A stretch of DNA of 32,000 bases, from NCBI GenBank assembly GCA_016700375.1, contig CP065016.1, positions 150,001 through 182,000 on the forward strand. Direction: 5' to 3'. A program made the translations under genes and the position numbers. Positions 1 through 32,000 of this stretch are shown here, one piece after another (position 1 is the stretch's first letter; each line of letters opens with the position of its first letter). The DNA is from Candidatus Saccharimonadota bacterium (GTDB lineage: Bacteria > Patescibacteriota > Saccharimonadia > Saccharimonadales > UBA4665). The notes below the pieces were generated by a model. That model was not told the origin of the DNA. It did no database searches and was given only the letters and a program-made list of their open reading frames with translations.

Positions 1-168
1 ACTGAAATTACGGTCAATCATGGCCCACGTATGAAACGATTTCGACCTGCTGCCATGGGGCGCGCGCTGCCATACATGAAGCGGAGCAGCCACATACGAG
101 TTCTCGTCGATGGTGAACAACGTCCAACCAAAGCTGTTAAACCTGTAGCGAAGGAGACTAAGTCATGA
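1..168 (+). CDS. rplV: 50S ribosomal protein L22, 3' end (partial, runs off the window start)
   Basis: Frame 1 is open from base 1 to TGA 166-168. The translation ..[34 protein letters not shown].. matches the conserved L22 C-terminal core, and the gene lies directly upstream of rpsC as in S10 operons. Confidence 0.85.
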
Positions 169-301
169 AAATCCTAAGCACTAAGCACGAAATTCTAAAC
201 AAATTCAAATATTCTAATGTTTCAAATTTTCAAATTTTGGAACTTGTTCATTGTTTAGCATTTAGAAATTCGAATTTTGGATTTACTCCAGAAAGGAGTG
301 C
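169..301 (+). repeat. intercistronic hairpin module (rplV-rpsC), less regular member
   Basis: 133-nt spacer. CTAAGCA x2 at 174-187 and CAAATTTT x2 at 223-238. AAATCC 169-174 pairs with GGATTT 279-284, and CTAAACAA 195-202 pairs with TTGTTTAG 251-258. The SD GAAAGGAG lies at 291-298. Confidence 0.6.
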
Positions 302-934
302 ATGATGGGTCAGAAAGTTAACCCCATTAGCATGCGCCTGCAAGCCAATAAAGATTGGCGGAGCAAATGGTTTGTCGGCAAACGACAATACGCCGATTAT
401 CTTGCCCAGGATCTGCAGGTCCGCAAGCTCATTCAGGATAAGTTTGGCTCACGCGGTGCTATTAATAAAGTCGACATAGAGCGTTCGCCTAACCTCGTTA
501 CCGTTACAATCGCCACAGCAAAAGCTGGCGTGGTCATTGGTCGTGGTGGTCAAGGCGCCCAAGAACTGAAGGCCGCCATAGAAAAGGTATATGGCGTACC
601 GGCACGTGTAAATATTGAGGAAGTAAAAAAACCTGACCTGTACGCGAAGCTAGTTGCCGAGAACATTGCACATCAGCTAGAGCGACGTATGAGCTTCCGC
701 CGCGCTATTAAAAGCGCGAGTGCCGCCAGTATGCGTGCCGGAGCAAAAGGTGTCCGAATAGAAGTTGCCGGCCGCCTGAACGGTGCTGAAATGAGCCGCC
801 GCGAAAAAGAAGCTGTTGGTTCAGTGCCACTACATACCATCCGTGCAGATATTGACTTTGCCTCTGCCCGAGCAAACTGGCCCGGCGCAGGCATTATTGG
901 TATCAAAGTTTGGATATACAAGGGGGACAAATAA
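302..934 (+). CDS. rpsC: 30S ribosomal protein S3
   Basis: Track ORF with MGQKVNPISMRL.. and the KH/S3-C pattern. ATGs occur in tandem at 302 and 305; 305 gives the canonical MGQK start. SD at 291-298. Confidence 0.97.
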   Translation: MMGQKVNPISMRLQANKDWRSKWFVGKRQYADYLAQDLQVRKLIQDKFGSRGAINKVDIERSPNLVTVTIATAKAGVVIGRGGQGAQELKAAIEKVYGVPARVNIEEVKKPDLYAKLVAENIAHQLERRMSFRRAIKSASAASMRAGAKGVRIEVAGRLNGAEMSRREKEAVGSVPLHTIRADIDFASARANWPGAGIIGIKVWIYKGDK

Positions 935-1081
935 AATGATTTCATCATTTCAATTATCCTTTGGCCTGTCACCTGTCACATTGGATTATCCTGTCGCAAT
1001 TACCAATTGTTACATGTCACATGTCACGCCAATGTCACAGGTTACAGGTGACATGTTAATCGCGACTGAAAGGAGCTTTTA
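935..1081 (+). repeat. intercistronic hairpin module, TGTCAC-rich family copy A (rpsC-rplP)
   Basis: CCTGTCA x2 from 965 and ATGTCAC x2 at 1014-1027. The arm 1033-1055 (TGTCACAGGTTACAGGTGACATG) is complementary to 965-980. Tail GCGACTGAAAGGAGC at 1062-1076. Clearly alignable with 3113-3248 and 5380-5515. Confidence 0.8.
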
Positions 1082-1495
1082 ATGTTGCTCCCAAAAAGAA
1101 CTAAATTCCGCAAAGTCCGCAAGGGCAAGATTCGCGGTGTTGCCACAGCTGGCAATTACATTGCCTACGGCGAATACGCTTTGCAAGCACAAGGTCACGA
1201 ACGTATAACGAGCCGACAAATTGAGGCCAGCCGTCAGGCGATGACAAGGTACATTAAGCGCGGTGGAAAAATCTGGATTCGCATTTTCCCGCATACGCCC
1301 GTTACCCGCAAGCCACTGGACGTCAAAATGGGTAGTGGCAAGGGTTCGCCTGAGTTTTTTGTTGCCAAAGTTCGCCCGGGCACCATTATGTTTGAAATGC
1401 AGGGTGTCAGTGAGGAAACTGCAAGAGAAGCTATGCGCCTCGCTGGTCACAAGCTGCCAGTCAAGACAAAATTTGTCGTGAAGGAGGGCGTGTAA
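1082..1495 (+). CDS. rplP: 50S ribosomal protein L16
   Basis: Track ORF with the canonical [12 protein letters not shown]-terminus, at the expected operon position. Confidence 0.97.
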
Positions 1496-1604
1496 TGAGG
1501 TATAAGCATTCAGCGGAAAGGGGTAAGGGGTTTTCGTCTAGAACCCTTACTACTTACTACTTACTACTTACTACTTCTGAAGTGATGCCCGAAGGGAGGA
1601 ACGT
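1496..1604 (+). repeat. intercistronic heptad-repeat module (rplP-rpmC)
   Basis: Hairpin GTAAGGGGTT 1523-1532 / AACCCTTAC 1542-1550. CTTACTA x4 at 1546-1573. Tail CCGAAGGGAGGAACG at 1589-1603. Confidence 0.8.
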
Positions 1605-1805
1605 ATGAAAATAGCCGATATTCGTAAGCTTACTACGGCAGAATTGACCAAAGAAACAGTAAAGCTAAAAGATGAAATTGCCGAACTGCGTCGTCATATA
1701 TACATGGGTGATAACCAAAACGTACGAGATGTACGTAACAAGCGCAAAGACCTTGCTCGTATGCTCACCGTTTTAAGCGAAAATTTAGTTAAGGAGACGA
1801 AATAA
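1605..1805 (+). CDS. rpmC: 50S ribosomal protein L29
   Basis: 66 aa, MKIADIRKLTTAELTKE..LKDEIAELR pattern, located between L16 and S17. Confidence 0.93.
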   Translation: MKIADIRKLTTAELTKETVKLKDEIAELRRHIYMGDNQNVRDVRNKRKDLARMLTVLSENLVKETK

Positions 1806-1929
1806 TGGAAAATCCAAATTCCAAATTCCAAACTCCAAACAAATTCCAGCACTCAAATTCCAACGAAGCTCATTTGGAACTTGGAACTTGGAACTTGGAG
1901 CTTACAGCTCCTGAAAGGAGTCTGTAGTT
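1806..1929 (+). repeat. intercistronic heptad-repeat hairpin (rpmC-rpsQ)
   Basis: TCCAAAT/TCCAAAC x4 at 1813-1840 face TTGGAAC x3 plus TTGGAGC at 1874-1901. The arms are complementary at 6 of 7 positions per unit. SD CTGAAAGGAG at 1911-1920. Confidence 0.85.
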
Positions 1930-2232
1930 ATGGCCAAAACTATTACTGGTGTCGTCACGAGCAATAAGGCCGACAAGACCATTGTCGTCACTGTGCGAGA
2001 ACGAAAAACGCACCCGTTGTACCGGAAGCAGTACACCACAACGACCAAGTTTATGGCGCACGACGAAAAGAACGAAGCAAATGTGGGTGACAAAGTCGTT
2101 ATTGTCGAGACCCGACCAATTAGCAGACGAAAGAGTTTTACCCTCGGTAGTATTATCGAGAAAGCCGAAGTAAAGCATGTTGAAGCAGCCGTTGAAGTTC
2201 CGGGTGTAACCGATAAGGAACATGAATCATGA
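1930..2232 (+). CDS. rpsQ: 30S ribosomal protein S17
   Basis: KTITGVVTSNKADKTIVVTVRER..HPLYRK matches S17, at the expected operon position. Confidence 0.95.
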   Translation: MAKTITGVVTSNKADKTIVVTVRERKTHPLYRKQYTTTTKFMAHDEKNEANVGDKVVIVETRPISRRKSFTLGSIIEKAEVKHVEAAVEVPGVTDKEHES

Positions 2233-2338
2233 AGTATGAATCAAGAATCATGAAGAAATCTGGAGCTATCAGTCACAGCTCGGCTGACATTCTTCATTCT
2301 TCATACTCCATACTTCTGCGACTGAAAGGAGCACTCTG
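2221..2338 (+). repeat. intercistronic heptad-repeat hairpin (rpsQ-rplN); the 5' arm begins inside the last rpsQ codons
   Basis: GAAGTATG 2231-2238 pairs with CATACTTC 2309-2316. ATGAAGAA 2250-2257 pairs with TTCTTCAT 2290-2297. The arms are built of (G/T)AATCAT/GAAGTAT-type 7-mers. Tail GCGACTGAAAGGAGC at 2318-2332. Confidence 0.8.
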
Positions 2339-2707
2339 ATGGTACAGCAAGAAACTCGTCTCGTCGTCTGCGATAACAGCGGTGCAAAGGAAATTCTCTG
2401 CATCCGAGTGCTCGGTGGTACTCGGCGCCGCTATGCCAAGGTAGGTGATATTATTACCGCCACGGTAAAGCAAGCAAGCCCAACCGGGAACGTAAAGAAG
2501 AAATCGGTGGTACGGGCGGTTGTTGTCCGTACACAGAAAGAGCTGAAGCGCAAAGACGGCAGCACGATTAAGTTTGATGACAATGCGGCGGTGATTATCG
2601 GCGACGACAAAAACCCGAAAGGCACACGCATATTTGGCCCTGTGCCACGAGAACTTCGTGATATGGGCTACGCCAAAATTATCAGCTTGGCGCCGGAGGT
2701 ACTATAA
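2339..2707 (+). CDS. rplN: 50S ribosomal protein L14
   Basis: [18 protein letters not shown].. is a canonical L14 start. Confidence 0.97.
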
Positions 2708-3112
2708 ATGAGTAGTAAGCAGAAAGTAGTAAGTAGTAAGGTGTTTAAGATTAGATTGAAAAAAGGTGACCTTGTGCAGGTGCTAAGCGGAAAGTACAAA
2801 GGCAAGCAGGGCAAAGTTGTTCGCACGCACGCTACAGAAAACAAAGTTACCGTAGAAGGCGTGAATATTGTCAAGAAGCACCAGAAGCCAAACCAGGCGC
2901 ACCCGCAAGGAGGCATTCTTGAAATAACCAAACCAATTGCCGTCGGTAAGGTTGGCATAGTTGACCCGACCACAAAGAAACCGACTCGTATTGGGTACAA
3001 GATGAACAAAGATGGTAGCAAGACTCGTATATATAAGTCGAGCGGCAAAGAAGTGAAGATAGAAACAGCCCCCAAGAAGGCTGAGACCAAGAAAGAAGCG
3101 AAGGTACTATGA
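2708..3112 (+). CDS. rplX: 50S ribosomal protein L24
   Basis: KOW motif [20 protein letters not shown]. The ATG abuts the rplN stop (TAAATG). The first ~11 codons are encoded by AGTAGTA heptads, so GTG 2741 is an alternative start. The C-terminal tail is K/E-rich. Confidence 0.9.
2711..2740 (+). repeat. AGTAGTA heptad array inside the rplX 5' coding region
   Basis: AGTAGTAAG at 2711-2719 and AAGTAGTAAGTAGTAAG at 2724-2740. This is the exact reverse complement of the CTTACTA array at 1546-1577. Confidence 0.8.
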
Positions 3113-3248
3113 AGACAAGATTACCAATGAACCTGTCACCTGTCACCATGGATTACCCTGTTACCTGTAACAATTGCGACACGTCACATGCTACACCAAT
3201 GTCACACGTCACACGTCACACGCTAATCAGCGACGAAAGGAGCTTCTA
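3113..3248 (+). repeat. intercistronic hairpin module, TGTCAC-rich family copy B (rplX-rplE)
   Basis: CCTGTCACCTGTCAC at 3132-3146 and GTCACAC x3 around 3200-3220. Tail GCGACGAAAGGAGC at 3230-3243. Alignable with copies A and C. Confidence 0.8.
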
Positions 3249-3851
3249 ATGGCAGAAGCGACTACAACTAAGAAAGCTCCAAAGACAGCTGCGCCATACG
3301 TAGCTCGTCTAAAGACCGAGTACAATAACCAGTATGCTACAGAGCTCATGAAGGAACTTGGGCTTACCAATGCACATCAGGTACCACGGCTTGAGAAAAT
3401 CGTTGTCAACGTCGGACTTGGCAAGGCCAAGGAAGACAAAAAGACGATTGAAGCGGCTAAAAATACGCTTCGCAAAGTCACTGGCCAAGAACCAGTCGAG
3501 ACTGTTGCGAAGAACTCAATTGCAGGCTTCAAACTCCGTGAAGGCAACATGATAGGCTTAAAACTGACGCTTCGTGGTGAACGCATGTATGAGTTTATGG
3601 ATAGACTCATTAATATTGTGCTGCCGCGTTTGCGTGACTTCCATGGTGTCAGCAACAAGGCATTTGATAAACAGGGCAACTTTAGTCTCGGGCTAACCGA
3701 CCAGAGTGTGTTCCCGGAGCTTTCGTTTGAAGAAACTACCACTCCTCACGGGTTACAAGCAGTTTTTGTTATACGCGCCGAGGAAAAAGCACACGCTAAA
3801 GCACTGCTGAGCAAATTTGGTATGCCGTTTGAAAAGGAGAATTCAAAATGA
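3249..3851 (+). CDS. rplE: 50S ribosomal protein L5
   Basis: The track ORF starts at 3174, but its first 25 codons are spacer-repeat sequence. ATG 3249 follows GAAAGGAGC. PRLEKIVVNVGLG and the downstream sequence are typical of L5. Confidence 0.95.
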   Translation: MAEATTTKKAPKTAAPYVARLKTEYNNQYATELMKELGLTNAHQVPRLEKIVVNVGLGKAKEDKKTIEAAKNTLRKVTGQEPVETVAKNSIAGFKLREGNMIGLKLTLRGERMYEFMDRLINIVLPRLRDFHGVSNKAFDKQGNFSLGLTDQSVFPELSFEETTTPHGLQAVFVIRAEEKAHAKALLSKFGMPFEKENSK

Positions 3852-3993
3852 GTCATGAGTCAAGAATCATGAGTCATGAGTGGAAAATACCAGCAACGGA
3901 GTTGCTGTCAATAATAACTCGGCGGAGCCGAGACGATGGAGTCTTGTCTCATGACTCACGTCTCTTGACTCTGCGACTGGAAGGAGCCCTGTA
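3848..3993 (+). repeat. intercistronic heptad-repeat hairpin with two inner GGA-loop hairpins (rplE-rpsN)
   Basis: GAGTCAAGA 3857-3865 pairs with TCTTGACTC 3963-3971. TGAGTCATGAG 3870-3880 pairs with CTCATGACTCA 3948-3958. Inner hairpins are CAGCAAC-GGA-GTTGCTG 3891-3907 and CTCGGC-GGA-GCCGAG 3918-3932. Tail GCGACTGGAAGGAGC at 3973-3987. Confidence 0.85.
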
Positions 3994-4263
3994 ATGGCCA
4001 GAAAATCGAACCTCGCGCGTGATAAAAAGCGCATCAAGATGATAGACAAATACGCTGCAAAGCGCAAAGAGCTAAAAGAGCTTGGTGATTTTGACGGTCT
4101 CGCAAAACTACCTCGCAACAGCTCTCCGACTCGCCGTAAAAATCGCTGTGTCGAAACAGGGCGGCCACATGCCTACATGAGACAATTTGGCTTGAGTCGT
4201 CTGTCTTTTCGCGAGCATGCAAGCAAGGGTGAAATACCTGGTGTAACGAAAGCGAGCTGGTAA
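3994..4263 (+). CDS. rpsN: 30S ribosomal protein S14 (long, Cys-poor form)
   Basis: 89 aa with the canonical S14 C-terminus ..[39 protein letters not shown]. It has only one Cys, so no zinc ribbon. Confidence 0.95.
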
Positions 4264-4420
4264 TGGACGCTTCGCTTCAATTTTCATTTAGCAATTTTCA
4301 ATTAACAAAGAATTATCGATTGGCCATTAACAATGTAACTACAAATCGCACATTGCCAATCGCCAATTCATCGCGAATTGCCCATAGCCAATCGCTAATT
4401 TTTTCGAAAGGAGGCAACGC
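4264..4420 (+). repeat. intercistronic module (rpsN-rpsH), CAATTTT / GCCAATC units
   Basis: 157-nt spacer. CAATTTT-type units at 4278-4305 face AATTG/CCAAT-containing 7-mers at 4341-4400. SD GAAAGGAGG at 4406-4414. The pairing is less clean than in the other spacers. Confidence 0.55.
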
Positions 4421-4822
4421 ATGAGTACAACTACTACTGATCCTATCTCCGACATGCTAACTCGAATTCGCAACGCGATTGCAGTTGGAAAGACCGAAGT
4501 TAGCTTGCCACATAGCAAAATCAAAGAAAATGTCGCCATTAGCCTGCGCAATAACGGCTTCTTACATGATGTTAGCACCGAGGACCTCACCGTTGGTAAG
4601 CGTTTGCACATTACCATCAACCTAGAAGGTGAAAACGCTAAAATTACTGAGATTAAGCGTCTTAGCAAGCCGGGTCGTCGTTCTTACACGAACGCCCGCG
4701 AAGTGCCTCAGGTAAAACGCGGTCGCGGCGTGCTCATCATTTCGACTTCAAAAGGTCTTATGACCGGCGAAGAGGCCAAGCAACAAGGAGTTGGCGGAGA
4801 ACTAATCTGCCAGGTTTATTAG
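4421..4822 (+). CDS. rpsH: 30S ribosomal protein S8
   Basis: DPISDMLTRIRNA motif, at the expected operon position. Confidence 0.96.
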   Translation: MSTTTTDPISDMLTRIRNAIAVGKTEVSLPHSKIKENVAISLRNNGFLHDVSTEDLTVGKRLHITINLEGENAKITEIKRLSKPGRRSYTNAREVPQVKRGRGVLIISTSKGLMTGEEAKQQGVGGELICQVY

Positions 4823-4839
4823 TCTAAGAAAGGAAAGAA

Positions 4840-5379
4840 ATGAGTCGAGTAGGAAAACTACCCATCCAAGTTCCAAGCGGTGTGACAATCACTGTCGACT
4901 CAGACGCTGTGAAGGTGTCTGGGGCCAAAGGGAATCTTGAAACACCTCAGTTAGAGGGAATTACTGTTAGTGTTGAGGACGGCGTCCTCACTGTATCCCG
5001 TGCAAATGATATGCCGAAGATTCGCGCTGCTCATGGCCTTATGCGCGCACTCATAAACAATATGGTGCAAGGTGTTAGCCAGGGCTTTAGCAAAAAGTTA
5101 GAGTTAAACGGTGTTGGCTACCGTGTTGCCATGCAAGGCACCGACCTCAAACTCAATATTGGTTTTAGCCACGATGTTATATACAAAGTGCCGAGCGGCG
5201 TGCAAGTAGCCGTCGAACAAAACACCATGACGGTGAGCGGCATAAACAAACAGCAAGTTGGCCAGGTAGCCGCTGAAATCCGCGCTCTTAAGAAGCCAGA
5301 GCCGTACAAGGGCAAAGGTATAAAGTACGAAGGCGAACGTATTTTGCGCAAGTCGGGTAAGTCAGGAAAGGACAAGTAA
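4840..5379 (+). CDS. rplF: 50S ribosomal protein L6
   Basis: MSRVGKLPIQVPSGV.. is a canonical L6 start. The gap after rpsH is short (17 nt) and has an AAGGAAAG SD. Confidence 0.96.
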   Translation: MSRVGKLPIQVPSGVTITVDSDAVKVSGAKGNLETPQLEGITVSVEDGVLTVSRANDMPKIRAAHGLMRALINNMVQGVSQGFSKKLELNGVGYRVAMQGTDLKLNIGFSHDVIYKVPSGVQVAVEQNTMTVSGINKQQVGQVAAEIRALKKPEPYKGKGIKYEGERILRKSGKSGKDK

Positions 5380-5515
5380 TGAAAAAATTATCCATTACCC
5401 TGTCACCTGTCACCTTGCATTACCCTGTCACCTGTCACAATGGTTACATGTCACACGGTACATCAATGTTACATGTCACACGTGACACGCTAATCTGCGA
5501 CGAAAGGAGCTCCCT
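5380..5515 (+). repeat. intercistronic hairpin module, TGTCAC-rich family copy C (rplF-rplR)
   Basis: CCTGTCACCTGTCAC occurs twice (5399-5413 and 5424-5438) and ACATGTCACAC twice. Tail GCGACGAAAGGAGC at 5497-5510. Confidence 0.8.
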
Positions 5516-5869
5516 ATGAGCCTATCTACCAAACTTGTCCAGCGTGCCCAGCGCAAAAATCGCATACGTGCGACAGTGATTGGCACCACCGAACGGCCTC
5601 GACTGAGCATCCACATTAGCAATGCAAATGTAAGCGCACAAGTTATTGATGACAGCAAACACCACACGCTTGCTTCAGTGACTACCGCAAACAACAAGGC
5701 CGCCAAAGGCACCCTGACCGAAAAAGCTGTATGGGTTGGCAATGAAATTGCTCTTGCGGCTAAAAAGGCAAATATATCCCAAGTAGTATTTGACAGGAGC
5801 GGCAAGCAGTACCATGGCCGCGTAAAAGCCCTCGCCGATGCGGCACGGGAGAAAGGATTGGAGTTCTAA
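5516..5869 (+). CDS. rplR: 50S ribosomal protein L18
   Basis: RKNRIR..ERPRLSIHISNANVSAQVIDD matches the L18 pattern. Confidence 0.95.
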   Translation: MSLSTKLVQRAQRKNRIRATVIGTTERPRLSIHISNANVSAQVIDDSKHHTLASVTTANNKAAKGTLTEKAVWVGNEIALAAKKANISQVVFDRSGKQYHGRVKALADAAREKGLEF

Positions 5870-5991
5870 ATGAAATACTTCGTATTTTCTGAGGGCAAAG
5901 GGCAAAGGGCAAAGGGCAAAGTTAGCTCTAATGAACTCAGCCCTCAGCCCTCAGCCCTCAGCCCTGTTCTGACCGAAGGGAGGAACGCATA
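5870..5991 (+). repeat. intercistronic heptad-repeat hairpin (rplR-rpsE)
   Basis: GGGCAAA x4 at 5893-5920 face TCAGCCC x4 at 5937-5964. GGGC pairs with GCCC and one A-U pair forms per unit, leaving 2 mismatches at a fixed phase. Tail CCGAAGGGAGGAACG at 5973-5987. Confidence 0.85.
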
Positions 5992-6777
5992 ATGGCCGAA
6001 GAAGCAATACAACAAGCCGCAGTCGAACAAGCCGCGCAGGCAGGTCCACAATCTGCTCCACACCGTGGAGGCCAAGGGAACCGCGGCGGCCGTCGTGATG
6101 GTGGCCGACCGGCACGTAGCCGCAGCGAAGCACCCGAAGAAAAACAATTCGATGAACGCGTTGTGCACATTGACCGTGTTGCCCGCGTTGTGAAGGGTGG
6201 ACGTCGCTTTCGTTTCCGAGCCCTCGTCGTTGTGGGTGACCGCAAAGGCAAGGTAGGTATTGGAAGCGCGAAGGGCGCAGATGTAACAGCTGCCGTGAGT
6301 AAGGCGACTGAAGTTGCTAAAAAGCACTTTACGCCAGTTGTGCTATATAAGGGAACCATTCCACATGAAGTCAATGGTAAGGTTGCCGGCGCGCGTATTT
6401 TAATTATGCCAGCTGCACCGGGTACCGGGCTTATTGCCGGTGGTGTTGTTCGCACCGTTCTTGAAGTTGCCGGTGTGAGCAATGCGCTTAGTAAATCACT
6501 TGGCAGTAGTAACAAAACGAACATTGCCTACGCTACCATTGCCGCTCTTGAAAGCCTTGAGCCAAGCAAGAACTGGGTAACTACAAAACACAAGAGTCAA
6601 GAGTCAAGAGTCAAGAGTCAAGACAAAAAAACTCAGATTACAGCTGTCATTCCGAGCAAAGCCGAGGAATCCCCGCAAAAAGATTCCCAGGTGAAAACTG
6701 CCCCTGTTAAAAAGACATCCGAGGTAAAAAAGGCAGTGTCGGCTAAAAAGCCTGCTGCGAAAAAGGAATCAAAATGA
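5992..6777 (+). CDS. rpsE: 30S ribosomal protein S5 with a long C-terminal extension
   Basis: The S5 core is present (ERVVHIDRVARVVKGGRRFRF, ...GTGLIAGG..). At 261 aa it is far longer than the usual ~165-220 aa. The ~80-aa K/S/E-rich tail is partly encoded by GAGTCAA heptads. Confidence 0.95.
   Translation: MAEEAIQQAAVEQAAQAGPQSAPHRGGQGNRGGRRDGGRPARSRSEAPEEKQFDERVVHIDRVARVVKGGRRFRFRALVVVGDRKGKVGIGSAKGADVTAAVSKATEVAKKHFTPVVLYKGTIPHEVNGKVAGARILIMPAAPGTGLIAGGVVRTVLEVAGVSNALSKSLGSSNKTNIAYATIAALESLEPSKNWVTTKHKSQESRVKSQDKKTQITAVIPSKAEESPQKDSQVKTAPVKKTSEVKKAVSAKKPAAKKESK
6594..6621 (+). repeat. GAGTCAA x4 heptad array inside the rpsE 3' coding extension
   Basis: Four perfect tandem 7-mers encoding ..SQESRVKSQD... 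They are complementary at 6 of 7 positions per unit to the (A)TGACTC units at 6834-6861. Confidence 0.85.
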
Positions 6778-6883
6778 GACAAGAGACAAGAGACAAGAGA
6801 CAAGAATTAGTTATCAGTCGCAAAGCGACTGTCATGACTCATGACTCATACTTCATGACTCAGCGACTAAAAGGAGCCCTATA
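6776..6883 (+). repeat. intercistronic heptad-repeat hairpin (rpsE-rplO)
   Basis: GAGACAA x4 at 6776-6803 (overlapping the rpsE stop) face TCATGAC-type x4 at 6832-6859. Inner hairpin CAGTCGC-AAA-GCGACTG at 6815-6831. Tail GCGACTAAAAGGAGC at 6863-6877. Confidence 0.8.
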
Positions 6884-7351
6884 ATGAAATATCATGAACT
6901 TACTTCGACGCCGAAAAAATCAGGCAAGCGTGTTGGTCGCGGTATTGCAGCTGGCCAGGGTAAAACGGCTGGTCGTGGTACCAAAGGACAAGGTGCACGT
7001 ACCGGTTCCAGCAAGAAGCCGGGCTTCGAAGGTGGCCAAAACCCACTTATGCAGCGTTTGCCAAAACTACGGGGCTTCCGTAGCTTTCGAGTAAAGGCAG
7101 AAAACGTATATACTGAACAGCTCGATACGCTCGGCTCTAAGGTAGACAACAAAGTTCTCGCTGCTTCTGGGCTTGTCAGCAGCGAATATGTTCGCGTCAA
7201 GCTACTTTTCCGAGGTGAAGTCAGCAAGAAAGTTGATGTACAGCTTCAAGCAGCTAGCCTCAATGCTATGGAAGCGTTACAAAAAGCGGGGGGTAGCTTT
7301 ACACCCGTTCCAAGACGCATGCGTCCTGCTAAAAAAGAAGCAGAGAAATAG
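6884..7351 (+). CDS. rplO: 50S ribosomal protein L15
   Basis: KRVGRGIAAGQGKTAGRGTKGQ matches L15. It follows rpsE directly, with no L30 gene between them. Confidence 0.95.
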   Translation: MKYHELTSTPKKSGKRVGRGIAAGQGKTAGRGTKGQGARTGSSKKPGFEGGQNPLMQRLPKLRGFRSFRVKAENVYTEQLDTLGSKVDNKVLAASGLVSSEYVRVKLLFRGEVSKKVDVQLQAASLNAMEALQKAGGSFTPVPRRMRPAKKEAEK

Positions 7352-7371
7352 AGCAAACTGTCTTAAGCAGC

Positions 7372-7404
7372 AAAAAGGCGCTTTCGAAAGCGCTTTTTTG
7401 TTTT
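7372..7404 (+). terminator. intrinsic terminator after rplO
   Basis: AAAAAGGCGCTTTCGAAAGCGC palindrome (stem GCGCTTT/AAAGCGC) followed by TTTTTTGTTTT. Confidence 0.7.
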
Positions 7405-7420
7405 ATTACAGCAAAGAGGC

Positions 7421-7429
7421 TGTTATACT
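7421..7429 (+). promoter_or_regulatory. extended -10 promoter element upstream of secY
   Basis: TGtTATACT lies 37 nt before the secY GTG. The -35 is weak (TTTTAT 7401-7406). Confidence 0.45.
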
Positions 7430-7465
7430 GGGACTGAAGAAATATAGTGTATAAGAGGGGTTTTC

Positions 7466-9004
7466 GTGAACTGGAAGATTATTGGCGCATCATTTAAACA
7501 AGGCGATATGCGAAAGCGCATTTTTGGGGTACTTGGTATATTATTGATTTTTCGCATTTTGGCGCACATACCGGTGCCACTGGCTGACCCGCAAACCCTT
7601 AAACAAGTACTGACAAACCTATTTTCGTCACAAGATACACCGCAGCTACTCAGTTTTATAAACGTTTTAAGTGGTGGTGCGCTGGCTAACTTTTCTATTA
7701 TGATTGCGGGGCTTGGTCCATACATTAATGCCAGCATTATTATGCAACTGCTTACGAAGGCAATCCCCAAGCTTGAGAATATGCGTAAAGACGGCGAATC
7801 GGGGCAGAAACGCATAAACCAGTACACCCGACTCCTGACGTTCCCCTTGGCAATTATCCAGGCTATAGGTTCAATTTATCTTGTTCGTCAGTATGCGCAG
7901 CAAGTCGGTGGCATAGGTGATATTACGGCAAACACTTCTTTATGGCAGTGGGCTCTAATGGTCGCGGCACTCACAGGTGGGTCAATGCTTTTGATGTGGA
8001 TGGGAGAGCTTGTTACCGAGAAGTCAGTTGGTAATGGTATTTCACTGCTCATTACCGTGGGCATCGTAAGCGCCTTGCCAGGAACCATTAGTCAGGTTGC
8101 TTCATCTATATACGACAAAACAAACAAATGGGAGATTTTTGGACGTGAACTGCCTATTAACGCTCGGGCGTTCTGGTATGCACTGGCAATTCTTGCGGTC
8201 GTAATTTTGGTGACATGGATTGTAGTTATGCTGAACGAAGCAGCCAGACGACTAACCATAAACTACGCGAAACGAGTGCAGGGAAACCGGGCGTACGGTG
8301 GCGTCACCACGACACTTCCGGTAAAGCTTATAACCGCGGGTGTTGTACCAATAATCTTTGCTATTGCTTTCTTAAGCGTCCCTAGCTTTGCTGGGCAGCT
8401 AATGACCTCTAGTAGTAACCCGAAATGGGCTGAGCTTGGTCAAAACCTTGTCACGTGGTTCCAAAACCCTACGGCGCAAACACTGGCTGCAGGTGGGCTG
8501 CAAGCCTATATATACCCGGTAACGTATTTCTTGCTAGTTTTCCTTTTCACATTCTTTTATACGAGCATTACGTTCAACAGCAAGGAGATAGCCGAAAACC
8601 TACAGAAGCAGGGCGGTTTTATTGAAGGCGTTCGTTCTGGTACGCAAACTGAACGGTATCTAGCAAAAACGGTCAATAAAATTACACTGTTTGGGGCGAT
8701 ATGCCTGGGTATTTTGGCAATTATGCCCATAGTGGCGCAAATGTTTGTTCCAGAAAACCTTGCACTTGCTCTGGGTGGCACAAGCGTTTTGATACTTGTA
8801 GCCGTTTCGCTCGAAACGCTTCGCGCGGTAGAGTCGCGTGCGCTCATGATTACCTATGACCAATATAGTCGCGATGACTTTTTCTACGACTCTCAGGGAG
8901 GAAATGGTTCGGTTGCTGCAAATCGGGGCGCAAAAGCACTTCGCTACGTTCCAAATGCGCTGCGCCGAATCCCAGCGAAAATCTCGAGCAAAAACAAGAA
9001 GTAA
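7466..9004 (+). CDS. secY: preprotein translocase subunit SecY
   Basis: GTG start with SD AGAGGGG at 7454-7460. It is a multi-TM protein with the SecY signatures (..GLGPYINASIIMQLL..). At 512 aa it carries a ~60-aa C-terminal extension. Confidence 0.95.
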   Translation: MNWKIIGASFKQGDMRKRIFGVLGILLIFRILAHIPVPLADPQTLKQVLTNLFSSQDTPQLLSFINVLSGGALANFSIMIAGLGPYINASIIMQLLTKAIPKLENMRKDGESGQKRINQYTRLLTFPLAIIQAIGSIYLVRQYAQQVGGIGDITANTSLWQWALMVAALTGGSMLLMWMGELVTEKSVGNGISLLITVGIVSALPGTISQVASSIYDKTNKWEIFGRELPINARAFWYALAILAVVILVTWIVVMLNEAARRLTINYAKRVQGNRAYGGVTTTLPVKLITAGVVPIIFAIAFLSVPSFAGQLMTSSSNPKWAELGQNLVTWFQNPTAQTLAAGGLQAYIYPVTYFLLVFLFTFFYTSITFNSKEIAENLQKQGGFIEGVRSGTQTERYLAKTVNKITLFGAICLGILAIMPIVAQMFVPENLALALGGTSVLILVAVSLETLRAVESRALMITYDQYSRDDFFYDSQGGNGSVAANRGAKALRYVPNALRRIPAKISSKNKK

Positions 9005-9020
9005 AAAATTCGTAAAACAC

Positions 9021-9050
9021 TTTACAGCTCGTCGTAAAAAATGCTATACT
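9021..9050 (+). promoter_or_regulatory. sigma70-type promoter for infA
   Basis: TTTACA (9021-9026), 18-nt spacer, TGcTATACT (-10 at 9045-9050). The infA ATG lies 18 nt downstream and no SD is visible. Confidence 0.55.
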
Positions 9051-9068
9051 AGTTAGACGTAAAAACCT

Positions 9069-9290
9069 ATGGCGAGTAATAAGGAAGTCATCGAACTGAA
9101 CGGCGTAATTGTCGAGACCCTGCCGGGTACTCAGTTTCGTGTCGAACTTGAAAACGGCCATCAGATTATTGCGCATGTTGCCGGGAAGATGCGGAAGCAT
9201 TTTATCCGTATTGTACCTGGCGACGCGGTCACCGTAGAGTTGACGCCCTACGATCTGACCAAAGGTAGAATAACCTACCGAAAGGGCTGA
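9069..9290 (+). CDS. infA: translation initiation factor IF-1
   Basis: 73 aa with the S1-like fold pattern ..[32 protein letters not shown].. Confidence 0.96.
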
Positions 9291-9413
9291 CCATTTACAT
9301 ACAGTACCCTCTGCGCATGATTGCGCTCCGATGCTCATGTACTCTTACGTACACTGCGCTTCGGTGCTCATCCTGCATCACCGATGGCACAATACGTAAA
9401 AGGCCAGCTAGCT

Positions 9414-9491
9414 GAACTTTCTAGGGATTGGTTCATCCGGACTGACCAGTCAGCCGACTGGTCGATGTACGGATCAATCCTTCGAAAGTTC
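9414..9491 (+). other. long imperfect hairpin in the 258-nt infA-rpmJ spacer (function unknown)
   Basis: GAACTTTC 9414-9421 pairs with GAAAGTTC 9484-9491. Inside that, GGATTG pairs with CAATCC, ATCCG with CGGAT, and there is an apical hairpin GACCAGTC-AGCC-GACTGGTC, giving about 27 bp in total. Confidence 0.5.
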
Positions 9492-9548
9492 GGCCAAGTA
9501 TATCAATTAATGCAGTGAGTCACCGTCCTGAAAGGAGATGATCCGTAC

Positions 9549-9665
9549 ATGAAAGTACGTGCAAGTGTAAAAAAGATTAGCCCCGACGATAAGATTGTTC
9601 GTCGCAAGGGCCGTCTTTACGTAATTAACAAGTTTAAGCCAAAGCATAAGCAGAGGCAGGGGTAG
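9549..9665 (+). CDS. rpmJ: 50S ribosomal protein L36 (Cys-less form)
   Basis: Not in the ORF track because it is only 38 aa. ATG 9549, TAG 9663-9665, translation [48 protein letters not shown] at 9530-9537. Confidence 0.9.
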
Positions 9666-9668
9666 TAT

Positions 9669-10058
9669 ATGGCAGCACGAATATCTGGTGTAACCATACC
9701 CGCTGAAAAGCAGATTTGGGTTGCACTAACCTATGTTTATGGCATTGGGCCAAAAACTGCAGAAGGCATCCTTTTGTCAGCGAAAATTGAGCCGACTGTT
9801 CGGGTTAAAGATTTGACCGACGCTGAAATTGGTCGAATCCAAGATTATATCAACGAGCACCTTACTGTAGAGGGTGAGTTGCAGCGAATTGTGAGTGGCA
9901 ACATTAAGCGGCTCAAGGACATCGGTAGCTACCGCGGCCTACGGCACAAAAGCAACCTTCCATCACGCGGACAGCGCACCAAAACAAATGCGCGCACCCG
10001 ACGGGGCAAGAAAGTAACTGTCGGCGGTACGGCTAAGAAAGTAGCAAGCAAGACCTAA
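9669..10058 (+). CDS. rpsM: 30S ribosomal protein S13
   Basis: MAARISGVTIPAEKQIWVALTYVYGIG.. is canonical S13. Confidence 0.96.
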   Translation: MAARISGVTIPAEKQIWVALTYVYGIGPKTAEGILLSAKIEPTVRVKDLTDAEIGRIQDYINEHLTVEGELQRIVSGNIKRLKDIGSYRGLRHKSNLPSRGQRTKTNARTRRGKKVTVGGTAKKVASKT

Positions 10059-10066
10059 GGACTAAT

Positions 10067-10468
10067 ATGGCAGATACACCTACTACATCTGTAGCCAAGA
10101 AGAAGAAAGCAAAGCGCAGCGTTTCAGCTGGCCAGCTTCATATTCAGGCTACGTTTAACAATACTATCGTGACACTGACAGACGCCAGCGGTGGCGCACT
10201 CGCCGCTTCAAGCGCTGGCGCTTGTGGCTTTCGTGGCTCTAAAAAAGGTACGGCCTATGCCGCACAAGTTGCTGCTGAAAAAGCCGGCAATCTGGCAAAG
10301 CAGGCTTATGGCCTGAGCAAGGTAAACGTTTTTGTAAAAGGCGTCGGCCTTGGGCGCGACGCAGCAATCCGTGCAATGCAAACCGTTGGAATTGCTATAG
10401 AAAGCATCACTGACGTTACCGGTGTTCCCCACGGCGGTGTTCGCCCAAAGAAAGCAAGGAGGGTCTAG
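10067..10468 (+). CDS. rpsK: 30S ribosomal protein S11
   Basis: ..HIQATFNNTIVTLTD..GFRGSKKGT.. matches S11. Confidence 0.96.
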   Translation: MADTPTTSVAKKKKAKRSVSAGQLHIQATFNNTIVTLTDASGGALAASSAGACGFRGSKKGTAYAAQVAAEKAGNLAKQAYGLSKVNVFVKGVGLGRDAAIRAMQTVGIAIESITDVTGVPHGGVRPKKARRV

Positions 10469-10471
10469 TCT

Positions 10472-11089
10472 ATGGCACGTGACACTCAATCTATTGTAAA
10501 AATGTCGCGCCGCGAAGGCTACGCACTACACCCGAAAGCACACAAGGCGCTCGCAAAGCGTACAAACATGCCGGGTCAAGCAGCGAATGCACGGGTACGC
10601 AACAAGCCAAGCCAATATTCTTTGCAGCTGCGCGAAAAGCAGAAGGTTAAGCGGCTGTATGGCCTGCTCGAAAAGCAATTTTCAAACCTTATGGCAGAAG
10701 CATCCCGTACTCCTGGTCAGTCTGGTGCAACACTCCTTCAGTACCTCGAGCGACGGCTTGACAATGCCGTTTACCGCGCTGGGTTTGCGCCATCACGCCG
10801 CGCAGCTCGTCAGCTCGTAACCCACGGGCATTTCATGTTGAACGGCCGCCGTGTTGATATTCCATCGATTCGACTGCGCGTTGGTGACGAAATCGAACTT
10901 CGTGAACATAGCAAGTCGAGCGAATATTTTAAGAAACTCGATGAAACGAGCCCAGCCCCAAGCGCAACACCAAACTGGGAAAGCGTTGACCGAAAGAAAG
11001 TCCAGCTCAAAATTACCGGCATGCCGCTGCGTGAAGATGCTGAACAGGATATTAACGAACAACTAATCGTTGAGTACTACTCACGCTAA
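10472..11089 (+). CDS. rpsD: 30S ribosomal protein S4
   Basis: S4 N-terminal region plus an S4 RNA-binding domain (RRLDNAVYRAGFAPSRRAARQLVTHGHF). Confidence 0.95.
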   Translation: MARDTQSIVKMSRREGYALHPKAHKALAKRTNMPGQAANARVRNKPSQYSLQLREKQKVKRLYGLLEKQFSNLMAEASRTPGQSGATLLQYLERRLDNAVYRAGFAPSRRAARQLVTHGHFMLNGRRVDIPSIRLRVGDEIELREHSKSSEYFKKLDETSPAPSATPNWESVDRKKVQLKITGMPLREDAEQDINEQLIVEYYSR

Positions 11090-11109
11090 GGAAAGGACAT
11101 TTCAAAGAT

Positions 11110-12048
11110 ATGTCAAAAATGATTCATACCCCAGGACTTGTCGCCGTCGATGACCACAGCGCCACGAGCAGTACATTTGTTATAGAACCACTGCAAACTG
11201 GCTATGGCATGACGCTTGGCAACAGCCTCCGCCGTGTATTGCTTTCTAGCATCAGCGGTGCTGGTGTTACCAGCTTTAAAATAGATGGCGCGACGCACGA
11301 ATTTACAACCATTAAGGGCGTAAAAGAAGATGTTGTTGCTATTATGCTCAACCTCAAACAACTCCGCTTCCGTGTTTACGGAGAAGACGCACAAACAGTG
11401 CGTATTACCAAAAAGGGTAAAGGTGTTGTTACCGGTAAAGATATCCAAGGAAACGCAGACATCGAGGTTGTAAACACAGACCAAGTGATTGCTACCATAG
11501 ACGATGACAAGGCGAGCCTCGTTATCGACCTAGTGGTAGAAACGGGCCGCGGCTACCGTACTATAGAAGAAAGCACCGTCAAGAAACAAAGCGATTTCGT
11601 AGCGCTCGACACCATCTTTAGCCCCGTAGTTCGTTGCCGTTACAAGGTTGACAAAACCCGCGTTGGCCAAATGATTGACCTAGACAAACTTAGCCTTACC
11701 GTCGATACCGATGGCACTATTAGCCCTCGCGATGCCTTTGAAGAGGCGGCAGCTATATTGGTAAATCAGTACGCTGCACTTGCTGGAAAGACTCGTCTTC
11801 CTGCGCAAGAGACCAGCGCTGCAGTACACGAGGCCGGTGAGACAAGCGTAGAAGACGGCTCCATGCTGAACACAAGCATCGAAGACCTTAATCTAACCGC
11901 CCGCACCACGAACGCACTGGTGAACAACGACATCCACACCATTCAGGACTTGTTTGCCTTGAGTGACGCGGAGCTTCGTGACCTGAAAGGCTTTGGCAGC
12001 AAAGCTCTTGACGAAGTAAAAGATAAACTGGCGGAATTGGAGTTGTAG
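11110..12048 (+). CDS. rpoA: DNA-directed RNA polymerase subunit alpha
   Basis: 312 aa. The N-terminal domain has FVIEPLQTGYGMTLGNSLRRVLLSS, and the C-terminal domain has LNLTARTTNALVNNDIHTIQDL. Confidence 0.96.
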   Translation: MSKMIHTPGLVAVDDHSATSSTFVIEPLQTGYGMTLGNSLRRVLLSSISGAGVTSFKIDGATHEFTTIKGVKEDVVAIMLNLKQLRFRVYGEDAQTVRITKKGKGVVTGKDIQGNADIEVVNTDQVIATIDDDKASLVIDLVVETGRGYRTIEESTVKKQSDFVALDTIFSPVVRCRYKVDKTRVGQMIDLDKLSLTVDTDGTISPRDAFEEAAAILVNQYAALAGKTRLPAQETSAAVHEAGETSVEDGSMLNTSIEDLNLTARTTNALVNNDIHTIQDLFALSDAELRDLKGFGSKALDEVKDKLAELEL

Positions 12049-12049
12049 T

Positions 12050-12592
12050 ATGCACCGTCACGGATATAAAGGAACCAAATTTGGTCGTGAGCGTGACCAG
12101 CGAGAGGCTCTGGTAAAGAGCCTTGCAGAAGCGCTCATCATAAACGGCTCAATTGTTACCACGCTGCCAAAGGCGAAAACAGTTGTGCCCTACGTCGAAC
12201 GACTCATAACTAAAGCAAAGAAGGGTGATTTGCACAACCGCCGTCAGGTATTAGCCGCATTGCAGACTGTCTCGACAGCGCACCGCTTGGTTGACGAAAT
12301 CGCACCAAAACTCACCAGCCGCAACAGTGGGCACTTGCGGGTCGAACGCACCGATAGTCGGCGCGGTGACAATGCTGAAATGGCACGCGTGAGCTTTGTT
12401 GACGACCTCAAGTCGGCACCAGTGGCAAAGGCTGCTACTAAAGCCCCAGTGAAACAGCGTCACGAACAAGATGAAGTGAAGTCCACCCCTGTCAAAAAGG
12501 CAGTCCCAAGTGGAACTCGCGTTGCCAAGGCAGCCGACAAGCACCTGAGTCACAAACCAGCCGTCCAGGTGAGAAAGAGCGGGGAAAGATAG
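12050..12592 (+). CDS. rplQ: 50S ribosomal protein L17 (with a basic C-terminal extension)
   Basis: MHRHGYKGTKFGRERDQREAL.. matches L17. At 180 aa it has an A/K/V-rich tail. Confidence 0.94.
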   Translation: MHRHGYKGTKFGRERDQREALVKSLAEALIINGSIVTTLPKAKTVVPYVERLITKAKKGDLHNRRQVLAALQTVSTAHRLVDEIAPKLTSRNSGHLRVERTDSRRGDNAEMARVSFVDDLKSAPVAKAATKAPVKQRHEQDEVKSTPVKKAVPSGTRVAKAADKHLSHKPAVQVRKSGER

Positions 12593-12593
12593 T

Positions 12594-13034
12594 ATGAATA
12601 CATATTCTGCAAAACCAAGCGATGTTACCCGCAAGTGGTATGTCGTGGACGCATCTGAAACTACGCTCGGTCGTGTTGCGACGCAGGTTGCAACGCTGCT
12701 CACCGGCAAGGGTAAGCCAATGTTCACCAGTCACATTGACTGCGGTGACTTTGTGGTGGTGATTAATGCCGATAAACTTCAGGTTACCGGTGCAAAAATG
12801 ACCGACAAAATGTACTACAACCACAGTGGCTACCCTGGTGGTCTTCGTGAGCGACAGCTCAAGGACGTTGTTGAAAAAGACAGCACCGAAGTCATATTAC
12901 AAGCTGTGCGCGGGATGCTTCCCGGCAACAAATTGCGCGATGGACGTCTCGCACGCCTGAAAATCTACGGCGGTGCCGAACACAACCACGCCGCACAAAA
13001 ACCAGAAGTACTTAGCCTGAAAGGAGCAAAATAA
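12594..13034 (+). CDS. rplM: 50S ribosomal protein L13
   Basis: ..RKWYVVDASETTLGRVATQVATLLTGKGKP.. matches L13. Confidence 0.96.
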   Translation: MNTYSAKPSDVTRKWYVVDASETTLGRVATQVATLLTGKGKPMFTSHIDCGDFVVVINADKLQVTGAKMTDKMYYNHSGYPGGLRERQLKDVVEKDSTEVILQAVRGMLPGNKLRDGRLARLKIYGGAEHNHAAQKPEVLSLKGAK

Positions 13035-13462
13035 TGGCTGAAGCTAAAGCTACTACCAAAGCTACTAAGGGTCACTATTACTATGCTCTTGGTCGCCGCA
13101 AAAGCGCCACGGCGCGCGTGCGCCTCATGAATGGCAAGGGAAATGTGGTTATTAACGACAAGCCAGTGGCTGAGTACTTTGCTGAAAGCAAATTACTGCT
13201 CGGCGAAATCCAAAAGCCATTTACGGCTCTTGAACTGCCACTTAAAGATTACGACGTTAGCGTTGTTGTGAGTGGTGGCGGACATGCTGGTCAGGCCGAT
13301 GCAATCCGCCTTGGGATTGCAAAAGCTCTCGTTGAGAAGAACGAAGAGTACAAAGCGACTTTGCGCCGCGCAGAACTGCTCGGTCGCGACAGCCGTGAAC
13401 GCGAACGCAAGAAGTTTGGCCTCAAAGGCGCCCGCAAACAGCGCCAGTTCACCAAGCGCTAG
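13034..13462 (+). CDS. rpsI: 30S ribosomal protein S9
   Basis: ..GRRKSATARVRL.. and the C-terminus ..RKKFGLKGARKQRQFTKR. There is a 1-nt overlap with the rplM stop. Confidence 0.96.
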   Translation: MAEAKATTKATKGHYYYALGRRKSATARVRLMNGKGNVVINDKPVAEYFAESKLLLGEIQKPFTALELPLKDYDVSVVVSGGGHAGQADAIRLGIAKALVEKNEEYKATLRRAELLGRDSRERERKKFGLKGARKQRQFTKR

Positions 13463-13480
13463 GTATACGAAGACCACTCA

Positions 13481-13505
13481 AAGACCCCGAGAGGGGTCTT
13501 TTGTC
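13481..13505 (+). terminator. intrinsic terminator after rpsI
   Basis: AAGACCCC-GAGA-GGGGTCTT followed by TTGTC. Confidence 0.7.
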
Positions 13506-13510
13506 TATAA

Positions 13511-14116
13511 ATGAAGGTTATGGCGAAACAACATCCTGAAGCCGATTGGAACAGATACGAGCATGTTATTGGGCTTACGAACAAGCTATTAGCAAGTGGT
13601 GAAGCGCGCCTAGGCTTCGTGGGTATTCCTCAGGGGCAGATTAATCTACAAGAACTTATTACTGCAGTTCTGGCAGAATGCGAGATGGTTGGTATTGGTC
13701 GAGTAGGGGCTGGGCACGTTGCGCTTGAAGGCCTTCGAAAAATAAACAATATGCCTGTCTTTGGCCTATTCGGTCGTTCTGTAGGAGGGCTGCTGTCTCT
13801 CCATGACTTTGAAGTACCAAGACGACTGTTTACTTCAGACGTTCCAGGCGCACTTGCTGAAGGCATAGAAAACACTCGAGTTTTGGCTGTAGACTATCAT
13901 GCTCGCGGCAAGATTGGCTCAACAGATGTTTCTAGTTTTGTCGGAACACTTATTCGGGTACAAGGATTTGATCAACAGAACTCATCGCCTATTTCAACCG
14001 TAACAGTCATTCCACGCAACCAGTACGTTGCAACTGCCGGAATCTGTGTTCCGGATGATCCGTTAGGTCACGTAACAGAAGTCCTAGAAGGCATTACCGC
14101 ATCGAGAGCATCCTAG
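13511..14116 (+). CDS. hypothetical protein (no recognisable family)
   Basis: 201-aa track ORF. ATG 13520 (MAKQ..) is the better start because GAAGG lies 5 nt upstream. I recognise no motifs. Confidence 0.55.
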   Translation: MKVMAKQHPEADWNRYEHVIGLTNKLLASGEARLGFVGIPQGQINLQELITAVLAECEMVGIGRVGAGHVALEGLRKINNMPVFGLFGRSVGGLLSLHDFEVPRRLFTSDVPGALAEGIENTRVLAVDYHARGKIGSTDVSSFVGTLIRVQGFDQQNSSPISTVTVIPRNQYVATAGICVPDDPLGHVTEVLEGITASRAS

Positions 14117-14131
14117 TGCTATACTTTTCGT

Positions 14132-14821
14132 ATGCGTAAACAGCAGCAAATCTGGGCAGCAGAGCATGCAACTTCGGCCTCGTTGACGAAAATGGCTGGC
14201 GAAGAGCCCGCGAGTGGCGTCGTGGCTTTTGTGCAGTGGCTGAAGGAGTATGCCGCAAAGCCTGGGCATGCTGTAGACATCGGTAGTGGCAAAGGGAGAA
14301 ATGCAATTTATCTTGCGCAGCAGGGGTATGTTGTTGATGCGCTGGAATACATCGCAATTGCTCGGCAGCACACCAAAACACTGGCGAAAGCAAAGGGCCT
14401 CGAAACGAAAGTGCACAGTAAGGATGTAGAAATTGACGGAAGGTGGCCCTATGAAGACAATGTGTTTGATGTGGCCATTGACTCATTTGCATCTATTGAT
14501 GTCGAAACATTGGAAGGTCGTAAACATTGCCGTGACGAAATGTACCGCACCCTGAAACACGGAGGCTATGCACTTGTTACCGTGTGTTCGGTGGATGATG
14601 AATGGGAGCGCGAGCTACTGGCAAACCATCCTGGTCCAGAACCAAACAGCACTATTTGGCCGTCTAACGGGAAGTTTCAGAAAGATTATAGTGAAGAAGA
14701 GCTGCGGGAGTTTTATGAATTGTTTACCGTTCATGAACTAAAGACTATTCAGAAGCCAGCACACAAGCTCGGCCGAAATGGTACGGCTACTAATTTCTGG
14801 CTTGTCATACAGAAAAAATAG
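14132..14821 (+). CDS. class I SAM-dependent methyltransferase
   Basis: Motif I VDIGSGKGRNAIYLAQQGYVVDALE with an acidic post-I residue. TGcTATACT at 14117-14125 lies 6 nt before the ATG. Confidence 0.75.
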   Translation: MRKQQQIWAAEHATSASLTKMAGEEPASGVVAFVQWLKEYAAKPGHAVDIGSGKGRNAIYLAQQGYVVDALEYIAIARQHTKTLAKAKGLETKVHSKDVEIDGRWPYEDNVFDVAIDSFASIDVETLEGRKHCRDEMYRTLKHGGYALVTVCSVDDEWERELLANHPGPEPNSTIWPSNGKFQKDYSEEELREFYELFTVHELKTIQKPAHKLGRNGTATNFWLVIQKK

Positions 14822-14857
14822 TTGCAATGTATGTTTTGTTGTAGTACTATAACCGTT

Positions 14858-14926
14858 ATGAAAACAGTACAAACCAATTTGTATTGGTATACCGACACTT
14901 CTGTGGCGGTCTGTTCTGTGCGCTGA
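14858..14926 (+). CDS. candidate leaderless leader peptide MKTVQTNLYWYTDTSVAVCSVR
   Basis: ATG lies 7 nt after the -10. The ORF has 22 codons, TAT-TGG-TAT at 14882-14890 and a stop at 14924-14926. The ORF runs through the 5' arm of the antiterminator. Confidence 0.3.
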   Translation: MKTVQTNLYWYTDTSVAVCSVR

Positions 14927-14948
14927 AACACATTTGAACCCATAAAGT

Positions 14949-14972
14949 AGACCGCCACCATGGCGGTTTTTT
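14949..14972 (+). terminator. intrinsic terminator (attenuator) upstream of the 57-aa ORF
   Basis: ACCGCCA-CCA-TGGCGGT followed by TTTTT. Confidence 0.65.
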
Positions 14973-14992
14973 AGTAATGAAAAGGGAGAAAT

Positions 14993-15166
14993 ATGAACGT
15001 TGATGAAATACTAAGACCATCTGGCATCGGAACAGAAACGGTGTTACCAAACCGCAGACCCAACCTGAGTGAAGATCAAATTCGAAAAGCTGCTCAGCTA
15101 GCTGGGCTAGAAGGTTTTGGTGACCCACCCTCAGCAACGCCGCATAGGAACGAGGAAACACAATGA
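14993..15166 (+). CDS. small hypothetical protein (57 aa)
   Basis: Not in the track because it is under 60 aa. SD AAGGGAG lies 7 nt upstream of ATG 14993. Its stop overlaps the next ATG (ATGA at 15163-15166), which suggests translational coupling. Confidence 0.5.
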   Translation: MNVDEILRPSGIGTETVLPNRRPNLSEDQIRKAAQLAGLEGFGDPPSATPHRNEETQ

Positions 15167-15834
15167 TTGGGATTGTTGGCTCGGCCGGTGATTTAGGAAG
15201 TCAACTACTAAATCGGATGCAAGAGCGCGGAATAGAGGTAGCTACTTTTGACGCCTGGGGCAGCAACAATAGCCATAAATCTGTCGGTGATGTTGTTGCA
15301 GATTCGGAAATAACTCACTGGTGTGCGCCGCTTGATGCACTAAATTTGCTTGGTAGCCCTGCCGAGAGGCGGCAATTAGTACTTCATAGCAGTGTCATGC
15401 ACCTCTCATATGATGCGCTGGTAAATCATGGTCAAAGGCTACCTAAGGTAGGCTTCAACATCGTTCATTGTTTGATGAACAGACATGACACGGTAAATGC
15501 TGCAACGGGACACGTTTCGGAAGCAGTCAAGACCCACCTTGGTCAGATTGGGCTAAATGTTCGGCCAAAAACTATTCACGAACACGATAAGAATGCGGCA
15601 CTTACGCAGGGGGCTGCAATGGTTTTATGTGAATTATTGCTTGGCGAGCTACAGGGTGTCCATGAAGAAGATCTGACACCATCTGGCGAGTGGCTATTAA
15701 AGGTTCTCGAAGAACGTGCTATGAACTGGACCGATGCCACCAAAAATTCAGTGCTCCGAAACCCTGAGCTATCTCAACTATTTGCATCTAAAAGGATAGA
15801 AGAAATTTTTCAAAGATATCTAAACGTTGCGTGA
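15163..15834 (+). CDS. NAD(P)-binding Rossmann protein, prephenate-dehydrogenase (TyrA)-like
   Basis: N-terminal IGIVGSAGDLGS dinucleotide-binding loop. EHDKNAALTQGAAMV resembles the E. coli TyrA segment EHDQNMAFIQALRHF. At 223 aa it is shorter than typical TyrA. Confidence 0.4.
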   Translation: MIGIVGSAGDLGSQLLNRMQERGIEVATFDAWGSNNSHKSVGDVVADSEITHWCAPLDALNLLGSPAERRQLVLHSSVMHLSYDALVNHGQRLPKVGFNIVHCLMNRHDTVNAATGHVSEAVKTHLGQIGLNVRPKTIHEHDKNAALTQGAAMVLCELLLGELQGVHEEDLTPSGEWLLKVLEERAMNWTDATKNSVLRNPELSQLFASKRIEEIFQRYLNVA

Positions 15835-15848
15835 GGTATACTACTACT

Positions 15849-16952
15849 ATGACGAAACAAGTAATATTAACTGGCCTACGGGCAAATAACGACCTGCACA
15901 TTGGCAATTATTTTGGCGCACTGCTGCCGCTAATAGATATGGCAAAAACGCGGTCAGACGAGTACGATGTGCATTTGTTTGTGCCTGACCTGCACAGTTT
16001 TACAACCCCCATAGACTATAGCCAGCTGCAAGACCAGATTATGCACAATCTTCGCCTGTATGCAGCTGCCGGTTTGCCCCTGGACAACCCAAGCGTGCGC
16101 ATTTACCGCCAAAGTTTCGTTCCGGCTCACTCTGAGCTAACTGTCATCCTCAACTCATTCACAGGAATGGGTCAGATGGAGCGCATGACACAGTTTAAGG
16201 ATAAATCTGGCAAACTCGGGGTAGATTCTATTAGCGTGGGGCTGTTTGACTACCCAGTGCTAATGGCAGCAGATATCTTACTTTACGGCGCAAAGTATGT
16301 TCCTGTGGGTGATGACCAAAGCCAGCACCTTGAGTTTGCAAGGGACATTGCCGAGCGGATGAACAGTAAGTTTGCGCGAGAACTGTTTACGGTGCCGGAG
16401 CCAGTTACTAAACAGCACGAGTTTTTTCATGGCATTCATAGCTTTAGCGCAGAAGGCGGCAAAGACCAGCCTTCGCCAAGGCTACGGCCGGCAGGCCAGG
16501 GGCTGCGCATAAAGGACTTGCAAGACCCAACCAAAAAGATGAGCAAGAGTGACGAAAGTGGCAAGGGCATCATTTTCCTCGGTGACTCACCGGAAGCGGC
16601 TGCGAAAAAGATTCATAGCGCTGCTACTGATAGTTTTGGGCGCATAGACGTAGATAATCAAGACCAGCCGGGCATTGTAAACCTCATGCAAATCTTAGCA
16701 CTTGCGACCGGCAACTCGTATGAAGAGATAAAGACTAACTACACTGGTCAAACCCAGTATGGCCCCCTCAAAATCGACGCTGCAGTGGCGATTTCTGAGT
16801 TTCTCCATGCATTTCAGGACCGACTTGCTGCAGTAGATGAAACTAAGCTGACAGAGAAACTTCGTGCAGATGAAGTTAAAATGAACGAAATTGCCAACCA
16901 AACACTGCTGCGTGTCCAAAAAGCCGTCGGCCTCCGTCCTGTGTCATCCTGA
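15849..16952 (+). CDS. trpS: tryptophan--tRNA ligase
   Basis: HIGH-type motif NDLHIGNYFGA and KMSKS (KKMSKSDE). The track ORF starts at GTG 15831, but ATG 15849 (MTKQVILTG) is more likely. An insertion precedes KMSKS. Confidence 0.9.
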   Translation: MTKQVILTGLRANNDLHIGNYFGALLPLIDMAKTRSDEYDVHLFVPDLHSFTTPIDYSQLQDQIMHNLRLYAAAGLPLDNPSVRIYRQSFVPAHSELTVILNSFTGMGQMERMTQFKDKSGKLGVDSISVGLFDYPVLMAADILLYGAKYVPVGDDQSQHLEFARDIAERMNSKFARELFTVPEPVTKQHEFFHGIHSFSAEGGKDQPSPRLRPAGQGLRIKDLQDPTKKMSKSDESGKGIIFLGDSPEAAAKKIHSAATDSFGRIDVDNQDQPGIVNLMQILALATGNSYEEIKTNYTGQTQYGPLKIDAAVAISEFLHAFQDRLAAVDETKLTEKLRADEVKMNEIANQTLLRVQKAVGLRPVSS

Positions 16953-16963
16953 ACTTGTTTCAG
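16949..16963. repeat. left 15-bp inverted repeat flanking the GIY-YIG ORF
   Basis: CTGAACTTGTTTCAG. It contains the trpS stop TGA (16950-16952) and is the perfect reverse complement of 17271-17285. Confidence 0.85.
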
Positions 16964-16975
16964 GATCCAAACATT

Positions 16976-17290
16976 ATGAAAGAATCATATGTGTACATAC
17001 TAGCCTCAAAAGCTCGTGGAACTTTGTATATCGGTGTTACCAATAGCTTTGAGCGAAGGTATTTTGAACATTCGATGGGCCTAAATGGCGAAAGCTTTAC
17101 TCAGAAATATAACGTTAAACGGCTCGTATATTTTGAAAAGTGCGATTCTATAGAACAGGCTATAGTTAGAGAAAAACAGCTTAAGAATTGGCATAGACAG
17201 TGGAAAATTAATCTCATTGAGTCTGTAAACCCTGGCTGGGATAATCTGAGTATTCGTTATGGTATAGATGCTGAAACAAGTTCAGCATGA
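16976..17290 (+). CDS. GIY-YIG nuclease superfamily protein (YhbQ/UPF0213-like)
   Basis: YVYILASKARGTLYIGVTNSFERRYFEH.. is a GIY-YIG motif. The alternative TTG start at 16955 is the one used by the track. The ORF looks AT-richer than its neighbours by eye. Confidence 0.75.
   Translation: MKESYVYILASKARGTLYIGVTNSFERRYFEHSMGLNGESFTQKYNVKRLVYFEKCDSIEQAIVREKQLKNWHRQWKINLIESVNPGWDNLSIRYGIDAETSSA
17271..17285. repeat. right 15-bp inverted repeat flanking the GIY-YIG ORF
   Basis: CTGAAACAAGTTCAG, lying inside the last codons of the ORF. Confidence 0.85.
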
Positions 17291-17321
17291 CGTATGGTGC
17301 TACCTCTGTTAGAATATACCT

Positions 17322-18230
17322 ATGGCAAATCTTGAAGTGAGTCGGGCGGAGCGGTTAGACCAACGGGTAGTGGCTATGTTGCCACAGCTTAGTCGTGCCT
17401 ATGCTGCAAAACTCATTGAAACGAAACGCGTCTCTGTAAATGGTCAATCCCAGGTGAAACCAGGCTACAAGCTGCGGCCAGATGACGAGGTCACTATTGA
17501 ATACGATGAAGCGGAAGAAGAGCACATTCCCGACATAGAACTCGAGGTCTTGTACGAAGACAATGACTGCGTGGTTATATACAAGCCCGTTGGGATACTT
17601 ACGCACAGCAAGGGGGCATATAACCCCGAAGCGACTGTTGCCACCTGGTTACGTTCTCGCCTGAAGCGTGAAAGCTCCGACCTTTCACGCGGGACGGCCG
17701 TGAAAGCTCCGACCTTTCACGGGGGAGAGCGGGCAGGGATTGTGCATAGGCTCGACAGGGCAACAAGTGGGGTTATGATATGCGCCAAGAACACAGAAGC
17801 ACTGAGCTGGCTGCAAAAACAGTTTGCGCAGCGTCGTACAAAAAAAACGTATATGGCTGTCGTGAAAGGGAGTATGAACCCAGAGGCAGCAATTATTGAT
17901 ATGCCCATAGAGCGAAACCCAAAGGCGCCAGCGACGTTTCGGGTAGGTGAGCAGGGAAAGCCGGCCAAAACAACCTATCGAACGCTTGTAAGTGGTAAAA
18001 CGCATAGTCTGGTGGAGTTAAAGCCGGAAACTGGCCGGACACATCAGCTTCGTGTTCATCTGGCACATCAGGGGCACCCTATTGTCGGCGATACATTTTA
18101 CGGTGGCCAGCCCGCCGACCGCTTGTATCTGCACGCGGCAGAGCTTGAGCTCACCATATTGGCAGGACATGAGCGGAAAGTGTTTCGCGCTGCCGTGCCA
18201 CCTGAGTTTCAGGAGTTTGCCAATACATGA
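17322..18230 (+). CDS. rluD: RluA-family 23S rRNA pseudouridine synthase (RluD-like)
   Basis: N-terminal S4 domain and the catalytic motif GIVHRLDRATSGVMICAKN. TGtTAGAAT at 17307-17315 lies 6 nt before the ATG. Confidence 0.85.
   Translation: MANLEVSRAERLDQRVVAMLPQLSRAYAAKLIETKRVSVNGQSQVKPGYKLRPDDEVTIEYDEAEEEHIPDIELEVLYEDNDCVVIYKPVGILTHSKGAYNPEATVATWLRSRLKRESSDLSRGTAVKAPTFHGGERAGIVHRLDRATSGVMICAKNTEALSWLQKQFAQRRTKKTYMAVVKGSMNPEAAIIDMPIERNPKAPATFRVGEQGKPAKTTYRTLVSGKTHSLVELKPETGRTHQLRVHLAHQGHPIVGDTFYGGQPADRLYLHAAELELTILAGHERKVFRAAVPPEFQEFANT
17667..17721 (+). repeat. two copies of a 23-nt hairpin-forming repeat inside rluD
   Basis: CGTGAAAGCTCCGACCTTTCACG occurs at 17667-17689 and 17699-17721. 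Each copy folds as CGTGAAAG/CTTTCACG. The period is 32 nt, so the two copies are read in different frames. Confidence 0.85.
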
Positions 18231-19096
18231 ACCCAAATTTGGTGTTACGCCAAAGCACGAAAGAAGCGGTAGACCGGTATTTGACGCACCCAGCGCAATC
18301 GGTTCTCGTAACTGGTGCTGCTGGGTCAGGGTTGACAACCTTGGCGCACAGCATGGCCGCCAGCATGCTTGGTGTGGACGCACAGAAGCTATCGGAACAA
18401 CCGTATGTGCGCCTCATTTCACCAGAGAACGATAAAATCAGCATTACGAATATACGCGATTTACAGCAGTTTGTAAGCCTGCAAATTCCATCTAAACGAC
18501 AAATTGGGCGAGTTATACTCATAGATGATGCACACGCTATGACTAGAGAGGCACAAAATGCACTCCTGAAGCTACTAGAAGAGCCGCCGAAGCAGACAAT
18601 ACTACTTCTTGTTGCTTCACGTCCTCGACTGCTCTTACCGACCATTTTATCTCGGGTCCAACAGCTGCACATTAGTCGACCTGAGGAGTCAGAAGTTATA
18701 AAATATTTGGAACAGAGAGGTTACGAACAAAAATCTATTGCCCAACTCTTGCTCGCAACTGGTCAAAACATAGCCGAAACTATTCGCCAGCTTGAGCTTG
18801 GAAATGAGCTGGCGGGTCAAACCGTGAATATCGTGAAGCAAGCTTTGGCCGCCGAACCGTTTGAACGGCTACTTATGGTAGAGAGAGAGCTCAAAGACAA
18901 GACACTTGCCCGAGATTTTGTGAGTACGCTTTCGACCGTTGCTTCTAGTAGCGTTTTTAGGGTATCCGAAAGAGGCGACGTAGCAGCCATTCTTCGGTGG
19001 CAATCGATTCTGGCAGCCAGTGAAGTGGCATCCCGAGCTCTTAGGCATAGCGGAAACCAAAAACTTGTACTGACTGAGCTTATGCTGGCACTTTAG
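18227..19096 (+). CDS. holB: DNA polymerase III delta-prime subunit-like (clamp-loader AAA+)
   Basis: Degenerate P-loop VTGAAGSGLTTLA, then ILIDDAHAMTREAQNALLKLLEEPP and SRVQQL. ATGA overlap with rluD. Confidence 0.75.
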   Translation: MNPNLVLRQSTKEAVDRYLTHPAQSVLVTGAAGSGLTTLAHSMAASMLGVDAQKLSEQPYVRLISPENDKISITNIRDLQQFVSLQIPSKRQIGRVILIDDAHAMTREAQNALLKLLEEPPKQTILLLVASRPRLLLPTILSRVQQLHISRPEESEVIKYLEQRGYEQKSIAQLLLATGQNIAETIRQLELGNELAGQTVNIVKQALAAEPFERLLMVERELKDKTLARDFVSTLSTVASSSVFRVSERGDVAAILRWQSILAASEVASRALRHSGNQKLVLTELMLAL

Positions 19097-19119
19097 CTGT
19101 GATATACTACTGAGACTAT

Positions 19120-19773
19120 ATGTACGAACTATTGGTTGTCAGTGCCTTTGGGTTTATGGGGTTGCTACACACGCGGAAGCGCTCCGACGAAGAGTCGGAT
19201 ATTTCGCGGAAGGTTGGTGACCGCATAGGGAAGCTATGGGATATAGCTCACCAGGGCATGCGAGAAAACCGGTTTCTTCGTGCCGAAAAAGCCCTTCTTA
19301 CCATCTTAAAAATAGATGAGAAAAACGCCGCTGCCTATAACCGCCTCGGCATACTCTACGCCAAGCAAAAAGAATACCGCGACGCGATTGATTGTTTTGA
19401 GATTGCAAGCAGCATAGAAGCAACACCCTCGAGCCTCCATAACCTGGGGCTCATTTACTACGAAACGGAAAACTATGAAAAAGCAGGCATAGCGTTTGAG
19501 CAAGCCCTGAAGCTTGAAGAAGATTTGGCCGCTCGCCATGTAGCATACGCAAAAGTGAACGAAAAGTTAGGAAACGAAAAGCTTATGTTTGCATCTTTGC
19601 TACGGGCGGTGGAACTTGAGCCAAACCAAGAAACCTACTCACTGTTGCAACGTGCATACGCAGAGCATGGCATGGACGCTGAAGCAGATGCTGTGACCGA
19701 AAAACTAAAGACACTTATTGTGCCTTCAGGCAAACCGCGCCGTATCCTTCGCCCCCGAAAAGTGGTTATTTAG
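19120..19773 (+). CDS. TPR-repeat protein with an N-terminal membrane anchor
   Basis: Hydrophobic N-terminus followed by about 4 TPR-like 34-aa repeats (AAAYNRLGILYAKQKEYRDAIDCFEIA..). Confidence 0.7.
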   Translation: MYELLVVSAFGFMGLLHTRKRSDEESDISRKVGDRIGKLWDIAHQGMRENRFLRAEKALLTILKIDEKNAAAYNRLGILYAKQKEYRDAIDCFEIASSIEATPSSLHNLGLIYYETENYEKAGIAFEQALKLEEDLAARHVAYAKVNEKLGNEKLMFASLLRAVELEPNQETYSLLQRAYAEHGMDAEADAVTEKLKTLIVPSGKPRRILRPRKVVI

Positions 19774-19828
19774 TAAGACTGGTAGGTTGCCATACAACCC
19801 CTGTTTTGGTACACTATTCGTTGATATT

Positions 19829-19905
19829 GCCACCTTAGCTCAGTTGGCCAGAGCGGCTGTTTTGTAAACAGCGGGTCGTGGGTTCGAATCCCTCAGGTGG
19901 CTCCA
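19829..19905 (+). tRNA. tRNA-Thr (anticodon UGU), CCA encoded
   Basis: Cloverleaf read by hand: acceptor GCCACCT/AGGTGGC, anticodon stem GCTGT/ACAGC, loop TTTGTAA. The T stem has one U-U mismatch. Confidence 0.85.
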
Positions 19906-19917
19906 GTAAACGGTACA

Positions 19918-19947
19918 TTAACAATCGGTACTATACTCTGTTATAAT
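19918..19947 (+). promoter_or_regulatory. promoter of the PD-(D/E)XK ORF (leaderless arrangement)
   Basis: TTAACA, 18-nt spacer, TGtTATAAT (-10 at 19942-19947). The ATG lies 7 nt downstream and no SD is present. Confidence 0.55.
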
Positions 19948-19954
19948 AGCGGAC

Positions 19955-20371
19955 ATGCGACCTAAAGAGAAGGGTGATATTGCAATTGCTAAAGCTATTA
20001 ATTATTTCATGAGTTGTAATTTTGAAGTGTGTTTACCTATAGGTGATAAACGAGATTACGATTTGGTTGTTGAAAAAGAAGGGAAGCTGCAAAGAGTACA
20101 GGTGAAGTATGCTGGACTTTACCCTGGACAAAAAAGTTGTAAGGTGGCTCTTCGTATCACGGGAGGTAATCAATCGTTTCATTATAGTAAAAAGTATAGA
20201 GACGACGCATTCGAACTTCTTTTTGTATACACTGCAAAAGAACAGGAATTTGTCGTAAACTGGTCAGAGATAACTGCTAGGAATGAGTTATCCATTGAAC
20301 ATAAAAAGTATAATAAGTACCTCATAAACTCGAGCAGGGTTAGTGAAGCGGTCAAACACGATAGACTGTAA
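19955..20371 (+). CDS. PD-(D/E)XK nuclease, resembles the intron-homing endonuclease family typified by I-Ssp6803I
   Basis: KGDIAIAKAINYF..CLPIGDKRDYDLVVEKEGKLQRVQVK gives the D..(E/Q)xK core. About 33% GC by hand count of the first 118 nt. The last 12 codons overlap the 5' half of tRNA-Tyr, and the stop TAA is in its anticodon loop. Confidence 0.55.
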   Translation: MRPKEKGDIAIAKAINYFMSCNFEVCLPIGDKRDYDLVVEKEGKLQRVQVKYAGLYPGQKSCKVALRITGGNQSFHYSKKYRDDAFELLFVYTAKEQEFVVNWSEITARNELSIEHKKYNKYLINSSRVSEAVKHDRL

Positions 20372-20419
20372 ATCTATTGGCTTATGCCTTCGTAGGTTCG
20401 AATCCTACACCCTGCACCA
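20334..20419 (+). tRNA. tRNA-Tyr (anticodon GUA), long variable arm, CCA encoded
   Basis: Acceptor GCAGGGT/ACCCTGC, D arm GTG-AAGCGGTCAAA-CAC, anticodon loop CTGTAAA, variable stem GGC-TTAT-GCC, T arm GTAGG-TTCGAAT-CCTAC. Confidence 0.9.
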
Positions 20420-20439
20420 TTAATCACAAAGGGTTTGTT

Positions 20440-20628
20440 ATGGAATGCCCGATGTGTAAAAAACATATGCGTAAGGTACGCTGGGAAATCACAAACAACT
20501 TTAAAGTCGGTAGTGAGTTTGTAGAGTACAATAAAGTCACGTACCACTGCGAGGCTGAGGACATCTGGTTCAGTACAGAGTTGGCTATGCCAAAAAAGTC
20601 TTCGAGCTCATTAAAAAACAAATTATAA
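20440..20628 (+). CDS. small CxxC protein (62 aa), hypothetical
   Basis: MECPMCKKHMRKV...YHCEAED. The track ORF (20377) starts inside the tRNA; ATG 20440 is the first start downstream of the tRNA. AT-rich. Confidence 0.4.
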   Translation: MECPMCKKHMRKVRWEITNNFKVGSEFVEYNKVTYHCEAEDIWFSTELAMPKKSSSSLKNKL

Positions 20629-20639
20629 TAGGTACATAT

Positions 20640-20918
20640 GCCCCGATAGCTCAGTTGGTAGAGCGCATCCATGGTGAACCGCGTATGGTTTTGCCCACTT
20701 TGCAGGAAACTGTGCAAGTGAATCCCGAATAACGGTTAATATCCCTACGGGGACAAGACCGTGGCATTCTTTTTGAGAAGGCCCGAACGACTGACAAGGG
20801 AAGCTAAATTCGACAAAACACGAATATGCTTAAGATACAGTCTAGCCCTCATATATACATAAAAATGAGGTGTAAGCGAAGGATGAGGTCACGGGTTCGA
20901 ATCCCGTTTGGGGCTCCA
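20640..20918 (+). tRNA. tRNA-Thr (anticodon GGU) interrupted by a group I intron; CCA encoded
   Basis: The exons 20640-20675 and 20879-20918 join into a perfect 76-nt cloverleaf: acceptor GCCCCGA/TTGGGGC, anticodon stem CATCC/GGATG, loop AT-GGT-AA, T arm ACGGG-TTCGAAT-CCCGT. Confidence 0.85.
20676..20878 (+). ncRNA. group I intron (ORF-less, ~203 nt) inserted after U36
   Basis: The 5' exon ends in U and the intron ends in G. IGS UUGCC 20691-20695 pairs GCC with exon GGU and UU with 3'-exon AA. P2 20696-20720 has a GAAA loop. P4 is ACGGU/ACCGU, P5 is UCCC-UACG-GGGA, P6 is 20763-20783, P7 is GACUG 20789-93 / CAGUC 20838-42, and P8 is AUUCG/CGAAU. J8/7 AAGAUACAGUC matches the conserved group I S element, and P9 is CCUCAU/AUGAGG. 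Confidence 0.75.
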
Positions 20919-20930
20919 GAATTACAACTC

Positions 20931-20959
20931 TTGACAAAACACAAGCACTTTGATATGGT
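20931..20959 (+). promoter_or_regulatory. consensus-like promoter with no ORF behind it
   Basis: TTGACA (20931-20936), 17-nt spacer, TATGGT (20954-20959). Confidence 0.45.
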
Positions 20960-20965
20960 ACCTGT

Positions 20966-21155
20966 AGTAAGCGCTCCGGCGTTAAAAAACCGAAACACTT
21001 ACAAATTGTTGACCAAAGAGGAATGCGAAAAAAAGCAAACCAAATTGGCCATACCTCCGTAAACTATCGTTAGCCAAACTAGCGAACAAGTTTACCAAAA
21101 CCTCCTCAACACCCTAGGGTAAAAACACCGAGCTGATCACTCGGTGTTTTTGTTT
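20966..21155 (+). ncRNA. candidate ~190-nt small RNA (unknown family)
   Basis: Bounded by the promoter above and the terminator at 21121-21155, with no credible ORF or SD. It contains local hairpins (CGC-UCCG-GCG, CGUUAG-CCAAA-CUAGCG) and two CCUCC motifs (21054-21058, 21101-21105). Confidence 0.3.
21121..21155 (+). terminator. intrinsic terminator
   Basis: AAAAACACCGAG-CTGATCA-CTCGGTGTTTTT followed by GTTT. Confidence 0.7.
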
Positions 21156-21181
21156 ACATTTTCAGGCCTCTCTGTTAAAAT
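21153..21181 (+). promoter_or_regulatory. rpmG promoter (leaderless arrangement)
   Basis: TTTACA, 17-nt spacer, TGtTAAAAT (-10 at 21176-21181). The ATG lies 8 nt downstream and no SD is present. Confidence 0.55.
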
Positions 21182-21189
21182 AGTCTGAT

Positions 21190-21393
21190 ATGGCAAAAAA
21201 AGGTGAAAAGCGCAAACTAGTAGGACTCGTGAGTGAAGAGTCTGGTGAGCGCATATACTATACAAGCAAGAACACTATGAACACTCCGGAGAAGCTGAGC
21301 CTCCGTAAATACAGCAAGAAACTTCGCAAGCACGTTGTTTTTACCGAAACCAAGAAAAACCTCGGCCGCAACGAAGTAAAACCGAAGAAGTAA
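21190..21393 (+). CDS. rpmG: 50S ribosomal protein L33 (Cys-less form)
   Basis: [55 protein letters not shown] follows the L33 pattern with all four Cys positions replaced. Confidence 0.88.
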
Positions 21394-21410
21394 ATTTACT
21401 GTCCTGGGTG

Positions 21411-21438
21411 AAAAAAGCGGCCATAAGGCCGTTTTTTT
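21411..21438. terminator. bidirectional intrinsic terminator between convergent rpmG and the GH15 gene
   Basis: AAAAAAGCGGCC-ATAA-GGCCGTTTTTTT, with A/T runs on both sides. Confidence 0.7.
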
Positions 21439-23371
21439 AGCCGTATACATCGAGCAGGGTATTGATGAGTTCGGCGTGGCTCCATACCAGGGGGAGAACA
21501 GATAGTGGTTCTCCGGTGGTTGGGTTTATCTGTTCACCGAGGGCGCCGCTTGGCAATGCTCTTTCTAGTGTCCACGCGACAATTTTTCTGGCTTCTTCGT
21601 CTCGGTCTGTCTGGAGATAATACTGCGCAATCCAAAGCGTTGTTACGAACCAGGGGTTACCCATGTGTGGTGGGTCTGATTGGAAGTATGCATCATGCTC
21701 GTAACGAGGGCTGCCCCCGACTGGCGCTGAAGCCAGCAATAATTTTTCTATACCAGCGTACGTTGCGCGAATAGACCCAGCGCCCATAATCCTTGCCGCA
21801 AACATCATTGCTCCGTAGGCATTTGAAACATCGAGCGTGTTATCAAACTTGAGTGAGCCATCTTCTTGGATCAAGAAGCCTTTTCGCAGGTAGCCGCGTT
21901 CAGGGTCAAGGAAAACGGCCGTGTTTTCGGCAATGCCAGCGGCTACTTTGCGCCAGCGGTCTGCATCGTCCGGGTACTCGAACAGCTCAGCAAGGTCTGC
22001 GGCGCAGGTGAGGGCACGATGAACGAGGGCCGTTGTGTAAGTATTTGTAAGGAACTTTTCTTCCCATAGGTCATAGCTTGCATGTGGCAACCCGGTCGCT
22101 TCATCTCGGAAATCTGCCATAAAATTCGCCATGGGTTGTATCATGGTGCCGTATAGGTTAGAAACAAACTCTTTGTCTTCGCTTTCGGCAAAATATTCTG
22201 AAAGCATAAAGATTATGATGGCAGTTTCGTCCTCTTGTATAGCTAGTTCGGCTCGTTTACCGTGCACAAGCGGGTGCCAGGTGCTGCCGATTGCTTTATC
22301 TGGTTGGTATTTATGCATCATGTAGCCCTCGGGGTCCATGATATCGCGGCAGAATTCAAAGAATTTTTTTGGTTCCTCGGTGTAACCCAGCCGTATTAAC
22401 GGCCACATTGCGTAAGCACCGTCGCGTGGCCAGACGTAGCTATAGTAGTCGCGGCCATAGTTATAAATGCTCGAGTCGCAGCTGGCAATAACACCACCTC
22501 GACGGTCGGTGTGCGCCTTGATGACCATAAGAGAATGTTTAATTGCTATTTGCTCAGCAGTGGGCATATCTTGAATCGTAGGGCGAGCTGTTTCAAGCCA
22601 CTGGTTCCAGTACGCTCGGGTGCTATTTACTCGCTCTTGCACACCCTGGTTTAAAATGCGCTCATGAATCTTCTCTCCACTAAACTGTGAGTCTGCTGCA
22701 GCGACCCAATAGTCGACACGTGTTTCACTGTGAGCCTCAAGCGTAAGCGGACAGGAAAGTACAGAGTCTACCCCACCATGCTCAACGGCATTCCCCGACA
22801 GCTCGCCGTCCTCAGCGTCTTTCCAGCTACCTTCTTTTCCTTCCACGCCGTAACTTCCAACACAGTATTGGTCAAACGGCGTACCGTCGTTACTTTGCGC
22901 ATAGATGATAAGGCTGCAACGACCCTTGTAGTCGAGAATGTAGGGTCCATCGGGTACATATAGCGCCGTGTCGCCGCGGCCGCCTCGGGATATTTCAAAT
23001 ACCTGATGCAAAAAAAGACGTATGACTCTCTTTTTGTCACTAACGTTTTTTATAGTTATTTGTCTGCAAAATGCATTAAATTCGCTATCTACGAAGTCAC
23101 TGGTGTGAAGTTGCACACCCAGCGTCTTATTGTTCATGTGGACATCACTCACAAGCGCTTTTTGTTCGACGAGTACGTCTGTAGCCCAGCTTGAGGCATC
23201 ATCTACCCAAGAAAAAGTATTGTCAACGAATACTCCTATTCGGTGTTGAAGACTGCGTGAGGTCGTCAGGTTATCGAGCCCAACATACGGATAGTAGAAG
23301 TCATGAACCAATCCTGATTCGTTCAGGCCAACGGTGAGTGCGCCATTGCCGAGTATAACGGGTCTACCCAT
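21437..23371 (-). CDS. glycoside hydrolase family 15 (glucoamylase/glucodextranase-like)
   Basis: 644 aa. It has the N-terminal beta-sandwich region typical of bacterial and archaeal GH15 and an (alpha/alpha)6 catalytic region (..YSYVWPRDGAYA.., ..WEEKF..). Confidence 0.8.
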   Translation of the reverse strand: MGRPVILGNGALTVGLNESGLVHDFYYPYVGLDNLTTSRSLQHRIGVFVDNTFSWVDDASSWATDVLVEQKALVSDVHMNNKTLGVQLHTSDFVDSEFNAFCRQITIKNVSDKKRVIRLFLHQVFEISRGGRGDTALYVPDGPYILDYKGRCSLIIYAQSNDGTPFDQYCVGSYGVEGKEGSWKDAEDGELSGNAVEHGGVDSVLSCPLTLEAHSETRVDYWVAAADSQFSGEKIHERILNQGVQERVNSTRAYWNQWLETARPTIQDMPTAEQIAIKHSLMVIKAHTDRRGGVIASCDSSIYNYGRDYYSYVWPRDGAYAMWPLIRLGYTEEPKKFFEFCRDIMDPEGYMMHKYQPDKAIGSTWHPLVHGKRAELAIQEDETAIIIFMLSEYFAESEDKEFVSNLYGTMIQPMANFMADFRDEATGLPHASYDLWEEKFLTNTYTTALVHRALTCAADLAELFEYPDDADRWRKVAAGIAENTAVFLDPERGYLRKGFLIQEDGSLKFDNTLDVSNAYGAMMFAARIMGAGSIRATYAGIEKLLLASAPVGGSPRYEHDAYFQSDPPHMGNPWFVTTLWIAQYYLQTDRDEEARKIVAWTLERALPSGALGEQINPTTGEPLSVLPLVWSHAELINTLLDVYG

Positions 23372-23494
23372 GTTTTACTCCATAGGAGTAAAACATGGGA
23401 GAAGTAAGGAGTAAGGAGCGAGGAGTAAGGAATGAAAATTCCTGATCCCTTACTACTTTATGCTTACTGCCAGGCACACACCACCACGGCGACA
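23372..23494 (-). repeat. intercistronic heptad-repeat hairpin plus an SD/AUG-sequestering hairpin (GH57-GH15)
   Basis: On the + strand, AGTAAGG x4 (third unit degenerate) at 23403-23430 face CCTTACT-type units at 23447-23469. The apical hairpin is GGAAT-GAAA-ATTCC. The 15-bp stem 23367-23399 (CCCATGTTTTACTCC-ATA-GGAGTAAAACATGGG) covers the GH15 SD and start codon. Confidence 0.8.
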
Positions 23495-24748
23495 TCAGAC
23501 GGCTAGGCCTTTCTCGGTGAGGCGATACTTTAAGTCGTGGTACGCGTTCATGAAAGCAATATATGCTTCGTATGGGGTTTCGTAGGGGCTAAAGTAGGCA
23601 TGAACATCGCCGTCACTGAAGTATTTTGTGCACATGTAGTAGAAGTGGTCGCTGGTTTGGAGCTTGCGCCAATCTTCAATAAGGGCAAAATCGCCGCCCT
23701 GCATCATCGCTCCAGCCAGTCCATATAGGCTGGCGATGGCACCCTGTTGCATTTTGTTGCCGAGCCACGCCGTTAAATCACGTTCGGTATCTGCCCAGGT
23801 AACTGTCTGTGGGCAATCGACAGTATCCTGTGGCTCAAACGCATCGGCAGCTTCAGAAACCGTCATAAACGTATGAGCTTCATTGTGCAGCCACGCTTTG
23901 GGCAGGTGTTCTAAGAAGTCAAATATGCCGCTGTCTTCCCACTGGTGCTCGCCAAATGTCTCATAGTCCATAAATAAATTCAGCAGGGGCTGGTCCCAAG
24001 CGTCTTTCGTCCAATTCATGAATTTATCAACCGTCATGGGGTACTCTTCCCAGTCTTTGTTGCTAAACCGAAATGCAATATCGTCGCTTAGTTTGTAGTT
24101 TTTGGTAAGTAGCTTCACGCGTTCTGTGTGGGCTGGTCGGTATAAGAAATTGGGGCTTCGCCAGCCGAGAACCGGATCCCAGCCTTCGCTCAAGATAGCT
24201 TTGTAGCCAGCCTGGTCTGCCCAGTAGGCAAGGTCGTTGTTATAGCTAAGTTCGGTGTTACGGAATGCCGTTGTCTCAACGTTGAACAGGCGCCGCACAA
24301 TGTCTCTATGCATTTGCACCTGGGTTTCGAACTCTTCGCGGTTATAGAAGAACGCAAGCGAGTGGTGGTAGGTTTCGCCAACTATCTCGACACGCCCGGT
24401 TTGCACGAGGTCTTGGAAGCTCTTTAGTACATCGGGCGCGTAAGCTTCAAGTTGCTCAAGAACGGTTCCTGTAATAGAAAGTGACAGCTTAAACTTTGGG
24501 TTATGCTCAATCATGCGCATCAGCCGCTGGTTTGTCGGTACATACGATTTATGCGCAACCTTACGGACAATATCGGCGTTGTTTTCACGGCTGCCGCTCG
24601 GCGCCTCAAAGTAATCGTGGTTGCGGCCCGCATCGAAAATTGTGTAGTGGCGAATACGGAATGGCTGATGTACGTGCAAGTAAAGAACTATGGCGCGTTG
24701 ATTGGTAGTGTGCTCAGACATAGGCAAGCTCCCTGTGCTGTGCGGCAT
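23495..24748 (-). CDS. glycoside hydrolase family 57 (alpha-amylase / alpha-glucan-active)
   Basis: N-terminal LYLHVHQPFR motif and overall GH57 architecture. The alternative start at 24721 (MSEHT..) would overlap the upstream stop by 8 nt. Confidence 0.75.
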   Translation of the reverse strand: MPHSTGSLPMSEHTTNQRAIVLYLHVHQPFRIRHYTIFDAGRNHDYFEAPSGSRENNADIVRKVAHKSYVPTNQRLMRMIEHNPKFKLSLSITGTVLEQLEAYAPDVLKSFQDLVQTGRVEIVGETYHHSLAFFYNREEFETQVQMHRDIVRRLFNVETTAFRNTELSYNNDLAYWADQAGYKAILSEGWDPVLGWRSPNFLYRPAHTERVKLLTKNYKLSDDIAFRFSNKDWEEYPMTVDKFMNWTKDAWDQPLLNLFMDYETFGEHQWEDSGIFDFLEHLPKAWLHNEAHTFMTVSEAADAFEPQDTVDCPQTVTWADTERDLTAWLGNKMQQGAIASLYGLAGAMMQGGDFALIEDWRKLQTSDHFYYMCTKYFSDGDVHAYFSPYETPYEAYIAFMNAYHDLKYRLTEKGLAV

Positions 24749-25958
24749 GCCGTTGGTAGTGCTGCAGTACTGTCTCGACAGGTCGTTCCCAGCTTTGCTT
24801 CATAAGTTCGTCGTAGCCTTCTTCTGCGAGCGTTTCTTCGAGGTCTTTGTGGTTGAGGACTGCAAGTATTTTGTTTGCCATCTCAAGCGTATCCCAGTAG
24901 TCGACTTTGAGGGCACTGTGTAAGATTTCGCTGGCCCCTGTCTGTTTGCTGATGAGCGCTGGCGTATGCTGGGCGAGTGCTTCGAACGGTGTGAGACCAA
25001 ATGGCTCTGACACACTGGGCATAACAAACAAGTTTCCCACCCGGAACGCATCTCGCCACTGTTTCCCGGTGCCGTTGAGGTGTCCGGTGAAAATAACGTT
25101 GCCGCCGAGGCCAAGTTCCGCTGCAAGCTCAATCAACTCATGATATTGCTCGCCCGGGCCTACTATAAGCAGTAAGCTCTTTGGCCGCTTATCTACAACG
25201 AGCCGAAATGCCTCGAGTAGGTGCGGTAACCCTTTCTGGATAGTAAGACGGCCGGCACTAACGACTACGCCGTACCCGGCTTGCTGCATATGGCTCAGGT
25301 AACGAAACGCGTTGTCCGTAGTATCTTCGTACAGCTCGTGTGCTTGAAATTCCATTGCGTTATGAACAACTTCAATTTTTTCTGGTGCTATACCGTATTC
25401 TCGAACAATTGTGTCTTTGGTTGCTTGGCTGACGGCAAAGATTTTATCGGCCAAGTGAAGTCCAATATACTCAATTTCGCGGACAAACGGGTTGCCACTG
25501 TTGCCGCCAGCCCGGTCAAATTCGGTAGAATGAATGTGCACAAACAGAGGTAGTCCGGTGGCTTGCTTCGCTGCAAGCGCCGCTCGGAAGGTTAGCCAGT
25601 CGTGAGCGTGGATAACGTCGTAATCGCCAAGCCCCACTAGGCGAGAAACATATTTCATGTAGTTCGCCTGATGCTCGTTCATGGCAGCGCCTCTGGTAGA
25701 GCCGTCACTCAGGACATATTCAAAGTATTGGCTGTCATAGGTGCTCCCCGCGCGATTACCGATGACTTCTTCAACGTCTTCAGGAAGGGCGGGGTTGATT
25801 GTCATGAAATCTATGTGCGAAAAATCTGCTGTATAGGGCAACACAAACTCTATCTGTGCCCCGGTTCGTGCAAGTTGCTTGCACATCTGGTAACAGACTA
25901 TCCCCATTCCCCCGGTATGATGTGGTGGTAACTCCCACCCAAGCATTAATACCCTCAT
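24714..25958 (-). CDS. GT-B glycosyltransferase, glycogen/alpha-glucan synthase-like (GT4/GT5)
   Basis: MRVLMLGWELPPHHTGGMGIV.. is a glycogen-synthase-type N-terminus. The C-terminal E-x7-E region is PSVSEPFGLTPFEA. First gene of the GT-GH57-GH15 operon. Confidence 0.75.
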   Translation of the reverse strand: MRVLMLGWELPPHHTGGMGIVCYQMCKQLARTGAQIEFVLPYTADFSHIDFMTINPALPEDVEEVIGNRAGSTYDSQYFEYVLSDGSTRGAAMNEHQANYMKYVSRLVGLGDYDVIHAHDWLTFRAALAAKQATGLPLFVHIHSTEFDRAGGNSGNPFVREIEYIGLHLADKIFAVSQATKDTIVREYGIAPEKIEVVHNAMEFQAHELYEDTTDNAFRYLSHMQQAGYGVVVSAGRLTIQKGLPHLLEAFRLVVDKRPKSLLLIVGPGEQYHELIELAAELGLGGNVIFTGHLNGTGKQWRDAFRVGNLFVMPSVSEPFGLTPFEALAQHTPALISKQTGASEILHSALKVDYWDTLEMANKILAVLNHKDLEETLAEEGYDELMKQSWERPVETVLQHYQRHAAQHRELAYV

Positions 25959-26077
25959 GTCTGTCTCTCTGTTTTTACGCTTGTTTTTAAATTTTATAAC
26001 ATTGTTGTTTTATCAACTTTGATTATATTCTTATTCTAGACCAAGCACAAGCAGAATTGCAAGATTCTTTACAAATT

Positions 26078-27466
26078 TTAGACGATTTCATGGGCCGGTG
26101 CGCCAACAGGGTACACACGGATATTTTTCCCATCTGCCTCCCACGCCTGCAGGACATTTTCCACGATTCTCCATGAGGTCAGTACTTCTTGAGCGGTAGC
26201 AAAGAGCGATTGGTCACCTCGTACTGCATCGATGATTACTCGCTCATACGCCTCGCCAGCCAGCCCGTAAAACGCACGTTCGTAGTCAAAGTCCATTCGC
26301 ACGGTTTCAGTTTCTTTGGCGAGCCCCGGTCGCTTTGCTTGGAGTGACAGTGTAATTCCCTCTTGGGGTTGGACGCGAAAGGTAAGCGTGTTGGTGCCAG
26401 GAGCATCTTCGTTGGCACGGAATCGTACAATAATTTCGGTGCATTTTTCATGAAGAGCTTTACCGGTTTCTATGGTGACCTTCACGCCTCGCCACTGTTC
26501 GTTGTCGATGTTGAGATGTAGTCTTGCAAATGTTTCAACGTGACTGTGCGGATTTTCTACCTCAGCTTTGTAACTGTCATACTGTCCGCGCACGGCCTGT
26601 GTCTCCACAGCTTCCGGTGATATGGTGTCGATACTTTCAAGGAGACGTAGTTTTGCCCGGTGGATATCGTGGCTTTCGAGCGCAGCAGGCTTTTCCATAG
26701 TAATCAGCGCCAGCAGCTGCATAAGGTGACTCTGCAAAATATCGCGCAGCGCGCCAGTTTGTTCATAAAACACCGCCCGTTTTTCGATGCCGATGGTTTC
26801 GTAGGCAACGATTTGGATGCTTTCGATGTGTCTTGTGTTCCATATAGACTGGAACAGTGGGTTCTGGAACCGAAACGTTAGTATGTTCTGAGCTGTTTCC
26901 TTCGCCAAGTAGTGGTCTATACGGAAGGTTTGCTGCTCGCCAAAGTGCTCATCGGCTGCTTTTACTAGCGTCTCGGCTGAAGCCACATCGTACCCAAACG
27001 GTTTTTCGACGAGCAGGCGTGGACGTTCCCCGTCCTGCCCAAATGGTTCATGATGACCCGTTTCACCTAGGTGGTGTACGACACTCACGAACGCTTGGGA
27101 TGGGATAGAAAGGTAGTACAGCCGACTAACTCCCGGACCGAGTTCATCGGAAACAACGCGTAAGCTCTCGAGAAGACGTGCATAGTCTTCATTCTTGTCT
27201 AAGTCGACCTGAAGCATACGCGTGGCATCGTGCAGTTGTTCTACAACCGCTTTATCATAATCATCACCATGAATTTTTAGTTTTAGGCTGTCATAGACCT
27301 CGGAAACAGGCACCTTTTTACGGCTAATTCCGATAATTGCAATATTTTCTGGTAGCTGGCGGTGTTTGACCAGATGATAGAGCGCGGGAAGTAATTTTCG
27401 CTGCGACAAATCGCCAGTAATGCCAAATATAACGAGGATAATTGGCTTATTGAGATAGTCATTCAT
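26078..27466 (-). CDS. zwf: glucose-6-phosphate 1-dehydrogenase
   Basis: FGITGDLSQRKLLPALY NADP loop and the RIDHYLAKE active-site motif. Confidence 0.93.
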   Translation of the reverse strand: MNDYLNKPIILVIFGITGDLSQRKLLPALYHLVKHRQLPENIAIIGISRKKVPVSEVYDSLKLKIHGDDYDKAVVEQLHDATRMLQVDLDKNEDYARLLESLRVVSDELGPGVSRLYYLSIPSQAFVSVVHHLGETGHHEPFGQDGERPRLLVEKPFGYDVASAETLVKAADEHFGEQQTFRIDHYLAKETAQNILTFRFQNPLFQSIWNTRHIESIQIVAYETIGIEKRAVFYEQTGALRDILQSHLMQLLALITMEKPAALESHDIHRAKLRLLESIDTISPEAVETQAVRGQYDSYKAEVENPHSHVETFARLHLNIDNEQWRGVKVTIETGKALHEKCTEIIVRFRANEDAPGTNTLTFRVQPQEGITLSLQAKRPGLAKETETVRMDFDYERAFYGLAGEAYERVIIDAVRGDQSLFATAQEVLTSWRIVENVLQAWEADGKNIRVYPVGAPAHEIV

Positions 27467-28383
27467 GCTTTGCCCTCACCGTTCAGGTTATGGCCTCCAA
27501 ATTTGTTGCGCTGAGCGGCTACTACCTTGGTGGCAAAGTTTGTTTCGCCCTGCTGTGACCGGACACGGACATCAAACGCTGCCTGTATGGCAGGAAGGTC
27601 AATACCCATATCTTTCGCTGCCTCGAGCGTCCATCGCGCTTCGCCGCTTTCTGCCACGTAGCCAGATATGCCGTCGAGTTCGGGGTTCTCGGCTAGTGCA
27701 TCACGGCTCAGCTCTGTCAACCAGCTTGTAATGACACTGTGGTGCTGCCAGAGGTCAGCGGCTACGGCGAGGTCCATACCTTTATACGGGCCATCGTGCA
27801 GCATACGAAAGCCTTCGCCAAGGCTCTGCATCATGCCGTACTCTATGGCGTTATGCACCATTTTTACGTAATGTCCGGCGCCGCTCGAGCCAAATCGAGC
27901 ATACATACCGCCGGGTTGTACCAGCGTTTCGAGTGCGGGCTTTAGGTACTCAAAAGCATCGACATTGTCGCTGCCGCACATCAGCGGGAAGCCATTTTGG
28001 TAGCCCCAAACGCCACCGCTTACACCTATATCAACCATTTCCATGCCGGCAGCCGTGACTTTTTCGTTCAGCTTTTTTGTTTCGCGGTAGTCAAAGTTCG
28101 CGCCGTTGATGATGATAGAACCCTGGGGCAACCGTGTTGTCCATTCCATAATAATCTGTTCGGTGATTTCGGCTGGTAGCATCACCCACACAACCGCCCG
28201 GTCACTGCCAAATGCACCCGGGATGTCCGAAATAACAGGGAAGGGTTTCGCCCCGTAGCTAGCAGCTTCATCAATTGGTTCGGGACTGCGGTTGTGTGCT
28301 AGAACCTCGTGTTCGCCGCTTTCGGCCAGTTTGCGCGCTAGTTGCATACCCATACGGCCAAGGCCGTGAATCGCTATTTTCAT
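27463..28383 (-). CDS. gnd: 6-phosphogluconate dehydrogenase, short (decarboxylating, YqeC/GntZ-like) form
   Basis: MKIAIHGLGRMGMQLARKL Rossmann start at ATG 28383, with SD GAGAGGG upstream. The track ORF extends 53 codons further but overlaps pgl. ATGA overlap with zwf. Confidence 0.85.
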   Translation of the reverse strand: MKIAIHGLGRMGMQLARKLAESGEHEVLAHNRSPEPIDEAASYGAKPFPVISDIPGAFGSDRAVVWVMLPAEITEQIIMEWTTRLPQGSIIINGANFDYRETKKLNEKVTAAGMEMVDIGVSGGVWGYQNGFPLMCGSDNVDAFEYLKPALETLVQPGGMYARFGSSGAGHYVKMVHNAIEYGMMQSLGEGFRMLHDGPYKGMDLAVAADLWQHHSVITSWLTELSRDALAENPELDGISGYVAESGEARWTLEAAKDMGIDLPAIQAAFDVRVRSQQGETNFATKVVAAQRNKFGGHNLNGEGKA

Positions 28384-28396
28384 TGTGGCTACCCTC

Positions 28397-29071
28397 TCAC
28401 GTTTGTATGAAGTCATTATAGACGGTGACGTCGCTAATGTCATAGAGTATTTTTGCGGGAAGTTCCTCAACGGGTTCTTCGTTTTTCCGGAGCCGTTCCA
28501 GCGCCTCTTTTTTAGCTTCGCCGTAGGCAAGCAGAAATGCATTGTTTATTTTCAGGAGCATCGGTATGCCCAGCGTCATGCGTTCGTAGTCTGACCAGCT
28601 GTAGCCAACCACGGTGGAGGTTGTATCTGTTACGGCCGGGCTCCCCGGTAAAATGCCGGCCGTGTGTGCATCGGGTCCCATGCCGAGCGTCGCTACCACC
28701 GTAGTTGCCGTGGCGAATGCATTTTCTGCCAGCTGCGCGTAGTACGAAACAGTTTCGGGGATGGGCAGGTTCTTTTCAAGTACGTCATACCAAGTAGCAT
28801 CGCCAGGTTCAAATCCGGCCGCCCGCATCTGAGTGCTATTTGAATTTTCGTGTCCGTACTCCCCATACCGTTCGTCAACCGGCAGGATGGTTAGTTTTCC
28901 GAGCCAATCAGAGGCATCATCACGAAGGTGTTTCATAATCTCTACCTGTATGGTGGTCGCCGATCCCCCAGAGGTGAGCCAAAGAACTTCCTGGCCAGTC
29001 TGTAGTTTTGACGTGATATACGTGGTTATATAGGAAACTGCCTCGACTGATGTTCGTATCGAAAACTTCAT
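28397..29071 (-). CDS. pgl: 6-phosphogluconolactonase
   Basis: NagB/Pgl-family pattern (..LTSGGSAT.., ILPVDERYG). First gene of pgl-gnd-zwf. TATACT lies 7 nt upstream of the ATG. Confidence 0.8.
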   Translation of the reverse strand: MKFSIRTSVEAVSYITTYITSKLQTGQEVLWLTSGGSATTIQVEIMKHLRDDASDWLGKLTILPVDERYGEYGHENSNSTQMRAAGFEPGDATWYDVLEKNLPIPETVSYYAQLAENAFATATTVVATLGMGPDAHTAGILPGSPAVTDTTSTVVGYSWSDYERMTLGIPMLLKINNAFLLAYGEAKKEALERLRKNEEPVEELPAKILYDISDVTVYNDFIQT

Positions 29072-29107
29072 GTCCCTAAGTATAGCGTGCTAGCTTAGCG
29101 GAAGCCA

Positions 29108-29136
29108 TTGGAAATTAACCCCTAGAAAGGTATAAT
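29108..29136 (+). promoter_or_regulatory. tRNA-Trp promoter
   Basis: TTGGAA, 17-nt spacer, TATAAT (29131-29136), 14 nt before the tRNA 5' end. Confidence 0.6.
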
Positions 29137-29150
29137 CAATACTACTCTGA

Positions 29151-29226
29151 AGGAGAGTAGCTCAGTTGGTAGAGCATCGGTCTCCAAAACCGAGGGTCGC
29201 AGGTTCGAGTCCTGTCTCTCCTGCCA
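29151..29226 (+). tRNA. tRNA-Trp (anticodon CCA), CCA encoded
   Basis: Acceptor AGGAGAG/CTCTCCT, anticodon stem TCGGT/ACCGA, loop CTCCAAA, T arm GCAGG-TTCGAGT-CCTGT, discriminator G. Confidence 0.92.
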
Positions 29227-29246
29227 CGTCTCCTAAGATAGGATAT

Positions 29247-29274
29247 AAAAATAGGCCTCTGTAGGCCTATTTTT
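29247..29274. terminator. bidirectional intrinsic terminator
   Basis: AAAAATAGGCCT-CTGT-AGGCCTATTTTT. Confidence 0.75.
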
Positions 29275-29510
29275 ACTTCGTGCGCGCCCACCCGCGGCGG
29301 GTGAAGCGTCTTATAGAGAGACGACCGCTCGGCTTGCTATCTTGTGGCGCATGCCGCCGGCACAATGCCTGTTTGTTTGAAAGGTGTTTGTTTCAAGCGC
29401 CGCTTAAAGCGCACGAACTACCCTAATCATAAGCCTTTTCTCTTCCTTGTCAACCCCACTCTCACACCCCACCTCGATCAAACCCTCAATAACGCAATAT
29501 GTCATAAATG

Positions 29511-29544
29511 TACTAATAACCAACGCGTACGAGTTAGTTATTAG
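29511..29544. promoter_or_regulatory. 34-bp nested palindrome, copy A (overlaps the stop of the PaaX-like gene)
   Basis: TACTAATAACCAACGCGTACGAGTTAGTTATTAG. The arms CTAATAAC/GTTATTAG surround a central CGTACG. 30 of 34 positions are identical to copy B. Confidence 0.6.
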
Positions 29545-30137
29545 TCAAAACGAGTGTCGGGGTATTTTTGGGCAAAACGTTTAATAAGCGGCTTGTCATG
29601 AGCCAAGTGCGAGGTCTCAAAATAGCTTAGATACTTCTCTACCTTGCAGGCTTGTGCTAGCGCAGCGATGTCATCGAAACAAGGAAATGGCGTAATCAAG
29701 ACACTACGCTGTAGGTGAAAGCAGCCATAACGACGAAGTTTCATACGAATTTCTTGACGAGCTGCGGCATGAGTATTCGGTATGTCGTAAATGATGACCC
29801 GCCAGTTCTTATCCCAGACATCCTGCGGTCTTACCGTACGAATTTCTGCTTCGCGTTTTTGCAAACGTTTTCTTGCTTTCTCTGTAATTTCAAGGCCATG
29901 TTCGAAGTCTCCGACAAGGAATCCTTGGCTTTTCATGTACGAAACTACCCGCCTTAACTCACGGTTTCGCGTCAATTCATCGTCGCGTTTATTCAGATGC
30001 TTCGTCAGTTTCTCGAGAGGTTTCTCTAGCGCCAGTAGTGCGTTCGGTGCTAATACGACCGTACCAGCTACCGCAGCTAACACTCCAAACCGTATAACAT
30101 CATCAATAAACAAACTCATTGTCTCGTTTCGCGCCAT
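29541..30137 (-). CDS. PaaX-family / Cas2-fold domain transcriptional regulator-like protein
   Basis: WDKNWRVIIYDIPNTHAAARQEIRMKLRRYGCFHLQRSVLITPFP matches the PaaX C-terminal / Cas2-like ferredoxin-fold pattern. There is a hydrophobic N-terminal segment. The start is placed at ATG 30137 (alternatives 30119 or the track's 30173). Confidence 0.55.
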   Translation of the reverse strand: MARNETMSLFIDDVIRFGVLAAVAGTVVLAPNALLALEKPLEKLTKHLNKRDDELTRNRELRRVVSYMKSQGFLVGDFEHGLEITEKARKRLQKREAEIRTVRPQDVWDKNWRVIIYDIPNTHAAARQEIRMKLRRYGCFHLQRSVLITPFPCFDDIAALAQACKVEKYLSYFETSHLAHDKPLIKRFAQKYPDTRFD

Positions 30138-30173
30138 ACTAATAACATACTCGTACGAGTGAGTTATTAGCAA
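30137..30173 (-). promoter_or_regulatory. 34-bp nested palindrome copy B embedded in the promoter of the PaaX-like gene
   Basis: TACTAATAACATACTCGTACGAGTGAGTTATTAG (30137-30170), with a perfect central CTCGTACGAG. On the minus strand it reads TTGCTA (30168-30173), 18-nt spacer, TATGTT (30144-30149), 6 nt, ATG. Confidence 0.55.
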
Positions 30174-30223
30174 GGGGTGGATTGAACGATTGAAGGGTTG
30201 GAGGTGAAGCTGCGATTGTGAGA

Positions 30224-30955
30224 TTAGGTTTTGTCGCTAGTGCCTATTCGAGATTGTCGAGGATGGGCGGTGCGCGGGAGTACGTACAGTCCAAGACTGA
30301 GGGCAAATATCACTGCAAAACCGCACATGACGCTCGGTACAGCATTAATAAACTCTGGGTTAATCGTGTTTGCAATAGCCACGGGTACCATGAAACCAAG
30401 ATAGCCTGCCGTGAGACCAAGCAACGCTTGTTTAGTTCGCTGGGAACTCACTTTACGGGCCAAGTATATGGATGCTGCAACTACCAGGAGCTCAAGTCCG
30501 TAGTAGTACAGCGTATACCACGACGTTGCGTAATTGCTGGTTTTGAAGATAACGTAGTTACCGCCGCAGGTCGTGGCAGAAATACCATTGGCCGCGAACA
30601 GGAAATATCCCATAAAAACAAACATGGAGCCGTAGCTTAGCGCAAGCAGCCACGGTACCTTTTGTTTGGCAATGACGCTCAATAGGTGTATGCCAAGCGC
30701 CGGTAACGCCGTTATGGCTACGTAGCCAATCTTTGCCCACGTCAGTTGCGACAAGCCGAATAATCCTTCGCATATTGTGTACTCGGCCAACTGAAACACA
30801 GCGAGACATACAAATGTAGCTACCGAAAGCTGCACCAGTCGGCTCATTCGGTACCGCCACAAGGTCCACAGCGCCAATCCAATTTCAATTAGGAAGGTCG
30901 CCATCATAACTGGCGGTGAAAAACAGAAAAATGTCGATTTATTACGGCGTTGCAT
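30224..30955 (-). CDS. integral membrane protein (about 7 predicted TM segments), unknown function
   Basis: 243 aa with repeated hydrophobic ~20-aa stretches. TAATG junction with rdgB. Confidence 0.6.
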   Translation of the reverse strand: MQRRNKSTFFCFSPPVMMATFLIEIGLALWTLWRYRMSRLVQLSVATFVCLAVFQLAEYTICEGLFGLSQLTWAKIGYVAITALPALGIHLLSVIAKQKVPWLLALSYGSMFVFMGYFLFAANGISATTCGGNYVIFKTSNYATSWYTLYYYGLELLVVAASIYLARKVSSQRTKQALLGLTAGYLGFMVPVAIANTINPEFINAVPSVMCGFAVIFALSLGLYVLPRTAHPRQSRIGTSDKT

Positions 30956-31506
30956 TAGGATAGTATCTCATACAGTTCTTTAATGGGGCGAATAGCCCGG
31001 TAGACTTCATCATATTCATCTTGGTTCAGCTCGGCACGGGTGCGTCCGCCGTAGCCATCCGGACAAAAAATACTATCCCAACCGTATGAAAAACCGTTAG
31101 TCCCTAGTGGGTGTTCGGCAATTTCACCGCGGATTTCACCATGCAGTATGGTCATCTTTTTGCCGTCATAGAGCCCAAAATACGCTCGGGCGGTTGCTCG
31201 GCGGCTCGGGAGGCCATCGGCCATGCGACACAAGTTTTCCGCACCGTTTTTAGCACCTACAAAAAACTTTATGAATGGTCCTGGCAGACCATCGAGCTCA
31301 TCAAACCACATCGATACATCGTCCACAAGCACTGCGGCATGTAACGCCCTGTAGGCTTCTTTTGCTTTGTGTCTGATAACGTCATCCATATGTAATGACT
31401 GAAGTTCATCGAGTTCAATATTTTTGTGAGCGAGCGGTACACCCAGTATACGCGACAAATTATCGGCTTTGTCCTGGTTGCCCGTAATAAATGTGACCAA
31501 TTTCAT
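30955..31506 (-). CDS. rdgB: non-canonical purine NTP pyrophosphatase (HAM1/RdgB family)
   Basis: FITGNQDKADN N-terminal motif, ..DELDGLPGPFIKFF.., ..NGFSYGWDSIFCP... Confidence 0.8.
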   Translation of the reverse strand: MKLVTFITGNQDKADNLSRILGVPLAHKNIELDELQSLHMDDVIRHKAKEAYRALHAAVLVDDVSMWFDELDGLPGPFIKFFVGAKNGAENLCRMADGLPSRRATARAYFGLYDGKKMTILHGEIRGEIAEHPLGTNGFSYGWDSIFCPDGYGGRTRAELNQDEYDEVYRAIRPIKELYEILS

Positions 31507-31511
31507 TCGTA

Positions 31512-31523
31512 CTAGTATACTAG
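31512..31523. promoter_or_regulatory. palindromic shared -10 region of two divergent leaderless genes
   Basis: CTAGTATACTAG is a perfect 12-bp palindrome in a 21-bp divergent gap. TATACT reads on both strands, 6 nt before ATG 31528 (+) and 7 nt before ATG 31506 (-). A + strand -35 GTGACC lies at 31493-31498 with a 17-nt spacer. Confidence 0.5.
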
Positions 31524-31527
31524 AAGC

Positions 31528-31851
31528 ATGGGTTTAGAATTTACAAATATTCCAGATAGAACTGGGCCAGCCGTGTATATATTTGGCGATGGCACCTCAC
31601 AAACAGAACAACGCTTGATAGCATACGGCCAAGAAATTGATGGTCTGACCCCAGATGAAACCCAAGTCGTTTTTCTTGACCCGCAGCGAGGAGACGGGCT
31701 TCGGGTAAAGGAGTTTTACGGCCTGACATCATTTCCATCTGTACTTATAGTGATGGATGACGACACCGTAAACCAGCTCTGGAGCGTTCAACTTCCCCCA
31801 GCAGACCAGGTGTCATATGCACTCAGCCAAGTAAACGGTTCCATGCGCTAG
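31528..31851 (+). CDS. hypothetical protein (107 aa)
   Basis: Track ORF with no motif I can name. It overlaps the convergent ligA stop by 4 nt (CTAG). Confidence 0.5.
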   Translation: MGLEFTNIPDRTGPAVYIFGDGTSQTEQRLIAYGQEIDGLTPDETQVVFLDPQRGDGLRVKEFYGLTSFPSVLIVMDDDTVNQLWSVQLPPADQVSYALSQVNGSMR

Positions 31852-32000
31852 AGCAGAGCCAGAAATGTTGCTTCGTCGATAATCTGCGTACCGTAGGCTT
31901 GGGCTTTTTTGAGCTTACTTGCGCCAACTTTGCCGCCTGCTACCAGGTAGGTTGTGTCTTTTGCGACAGCAGTTTGGAACGAACCACCTTGGGCGCGAAT
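31848..32000 (-). CDS. ligA: NAD-dependent DNA ligase, C-terminal BRCT domain (partial, runs off the window end)
   Basis: Minus-strand translation IRAQGGSFQTAVAKDTTYLVAGGKVGASKLKKAQAYGTQIIDEATFLALL* matches the LigA BRCT tail pattern (..SVSKKTdYLVaGe.aGSKl.KA.elGv.IldE..F..ll). Confidence 0.7.
   Translation of the reverse strand: MRAQGGSFQTAVAKDTTYLVAGGKVGASKLKKAQAYGTQIIDEATFLALL

Follow-up and report, generated by a model that had tools for sequence, protein, structure and literature searches.

What occupies the long gaps between the ribosomal-protein genes of this locus, and how do these genes remain translated across them? Within the window (the whole 32,000-nt stretch of DNA analysed here), the junctions from rplV to rplO measure, in order, 133, 147, 109, 124, 106, 0, 136, 142, 157, 17, 136, 122 and 106 nt, with genes identified through loci that share the sequence and have a Pfam-labelled gene order. 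As the first-pass annotation had claimed, 11 of the 13 junctions are long (106-157 nt), and the two short ones are 0 and 17 nt. The native junctions in relatives have medians of -1 to +2 nt (91 Saccharibacteria loci). The rpsC start is probably at 305 and not at 302, since relatives' gene calls are 209 aa long.

Heptad arrays, inverted arms and tails of the spacers

Using Tandem Repeats Finder on the 32 kb, period-7 arrays were found to be confined almost wholly to the spacers. The proposed 7-nt periodicity was borne out by shuffling: lag-7 self-identity exceeded that of 2000 shuffles in all 12 spacers (each p<0.0005), with a pooled value of 0.474 at lag 7 and about 0.24 at other lags. Coding regions showed period 3 only, a period that was not found in the spacers. 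In addition, the 24 inverted-repeat pairs that measure 16 nt or more within 150-6900 are all located in spacers, with 70-90% complementarity, and mismatches in the predicted helices recur at a constant heptad phase, both as previously described. The Shine-Dalgarno (SD) motif ascribed to the tails lies 3-9 nt upstream of the ATG. The division of tails into two classes holds for eight spacers: the GCGACTGAAAGGAGC tail (at most one mismatch) occurs at 1062, 2318, 3973 and 6863 (chance expectation 0.09), variants shorter by one base at 3230 and 5497, and the CCGAAGGGAGGAACG tail at 1589 and 5973 (chance expectation 0.05). It fails for the spacers at 169, 1806 and 4264, whose tails are of other types. 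The window has a 12th cassette, between two glycosidase genes, and the families recur across Saccharibacteria loci. The cassettes, each with a small open reading frame (sORF), and two further heptad arrays are as follows.

165-305, + strand: cassette 1, rplV/rpsC; sORF 46 aa, starting in overlap with the rplV stop (ATGA) and ending with a TGA that overlaps the rpsC ATG; inverted arms 169-202 and 251-284; SD 292-298 within a CUCC...GGAG mini-hairpin.
936-1082, + strand: cassette 2, rpsC/rplP, CCTGTCA family; sORF 48 aa, end TAATG; arms ~965-984 and 1029-1048; tail GCGACTGAAAGGAGC 1062-1076; L009 allele empty.
1495-1608, + strand: cassette 3, rplP/rpmC; sORF 37 aa, start TAATG, end ATGA; 5' arm 1503-1529; CTTACTA x4.4 at 1546-1576; tail CCGAAGGGAGGAACG 1589-1603; site empty in L001, L007 and L009.
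1805-1927, + strand: cassette 4, rpmC/rpsQ; sORF 40 aa, stop 5 nt upstream of the rpsQ ATG; arms 1806-1839 and 1873-1906 (TCCAAAT versus TTGGAAC); SD 1914-1920; fold z -4.3.
2229-2339, + strand: cassette 5, rpsQ/rplN; sORF 36 aa (ATGA ... TGATG); arms 2221-2254 and 2288-2316; tail 2318-2332; AGA stands where a perfect CATGAAT repeat would give an in-frame TGA.
3109-3249, + strand: cassette 6, rplX/rplE, CCTGTCA family; sORF 46 aa; arrays 3131-3147 and 3201-3222; tail 3229-3243; decayed hairpin, z +1.4; site empty in L007 and L009.
3848-3994, + strand: cassette 7, rplE/rpsN; sORF 48 aa; arms 3848-3881 and 3939-3971 with two sub-hairpins in between; tail 3973-3987; z -3.7.
4263-4424, + strand: cassette 8, rpsN/rpsH; sORF 53 aa; arrays 4276-4308; arms 4307-4334 and 4377-4404; SD 4407-4414; empty in L001 and L007.
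5379-5519, + strand: cassette 9, rplF/rplR, CCTGTCA family; sORF 46 aa; array 5399-5438; arms 5419-5439 and 5474-5494; tail 5497-5510; site empty in L001, L007, L009 and L010.
5870-5992, + strand: cassette 10, rplR/rpsE; sORF 40 aa; GGGCAAA x4 (5892-5921) versus TCAGCCC x4 (5936-5965); tail 5973-5987; z -4.9; junction empty in L007, with other families in L001 and L002.
6774-6884, + strand: cassette 11, rpsE/rplO; sORF 36 aa; GAGACAA x4 (6776-6805) versus TCATGAC-type units (6832-6862), the third unit with TAC in place of an in-frame TGA; tail 6863-6877; site empty in L010; near-identical paralog at rpsM/rpsK of L001.
23364-23495, - strand: cassette 12, GH57-family gene/GH15-family gene, outside the ribosomal operon; sORF 43 aa; TGATG at the 5' end and ATGGGTAG overlap at the 3' end; AGTAAGG and CTTACTC arms; SD within a 10-bp hairpin (MFE fold); z -4.0.
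2711-2740, + strand: solo heptad array AGTAGTA x4.3, an in-frame 7-codon N-terminal extension of L24 (rplX 134 aa here versus 127 aa in L001, L007, L009 and L010); probably an element fragment.
6591-6623, + strand: heptad array CAAGAGT x4.7, in frame, inside the C-terminal extension of S5; probably an element arm absorbed into the gene.

Bridging sORFs and polymorphism among strains

The first-pass annotation overlooked that the spacers are more than non-coding gaps: each is a small ORF that would be coupled to both neighbours, which changes the mechanism to be considered. An ATG-started ORF of 36-53 codons is present in 12 of 12 window spacers, its start lying between -3 and +2 nt relative to where the upstream stop ends (overlapping or abutting it) and its stop in overlap with the downstream start, with the single exception that lies 5 nt short. 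SD-like motifs precede 10-11 of the 11 operon sORF starts, and gene callers call the sORFs as genes. Among 240 junctions measuring 60 nt or more, from 91 Saccharibacteria sources, 216 (90%) carry a bridging ORF, compared to 17.7% of interior-shuffled controls; the roughly 10% unbridged by the criteria used include some that merely overlap deeper into the next gene. Over 152 unique spacers, an open bridging frame is seen in 86%, against 4% for the remaining two sense frames and 10% for the antisense frames, and 187 of 190 sORFs start with ATG. Furthermore, TGA-containing heptads are broken exactly at the in-frame TGA (TCA AGA at 2244 and 3863, TCA CGT at 3954, TCA TAC at 6848). Bridging is context-dependent: it reaches ~100% at natively overlapping junctions versus 16/23 at rpsH/rplF (Fisher p=0.003), which has its own native 17-18-nt spacer and SD. 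Depending on the copy, the frame through the tail GCGAC(T)GAAAGGAGC gives RLKGA or DERS, and a family without heptads likewise occurs in two frames; since one and the same sequence is found in more than one frame, conservation is at the nucleotide level.

Among strains with identical L6 protein, empty alleles (-1 to +10 nt) were found at 9 of the 11 junctions, and the same junction may hold another repeat family. The rplR/rpsE junction occurs with three different families and as an empty site, while the alternative alleles at rplE/rpsN and rpsQ/rplN are mainly other inserts rather than tight junctions. A single repeat family can be found at as many as 15 junctions and in as many as 14 loci, and intragenomic copies include three near-identical ones in L012 and related sets of six (L039), nine (L090) and four (L013). 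All element copies have the same orientation as transcription and an SD. The tail and heptad arms also occur untranslated in other phyla, upstream of highly expressed genes; therefore, the bridging ORF is not intrinsic to the wider element class. Apparent target-site duplications are 0, 1, 2 and 7 nt, with no constant duplication at the insertion sites, and no transposase or RAYT-like gene is present within the window; mobility is therefore read from distribution only.

Probable selfish insertion and its alternatives

Taken together, these results suggest, with a probability of about 0.7, that the long spacers are MITE-/MIRU-like selfish insertions, tolerated since the bridging ORF and their own SD keep translational coupling. 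This is the better supported of the two readings first offered, a MITE-like family with its own SD or RNA-level punctuation. It is favoured because near-identical strains are polymorphic for presence and absence, because different families sit at one junction, and because one family spans many junctions and species with near-identical paralogs within one genome. On this reading each cassette, 105-160 nt long, would have been inserted as a member of one of a number of repeat families that are dispersed and non-autonomous. From 5' to 3' it consists of an ATG overlapping or abutting the upstream stop, a first arm in which 3-5 heptads follow in tandem, a loop or some small sub-hairpins, a second arm that is roughly complementary to the first, a tail whose SD is strong (GAAAGGAG or GGGAGG), and a stop (TAATG, ATGA or TGATG) overlapping the downstream ATG 3-9 nt past that SD. 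A ribosome leaving the upstream gene would re-initiate at the cassette ATG, using an SD in that gene's 3' end which in empty alleles would serve the downstream gene directly. It would then translate across the hairpin, melting it, terminate at the overlapping stop/start and re-initiate on the downstream gene with the aid of the cassette SD. Coupling along the operon would survive, and insertion at otherwise untouchable junctions would therefore be nearly neutral; selection would retain only insertions whose bridging frame is still open. The shared ATG and terminal stop could also be partly built into the element rather than selected site by site.

The sORF peptide itself is probably irrelevant. 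That the sORFs encode functional micro-proteins, such as ribosome-associated peptides, with incidental repeats, is scarcely credible to us: the specifically open, SD-preceded ATG frames, the gene calls and the likeness of peptides within a family would agree with it, but copies read the same nucleotides in different frames, period 3 is lacking, and heptad arms put all three frames into the peptide. Moreover, peptides at one junction are wholly unlike between families and absent from sister strains, and the ORFs scanned against Pfam, namely two junction ORFs under 60 aa from relatives (54 and 57 aa) and the larger inserted ORFs, gave no match. That each spacer arose at its own junction, through slippage of heptanucleotides plus inverted duplication and with no inter-site transfer, is very improbable and already contradicted for most cassettes, as non-repeat parts, loops and tails are common to different junctions, some paralogs are near-identical, and sister strains carry unrelated families at the same junction. 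In its favour, no other class of long simple-sequence repeat is as common as heptanucleotides in many prokaryotes, with slippage the usual explanation (reviewed in PMC4679880), and none of the 240 inserts is related to the GGGCAAA/TCAGCCC cassette (5870-5992).

RNA-level punctuation deserves more weight and is still unlikely; here, the hairpins would be selected signals of the polycistronic mRNA (processing, 5'/3' stabilising, or structures tuning or enforcing coupling), and the sORF merely the ribosomes' way past them. The annotated hairpins outfold shuffles in seven of 11 operon spacers (z -4.9, -4.3 and -3.7 in three, about -2 in four) and were not significant in the other four (1496, 2233, 3113 and 5380). 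Heptad inserts fold better than shuffles as a class (mean z -2.6; 62% below -2), but with composition controlled the mRNA strand has no folding advantage over its complement (z -2.6 versus -3.0, p=0.13), and raw energy favours the antisense. One family has kept its helix, with 94% pairing and 7 doubly changed (covarying) pairs, whereas another has largely lost its hairpin and retained the ORF. The SD pairing probability is 0.66 in tails versus 0.45 at native junctions and close to 1 in cassettes 1 and 4, and the SD of cassette 12 also lies in a hairpin; the tail value is, however, barely above the composition control (0.62, p=0.03). Strict co-orientation with transcription and SD, and the tail-plus-heptad build repeated before highly expressed genes of other phyla, also favour an RNA signal. 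Against it, the elements are dispensable, most junctions being empty in close strains and most species, and the spacers showed no intrinsic-terminator features and no Rfam match. Under selfish insertion, the inverted arms of heptads have the look of a feature at the DNA level, similar to slippage-enlarged terminal inverted repeats, rather than a tuned mRNA signal; the conserved tail, co-orientation and covarying hairpin leave room for an RNA-level role.

Comparison with known systems

The earlier view that no described class resembles these spacers was too strong, given the MIRUs (PMC12548453, PMC3184786) and heptamers upstream of starts (PMC4679880). According to PMC12548453 and PMC3184786, MIRUs are mobile intercistronic repeats with an internal ORF coupled to the flanking gene (Supply et al., 1997, via these sources), co-transcribed, known from filled and empty sites, and read as insertions minimising the effect on downstream expression. 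Compared by description, both are short dispersed repeats within operons, with a co-directional small ORF whose ends overlap the flanking genes (-4 nt in MIRUs). MIRUs are 40-100-bp units of Mycobacterium, often in tandem VNTR arrays and flanked by tetranucleotide direct repeats, and neither heptad-periodic arms nor a long foldback is reported for them. In contrast, the Saccharibacteria cassettes occur singly, as foldbacks of 105-160 nt whose arms have a 7-nt period, with a conserved SD tail, a predominant -1 overlap (TAATG) and no constant flanking repeat.

MITEs, REP/BIME, ERIC and Correia-type elements are likewise small, non-autonomous, multi-copy and hairpin-forming through inverted arms, tolerated in operon intergenic regions, co-transcribed and polymorphic between strains. 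However, they are normally untranslated, lie after stop codons without SD and bridging start/stop, and have defined TIRs together with target duplications or else a transposase partner, which for REP is RAYT; nothing of this sort was found here. Rickettsia palindromic elements, reportedly described by Ogata and colleagues in 2000, are ~100-150-bp hairpin-capable repeats that survive in essential coding DNA, in frame and translated. They lie inside genes as part of the host protein, whereas the cassettes are separate cistrons between genes, although two probable in-frame remnants occur here as well (2711-2740 in L24 and 6591-6623 in S5). Among the tandem heptamer repeats upstream of start codons are the cyanobacterial STRR. 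In-frame repeat insertions have been reviewed (PMC3184786). The TAACTGA tandem heptamers known from Beggiatoaceae, Cyanobacteria and Bacteroidetes share intergenic arrays of 7-nt units, in many cases immediately before a translational start, and a patchy phylogenetic distribution, but are direct arrays of one motif with stop codons, without complementary arm, SD tail or bridging ORF (PMC4679880).

The proposed cassette also resembles the bicistronic design (BCD), in which a short leader cistron carries a second SD in its 3' end and a stop overlapping the target start (TAATG), and translation of the leader clears inhibitory structure and delivers ribosomes. Such a design was reportedly engineered by Mutalik and colleagues in 2013. 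BCD translation-initiation cassettes also appear in PMC12548453 (Sun et al., 2021, cited there), and the coupling-preserving principle has precedent in MIRUs and engineered BCDs (PMC12548453). BCDs are synthetic, whereas the natural cassettes have a long foldback in addition and appear to come as mobile families.

Bridging reading frames in the long spacers of the S10/spc operon

Few stretches of any bacterial genome are as conserved or as tightly packed as the S10/spc operon, and in our survey of 91 sources (the window and 90 loci) most of its gene pairs had a median junction of -1 to +2 nt. The window carries these genes at 1-7351 on the forward strand (the 3' end of rplV, then rpsC, rplP, rpmC, rpsQ, rplN, rplX, rplE, rpsN, rpsH, rplF, rplR, rpsE and rplO, named from the Pfam-labelled genes of sequence-sharing loci), with secY and alpha-operon genes downstream of rplO. 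Relatives of the L5 protein were all from Candidatus Saccharibacteria/Saccharimonadales MAGs, at 69-90% identity. As the first-pass annotation had stated, 11 of the 13 junctions from rplV to rplO are long, the full series being 133, 147, 109, 124, 106, 0, 136, 142, 157, 17, 136, 122 and 106 nt. Occupancy elsewhere in the window was 1 of ~22 co-directional junctions (p = 2e-6; the ~22 is an approximate count from the ORF list).

The build ascribed to these spacers was borne out in most respects. The lag-7 self-identity of each spacer exceeded that of all 2000 shuffles, and the pooled value was 0.474 compared to ~0.24 at other lags; coding DNA showed period 3 only, which the spacers lacked. Across the whole 32 kb, period-7 arrays were confined to the spacers, two intragenic places and one extra site (23403-23431). 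In 150-6900, inverted repeats of 16 nt or more numbered 24, and every one lay inside a spacer, with 70-90% complementarity between the arms. Both proposed classes of tail, the conserved 3' end bearing the Shine-Dalgarno (SD) motif, occurred far above chance frequency, and the SD stood 3-9 nt upstream of the ATG. The predicted hairpins were upheld in part: folding energies relative to shuffles gave z = -4.9, -4.3 and -3.7 in three spacers and about -2 in four, and were not significant in the remaining four (one at +1.4). The rplO/secY spacer (7352-7465) is without a cassette and holds the palindrome GCGCTTTCGAAAGCGC with a T-run after it, a terminator-like arrangement; five loci of relatives (L002-L006) carry an extra 165 nt at this junction (9845-10123 in L002).

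Overlooked in the first-pass annotation was an ORF present in every long spacer of the operon. These small bridging ORFs (sORFs) are listed below with a twelfth cassette, which lies outside the ribosomal operon, has the same build as cassettes 1-11 and holds its SD inside a 10-bp hairpin.

Bridging sORFs in the window
165-305, forward strand, rplV/rpsC, 46 aa
936-1082, forward strand, rpsC/rplP, 48 aa
1495-1608, forward strand, rplP/rpmC, 37 aa
1805-1927, forward strand, rpmC/rpsQ, 40 aa
2229-2339, forward strand, rpsQ/rplN, 36 aa
3109-3249, forward strand, rplX/rplE, 46 aa
3848-3994, forward strand, rplE/rpsN, 48 aa
4263-4424, forward strand, rpsN/rpsH, 53 aa
5379-5519, forward strand, rplF/rplR, 46 aa
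5870-5992, forward strand, rplR/rpsE, 40 aa
6774-6884, forward strand, rpsE/rplO, 36 aa
23364-23495, reverse strand, cassette 12, between GH57-family and GH15-family genes, 43-aa bridging sORF, AGTAAGG/CTTACTC arms, z = -4.0

Each sORF opens with an ATG lying across or directly beside the upstream stop (ATGA or TAATG; offsets -3 to +2); at 10-11 of the 11 sORF starts in the operon, an SD-like motif precedes the ATG within the final codons of the upstream gene. The stop of each sORF overlaps the downstream ATG (TAATG, ATGA or TGATG), except at rpmC/rpsQ, where the stop falls 5 nt before the ATG. The rpsC start is more likely ATG 305 than 302 (SD spacing of 6; 209 aa in the gene calls of relatives), so that the sORF stop there forms a TGATG overlap. 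Both remaining frames of each operon spacer contain stops. One predicted peptide reads MRQETRDKRQELVISRK.

Co-directional gene pairs flanked all 12 window copies, each with a same-direction ORF coupled to both neighbours, and also the 240 long junctions (at least 60 nt) of relatives. A bridging ORF was found at 216 of these 240 (90%), compared to 17.7% in controls with the interior shuffled and the ends kept; its 3' overlap was mostly -1 (113 cases) or -4 (51 cases). The bridging frame was open in 86% of the 152 unique spacers measuring 60-200 nt; the corresponding figures were 4% for the other sense frames and 10% for the antisense frames. Heptads (the 7-nt units of the arms) that contain TGA were disrupted precisely at the in-frame TGA positions (TCA AGA, TCA TAC, TCA CGT). 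Bridging was essentially complete at natively overlapping junctions and reached 16 of 23 at rpsH/rplF (p = 0.003), which has a native spacer and an SD of its own.

Larger coupled ORFs of 54-124 aa, which vary between strains, also occur in relatives at rplB/rpsS, rplD/rplW, rplE/rpsN and rpsH/rplF; they showed neither repeats nor a Pfam family, and one is clearly hydrophobic.

Larger coupled ORFs in loci of relatives
L001: 4437-4811, 2907-3164, 9066-9311
L002: 1350-1676, 6126-6290
L007: 2635-2898
L004: 5072-5245

Insertion polymorphism and element families

Ten contigs that encode one and the same L6 protein and derive from separate NCBI, ENA, JGI and Logan assemblies varied by the presence or absence of inserts at most window junctions, with empty alleles of -1 to +10 nt at 9 of 11. 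L001-L006 stem from aquatic and activated-sludge runs. At rplE/rpsN the alternative alleles were other inserted ORFs, and at rpsQ/rplN one was of a different heptad family. At rplR/rpsE the window has GGGCAAA/TCAGCCC arms, L001 a GAGACAA/TCATGAC type and L002 a CTAAGCA type; in L007 this junction is empty. Further copies, whose existence elsewhere had been put forward as a check, were found by clustering the 240 inserts: families extended to up to 15 junctions and 14 loci, the largest with up to 41 copies in the sample. Similar copies also sat at different junctions of one genome (three near-identical in L012, two in L001, six in L039, nine in L090 and four in L013). Element-rich genomes (such as L002, L090, L077 and L012) were interspersed among element-free relatives, a pattern that bursts of a mobile element would produce.

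The filled and empty sites did not define a single mode of insertion. None of three classical signatures accounted for every filled/empty pair: a TA/TAA duplication as in IS630/mariner-like elements, insertion 3' of a fixed tetranucleotide as in IS200/IS605-like ones, or insertion immediately 3' of the ancestral ATG. No transposase domain was found in the scanned ORFs of the window, nor a Y1-transposase-like (RAYT-type) ORF. Microhomology at the SD and the stop/start motif is a possible route of movement. The window also encodes two small stand-alone nuclease-domain ORFs, a 111-aa GIY-YIG (16955-17290) and a 138-aa PD-(D/E)XK (19955-20371), the latter between tRNA genes.

Several heptad arrays were read within proteins. 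AGTAGTA heptads at 2711-2740 add seven codons to the N-terminus of L24 (rplX has 134 aa in the window and 127 aa in L001, L007, L009 and L010) and look like a solo element arm fused in frame. CAAGAGT x4.7 at 6591-6623 is read in frame within a long C-terminal extension of S5, which has 261 aa in the window and 248 aa in L007; given the likeness of this array to the 5' arm of the GAGTCAA/GAGACAA family, S5 may have taken up the arm of an element. At rplD/rplW of the metagenomic contig L113, a 3' arm and tail are joined in frame to the L4 C-terminus (...SAKSSKLPIQATERSA*), so that the L4 stop overlaps the L23 start. A non-heptad junction element was observed outside the window, at 7104-7214 of L001 and at 19 other junctions in 14 loci; it has ~75 conserved nt (GGGAAAAGAGCAGCC, a hairpin, CCCTGCGCGATGAGAAAAACCG, then AGGTTTGTCTCAT), its hairpin shows clear covariation, and it matched nothing in Rfam even at E <= 1.

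Conserved nucleotides, hairpins and wider distribution

The tail GCGAC(T)GAAAGGAGC is translated as RLKGA, or as DERS when one base shorter, and copies of the non-heptad family use two reading frames. Paralogs share a unit that begins at the ATG and ends at the tail's GGAGC (its start lies further upstream in L012, where it takes in the SD and spacer that form the upstream gene's last codons), and the last 5-8 nt ahead of the downstream ATG are site-specific. Conservation thus lies in the nucleotides and not in the peptide. Functional peptides were rejected on the frame switching, the lack of period 3 and the lack of a Pfam match among the tested junction ORFs of relatives.

Our best reading is that the cassettes are MITE-like repeats that can persist in an essential operon, in the only gaps it has, because they maintain the flow of ribosomes. 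The bridging cistron would be initiated at the cassette's ATG from the ancestral SD, its translation would melt the foldback, and its stop overlaps the next start beside the cassette's own SD. Translation of the sORFs and their coupling are inferred here; the proposed mechanism agrees with the current picture of termination-reinitiation at ATGA/TGATG overlaps (PMC6728339) and shares its logic with engineered bicistronic designs.

The hairpins may alternatively have an adaptive role in the RNA (processing, stability or enforced coupling), a reading that we consider unlikely. Heptad inserts as a class did fold better than shuffles (mean z = -2.6), and compensatory change, whose absence the first-pass annotation had listed among its refuting conditions, was seen in one family (L090, L077), with 94% pairing and 7 doubly changed pairs, above shuffled and slid controls; however, the CCTGTCA family of the window (cassettes 2, 6 and 9) has largely lost its helix and kept its ORF. 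An mRNA-specific hairpin, for which the sense strand would be expected to fold better via G-U pairs, was not favoured by the raw energies, which were better for the antisense strand (p = 2e-6) because the sense strand is G-poor, an effect of composition; as z-scores the strands gave -2.6 (sense) and -3.0 (antisense; p = 0.13). The strand asymmetry argues neither for nor against an RNA function. Occlusion of the tail SD was 0.66, compared to 0.45 at native junctions and 0.62 in the shuffle control for composition; it is real for cassettes 1, 4 and 12, and was set aside as the key to coupling, being overall marginal over the shuffles and a minor point. The spacers were not enriched in intrinsic terminators or promoters, and no U-tracts followed the hairpins. 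At gathering score, Rfam 15 matched only tRNAs; in E-value mode, window 1-7500 gave only sub-threshold generic-hairpin miRNA matches, and L001, L076 and L082 gave none.

Scanning metagenomes for the tail with TAATG after it returned 71 stretches, compared to a chance expectation of a handful (a rough estimate, with the collection size not given). Period-7 or period-8 arrays lay just upstream in 51% of the matches, compared to 6% of the other gene-upstream regions of the same contigs. About 20 matches were bridged sORFs, mostly between ribosomal-protein genes (S10/spc, alpha, and upstream of rpsL and rpsG) and otherwise upstream of an RNase III-like and an rmlA-like gene, names read from N-terminal sequences. 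The remaining matches were untranslated and stood before genes such as dnaK, groEL, argB, rplU, ssb and flgG; cluster look-ups placed some matches in Omnitrophota and in Terracidiphilus (Acidobacteriota), where untranslated copies sit upstream of highly expressed genes.

Tail matches with complementary heptad or octad arrays
L136, L146, L156: untranslated tail, often GAGCGACTGAAAGGAGCGAGGTAATG, Omnitrophota rplU
L093: untranslated tail, Terracidiphilus flgG
L104, L101, L131 and others: untranslated tail
L162 7440-7554: IMG/VR contig classed as viral, AGGATTC-type and CTCGAACC-type arms, then GAGCGACTGAAAGGAGCGATAATG, before an ORF

The tail with heptad arrays in other phyla indicates that the module of heptad foldback plus SD is wider than Saccharibacteria, and the bridging ORF is what accompanies insertion into tightly coupled junctions. 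A phage or plasmid origin was rejected: blastn of cassette 7 found no match in phage and plasmid collections, and a single viral-classed contig matched the tail pattern. More tentatively, and in our view doubtfully, heptad foldbacks with the GCGAC-U-GAAAGGAGC tail could be cross-phylum mobile 'ribosome-binding-site cassettes' of Saccharibacteria, Omnitrophota, Acidobacteriota and one viral-classed contig, homing to SD-start regions by an undescribed dedicated mechanism and forming a translated bridging cistron in tightly coupled Saccharibacteria operons. Such cassettes might also benefit their host, for example if their SD-occluding mini-hairpins enforce or tune coupling.

Significance and relation to known repeat elements

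Strain-variable repeats at 11 of 13 S10/spc junctions suggest that even this operon is open to selfish DNA that comes with a means of handing over ribosomes. The cassettes resemble natural versions of the bicistronic leader cassettes designed for structure-independent expression, and with them the reach of termination-reinitiation coupling can be tested directly. The inserts generate many small 'hypothetical protein' calls in Saccharibacteria MAGs and are strain-level markers within a universal marker operon; in principle, such repeats could also disturb assembly, binning and ribosomal-protein phylogenies.

Literature on heptanucleotide hairpins, Saccharibacteria repeats and the tail sequence yielded no description of the cassettes. 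The first-pass claim that no described class combines these features nevertheless goes too far, as the principle is already known from mycobacterial interspersed repetitive units (MIRUs). What appears undescribed in the literature searched is the combination of heptad-periodic complementary arms with a conserved SD tail, as well as Saccharibacteria as host phylum, the near-saturation of S10/spc and the cross-phylum tail.

Like MITEs, the cassettes are short (105-160 nt), present in many copies and able as a class to fold back, with arms running from the 5' boundary and individual copies decayed; unlike MITEs, they have no constant target-site duplication, the filled/empty comparisons giving 0, 1, 2 or 7 nt (TAAGGAG once). 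STRR/TAACTGA-type heptamer arrays likewise consist of tandem 7-nt units that lie close to start codons in intergenic DNA, but they use one motif in direct arrays only, whereas the cassettes use many heptads in two complementary arrays followed by a tail. With MIRUs the cassettes share a position between co-directional genes, an internal same-direction ORF that overlaps both flanks, and filled and empty sites among related genomes. MIRUs, however, belong to Mycobacterium, are built of tandem 40-100-bp units and are flanked by 4-nt direct repeats, whereas the cassettes are single foldbacks in Saccharibacteria without a constant direct repeat. The cassettes thus work like MIRUs without being members of that family, and they show the MIRU principle at work in a distant phylum and with a different element architecture.

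Follow-up and report, generated by a model that had tools for sequence, protein, structure and literature searches.

A putative leader-peptide attenuator ahead of a TyrA-like/trpS operon in a Saccharimonadales bacterium, and the widespread family of aromatic-amino-acid leaders to which it belongs

The usual description of CPR bacteria is that they cannot make amino acids. The window analysed here, a stretch of 32,000 nucleotides from a Saccharimonadales bacterium, holds a TyrA-like gene followed by trpS, and between these genes and a methyltransferase gene lie a promoter, a very short reading frame with adjacent Tyr, Trp and Tyr codons, and a terminator. How is this operon switched on, and does the short frame take part in it? 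Judging from the sequence and its relatives, we consider it likely that the element is a ribosome-mediated (leader-peptide) transcription attenuator of the operon formed by orf57, the TyrA-like gene and trpS. It most likely turns the operon on when ribosomes stall at Tyr-Trp-Tyr.

Layout of the leader and its operon

The elements of the leader region are the following.

14822..14827, + strand: -35 box TTGCAA, read from the window sequence
14845..14850, + strand: -10 box TACTAT, 17-nt spacer from the -35 box, followed after 7 nt by the leader ATG
14858..14926, + strand: leader ORF MKTVQTNLYWYTDTSVAVCSVR, 22 codons plus the stop (14924-14926)
14882..14890, + strand: control codons TAT-TGG-TAT (Tyr-Trp-Tyr), abutting segment 1 on its 5' side
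14891..14898, + strand: segment 1, ACCGACAC, 5' arm of the 1:2 (anti-antiterminator) hairpin
14903..14912, + strand: segment 2, GTGGCGGTCT, partner of either segment 1 or segment 3
14949..14958, + strand: segment 3, AGACCGCCAC, 3' arm of the antiterminator; 14949-14957 doubles as 5' arm of the terminator
14961..14969, + strand: segment 4, TGGCGGTTT, 3' arm of the terminator
14967..14972, + strand: T6 tract, tail of the terminator hairpin 14949-14957/14961-14969
14983..14988, + strand: Shine-Dalgarno sequence AGGGAG of the first structural gene, read from the window sequence

Three of these features had been proposed in the initial annotation, and all three lie where it placed them: the promoter TTGCAA-17-TACTAT with an ATG at 14858, 7 nt past the -10 box; the 22-codon ORF with TAT-TGG-TAT at 14882-14890; and a 10-nt complementarity overlapping a canonical terminator. 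The first two were read again in the window sequence, and the third was recovered by repeat search as well, segment 2 (14903-14912) and segment 3 (14949-14958) being perfectly complementary and identical to inverted repeat I4. A fourth statement, that there is no obvious 1:2 hairpin, was mistaken. ACCGACAC (14891-14898) pairs across a UUCU loop with GUGGCGGU (14903-14910), and this hairpin, with a single A x G mismatch, folds at -7.7 kcal/mol. The terminator hairpin folds at -12.3 kcal/mol. Since the antiterminator helix overlaps the 5' arm of the terminator, the two are mutually exclusive.

Only 8 of the promoter's 12 positions agree with the sigma-70 consensus, and for this reason a generic promoter/terminator scan of the window does not list it; the hairpin is listed there on the minus strand only. 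Eighteen inverted repeats comparable to the 10-nt pair occur in the 32 kb, so that the pair alone is not rare, and the fold z-score of the leader is only -2.3. The leader stands above chance because some 100 distinct loci share its architecture, as described below.

Three genes follow the leader, each overlapping the next.

14993..15166, + strand: 57-aa ORF, function unassigned; first gene of the operon, its stop overlapping the next start (ATGA)
15163..15834, + strand: 223-aa protein of TyrA (prephenate/arogenate dehydrogenase) fold, assigned by fold comparison of an AlphaFold model
15831..16952, + strand: trpS (tryptophan--tRNA ligase), its start overlapping the TyrA-like stop; TIGR00233, E = 1e-78; PF00579, E = 2e-53

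The name TyrA-like, already given to the 223-aa protein from its sequence, holds at the level of fold and not at that of sequence profiles. The protein has no Pfam match and only an NCBIfam match with E = 0.006, and a PDB sequence profile also left it unclassified. Its AlphaFold model (pLDDT 94) has prephenate dehydrogenases as best PDB matches (5t95_B, E = 9e-12, TM 0.75). Pfam and NCBIfam had no match for proteins c6 and c26, nor did c6 match a PDB sequence. A small, poorly conserved ORF stands next after most leaders of the family.

A family of homologous leaders

By sequence comparison, the putative attenuator is a member of a widespread family of aromatic-amino-acid leaders. Searches of Saccharibacteria genomes and metagenomes brought to light some 100 distinct homologues of the leader, from three sources: regions upstream of TyrA-like homologues in species-representative Saccharibacteria/Patescibacteria MAGs, 89 metagenome stretches matching a segment 1 / segment 2 pattern, and further copies, divergent or in tandem, that covariance model R1 recovered. 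Ahead of the TyrA-like homologues, seven leaders were recognised by eye, and 8 of 20 once the covariance model was added. At the TyrA-like protein, the window is about 96% identical to L002, a MAG from activated sludge. The leader is missing from one clade of Saccharibacteria MAGs (L005-L013, L020), although its members have retained the TyrA-like gene, in most cases followed by trpS. In the window, model R1 found a single leader copy; the window has neither a pheS nor a tyrS on which a second copy could be checked. An 18-mer pattern matched 16 times in viral contigs, all in coding DNA and attributable to chance, and these matches were discarded.

The family is absent from Rfam. No entry matched the window at the gathering threshold, nothing relevant appeared between 14700 and 15250 at E <= 10, and 10 relatives gave no match at E <= 0.1.

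Family counts below refer to 85 distinct full-length elements and promoter counts to 80 aligned upstream regions. The MAFFT alignment (A2) misplaced some terminator 3' arms, and the counts were redone on a covariance-model alignment (A3).

Upstream of the leader ATG, a -35 consensus TTGACA occupies positions -36 to -31. The distance from the end of a -10-like hexamer to the ATG is exactly 7 nt in 36 of the 80 regions and 7-9 nt in 63, while a Shine-Dalgarno-like sequence precedes the ATG in one region only. The fixed spacing of the -10 hexamer, together with the missing Shine-Dalgarno sequence, supports a leaderless start, and a leaderless mRNA is the probable template for the window ORF. Of the 85 elements, 84 keep the leader frame open, whereas the other two frames are open in 36 and 52. 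Members fall into two frame classes, with a spacer of 4 nt (n=43) or 5 nt (n=41), whose C-terminal peptides read VAVCSVRS and RGGLFRVFA, respectively. In both classes the stop codon is kept in place: 81 of the 85 elements have it 18-27 nt past the first base of segment 2.

As for the helices, the antiterminator (2:3) is paired in 88.5-89% of cells, compared with 36-58% in slid registers. Five of its pairs have changed on both sides, among them G-C to A-U and U-A to C-G, and none of 500 shuffles reaches its score; the alignment scored here had not been fitted to the 2:3 helix. A hairpin with a T-rich tail is found in all 85 members. It is paired in 89% of cells, both sides have changed in 7 of its 9 pairs, and again 0 of 500 shuffles reach the score. 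As the sequences are related, fewer independent events took place than these covariation counts would indicate. The 1:2 helix is 87% paired and invariant, which is uninformative as to covariation on the pattern-derived set because both arms were part of the search pattern; in divergent members alternative 1:2 hairpins do form, though they are only weakly better than shuffles. Conservation of the ORF and of both competing helices in relatives, which had been named as a check on the attenuation model, is thus borne out, with 84 of 85 frames open and compensatory changes in the 2:3 and 3:4 helices. A further hairpin (14865-14886), covering the first control codons, is specific to the window and unconserved in relatives, and was kept out of the model.

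Masking of the ribosome footprint in silico agrees with the proposed stall/stop geometry in the window and in most of the family. In the window, the antiterminator forms and the terminator does not when the ribosome is stalled at either Tyr or at Trp, and the terminator forms when it is placed at the stop codon. Among the 85 members, stalling yields the antiterminator in 62, with the terminator persisting in 23; a ribosome at the stop yields the terminator in 76 and the antiterminator in 5. For free window RNA, the fold that contains the antiterminator reaches -34.4 kcal/mol and the combination of 1:2 hairpin and terminator -33.1 kcal/mol, a slight advantage to the former, so an "off by default" state would hinge on the kinetics of folding.

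Control codons and downstream genes

Immediately before segment 1, the family carries a cassette of three codons, mostly Tyr-Trp-Phe (Tyr in 64, Trp in 76 and Phe in 64 of the 85). The initial annotation had seen in the window a single Trp codon. That codon is present, but the unit sensed appears to be the three-codon aromatic cassette, here Tyr-Trp-Tyr, rather than Trp alone. Classical attenuators use tandem codon runs; here, each amino acid has one or two control codons only.

The composition of the cassette follows the identity of the downstream genes. The middle codon is Trp in 76 of the 85, and TrpS is found downstream wherever the contig is long enough; cassettes containing Trp head operons ending in trpS. 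Cassettes with WW or W-L-W precede units that contain trpS, and Tyr-Trp-Phe/Tyr cassettes are also found before DAHP synthases. Behind five leaders of the Phe-only type (FFF, TFF, FLF, CFF, FFF) stand a small ORF and AlaX, and then PheS wherever the contig reaches that far (L037, L038, L127); L127 was reached independently via PheS. Among eight independently fetched pheS loci, seven have no leader, and the Phe-type leader occurs only with the AlaX-pheS arrangement. An FFF cassette stands before prephenate dehydratase, a YYY cassette before a biopterin-type aromatic amino acid hydroxylase and a SYYYH cassette before a TyrA-like gene. Exceptions are YFF, YYF and YSF leaders at the head of operons ending in trpS, and one weak match (copy 2 of L069) without any aromatic cassette.

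The leader unit recurs, with its own promoter, behind differing upstream genes and also in tandem inside operons (L019, L108, L096). L019 and L108 carry three tandem leaders each, with differing cassettes. These arrangements suggest a tentative generalisation, to which we give somewhat less than even credence: one leaderless scaffold may have been duplicated and re-targeted by swapping the three codons before segment 1. Phe-, Tyr-, Trp- and all-aromatic-specific switches would thereby govern synthetases and, with DAHP synthase, prephenate dehydratase, TyrA-like protein and Phe hydroxylase, an incomplete aromatic pathway or a salvage route in CPR bacteria.

The proposed switch, its rivals and its relatives

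In the proposed mechanism, transcription would start at the A of the leader AUG, or a base or two from it, giving a leaderless mRNA with a leader of about 115-120 nt. A ribosome would translate the 22-codon leader while RNA polymerase makes segments 2 to 4. When charged tRNA-Tyr or tRNA-Trp is scarce, it would stall on TAT-TGG-TAT (14882-14890), its footprint hiding segment 1 (14891-14898). Segment 2 (14903-14912), left free, would then pair with segment 3 (14949-14958), occupying the 5' arm that the terminator needs, and polymerase would enter the operon. With good supply, the ribosome would run on to 14924, where the stop codon places it between segments 2 and 3, and would hide the 3' part of segment 2; segments 3 and 4 would form the terminator, and transcription would stop at the T tract (14967-14972). 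If the leader were not translated at all, the 1:2 hairpin would form first and the terminator after it. The start of transcription, its coupling to translation, the stalling and the regulated read-through are what we infer. The attenuator model as a whole, first put forward in the initial annotation, is supported by each of the conserved elements and by the co-variation of codons and genes, evidence that is comparative and computational.

Could the two alternative helices be operated by something other than a ribosome? Any antitermination mechanism could use them, and GTGRCGGTYTGTTCYGTG is kept in two reading frames, as expected if selection acts on the RNA and not on the peptide. It is nevertheless improbable that a ligand or a protein, in the manner of a riboswitch or of TRAP or PyrR, controls the antiterminator by binding RNA around segment 2, with the ORF irrelevant. 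The nucleotide conservation was largely imposed by the search pattern, and leaders found with the covariance model retain only GGCGGT. Nor would such a factor explain a -10 hexamer fixed 7-9 nt before an ATG that lacks a Shine-Dalgarno sequence, a frame open in 84 of 85 elements with its stop position conserved in both frames, or three codons that switch with the identity of the downstream gene. As to particular factors, the window leader has no GAG and a single UAG, and therefore not the array of some 9-11 (G/U)AG triplets, 2-3 nt apart, that TRAP binds, and no Rfam riboswitch matched the window or the 10 relatives.

A ribosome might also respond to free amino acid rather than to charged tRNA. 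The W-[FY]-T-[DG] core frequent in our family recalls W12-F13...D16 of E. coli TnaC. The nascent W-F/Y-T-D could accordingly sense a free aromatic amino acid in the exit tunnel and hold the ribosome at the stop codon, a position that favours the terminator in silico. Peptides of the TnaC type have conserved W, D and P residues at a set distance from the stop codon and work on Rho-dependent termination. We regard such an arrest peptide as very improbable here. Thr is followed by Asp in 60 of the 85 elements and by Gly in the other 25, the C-terminal half of the peptide differs wholly between the frame classes, the residues past the cassette are unrelated in divergent members (TNYT, TTST, TRQK, YHLY), and no conserved Pro precedes the stop. 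Phe-only and Tyr-only cassettes stand before pheS, prephenate dehydratase and hydroxylase genes. The terminator is, moreover, intrinsic and not Rho-dependent.

That the hairpin is merely the terminator of the methyltransferase gene, with constitutive read-through or an unseen promoter serving the operon and with the ORF and second helix there by chance, is hardly credible, and conservation already contradicts it. The hairpin does lie 130 nt past the methyltransferase stop with no other terminator between, and chance gives inverted repeats of this size. Against this, the unit with its own promoter recurs behind various upstream genes and in tandem, the antiterminator covaries, and the interval from the end of the T tract (14972) to the Shine-Dalgarno sequence (14983) leaves no room for a promoter. 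The window terminator may additionally end methyltransferase transcripts, which is compatible with an attenuator. Least credible of all is a T-box-like leader reading uncharged tRNA through a codon-like specifier: trpS is under T-box control in many Firmicutes and the cassette codons agree with the downstream synthetase, but neither RF00230 nor another Rfam entry matched the window or 10 relatives, the leader of only ~115 nt lacks Stem I and the T-box sequence, three adjacent and differing "specifier" codons are unsuited to a T-box, and the features related to translation would be left unexplained.

The leader-peptide attenuator, which we prefer, shares its principle with enterobacterial trpL, pheL and hisL: a short ORF containing codons of the amino acid under regulation, four segments forming 1:2, 2:3 and 3:4 helices of which the ribosome's position selects the fold, and an intrinsic terminator ahead of the structural genes. 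It differs from them in its host, a CPR bacterium, in its apparently leaderless mRNA, in a cassette of three single aromatic codons abutting segment 1 instead of a tandem run, and in a segment 2 placed inside the ORF, 18-27 nt before the stop; the window leader also has no sequence or covariance-model similarity to Rfam Trp_leader (RF00513) or Phe_leader. Synthetase genes under leader-peptide attenuation, with stalling at cognate codons, are known from E. coli pheM-pheST and from Streptomyces coelicolor trpRS1. Likewise, Trp leaders here precede trpS and Phe-only leaders precede AlaX-pheS, but the present leaders are a separate sequence family with one scaffold and varied cassettes, and most of their operons add aromatic-pathway genes. 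The ilvGMEDA and thr leaders are multivalent, with codons for several amino acids of a shared pathway. The inputs here are, in contrast, Tyr, Trp and Phe with one codon each, and leaders with such mixed cassettes precede trpS operons as well as DAHP synthases, the enzymes of the pathway's common first step. Leaderless short-ORF attenuators occur in Actinobacteria (the Corynebacterium trp/leu/ilv leaders and the mycobacterial polycysteine short ORFs). As in these, the peptide would begin at the 5' end of the transcript without a Shine-Dalgarno sequence, which here is read from promoter geometry only; phylum, sequence and amino acids are different. With the trpS/pheS T-boxes of Firmicutes the leaders share physiological logic, target genes and a terminator/antiterminator switch, whereas a T-box works without translation, through Stem I with its specifier loop, the T-box motif and an antiterminator bulge to which the 3' end of tRNA binds; neither Stem I nor the T-box motif was found in the window leader.

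How Patescibacteria/CPR regulate their genes has hardly been explored. Attenuation and leader peptides go unmentioned in a 2024 perspective on their biology, and a search of open full-text literature, of limited coverage, for "Saccharibacteria" with "leader peptide" gave nothing relevant. The leader family would offer a clear and testable cis-regulatory mechanism in this phylum, and would give indirect evidence of transcription-translation coupling and of leaderless initiation. It also constitutes a natural experiment, in which one RNA scaffold carries differing three-codon inputs matched to outputs, and its varied cassettes are useful for asking how few codons attenuation needs. In environmental Saccharibacteria, the leaders flag regulated aromatic-amino-acid genes, and the contrast between leader-bearing members and the clade without leaders (L005-L013, L020) bears on how these epibionts sense nutrients.

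The leader and its gene context

The leader lies among the following genes (window positions).

14132-14821, SAM-dependent methyltransferase gene, upstream of the leader
14993-15166, 57-aa ORF, first gene downstream of the leader
15163-15834, 223-aa protein (TyrA-like), downstream of the 57-aa ORF
15831-16952, trpS (TIGR00233, E = 1e-78)

Stop and start codons of the three downstream genes overlap, and the family match confirms the tryptophanyl-tRNA synthetase named in the initial annotation. Its prephenate-dehydrogenase-like protein stands at the level of fold, not of sequence. The 223-aa protein has no Pfam match and its AlphaFold model (pLDDT 94) is structurally closest to prephenate/arogenate dehydrogenases (5t95_B, E = 9e-12, TM 0.75), so that "TyrA-like" is valid for the fold only. 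Judged by its relatives, the host is a Saccharimonadales (Saccharibacteria, CPR) bacterium.

All the leader sequence elements proposed initially were recovered, at the coordinates given, on reading the sequence. TTGCAA (14822-14827) and TACTAT (14845-14850) are separated by 17 nt, and 7 nt further an ATG (14858) opens a 22-codon ORF, MKTVQTNLYWYTDTSVAVCSVR, which carries TAT-TGG-TAT at 14882-14890 and stops at 14924-14926. Segment 2, GTGGCGGTCT (14903-14912), is fully complementary to segment 3, AGACCGCCAC (14949-14958), forming the antiterminator (-21.9 kcal/mol; inverted repeat I4 in the repeat scan). The terminator (-12.3 kcal/mol) pairs 14949-14957 with 14961-14969 and is followed by T6 at 14967-14972. 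Contrary to the earlier claim that no obvious 1:2 hairpin exists, segment 1, ACCGACAC (14891-14898), pairs across a UUCU loop with GUGGCGGU (14903-14910), at -7.7 kcal/mol and with one A x G mismatch. The promoter agrees with 8 of the 12 consensus bases and is absent from the promoters listed by a generic scan; 18 inverted repeats comparable to the 2:3 pair occur in the 32 kb, and the fold z-score of the leader is -2.3. Considered alone, the sequence features of this leader are weak evidence.

The same window contains tRNA-Thr(TGT) (19829-19905), tRNA-Tyr(GTA) (20334-20419) and tRNA-Trp(CCA) (29151-29226). A GIY-YIG nuclease-domain ORF (16955-17290), located between trpS and rluD, is found only here and in the closest relative, L002, among the syntenic loci, and looks like a mobile insertion. 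In L002 itself (4669-7003), the TyrA-like gene and trpS are separated by an inserted 357-aa ORF, and a duplicated 5' fragment of trpS, 30 codons long, remains at the junction. The rluD-like ORF contains two 12-bp hairpins that are almost identical and spaced 32 nt apart (17666-17690, GCGTGAAAGCTC/GACCTTTCACGC; 17698-17722, CCGTGAAAGCTC/GACCTTTCACGG); they may represent a small repeated insertion within coding sequence. A perfect 15-bp hairpin (23367-23399, CCCATGTTTTACTCC/GGAGTAAAACATGGG) spans the start of a minus-strand GH15 glycosyl hydrolase ORF (21437-23371); since it includes the start codon and GGAG, it could occlude translation initiation.

Distribution and alternative helices of the leader family

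Examination of related genomes revealed a homologous leader in 8 of 20 species-representative genomes encoding the TyrA-like protein. A search pattern that spans segments 1 and 2 yielded 89 metagenome stretches, and a covariance model added divergent and tandem copies. In all 85 distinct full-length pattern-derived elements there is a terminator hairpin, followed by a T-rich tail. One tight clade of Saccharibacteria MAGs (L005-L013 and L020) has kept the TyrA-like gene, with trpS downstream in nine of ten loci, and is devoid of the leader; its upstream region carries another conserved sequence, without a terminator.

Helices were counted on a model-based alignment of 95 distinct leaders, pattern- and model-derived, which was not fitted to the antiterminator. 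In the 2:3 helix, 88.5% of cells were paired, compared with 36-58% in slid registers; in five pairs both partners were altered (G-C became A-U in nine sequences, for instance), and none of 500 shuffles matched the covariation score. For the terminator, 89% were paired, with both-sided changes in seven of nine pairs (41 such cells) and again 0/500 shuffles. A MAFFT alignment gave the same picture for both helices. As both 1:2 arms lie inside the search pattern, the pattern-derived set is uninformative on covariation of this hairpin; among divergent members, different 1:2 hairpins occur (TCACG/CGUGA, CGCCA/UGGCG, GCCAC/GUGGC), each singly barely better than shuffles.

The free window leader is near-isoenergetic between the antiterminator (-34.4 kcal/mol) and 1:2 plus terminator (-33.1 kcal/mol). 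When a ribosome was simulated by masking a 30-nt footprint, an A site set on whichever of the three control codons gave the antiterminator without the terminator, and a footprint at the stop codon gave the terminator. Across the family, simulated stalling at the control codons produced the antiterminator in 62 of 85 elements, and a ribosome at the stop produced the terminator in 76 and the antiterminator in five.

Predicted leaderless translation and control codons

Eighty distinct upstream regions, aligned on the leader ATG, share TTGACA at -36 to -31, G at -17 and TAnAnT at -13 to -8. The distance from the end of the -10 box to the ATG is 7 nt in 36 of them and within 7-9 nt in 63. Only one contains a Shine-Dalgarno-like tetramer; strong Shine-Dalgarno sequences stand in front of the downstream structural genes (for example, AGGGAG, 14983-14988). 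Of 85 elements, 84 keep the leader frame open; the other two frames are open in 36 and 52. The spacer between segments 1 and 2 measures 4 nt in 43 elements and 5 nt in 41, which results in wholly different C-terminal peptides (VAVCSVRS versus RGGLFRVFA). Despite these two frame classes, the distance from the start of segment 2 to the stop codon remains 18-27 nt in 81 of the 85. Conservation applies to the end point of translation and not to the peptide product.

Directly before segment 1, the three-codon cassette has Tyr at its first position in 64, Trp at the middle position in 76 and Phe at the third in 64 of the 85 elements. Every unit with a Trp-containing cassette and sufficient contig has TrpS downstream, frequently with DAHP synthase I or II, TyrA-like protein, prephenate dehydratase, racemase or unknown proteins. 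Behind five Phe-only leaders (FFF, TFF, FLF, CFF, FFF) come a small ORF and AlaX, and then PheS where the contig extends to it (L037, L038, L127); the L127 leader, which does not match the search pattern, was reached independently via PheS. Cassettes at individual loci are the following.

L019, three tandem leaders: FFF before prephenate dehydratase; SWY before TyrA-like; W-L-W before a unit with trpS last
L108, three leaders: FFYF; YYY before a biopterin-type aromatic amino acid hydroxylase; AWW
L096: YWF before a DAHP-synthase-like gene; SWW before a trpS unit
L015: FWF before prephenate dehydratase; YWY before DAHP synthase, TyrA-like and trpS
L016: SYYYH before a TyrA-like gene

Exceptions are YFF, YYF and YSF leaders before operons with trpS last. 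At L069 (1092-1234), trpS is preceded by a second leader-like element, a weak match (33 bits), in which Leu-Leu-Pro-Pro-Pro occupies the cassette position; this element may be degenerate or stall ribosomes in another way.

In most loci (L001-L125) the first gene after the leader is a small, poorly conserved ORF (45-130 aa; 14993-15166 in the window) with a strong Shine-Dalgarno, no Pfam match and, in many cases, the loose motif (I/L)LR..G(I/V)......R(S/T)..EI. Two conserved proteins, about 290 and 275 aa long (clusters c6 and c26; L109 1979-2839, L019 about 4900-5650, L080/L108), are encoded between Trp-rich leaders and trpS. Pfam and NCBIfam gave no match for either, nor did PDB sequences for c6, and both are candidates for Trp-related functions. 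DAHP synthases of both classes, prephenate dehydratase, TyrA-like dehydrogenase and biopterin-type hydroxylase occur under leaders in environmental Saccharibacteria (L015, L019, L096, L108 and many metagenome loci). CPR bacteria are described as lacking amino-acid biosynthesis, and these genes are unexpected there.

Proposed attenuation and its alternatives

The simplest account of the leader is attenuation of the classical, ribosome-mediated kind, operating on a leader mRNA that is itself leaderless and carries a compact aromatic cassette of three codons; the start of transcription, ribosome stalling and the regulation of read-through are predicted from sequence. An antiterminator bound by a factor, with the ORF incidental, or a TnaC-like arrest peptide is less likely, since both leave unexplained the geometry of ATG and promoter, the conservation of frame and stop codon, the variable peptide and the relation between codons and cargo. 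The same four observations make an ordinary methyltransferase-gene terminator less likely, and they likewise count against a T-box-like element. The leader terminator probably also ends methyltransferase transcripts entering from upstream.

Ribosome-mediated attenuation is a known type of mechanism, represented by trpL and pheL. Leader-peptide control of a synthetase has parallels in pheM-pheST and in Streptomyces trpRS1, the mixed cassette is reminiscent of the multivalent attenuation of ilv, and leaderless starts are familiar from actinobacterial leaders. The family itself stands outside the curated Rfam leader families: neither the window leader region nor ten further members matched Rfam, T-box and Trp_leader included. 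A limited literature search (Saccharibacteria and leader peptide) and a 2024 Patescibacteria perspective contained no description of attenuation in the phylum. Taken across genomes and metagenomes, the sequence comparisons give good support to a cis-regulatory family that is widespread in CPR bacteria and whose modular design is unusually clear.

Follow-up and report, generated by a model that had tools for sequence, protein, structure and literature searches.

A free-standing I-Ssp6803I-like nuclease gene inserted directly 5′ of tRNA-Tyr in a Saccharibacteria genome, a likely homing endonuclease of a single tRNA locus

We analyzed a 32,000-nt stretch of DNA (the window) from a Saccharibacteria (CPR) bacterium, in which a first-pass annotation had read the tRNA order tRNA-Thr(UGU), tRNA-Tyr(GUA), tRNA-Thr(GGU); all three genes were called. 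The spacer between tRNA-Thr(UGU) and tRNA-Tyr(GUA) holds a cassette of ∼0.42 kb made up of a conserved promoter/palindromic block and an ORF. The features of the locus are:

19829–19905, + strand: tRNA-Thr(UGU), left neighbor of the cassette (ARAGORN, Rfam)
19907–20330, + strand: cassette segment, replaced by an unrelated 123-nt spacer in strain L064 (comparison with L064)
19918–19947, + strand: sigma-70-like promoter TTAACA-18-(TG)TATAAT, 11 of 12 matches (promoter scan)
19922–19949, + strand: conserved block lying 5′ of almost every homologous ORF; its inverted arms, ACAG/CTGT, are separated by 9 nt
19955–20371, + strand: gene for a free-standing PD-(D/E)XK nuclease of the I-Ssp6803I family, 138 aa (ORF call, assigned by profile and fold matches)
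20334–20419, + strand: tRNA-Tyr(GUA), the docking gene of the cassette (ARAGORN, Rfam)
20440–20628, + strand: conserved small protein MxCPxCxKxMRKVRWEITNNFK...C...DIW, 62 aa (native gene)
20640–20675, + strand: 5′ exon of tRNA-Thr(GGU), ending in U36 (comparison with L064, ARAGORN intron mode)
20676–20878, + strand: ORF-less intervening sequence of group I architecture, 203 nt (absent from L064; ARAGORN)
20879–20918, + strand: 3′ exon of tRNA-Thr(GGU), including the encoded CCA (comparison with L064, ARAGORN intron mode)

No conserved RNA was found in the region 20920–21189, where conservation is confined to a terminator.

The nuclease segment is a foreign insertion, as had been proposed. The near-identical strain L064 (TPR and L33 proteins 100% identical to those of the window, TPR gene DNA 97.5%) lacks the cassette and presents an empty site, its homology to the window ending one base past the CCA of tRNA-Thr(UGU) (window 19906). 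The first ∼20 nt of the cassette (ACATTAACAATCGG) resemble native spacers of nuclease-less relatives, and the true left junction may therefore lie near 19927–19932. The reported AT-richness of the nuclease ORF was borne out (36.9% GC, with 35.6% for the inserted segment, vs. 48.4% over the whole window and 48.5% in the neighboring TPR gene). Around the CPR cassettes, a search for directly repeated tRNA-Tyr 5′ ends, the signature of insertion by duplication, gave nothing above chance; one phage homolog carries a 15-nt repeat of this tRNA 5′-end type.

The first-pass annotation had placed the 62-aa ORF in the same island, and this part had to be abandoned: judged by its distribution, that ORF is a native conserved gene outside the cassette, present in nuclease-less L064 and in at least eight other nuclease-less relatives. 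Of its proposed CxxC...HC pattern, the cysteines (C3, C6, and C37) stand, and the histidine is not conserved in homologs. Nor does the ORF sit in the usual place of glyT, a position that is a mere analogy with E. coli because related genomes have the order Thr-Tyr-Thr without any glyT, their spacers sometimes measuring only 1–7 nt.

By profile and by modeled fold, the 138-aa ORF belongs to the I-Ssp6803I-like PD-(D/E)XK endonucleases. Both checks suggested earlier for this assignment, an HMM search and a comparison of the predicted structure with I-Ssp6803I, gave matches. The protein scored 69.7 bits against Pfam PF11645 (E = 3.3e-19, residues 1–115; curated cut-off, 26.1 bits), and phmmer aligned it with I-Ssp6803I (2OST; E = 1e-6, ∼26% identity), pairing D36/Q49/K51 with YD...VQVK. 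Its AF2 model (pLDDT 83.7, pTM 0.79) retrieved 2OST chains A–D at ranks 1–4 in a Foldseek search of the PDB (TM 0.62–0.71, best E 7e-9). The PADLOC model “HEase” (homing endonuclease; E 2e-9) and phrog_5018 (E 7e-21) matched as well; NCBIfam gave no match for either this ORF or the 62-aa ORF. Across 27 homologs that are 57–77% identical to the window protein, D8, D36, Q49, and K51 are invariant, so that a predicted restriction-endonuclease-like fold is joined with a retained active-site pattern (an acidic residue in β2, QxK in β3, and an acidic residue in helix 1). The D, Q, and K positions are reportedly the catalytic residues of I-Ssp6803I. PD-(D/E)XK domains of the SPARDA defense type appeared as weak fold matches to the model. 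An exact-sequence look-up of the window protein returned no contig on record.

The promoter that had been read by eye was recovered by the scan and ends 7 nt before the nuclease ATG; no Shine-Dalgarno sequence precedes this codon, and the mRNA may therefore be leaderless. The ORF is free-standing, as first described, between two intact tRNA genes. We rejected an intron-encoded homing endonuclease as a class for it, as the neighboring tRNA genes are intact and no ribozyme match surrounds the ORF. At its 3′ end, the ORF overlaps tRNA-Tyr by 38 nt, taking from it the last 12 codons and the stop, a TAA (20369–20371) formed by U35-A36-A37 of the anticodon loop. This geometry had been reported correctly, but the significance attached to it did not hold: a stop inside the anticodon loop occurs in only 2 of 50 full-length ORFs, most full-length homologs being 123–126 aa long with a stop codon of their own. 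AF2 predicts the tRNA-encoded tail to be disordered, and the window copy, whose original stop codon is gone, could be heading for decay.

A survey of homologs yielded 63 distinct loci, almost all from CPR bacteria, and extended the suggested comparison of this tRNA cluster across related genomes: the CPR homologs nearly always adjoin tRNA-Tyr immediately on its 5′ side. A full-length ORF ends −38 to +30 nt from the tRNA-Tyr(GUA) 5′ end, on the same strand, at 50 of the 63 loci, which span Saccharibacteria, Paceibacterota, and Berkel-, Yonath-, Lipton-, and Daviesbacteria. At two further loci, L018 and L054, the ORF lies 5′ of an intron-bearing tRNA-Tyr, and five loci hold degraded copies. Where the Thr-Tyr pair is inverted (L003, L005, and L007), the nuclease ORF faces tRNA-Thr(GGU). 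Distant phage homologs (30–34% identity) end 0–14 nt 5′ of a tRNA gene in phage tRNA clusters, where family members adjoin tRNA-Ser and tRNA-Pro. Among close relatives, occurrence is sporadic, with the gene found at just 1 of 80 loci whose TPR protein is 74–100% identical; site occupancy is thus polymorphic both in this set and between the window and L064. PF11645 was described earlier as having a patchy distribution suggestive of horizontal transfer (PMC3424549). A literature search of incomplete coverage found no description of a nuclease placed 5′ of tRNA-Tyr.

The gene looks like a selfish element of one locus because its relatives occupy the same spot in many CPR bacteria. Unrelated hosts share the insertion site, and patchiness, foreign composition, and decaying copies go with it. 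We consider it likely (probability roughly 0.7) that the cassette is a selfish homing-endonuclease gene specialized on the tRNA-Tyr locus and separate from the intron in tRNA-Thr(GGU).

That intron appears, from comparison of the sequences, to be a second and independent mobile insertion. L064 lacks exactly 20676–20878 and has identical exons, so that its precise absence leaves an intact gene; the joined exons form a canonical 76-nt tRNA-Thr(GGU), and ARAGORN in intron mode reports an intron of 203 nt. The Rfam Intron_gpI model gave 14.4 bits with the window’s intervening sequence (gathering threshold 50; E = 1.1, misplaced) and at E ≤ 0.01 did not detect the homologous tRNA-Thr(GGU) introns of L002, L039, and L049. 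Because Rfam does not recognize the sequence, the group I reading draws on the empty-site comparison and on helices that we derived by hand and checked on five homologs, a small base with four full sequences. P1 (GGU/GCC, U.G), P2 (GAAA loop), P5, P6, P8, and P9 fold despite differing sequences, whereas P3, P4, P7, and J8/7 (AAGAUA-CAGUC) are invariant. The 5′ splice-site U pairs with a G of the internal guide, the core helices are compensated, and the intron ends in G, in keeping with the ORF-less group I intron first described. The spacing of ∼270 bp was likewise accurate: 268 nt lie between the end of the nuclease ORF and the split tRNA gene, and 304 nt between it and the start of the intron.

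It had been suggested that the nuclease acts in trans with this ORF-less intron. Such collaborative homing is established in phage (PMC3984707), both elements are in the window and both are absent from near-identical L064, and all five sampled intron-bearing tRNA-Thr(GGU) loci carry the nuclease, compared with an intron in 0 of 38 nuclease-less loci where tRNA-Thr(GGU) was observed (Fisher p = 0.01, phylogeny not controlled). Some link between nuclease and intron therefore remains. However, the partnership is not supported, because tRNA-Thr(GGU) is intron-less at 22 or more nuclease-bearing loci, when collaborative homing would require that nuclease genomes keep no uninterrupted intron site. 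In five of these loci (L007, L016, L031, L032, and L035), the anticodon arm (17 nt) matches the window’s spliced arm exactly, and a nuclease that cut thrT would therefore cut its own genome. Moreover, the distance from nuclease to tRNA-Thr(GGU) ranges from 47 nt (L003 and L005) and 54 nt (L007) to >3.5 kb in varying orientation, unlike the fixed distance to tRNA-Tyr, and in L001, L002, and L054 the ORFs docked at tRNA-Thr(GGU) belong to a different family (∼200 aa). We therefore regard joint action with the tRNA-Thr(GGU) intron as improbable. These ∼200-aa ORFs matched nothing in Pfam, PDB, or NCBIfam and share an N-terminal DNA-binding module with phage HNH-endonuclease PHROGs; as a guess, they are LAGLIDADG candidates. 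The idea of collaborative homing finds a real parallel in relatives, where tRNA-Tyr is the gene concerned: in L018 and L054, a group I intron splits this gene between U35 and A36 (Rfam, 72.7 and 45.7 bits).

We give no better odds to a domesticated nuclease that benefits its host (in defense, repair, or some role at the tRNA locus) and is kept vertically and co-transcribed rather than mobile and selfish. Its position is conserved over several CPR lineages, its active-site residues are invariant, and PD-(D/E)XK domains of this type serve in defense systems such as SPARDA, to which the fold matches are weak. However, a beneficial gene fits poorly with absence from 79 of 80 close relatives, the near-identical strain included, with foreign composition and degraded copies, and with proteins that remain 55–70% identical between lineages whose neighboring genes are far more diverged; no partner genes are conserved, and the PADLOC match is to a homing-endonuclease model and to no defense effector. 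Very improbable is a relic of a tRNA-Tyr group I intron whose ORF was stranded upstream after intron loss or rearrangement, for although the prototype I-Ssp6803I is intron-encoded, tRNA-Tyr introns occur in L018 and L054, and NCBI labels the homologs “group I intron-associated,” the ORF lies within an intron at 0 of 63 loci, stands outside the intron and 5′ of the whole tRNA gene in L018 and L054, is likewise free-standing and 5′ of tRNAs in phages, and has no ribozyme remnants around it in the window, where the ORF has only 49 nt upstream and joins tRNA-Tyr directly, too little space for any.

If the cassette is, as we favor, a selfish gene of the tRNA-Tyr locus, the conserved upstream block may hint at its target. 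The 24-nt core consensus of the block, AACAGCATTATACTCTGTTATAAT, corresponds to window 19924–19947 and occurs once in the window. When the block is sought within 200 nt of tRNA-Tyr, its best match falls on the anticodon arm, in reverse complement, at 22 of 61 nuclease-less loci. The match is modest (6–10 bits, with shuffled sequences giving best hits of about −1.5 ± 3.7), and promoter function alone accounts for the TGnTATAAT part of the block. Alleles of tRNA-Tyr scoring >5 bits against the block make up 1 of 57 nuclease-linked and 12 of 32 nuclease-less cases, and in syntenic Saccharibacteria, NCAGA/TCTGN stems are found in 1 of 25 nuclease-linked and 15 of 32 nuclease-less alleles (p = 3e-4), all in statistics that ignore phylogeny and set a narrow nuclease-less clade against a broad nuclease-bearing set. 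An ATTGA-stem allele is present in 12 of 25 nuclease-linked cases and in none of the nuclease-less alleles listed, again with phylogeny uncontrolled.

The window and L064 are the only informative close pair, other pairs of nuclease-bearing and nuclease-less loci being too diverged. Their tRNA-Tyr genes differ at 4 of 86 positions, which form two compensatory pairs, compared with none over the 153 positions of both tRNA-Thr neighbors. The anticodon stem reads ATAGA/TCTAT in the window and ACAGA/TCTGT in L064, and the T stem reads GTAGG/CCTAC and GGAGG/CCTCC, respectively. In L018, the block has its arms exchanged (CTG..CAGG), and these agree with that locus’s intron-split stem at seven of eight positions; in L054, the block matches the stem on one arm only. 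L042, with a nuclease beside a TCAGA/TCTGA stem, is a counterexample to the allele pattern. The resemblance of the block to the anticodon arm of nuclease-less tRNA-Tyr suggests both a target and a mechanism of immunity: the block is proposed to be an operator or target mimic, and the anticodon arm as target, with immunity set by the allele, is suggestive only.

On this model, the enzyme would cut nuclease-less tRNA-Tyr loci, most likely in the anticodon-arm DNA of NCAGA/TCTGN-stem alleles. Recombinational repair from a nuclease-bearing genome would then copy both the cassette and the resistant tRNA-Tyr allele closely linked to it, a net process of intronless homing with co-conversion. Resistance could arise by compensatory substitution of an anticodon-stem pair, here from C28:G42 to T:A, which in a palindromic target would change the two half-sites simultaneously, and in two relatives by a group I intron in the tRNA-Tyr anticodon loop. 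The upstream block would be a copy of the target that is not cleaved and serves as operator. As a whole, a two-part gene drive on an essential tRNA-Tyr gene, in which an anticodon-arm cutter is combined with immunity by stem mutation or intron and with autoregulation by a promoter copy, in a family specialized on tRNAs, is a tentative proposal that we hold rather less probable than its opposite. Were it true, cellular organisms would harbor a drive directed at an essential tRNA gene, with immunizing stem mutations that alter the two half-sites yet keep the tRNA functional; the family, phage members included, would be a class of homing endonucleases specialized on tRNA genes; and in CPR bacteria and phages, this class would influence how tRNA stems evolve and how tRNA clusters are rearranged.

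Free-standing homing endonucleases have been studied extensively in phages but are, to our knowledge, little documented in cellular chromosomes, and what is known of the PD-(D/E)XK homing family comes mostly from a single intron-encoded enzyme of cyanobacteria. New here is the occurrence of this family as a minimal free-standing cassette with strict docking 5′ of tRNA-Tyr in many CPR lineages. The occupied and empty natural alleles in near-identical strains make a directly testable system in which to ask what governs target choice and target sparing by such nuclease genes, whether immunity is conferred by compensatory stem changes or introns, and what brings free-standing nucleases and ORF-less tRNA introns into association. 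The cassettes also account for annotation problems in CPR genomes (ORFs running into tRNAs, split tRNAs, and tRNA fragments) and are a predicted source of compact new sequence-specific nucleases.

Among known systems, I-Ssp6803I of the Synechocystis tRNA-fMet group I intron resembles the window nuclease in PF11645 membership, in fold (TM 0.71), in the D...QxK pattern, and in association with a tRNA gene. It targets the anticodon region of its tRNA gene at a pseudo-palindromic site of 23 bp (PMC3384342), given elsewhere as a recognition site of 17 bp (PMC3424549). However, I-Ssp6803I is intron-borne, in tRNA-fMet of cyanobacteria, whereas the window nuclease is free-standing, at tRNA-Tyr of CPR bacteria, with a putative target. 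The concept of collaborative, or trans, homing, as with F-CphI and the cyanophage psbA intron, has been reviewed (PMC3984707); in contrast to that pair, the adjoining tRNA-Tyr is intron-less in the window and ∼50 other loci, and the window’s intron lies in another tRNA gene without the correlation that the model requires. SegB of phages T4 and T6 is likewise a free-standing endonuclease gene among tRNA genes and promotes preferential inheritance of its own tRNA region, but it has a GIY-YIG fold and a phage genome, not a PD-(D/E)XK fold and a cellular one, and it shows no evidence of fixed docking at one tRNA across many lineages. Finally, I-TevI reportedly represses itself through an operator that resembles its homing site. 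The conserved palindromic block likewise overlaps the nuclease promoter and resembles the candidate target, although here the operator is putative and the resemblance purely statistical.

Annotation with ARAGORN, Rfam, and a promoter scan bore out what the first-pass annotation had seen in the sequence, namely the tRNA genes, an ORF running into tRNA-Tyr, its promoter, and its low GC content.

19829–19905: tRNA-Thr(UGU), found by ARAGORN and Rfam
19918–19947: promoter TTAACA-18-(TG)TATAAT, found by promoter scan (11/12 matches), with the ATG 7 nt downstream
19955–20371: 138-aa nuclease ORF, overlapping tRNA-Tyr by 38 nt
20334–20419: tRNA-Tyr(GUA), found by ARAGORN and Rfam
20640–20675 and 20879–20918: exons of the split tRNA-Thr(GGU), which join into a canonical 76-nt tRNA

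The ORF takes its UAA stop from U35, A36, and A37 of tRNA-Tyr, has 36.9% GC (window, 48.4%), and encodes exactly NCBI protein IPP75_00895, on a 1.26-Mb Candidatus Saccharibacteria contig. The first-pass assignment of the protein to the PD-(D/E)XK family of I-Ssp6803I proved right: an HMM search matched Pfam PF11645 (PDDEXK_5) far over threshold (E = 3e-19), and the I-Ssp6803I sequence (PDB 2OST) was matched at E = 1e-6, with YD...VQVK aligned. An AlphaFold model built with 27 homologs as input reached a pLDDT of 83.7, the tRNA-encoded last ten residues being disordered, and its sole strong Foldseek matches in the PDB were the four 2OST chains (best TM 0.71, best E 7e-9). D8, D36, Q49, and K51, candidate catalytic-type residues, are invariant across the 27 homologs. 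The protein also matches a PADLOC homing-endonuclease model and phrog_5018, a phage family without known function, and some homologs bear the NCBI name "group I intron-associated PD-(D/E)XK endonuclease."

We read the 138-aa gene as a homing-type cassette that is free-standing and specialised on the locus of tRNA-Tyr (probability roughly 0.7). The earlier reading thus holds for the nuclease family and the kind of element; its intron partner and the extent of its island do not survive. Comparison with relatives shows that the gene is an insertion. Scanning metagenomes with the neighbouring TPR protein yielded 80 loci from close relatives, of which only one (L142) carries the nuclease gene. In the near-identical strain L064, whose TPR and L33 proteins are 100% identical to those of the window, the genes follow one another as Thr(UGU)-Tyr-small ORF-Thr(GGU), and both nuclease and intron are missing. 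Aligned with the window, homology ends one base past the CCA of tRNA-Thr(UGU) and restarts 2–3 nt 5′ of tRNA-Tyr, with 424 nt in between in the window vs. an unrelated 123 nt in L064.

The 62-aa ORF, which had been placed in the same island, is a native small gene outside the insertion: L064 and at least eight further nuclease-less relatives have homologs (34–82% identity), usually just 3′ of tRNA-Tyr. C3, P4, C6, C37, and W43 are invariant among them, and the His of the proposed CxxC...HC pattern varies. Family searches with this ORF gave weak, sub-threshold matches only. Its 3′ end and the ~30 nt ahead of the tRNA-Thr(GGU) 5′ exon diverge between window and L064 far above their surroundings (alignment A2 20780–20840; window ~20580–20639), which may be the footprint of an older insertion or deletion immediately 5′ of that tRNA.

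A genome scan with the nuclease as query returned 59 loci, nearly all from Patescibacteria, and docking was counted over 63 distinct nuclease loci in total, five of them with degraded copies. At 50 of the 63, a full-length ORF (123–138 aa) ends somewhere between 38 nt inside (−38) and 30 nt short of (+30) a tRNA-Tyr(GUA) gene on the same strand. The two overlap in 20 of these 50 (classes −38, −32, −10, and −6), and the anticodon loop is reached only in the window and in locus L027; the overlap therefore follows from the ORF ending at the very edge of its cassette and is not a conserved design. Distant phage homologs (30–34% identity), carried by a T5-like coliphage and by one phage each of Vibrio and Bacillus, lie within tRNA clusters and stop 0–14 nt 5′ of a tRNA gene, so that docking 5′ of tRNA genes looks like a habit of the wider nuclease family. 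In Escherichia phage SelmaRatti (L144), a 15-nt direct repeat, GGAAGAATACGTTAA, flanks the homolog (~2485–2500 and 2875–2889) and is identical to the opening 15 nt of the tRNA-Ser directly downstream, which suggests that the gene inserted into, or recombined at, the tRNA 5′ end. Some Saccharibacteria (loci L003/L005, 3057–3851; L007; L082; L084) have the tRNA-Thr(UGU)-tRNA-Tyr pair in inverted orientation with respect to the TPR gene; where such a pair carries the nuclease, the ORF faces tRNA-Thr(GGU), 47–54 nt off, and not tRNA-Tyr.

The Thr-Tyr spacer is a hot spot that different occupants fill in different loci. Some nuclease-less loci carry one of two conserved elements, either ~100 nt of the form "...aaaagagcagccgga...gagaaaaacc..aggtttgtctca" (L065, L070, L073, L076, L079, L080, L097, L100, and L131) or ~125 nt (L064 and L068), neither of which matched Rfam; in other nuclease-less relatives, the spacer is 1–20 nt only. 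Directly 3′ of tRNA-Thr, a "TTAACAAT/TTTACAAT" motif occurs with or without the nuclease (window 19916–19932; nuclease-less, e.g., L111, L069, L070, L076), and the whole 17-nt spacer of L111, gcttaacaattcggtat, resembles window 19916–19932; the −35 element that the nuclease gene uses may therefore belong to the native spacer and not to the cassette. Stray tRNA fragments beside the nuclease–tRNA-Tyr unit (L002 ~4634–4652; L044 4585–4660; L054 ~4665 and ~4820; L009 3895–3916) comprise tRNA-Tyr 3′ ends, half a tRNA-Thr(UGU), and one tRNA 3′ end duplicated along with its terminator. They resemble the scars that repeated rounds of recombination or repair would leave at this locus; the one in L002 matches the tRNA-Tyr of the window, not that of L002 itself. 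Farther downstream, window 20931–21151 holds a promoter-like TTGACA-17-TATGGT and, ~190 nt on, a perfect terminator hairpin (21121–21151), with no convincing ORF between them. Since the terminator alone is conserved in relatives, a conserved RNA gene is improbable here.

ARAGORN, in intron mode, called a 203-nt intron in tRNA-Thr(GGU). Exactly these 203 nt (20676–20878) are absent from L064, the exons being identical; the U that closes the 5′ exon pairs with G in a GCC guide, and G is the last base of the insert. In a comparison of five homologs (window, L002, L039, L049, and part of L025), P1, P2 (GAAA loop), P5, P6, P8, and P9 are kept with differing sequences, and P3, P4, P7, and J8/7 are invariant. 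The Rfam group I model was non-significant on 20676–20878 (14.4 bits, E = 1.1). On the empty site, the guide pairing, and the kept helices, rather than on Rfam, we accept the insert as a predicted compact group I intron, over a small comparative base of five homologs.

The first-pass annotation had inferred, from a scenario established in phage, that the nuclease might act together with this intron. The nuclease is indeed found at all five intron-bearing tRNA-Thr(GGU) loci and the intron at none of 38 nuclease-less loci (p = 0.01, kinship ignored). However, tRNA-Thr(GGU) is intron-less at 22 nuclease-bearing loci, five of them with the same anticodon arm as the window has after splicing, and its distance from the nuclease varies from 47 nt to >3.5 kb. 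Were the nuclease to cut thrT at the intron insertion site, many of its own hosts would come under attack, and we therefore consider this partnership very unlikely; the two mobile elements may show their weak co-occurrence because they are linked within a single tRNA cluster prone to recombination. A second ORF family (~195–200 aa, "LGIGLYWGEG" motif), absent from the window, always ends at or over the tRNA-Thr(GGU) 5′ end (L001 6133–6735; L002 5368–5952; L054 4992–5591; L114 4793–4978, partial), beside an intron-less gene in L001 and L054 and an intron-bearing one in L002. At its N-terminus it shares the DNA-binding module of phage "HNH endonuclease" PHROGs; Pfam and PDB searches gave no match for the remainder. 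Like the nuclease, this ORF may be a free-standing homing gene that docks 5′ of a tRNA, and it may be the better candidate for partnership with the tRNA-Thr(GGU) intron.

For the cassette read as specialised on tRNA-Tyr, introns occur in that gene as well. In loci L018 (4415–4613) and L054 (about 4417–4616), tRNA-Tyr(GUA) is interrupted between U35 and A36 by a group I intron that lacks an ORF, directly 3′ of the nuclease ORF (Rfam Intron_gpI, 72.7 and 45.7 bits). These introns are of another type than the tRNA-Thr(GGU) intron. This is a collaborative-homing arrangement, with tRNA-Tyr in place of tRNA-Thr(GGU).

Upstream of nearly every homologous ORF lies a conserved block, AACAGCATTATACTCTGTTATAAT, whose best-conserved positions (CAG, TACTCTG) fall in the would-be promoter spacer and whose inverted arms, ACAG/CTGT, are 9 nt apart; in locus L011 it is a perfect 23-bp palindrome. 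The window has one copy, and part of the block is simply the extended −10 element. At 22 of 61 nuclease-less loci scanned with its weight matrix, the reverse complement of the tRNA-Tyr anticodon arm scored highest within 200 nt of that tRNA; the arm (5-bp stem, 7-nt loop) has the same arm spacing. NCAGA/TCTGN-stem alleles score 6–10 bits vs. −1.5 ± 3.7 for the best shuffle match. Alleles above 5 bits make up 12 of 32 nuclease-less vs. 1 of 57 nuclease-linked unique tRNA-Tyr alleles (kinship ignored), and among syntenic Saccharibacteria, NCAGA stems occur in 15/32 vs. 1/25 (p = 3e-4, kinship ignored), the TCAGA/TCTGA stem beside the nuclease in L042 being an exception to this rarity. The window and L064 are the cleanest allele pair: both tRNA-Thr genes show 0/153 differences, whereas two compensatory pairs separate the tRNA-Tyr alleles, and one of these turns ACAGA/TCTGT (L064, +6.3 bits) into ATAGA/TCTAT (window, −3.0 bits). 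In L018, the intron-split stem is CCTGA/TCAGG and the block arms are swapped to CTG..CAGG, with 7 of 8 positions matching its own tRNA-Tyr stem.

I-Ssp6803I is reported to act as a tetramer; its target, a pseudo-palindrome given as 23 bp, lies in the anticodon region of a tRNA gene (PMC3384342). Together with this behaviour, the block and allele patterns suggest a mechanism in which the nuclease would cut anticodon-arm DNA of susceptible tRNA-Tyr alleles, and repair would then copy the cassette with its adjacent resistant allele. Immunity would come from a compensatory stem change or from an intron, and the block would serve as a non-cleaved operator. We hold this specific target and immunity mechanism tentatively, at somewhat below even odds.

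Group I introns in CPR tRNA genes have been mentioned in passing (PMC8172020); the tRNA-Tyr docking rule, the empty-site alleles, and the conserved block appear undescribed, a literature search of incomplete coverage having found no description. The protein clearly shares its family with I-Ssp6803I but, unlike that prototype, is free-standing. Functionally, the closest systems are SegB of T4/T6, a free-standing GIY-YIG endonuclease whose gene lies in the phage tRNA cluster and in T6 abuts tRNA-Tyr with its 3′ end (PMC13096335), and two homing pathways, collaborative and intronless (review: PMC3984707).

Follow-up and report, generated by a model that had tools for sequence, protein, structure and literature searches.

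The window, a 32,000-nt stretch of a Candidatus Saccharimonadota genome (contig CP065016.1), contains three tRNA genes that are called by both default ARAGORN and Rfam: tRNA-Thr(UGU) at 19829-19905, tRNA-Tyr at 20334-20419 and tRNA-Trp at 29151-29226. Default ARAGORN and the Rfam tRNA model, run over the whole window, miss a further gene, tRNA-Thr(GGU), which is split into two exons as follows:

20640..20675, plus strand: 5' exon of tRNA-Thr(GGU), comprising the acceptor 5' strand, the D arm, the anticodon stem 5' strand and nucleotides 32-36
20676..20878, plus strand: ORF-less group I intron of 203 nt, recognized as an insertion relative to intron-less alleles and by covariation
20879..20918, plus strand: 3' exon of tRNA-Thr(GGU), from A37, comprising the T arm, the acceptor 3' strand, discriminator U and encoded CCA

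The last three nucleotides of the 5' exon are G34, G35 and U36. When the exons (20640-20675 and 20879-20918) are joined, ARAGORN reports a canonical 76-nt tRNA-Thr(GGU) with a 7-bp acceptor stem, an encoded CCA and normal D, anticodon and T arms. This joined tRNA, proposed in a first-pass annotation of the sequence, is also identical over 76/76 nt (100% identity) to the uninterrupted tRNA-Thr(GGU) genes of three Saccharimonadales relatives (L001, L002, L015). Furthermore, blastn alignments of the tRNA region to intron-less relatives break at exactly 20675|20879, so the intron boundaries are independent of any fold, and the intron-less alleles also establish two features claimed earlier, namely that the 5' exon ends in U and the intron in G20878. 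Segment 20676-20878 is a precise 203-nt insertion at U36|A37. From the fold alone the junction would be ambiguous, because ARAGORN in intron mode shifts the intron 2 nt upstream and calls tRNA-Arg(GCG). We overruled this call and assign the host gene as Thr(GGU), since the intron-less orthologues are identical and the U-1/omega-G rule applies. Neither ARAGORN nor Rfam detected a second, uninterrupted tRNA-Thr(GGU) within the window.

As relatives we took loci encoding the closest homologues of DNA polymerase III delta'. Gene order at these loci is conserved (delta'-TPR-tRNA-Thr(UGU)-tRNA-Tyr-tRNA-Thr(GGU)-rpmG), and tRNA-Thr(GGU) was uninterrupted in all six relatives that were scanned for tRNAs. 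The nearest relatives lack the intron, at 91% delta' identity and with identical tRNA exons, while more distant Saccharibacteria (e.g. L179) carry it. The survey of related genomes suggested in the first-pass annotation therefore yields both intron-plus and intron-minus alleles of tRNA-Thr(GGU), and their occurrence among close relatives implies precise loss or gain. The exons have stayed intact under selection.

Two small ORFs on the plus strand adjoin or overlap the split gene. The first (20440-20628, 62 aa) lies between tRNA-Tyr and the split tRNA-Thr, has a CxxC motif near its N-terminus and has no Pfam match; its DNA is kept in L001, L002 and L015 and absent in L007, which has a spacer of just 4 nt between these two tRNA genes. 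The second (20826-21062, 78 aa) starts in P8 of the intron and runs through the 3' exon, and is almost certainly spurious because relatives are without its first third.

The intron was analysed in an alignment of the window (row 1) with 95 homologues of < 88% identity, made with MAFFT without structure fitting (alignment A1). The tested fold, P1-P9 with 62 pairs, was written from the window sequence, and its elements are as follows:

20673..20695, plus strand: P1, formed by exon GGU (20673-20675) plus intron GAACC with GGUU(U)U-GCC
20696..20720, plus strand: P2 hairpin of 10 bp with one bulged C and a GAAA tetraloop at 20706-20709
20724..20726, plus strand: P3 5' strand (CCC), partner of 20798-20800
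20732..20762, plus strand: P4 (ACGGUU/GACCGU), J4/5, P5 (UCCC-UACG-GGGA) and J5/4, from the minimum free energy (MFE) fold and RNAalifold
20763..20783, plus strand: P6 hairpin, with compensatory changes in 7/7 pairs
20784..20797, plus strand: J6/7 (CGA), P7 5' strand (A, bulged C, GACUG) and J7/3 (ACAA), pairing with 20838-20843
20798..20800, plus strand: P3 3' strand (GGG), from covariation with 20724-20726
20801..20831, plus strand: P8 hairpin, with an internal loop resembling the 11-nt receptor (GCUAAA ... UAUGC)
20832..20843, plus strand: J8/7 (AAGAUA) and P7 3' strand (CAGUCU), the 'S' element, from alignment to the Rfam consensus
20845..20846, plus strand: P9.0 5' strand (GC), whose partner (20876-20877) lies directly before omega-G
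20847..20870, plus strand: P9 hairpin (CCUCAU ... AUGAGG) with an A/U-rich loop and compensatory changes in 6/6 pairs
20876..20878, plus strand: P9.0 3' strand (GC) and omega-G (20878), the final intron nucleotide, from intron-less alleles and covariation

At the 5' splice site, U36 (20675) faces G20693 of the IGS GCC (20693-20695). This U-1/IGS wobble, a hallmark of group I introns, is U-G in 95 of the 96 sequences, and the two G-C pairs alongside it are each invariant (96/96). The P1 extension, proposed earlier as AACC/GGUU, is borne out by covariation of its pairs (AU/GU/GC/UA). In contrast, the P10 pairing proposed between the UU of the IGS and A37 A38 is not conserved, as the IGS-proximal positions vary in a way that keeps the P1 extension while the exon stays constant. 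Compensatory changes occur in 8/10 pairs of P2, whose loop is GNRA in 90/96 sequences. P3 shows double changes from C-G to U-A in all three pairs, with 98.6% of cells paired and variants of CCC/GGG that include UUC/GAA, CUC/GAG and similar. The first-pass annotation had drawn a P3 of 4 bp; three of these pairs (CCC/GGG) stand, but the fourth is unsupported, because A20801 forms the first pair of P8 with U20831, and the outer pairs of P8 covary (AU/GC/UA/CG).

Further into the core, P4 is unvarying in the 96 sequences except for U-G/C-G at its final pair, while P5 shows compensatory changes in four of five counted pairs (the four present in the window and the A-C position beside them), and those in P6 include GG/CC to CC/GG and G-C to A-U. 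Positions 20784-20797 are without variation in the 96 sequences, which is in part required by the search pattern. They include most of a putative guanosine site, made up of A20787, bulged C20788 and the adjoining G20789-C20842 pair, with no variation in the family. The J8/7-P7 segment, AAGAUACAGUC (also given as UUAAGAUACAGUCUAG), contains the 'S' element, which aligns to the Rfam consensus AAGAUAUAGUC with top posterior probability and had been recognized in the first-pass annotation; it is unvarying in the family, but AGATA[C/T]AGTC within it was fixed by the search pattern. Finally, omega-G is positioned by P9.0, another group I hallmark, and both P9.0 pairs covary (pair 1: GC 49, AU 38, GU 6, UA 2; pair 2: CG 49, UA 39, UG 7), with 99% of cells paired. 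Other details of the first-pass fold proved accurate, including the coordinates of the IGS (20691-20695), of P2 with its GAAA loop (20696-20720) and of P6 (20763-20783), and the positions of P4 (ACGGU/ACCGU), the UACG loop of P5 and P7 (GACUG/CAGUC).

The fold as a whole was compared with two kinds of control, shuffled data and the same structure with each partner slid by 1-3 columns; the covariation counts, like the Fisher test below, ignore phylogeny. Standard pairs were formed by 90.0% of cells in the structure, as opposed to a mean of 75.0% in the shuffles and 29-44% in the slid versions. Changes on both sides were seen in 43 of the 62 pairs (shuffled mean 34.5, slid 25-39) and in 1059 cells (shuffled mean 330, slid 147-420), and on each of these three measures all 500 shuffles fell short of the structure. 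Compensatory changes are present in the P1 extension, P2, P3, P5, P6, P8, P9.0 and P9. There is no covariation in P4 and P7 across the 96 sequences, and these two helices provide no covariation evidence because they are invariant and always pairable (the invariance of P7 stemming partly from the search pattern).

Independent folding gave the same picture. RNAalifold, which like MFE folding is unable to represent the P3/P7 pseudoknot, predicts P1, P2, P4-P9 and the anticodon stem, with compensatory changes in 31 of 46 pairs, and the anticodon stem, a pairing of exon with exon, itself covaries. The MFE fold of the window sequence contains the same helices at -65.9 kcal/mol (z = -3.0), and includes the P8 and P9 hairpins that had been proposed and that covariation and RNAalifold also bear out. 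Through covariation, MFE folding and RNAalifold the intron displays the P3-P8 and P4-P6 core with P3/P7 pseudoknot that is characteristic of group I. Intron-less orthologues, more than 100 homologues, covariation and independent folding together uphold the central claim of the first-pass annotation, and support the structural reading of this sequence as a tRNA-Thr(GGU) gene of a CPR bacterium that is interrupted after U36 by a compact group I intron lacking an ORF.

The alignment also points to a tertiary contact between L2 and P8. The L2 loop is GAAA in 66 of the 96 sequences and another G-initial tetraloop in 24 (17 GUAA, 3 GCAA, 2 GGAA, 1 GUGA, 1 GAGA). A GAAA loop is accompanied by a P8 internal loop of the GCUAAR...UAUGC type in 64 of 66 cases, the window having GCUAAA...UAUGC, while 22 of the 24 other G-initial loops are accompanied by a plain P8 helix with tandem C-G pairs (for instance CUCC/GGAG). 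The association of loop type with receptor type is strong (Fisher p = 1.3e-16, on a two-class call of P8 and uncorrected for phylogeny), and the pattern fits the preferences of different GNRA loops, reportedly described by Costa and Michel, for either the 11-nt motif or tandem C-G pairs. In the Azoarcus structure there is, beside L2-P8, a second peripheral clamp between L9 and P5; P5 in the window is without an 11-nt receptor. The Azoarcus seed in the alignment of Williams (2020) has a GAAA L2 and CCUAAG/UAUGG in P8, which is the same L2-P8 layout (CACCUAAGG...CUAUGGUG).

These elements suggest how the precursor might be processed. The tRNA body, including its anticodon stem, would fold while the intron folds into P1-P9, and the two can form side by side because P1 uses only nucleotides 34-36. 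P1 would present the 5' splice site through the wobble between U36 and G20693 of the IGS. P3-P8 and P4-P6 would pack around P7, where the G-C pair by the bulged C is the predicted guanosine site, and the GAAA of L2 would dock on the P8 receptor. The reaction would be the standard two-step transesterification. In the first step an external guanosine would attack after U36; in the second, omega-G (20878), placed by the 2-bp P9.0, would take over the guanosine site. The 3' OH of U36 would then attack after omega-G to give joined exons and a mature tRNA-Thr(GGU). Both catalysis and splicing in the cell are inferred.

Whether the RNA would manage these steps alone bears on one alternative, in which the group I intron is real but its efficient removal needs a protein cofactor or RNA chaperone, as for the mitochondrial introns that depend on CYT-18 or CBP2. 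Such a dependence would suit an intron with a P3 of only 3 bp, no stabilizing domain of the P5abc type, a moderate G+C content (48%, exons plus intron) and L2-P8 as the sole peripheral clamp shown. However, the equally minimal 205-nt pre-tRNA intron of Azoarcus self-splices efficiently at 37 C (PMC13168695). Moreover, no maturase-like gene is linked to the 120 listed intron loci described below, and the endonuclease ORF near the window intron is itself unlinked to the intron. We therefore regard cofactor dependence as unlikely, though it deserves some weight.

The ORF-less group I intron of the window has many relatives. A scan of one genome per species, using a pattern composed of the P7 5' strand, the J8/7-P7 3' segment and a tRNA T-loop, returned at least 120 loci, whose record labels are nearly all CPR/Patescibacteria. 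The labels of the listed loci include Saccharibacteria, many groups of Parcubacteria/Paceibacteria, and Doudna-, Uhr-, Magasanik-, Berkel-, Gracili- and Peribacteria. Among these at least 120 listed loci, 104 were resolved by ARAGORN with introns plus the U-1/omega-G rule, all of them tRNA-Thr(GGU) genes interrupted at U36|A37; their introns are 180-257 nt long, and the junction reads CCATGGT|AAGG in 101 of them. The other 16 listed loci mostly represent the identical setting overlooked by ARAGORN, or are cut at the ends of the locus. An uninterrupted tRNA-Thr(GGU) is absent from the sequence pieces of all 120. Several blocks are invariant throughout the family in alignment A1 (GAAUnACGGU, AGACCGU, CGAACGACUG-CA and AGAUACAGUCU), and the window carries them all. 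Among the matches listed, the intron closest to that of the window is L136 when judged by blastn identity times coverage (~80%), and L179 when judged by identity over the columns of A1 (78.5%, with tRNA exons 98.7% identical).

Small size is common in the family, with 63 of the 104 resolved listed introns shorter than 205 nt. The shortest (L252, 180 nt) and the next three (L248, L150 and L251 being among the short members) keep the family's conserved blocks. If active, these short members would rank with the smallest group I ribozymes found in nature.

Taking the locus and the family together, we consider it very probable that the window holds a split tRNA-Thr(GGU) with a 203-nt ORF-less group I intron that would be removed by splicing and that belongs to a site-specific lineage spread across the CPR. 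Recognition by curated models is nonetheless poor. Rfam Intron_gpI (RF00028) does not match the window intron at its gathering score of 50 (13.5 bits, E = 0.6 in a 441-nt search), though the J8/7-P7 segment and the overall helix order align to the model, and there was no match at E <= 10 in nine other family loci. None of the 12 seeds of RF00028 is bacterial (Williams, 2020, bioRxiv 10.1101/2020.01.27.920355), and the low score reflects the blindness of the model to this lineage rather than the lack of a group I fold. The Rfam search proposed in the first-pass annotation thus came close to the result named there as contrary evidence, no group I model hit (13.5 against 50), while the fold is upheld by covariation.

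A score below threshold, together with nearest relatives that manage without the intron, might instead indicate a decayed and inactive relic, with this copy of tRNA-Thr(GGU) being a pseudogene. Such decay is difficult to reconcile with core segments that are invariant and helices that are maintained by compensatory changes in 96 diverged genomes, with exons identical to the functional genes of relatives, or with the lack of any other tRNA-Thr(GGU) in the window or any listed locus, and we judge it very improbable. The insert might also be a different structured or mobile sequence, such as a MITE or an IS remnant, or an assembly artefact, with no more than a resemblance to a group I fold, and this would account for the failure of any curated RNA model to match at its threshold. 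It is scarcely credible, because over 100 independent assemblies have the insertion at the same phosphodiester bond and because the insert combines U-1/omega-G ends with the P3/P7 pseudoknot, covariation of P9.0 and a group I sequence in J8/7-P7.

How the group I intron of the window relates to known tRNA introns is a separate question. Williams (2020, bioRxiv 10.1101/2020.01.27.920355), with a first-pass threshold of >= 18 Rfam bits, mapped 5292 intron-split bacterial tRNA genes and extended the four classical settings (Leu.3Ug, Arg.5Ug, fMet.2Ug and Ile2.5Ug, all IC3) to 21. One of the 21 is Thr.5Ug, with a seed (Rba53.Thr.5Ug) whose exon ends in GGU and whose IGS is GCC, and several seeds in that study apparently come from CPR genomes, judged by their name codes. 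In addition, Lui et al. (2021, PMC8172020) noted group I introns in some tRNAs of circularized CPR genomes. Given these two studies, the tentative novelty remark of the first-pass annotation is right only in part: such introns had already been noted both for tRNA-Thr(GGU) and for CPR bacteria. The present lineage differs in sequence from the Thr.5Ug seed and is uncharacterized, and we found no paper that describes or tests it.

The window intron resembles Thr.5Ug in its tRNA-Thr host, its 5' exon ending in GGU, its position after the fifth nucleotide of the anticodon loop (U36|A37), its U-1 and omega-G and its IGS GCC. The Rba53.Thr.5Ug seed, however, is longer and has a core of the IC3 type (GGU-GUAGAGACCA ... 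AAGGGAUGGUCC), and the family HMM finds no similarity to it. The sole weak match of this HMM among nine typed seeds is Pgr210.Thr.2Ug (9.2 bits), and against typed IC3 seeds there is no match except Mti5.Thr.3Ug (2.9 bits, above the inclusion threshold). In place of the IC3 core, GGU-GUAGAGACUA ... AAGG[G/C]AUAGUCC, the window has CC-CGAACGACUGACAA-GGG and AAGAUACAGUCUAG, and on this sequence comparison we would not file its intron as IC3.

Comparison with the Azoarcus Ile2.5Ug intron is similarly mixed. On the one hand, both lie after nucleotide 36, both are minimal P1-P9 introns (203 nt here, 205 nt in Azoarcus) and both combine a GAAA L2 with a P8 receptor of the 11-nt type. On the other hand, J6/7-P7 is CGAACGACUG here and GUAGAGACUA in Azoarcus, J8/7 is AAGAUAC as opposed to AAGGCAU, the final P7 pair is G-C rather than A-U, P3 has 3 bp here, and P5 is here a short hairpin without the CCUAAG/UAUGG receptor. 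With the introns of tRNA-Leu(UAA) (cyanobacterial/plastid), fMet.2Ug and Arg.5Ug, the window intron shares group I character, an anticodon-loop position in a bacterial tRNA, removal to give the mature tRNA (predicted for the window) and patchy presence, but these classical introns are IC3, belong to other phyla and occupy a different tRNA or position (after nucleotide 34 in Leu and 33 in fMet). The first-pass annotation had placed the fMet intron after U36 as well, which is incorrect, as the classical fMet intron is fMet.2Ug, after nucleotide 33 (bioRxiv 10.1101/2020.01.27.920355).

The window intron is probably part of an undescribed lineage. The fuller proposition, that it is a member of a previously uncharacterized, minimal, CPR-wide lineage that is fixed at U36|A37, has a core distinct from IC3 and is invisible to Rfam, seems to us evenly balanced between true and false; it is set apart from the published Thr.5Ug by comparison with the seed sequence, and the published counts may include it.

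Genomes with the intron would appear to lack tRNA-Thr(GGU), because the gene escapes both Rfam and tRNA finders run with default settings, and this would distort tRNA complements, completeness checks and inferences about codon reading. The same problem of missed tRNAs was met by Lui and colleagues (2021, PMC8172020). The lineage, if true, would explain uncalled tRNA-Thr(GGU) in the annotations of CPR genomes that carry the intron. With over 100 naturally occurring versions of a group I core of 180-257 nt, the family also provides a clean natural experiment in the matching of tetraloop to receptor, and its members are candidates for very small self-splicing RNAs. It would moreover represent a selfish or neutral intron that many classes of bacteria keep at a single site despite their streamlined genomes, but that is missing in the nearest relatives of the genome studied here.

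A few intron-bearing contigs carry labels from outside the CPR. An intron-bearing tRNA-Thr(GGU) is also found on L212 (NZ_JMIY01000006.1), from a RefSeq archaeal assembly of Ca. Methanoperedens nitroreducens, and the contigs with non-CPR labels (L212, L136, L154, L165, L236 and L225) are assigned to Methanoperedens, Pedobacter, Gammaproteobacteria and Kapaibacterium MAGs; wrong binning or labelling of CPR contigs is the probable cause. A further locus, L195 (CAYJOL010000013.1, labelled Ignavibacteriales), contains at ~4816-4987 a truncated copy that begins at J3/4 and so retains two-thirds of the intron, followed by the 3' exon. The sequence directly upstream of this fragment is unrelated, and its translation resembles the C-terminal end of a tyrosine recombinase, so L195 may represent an integrated element that uses the split tRNA gene as its attachment site.

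The motifs AACGACUR (J6/7-P7) and AGAUAYAGUC (J8/7) are frequent in phage and giant-virus contigs, several of which have multiple matches among those listed; the pattern of this viral scan was R/S only, 19 bases, for which some tens of matches are expected by chance. Among the listed viral-contig matches there was no full-length family member, the matches being other group I introns that share the core only.

Finally, a free-standing ORF of 138 aa (19955-20371, plus strand) lies between tRNA-Thr(UGU) and tRNA-Tyr(GUA) in the window. It is homologous to the PD-(D/E)XK homing endonuclease I-Ssp6803I (PF11645; PDB 2OST, E = 1.2e-6). At its 3' end it runs into the start of tRNA-Tyr, and the close relatives lack it. 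Homologues were found at the following positions:

L256, 3001-3405: endonuclease homologue
L257-L264, 3001-3375: endonuclease homologues
L265-L268, 1501-1875: endonuclease homologues
L269-L270, 1501-1878: endonuclease homologues

We considered collaborative homing, in which the endonuclease ORF would mobilize the Thr intron, and rejected it as a general mechanism, as the sequence pieces of the 120 listed intron loci contain no homologue. It is also opposed by L256, which has the endonuclease ORF together with an intron-less tRNA-Thr(GGU). The constant partner of the ORF is instead tRNA-Tyr: in all four other homologue clusters examined (4/4), an uninterrupted tRNA-Tyr(GUA) either starts 5-13 nt beyond the end of the ORF or is overlapped by it, and this holds irrespective of the upstream gene. 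In CPR genomes the endonuclease ORF thus has the look of a mobile gene with a specific target site, the 5' flank of tRNA-Tyr.
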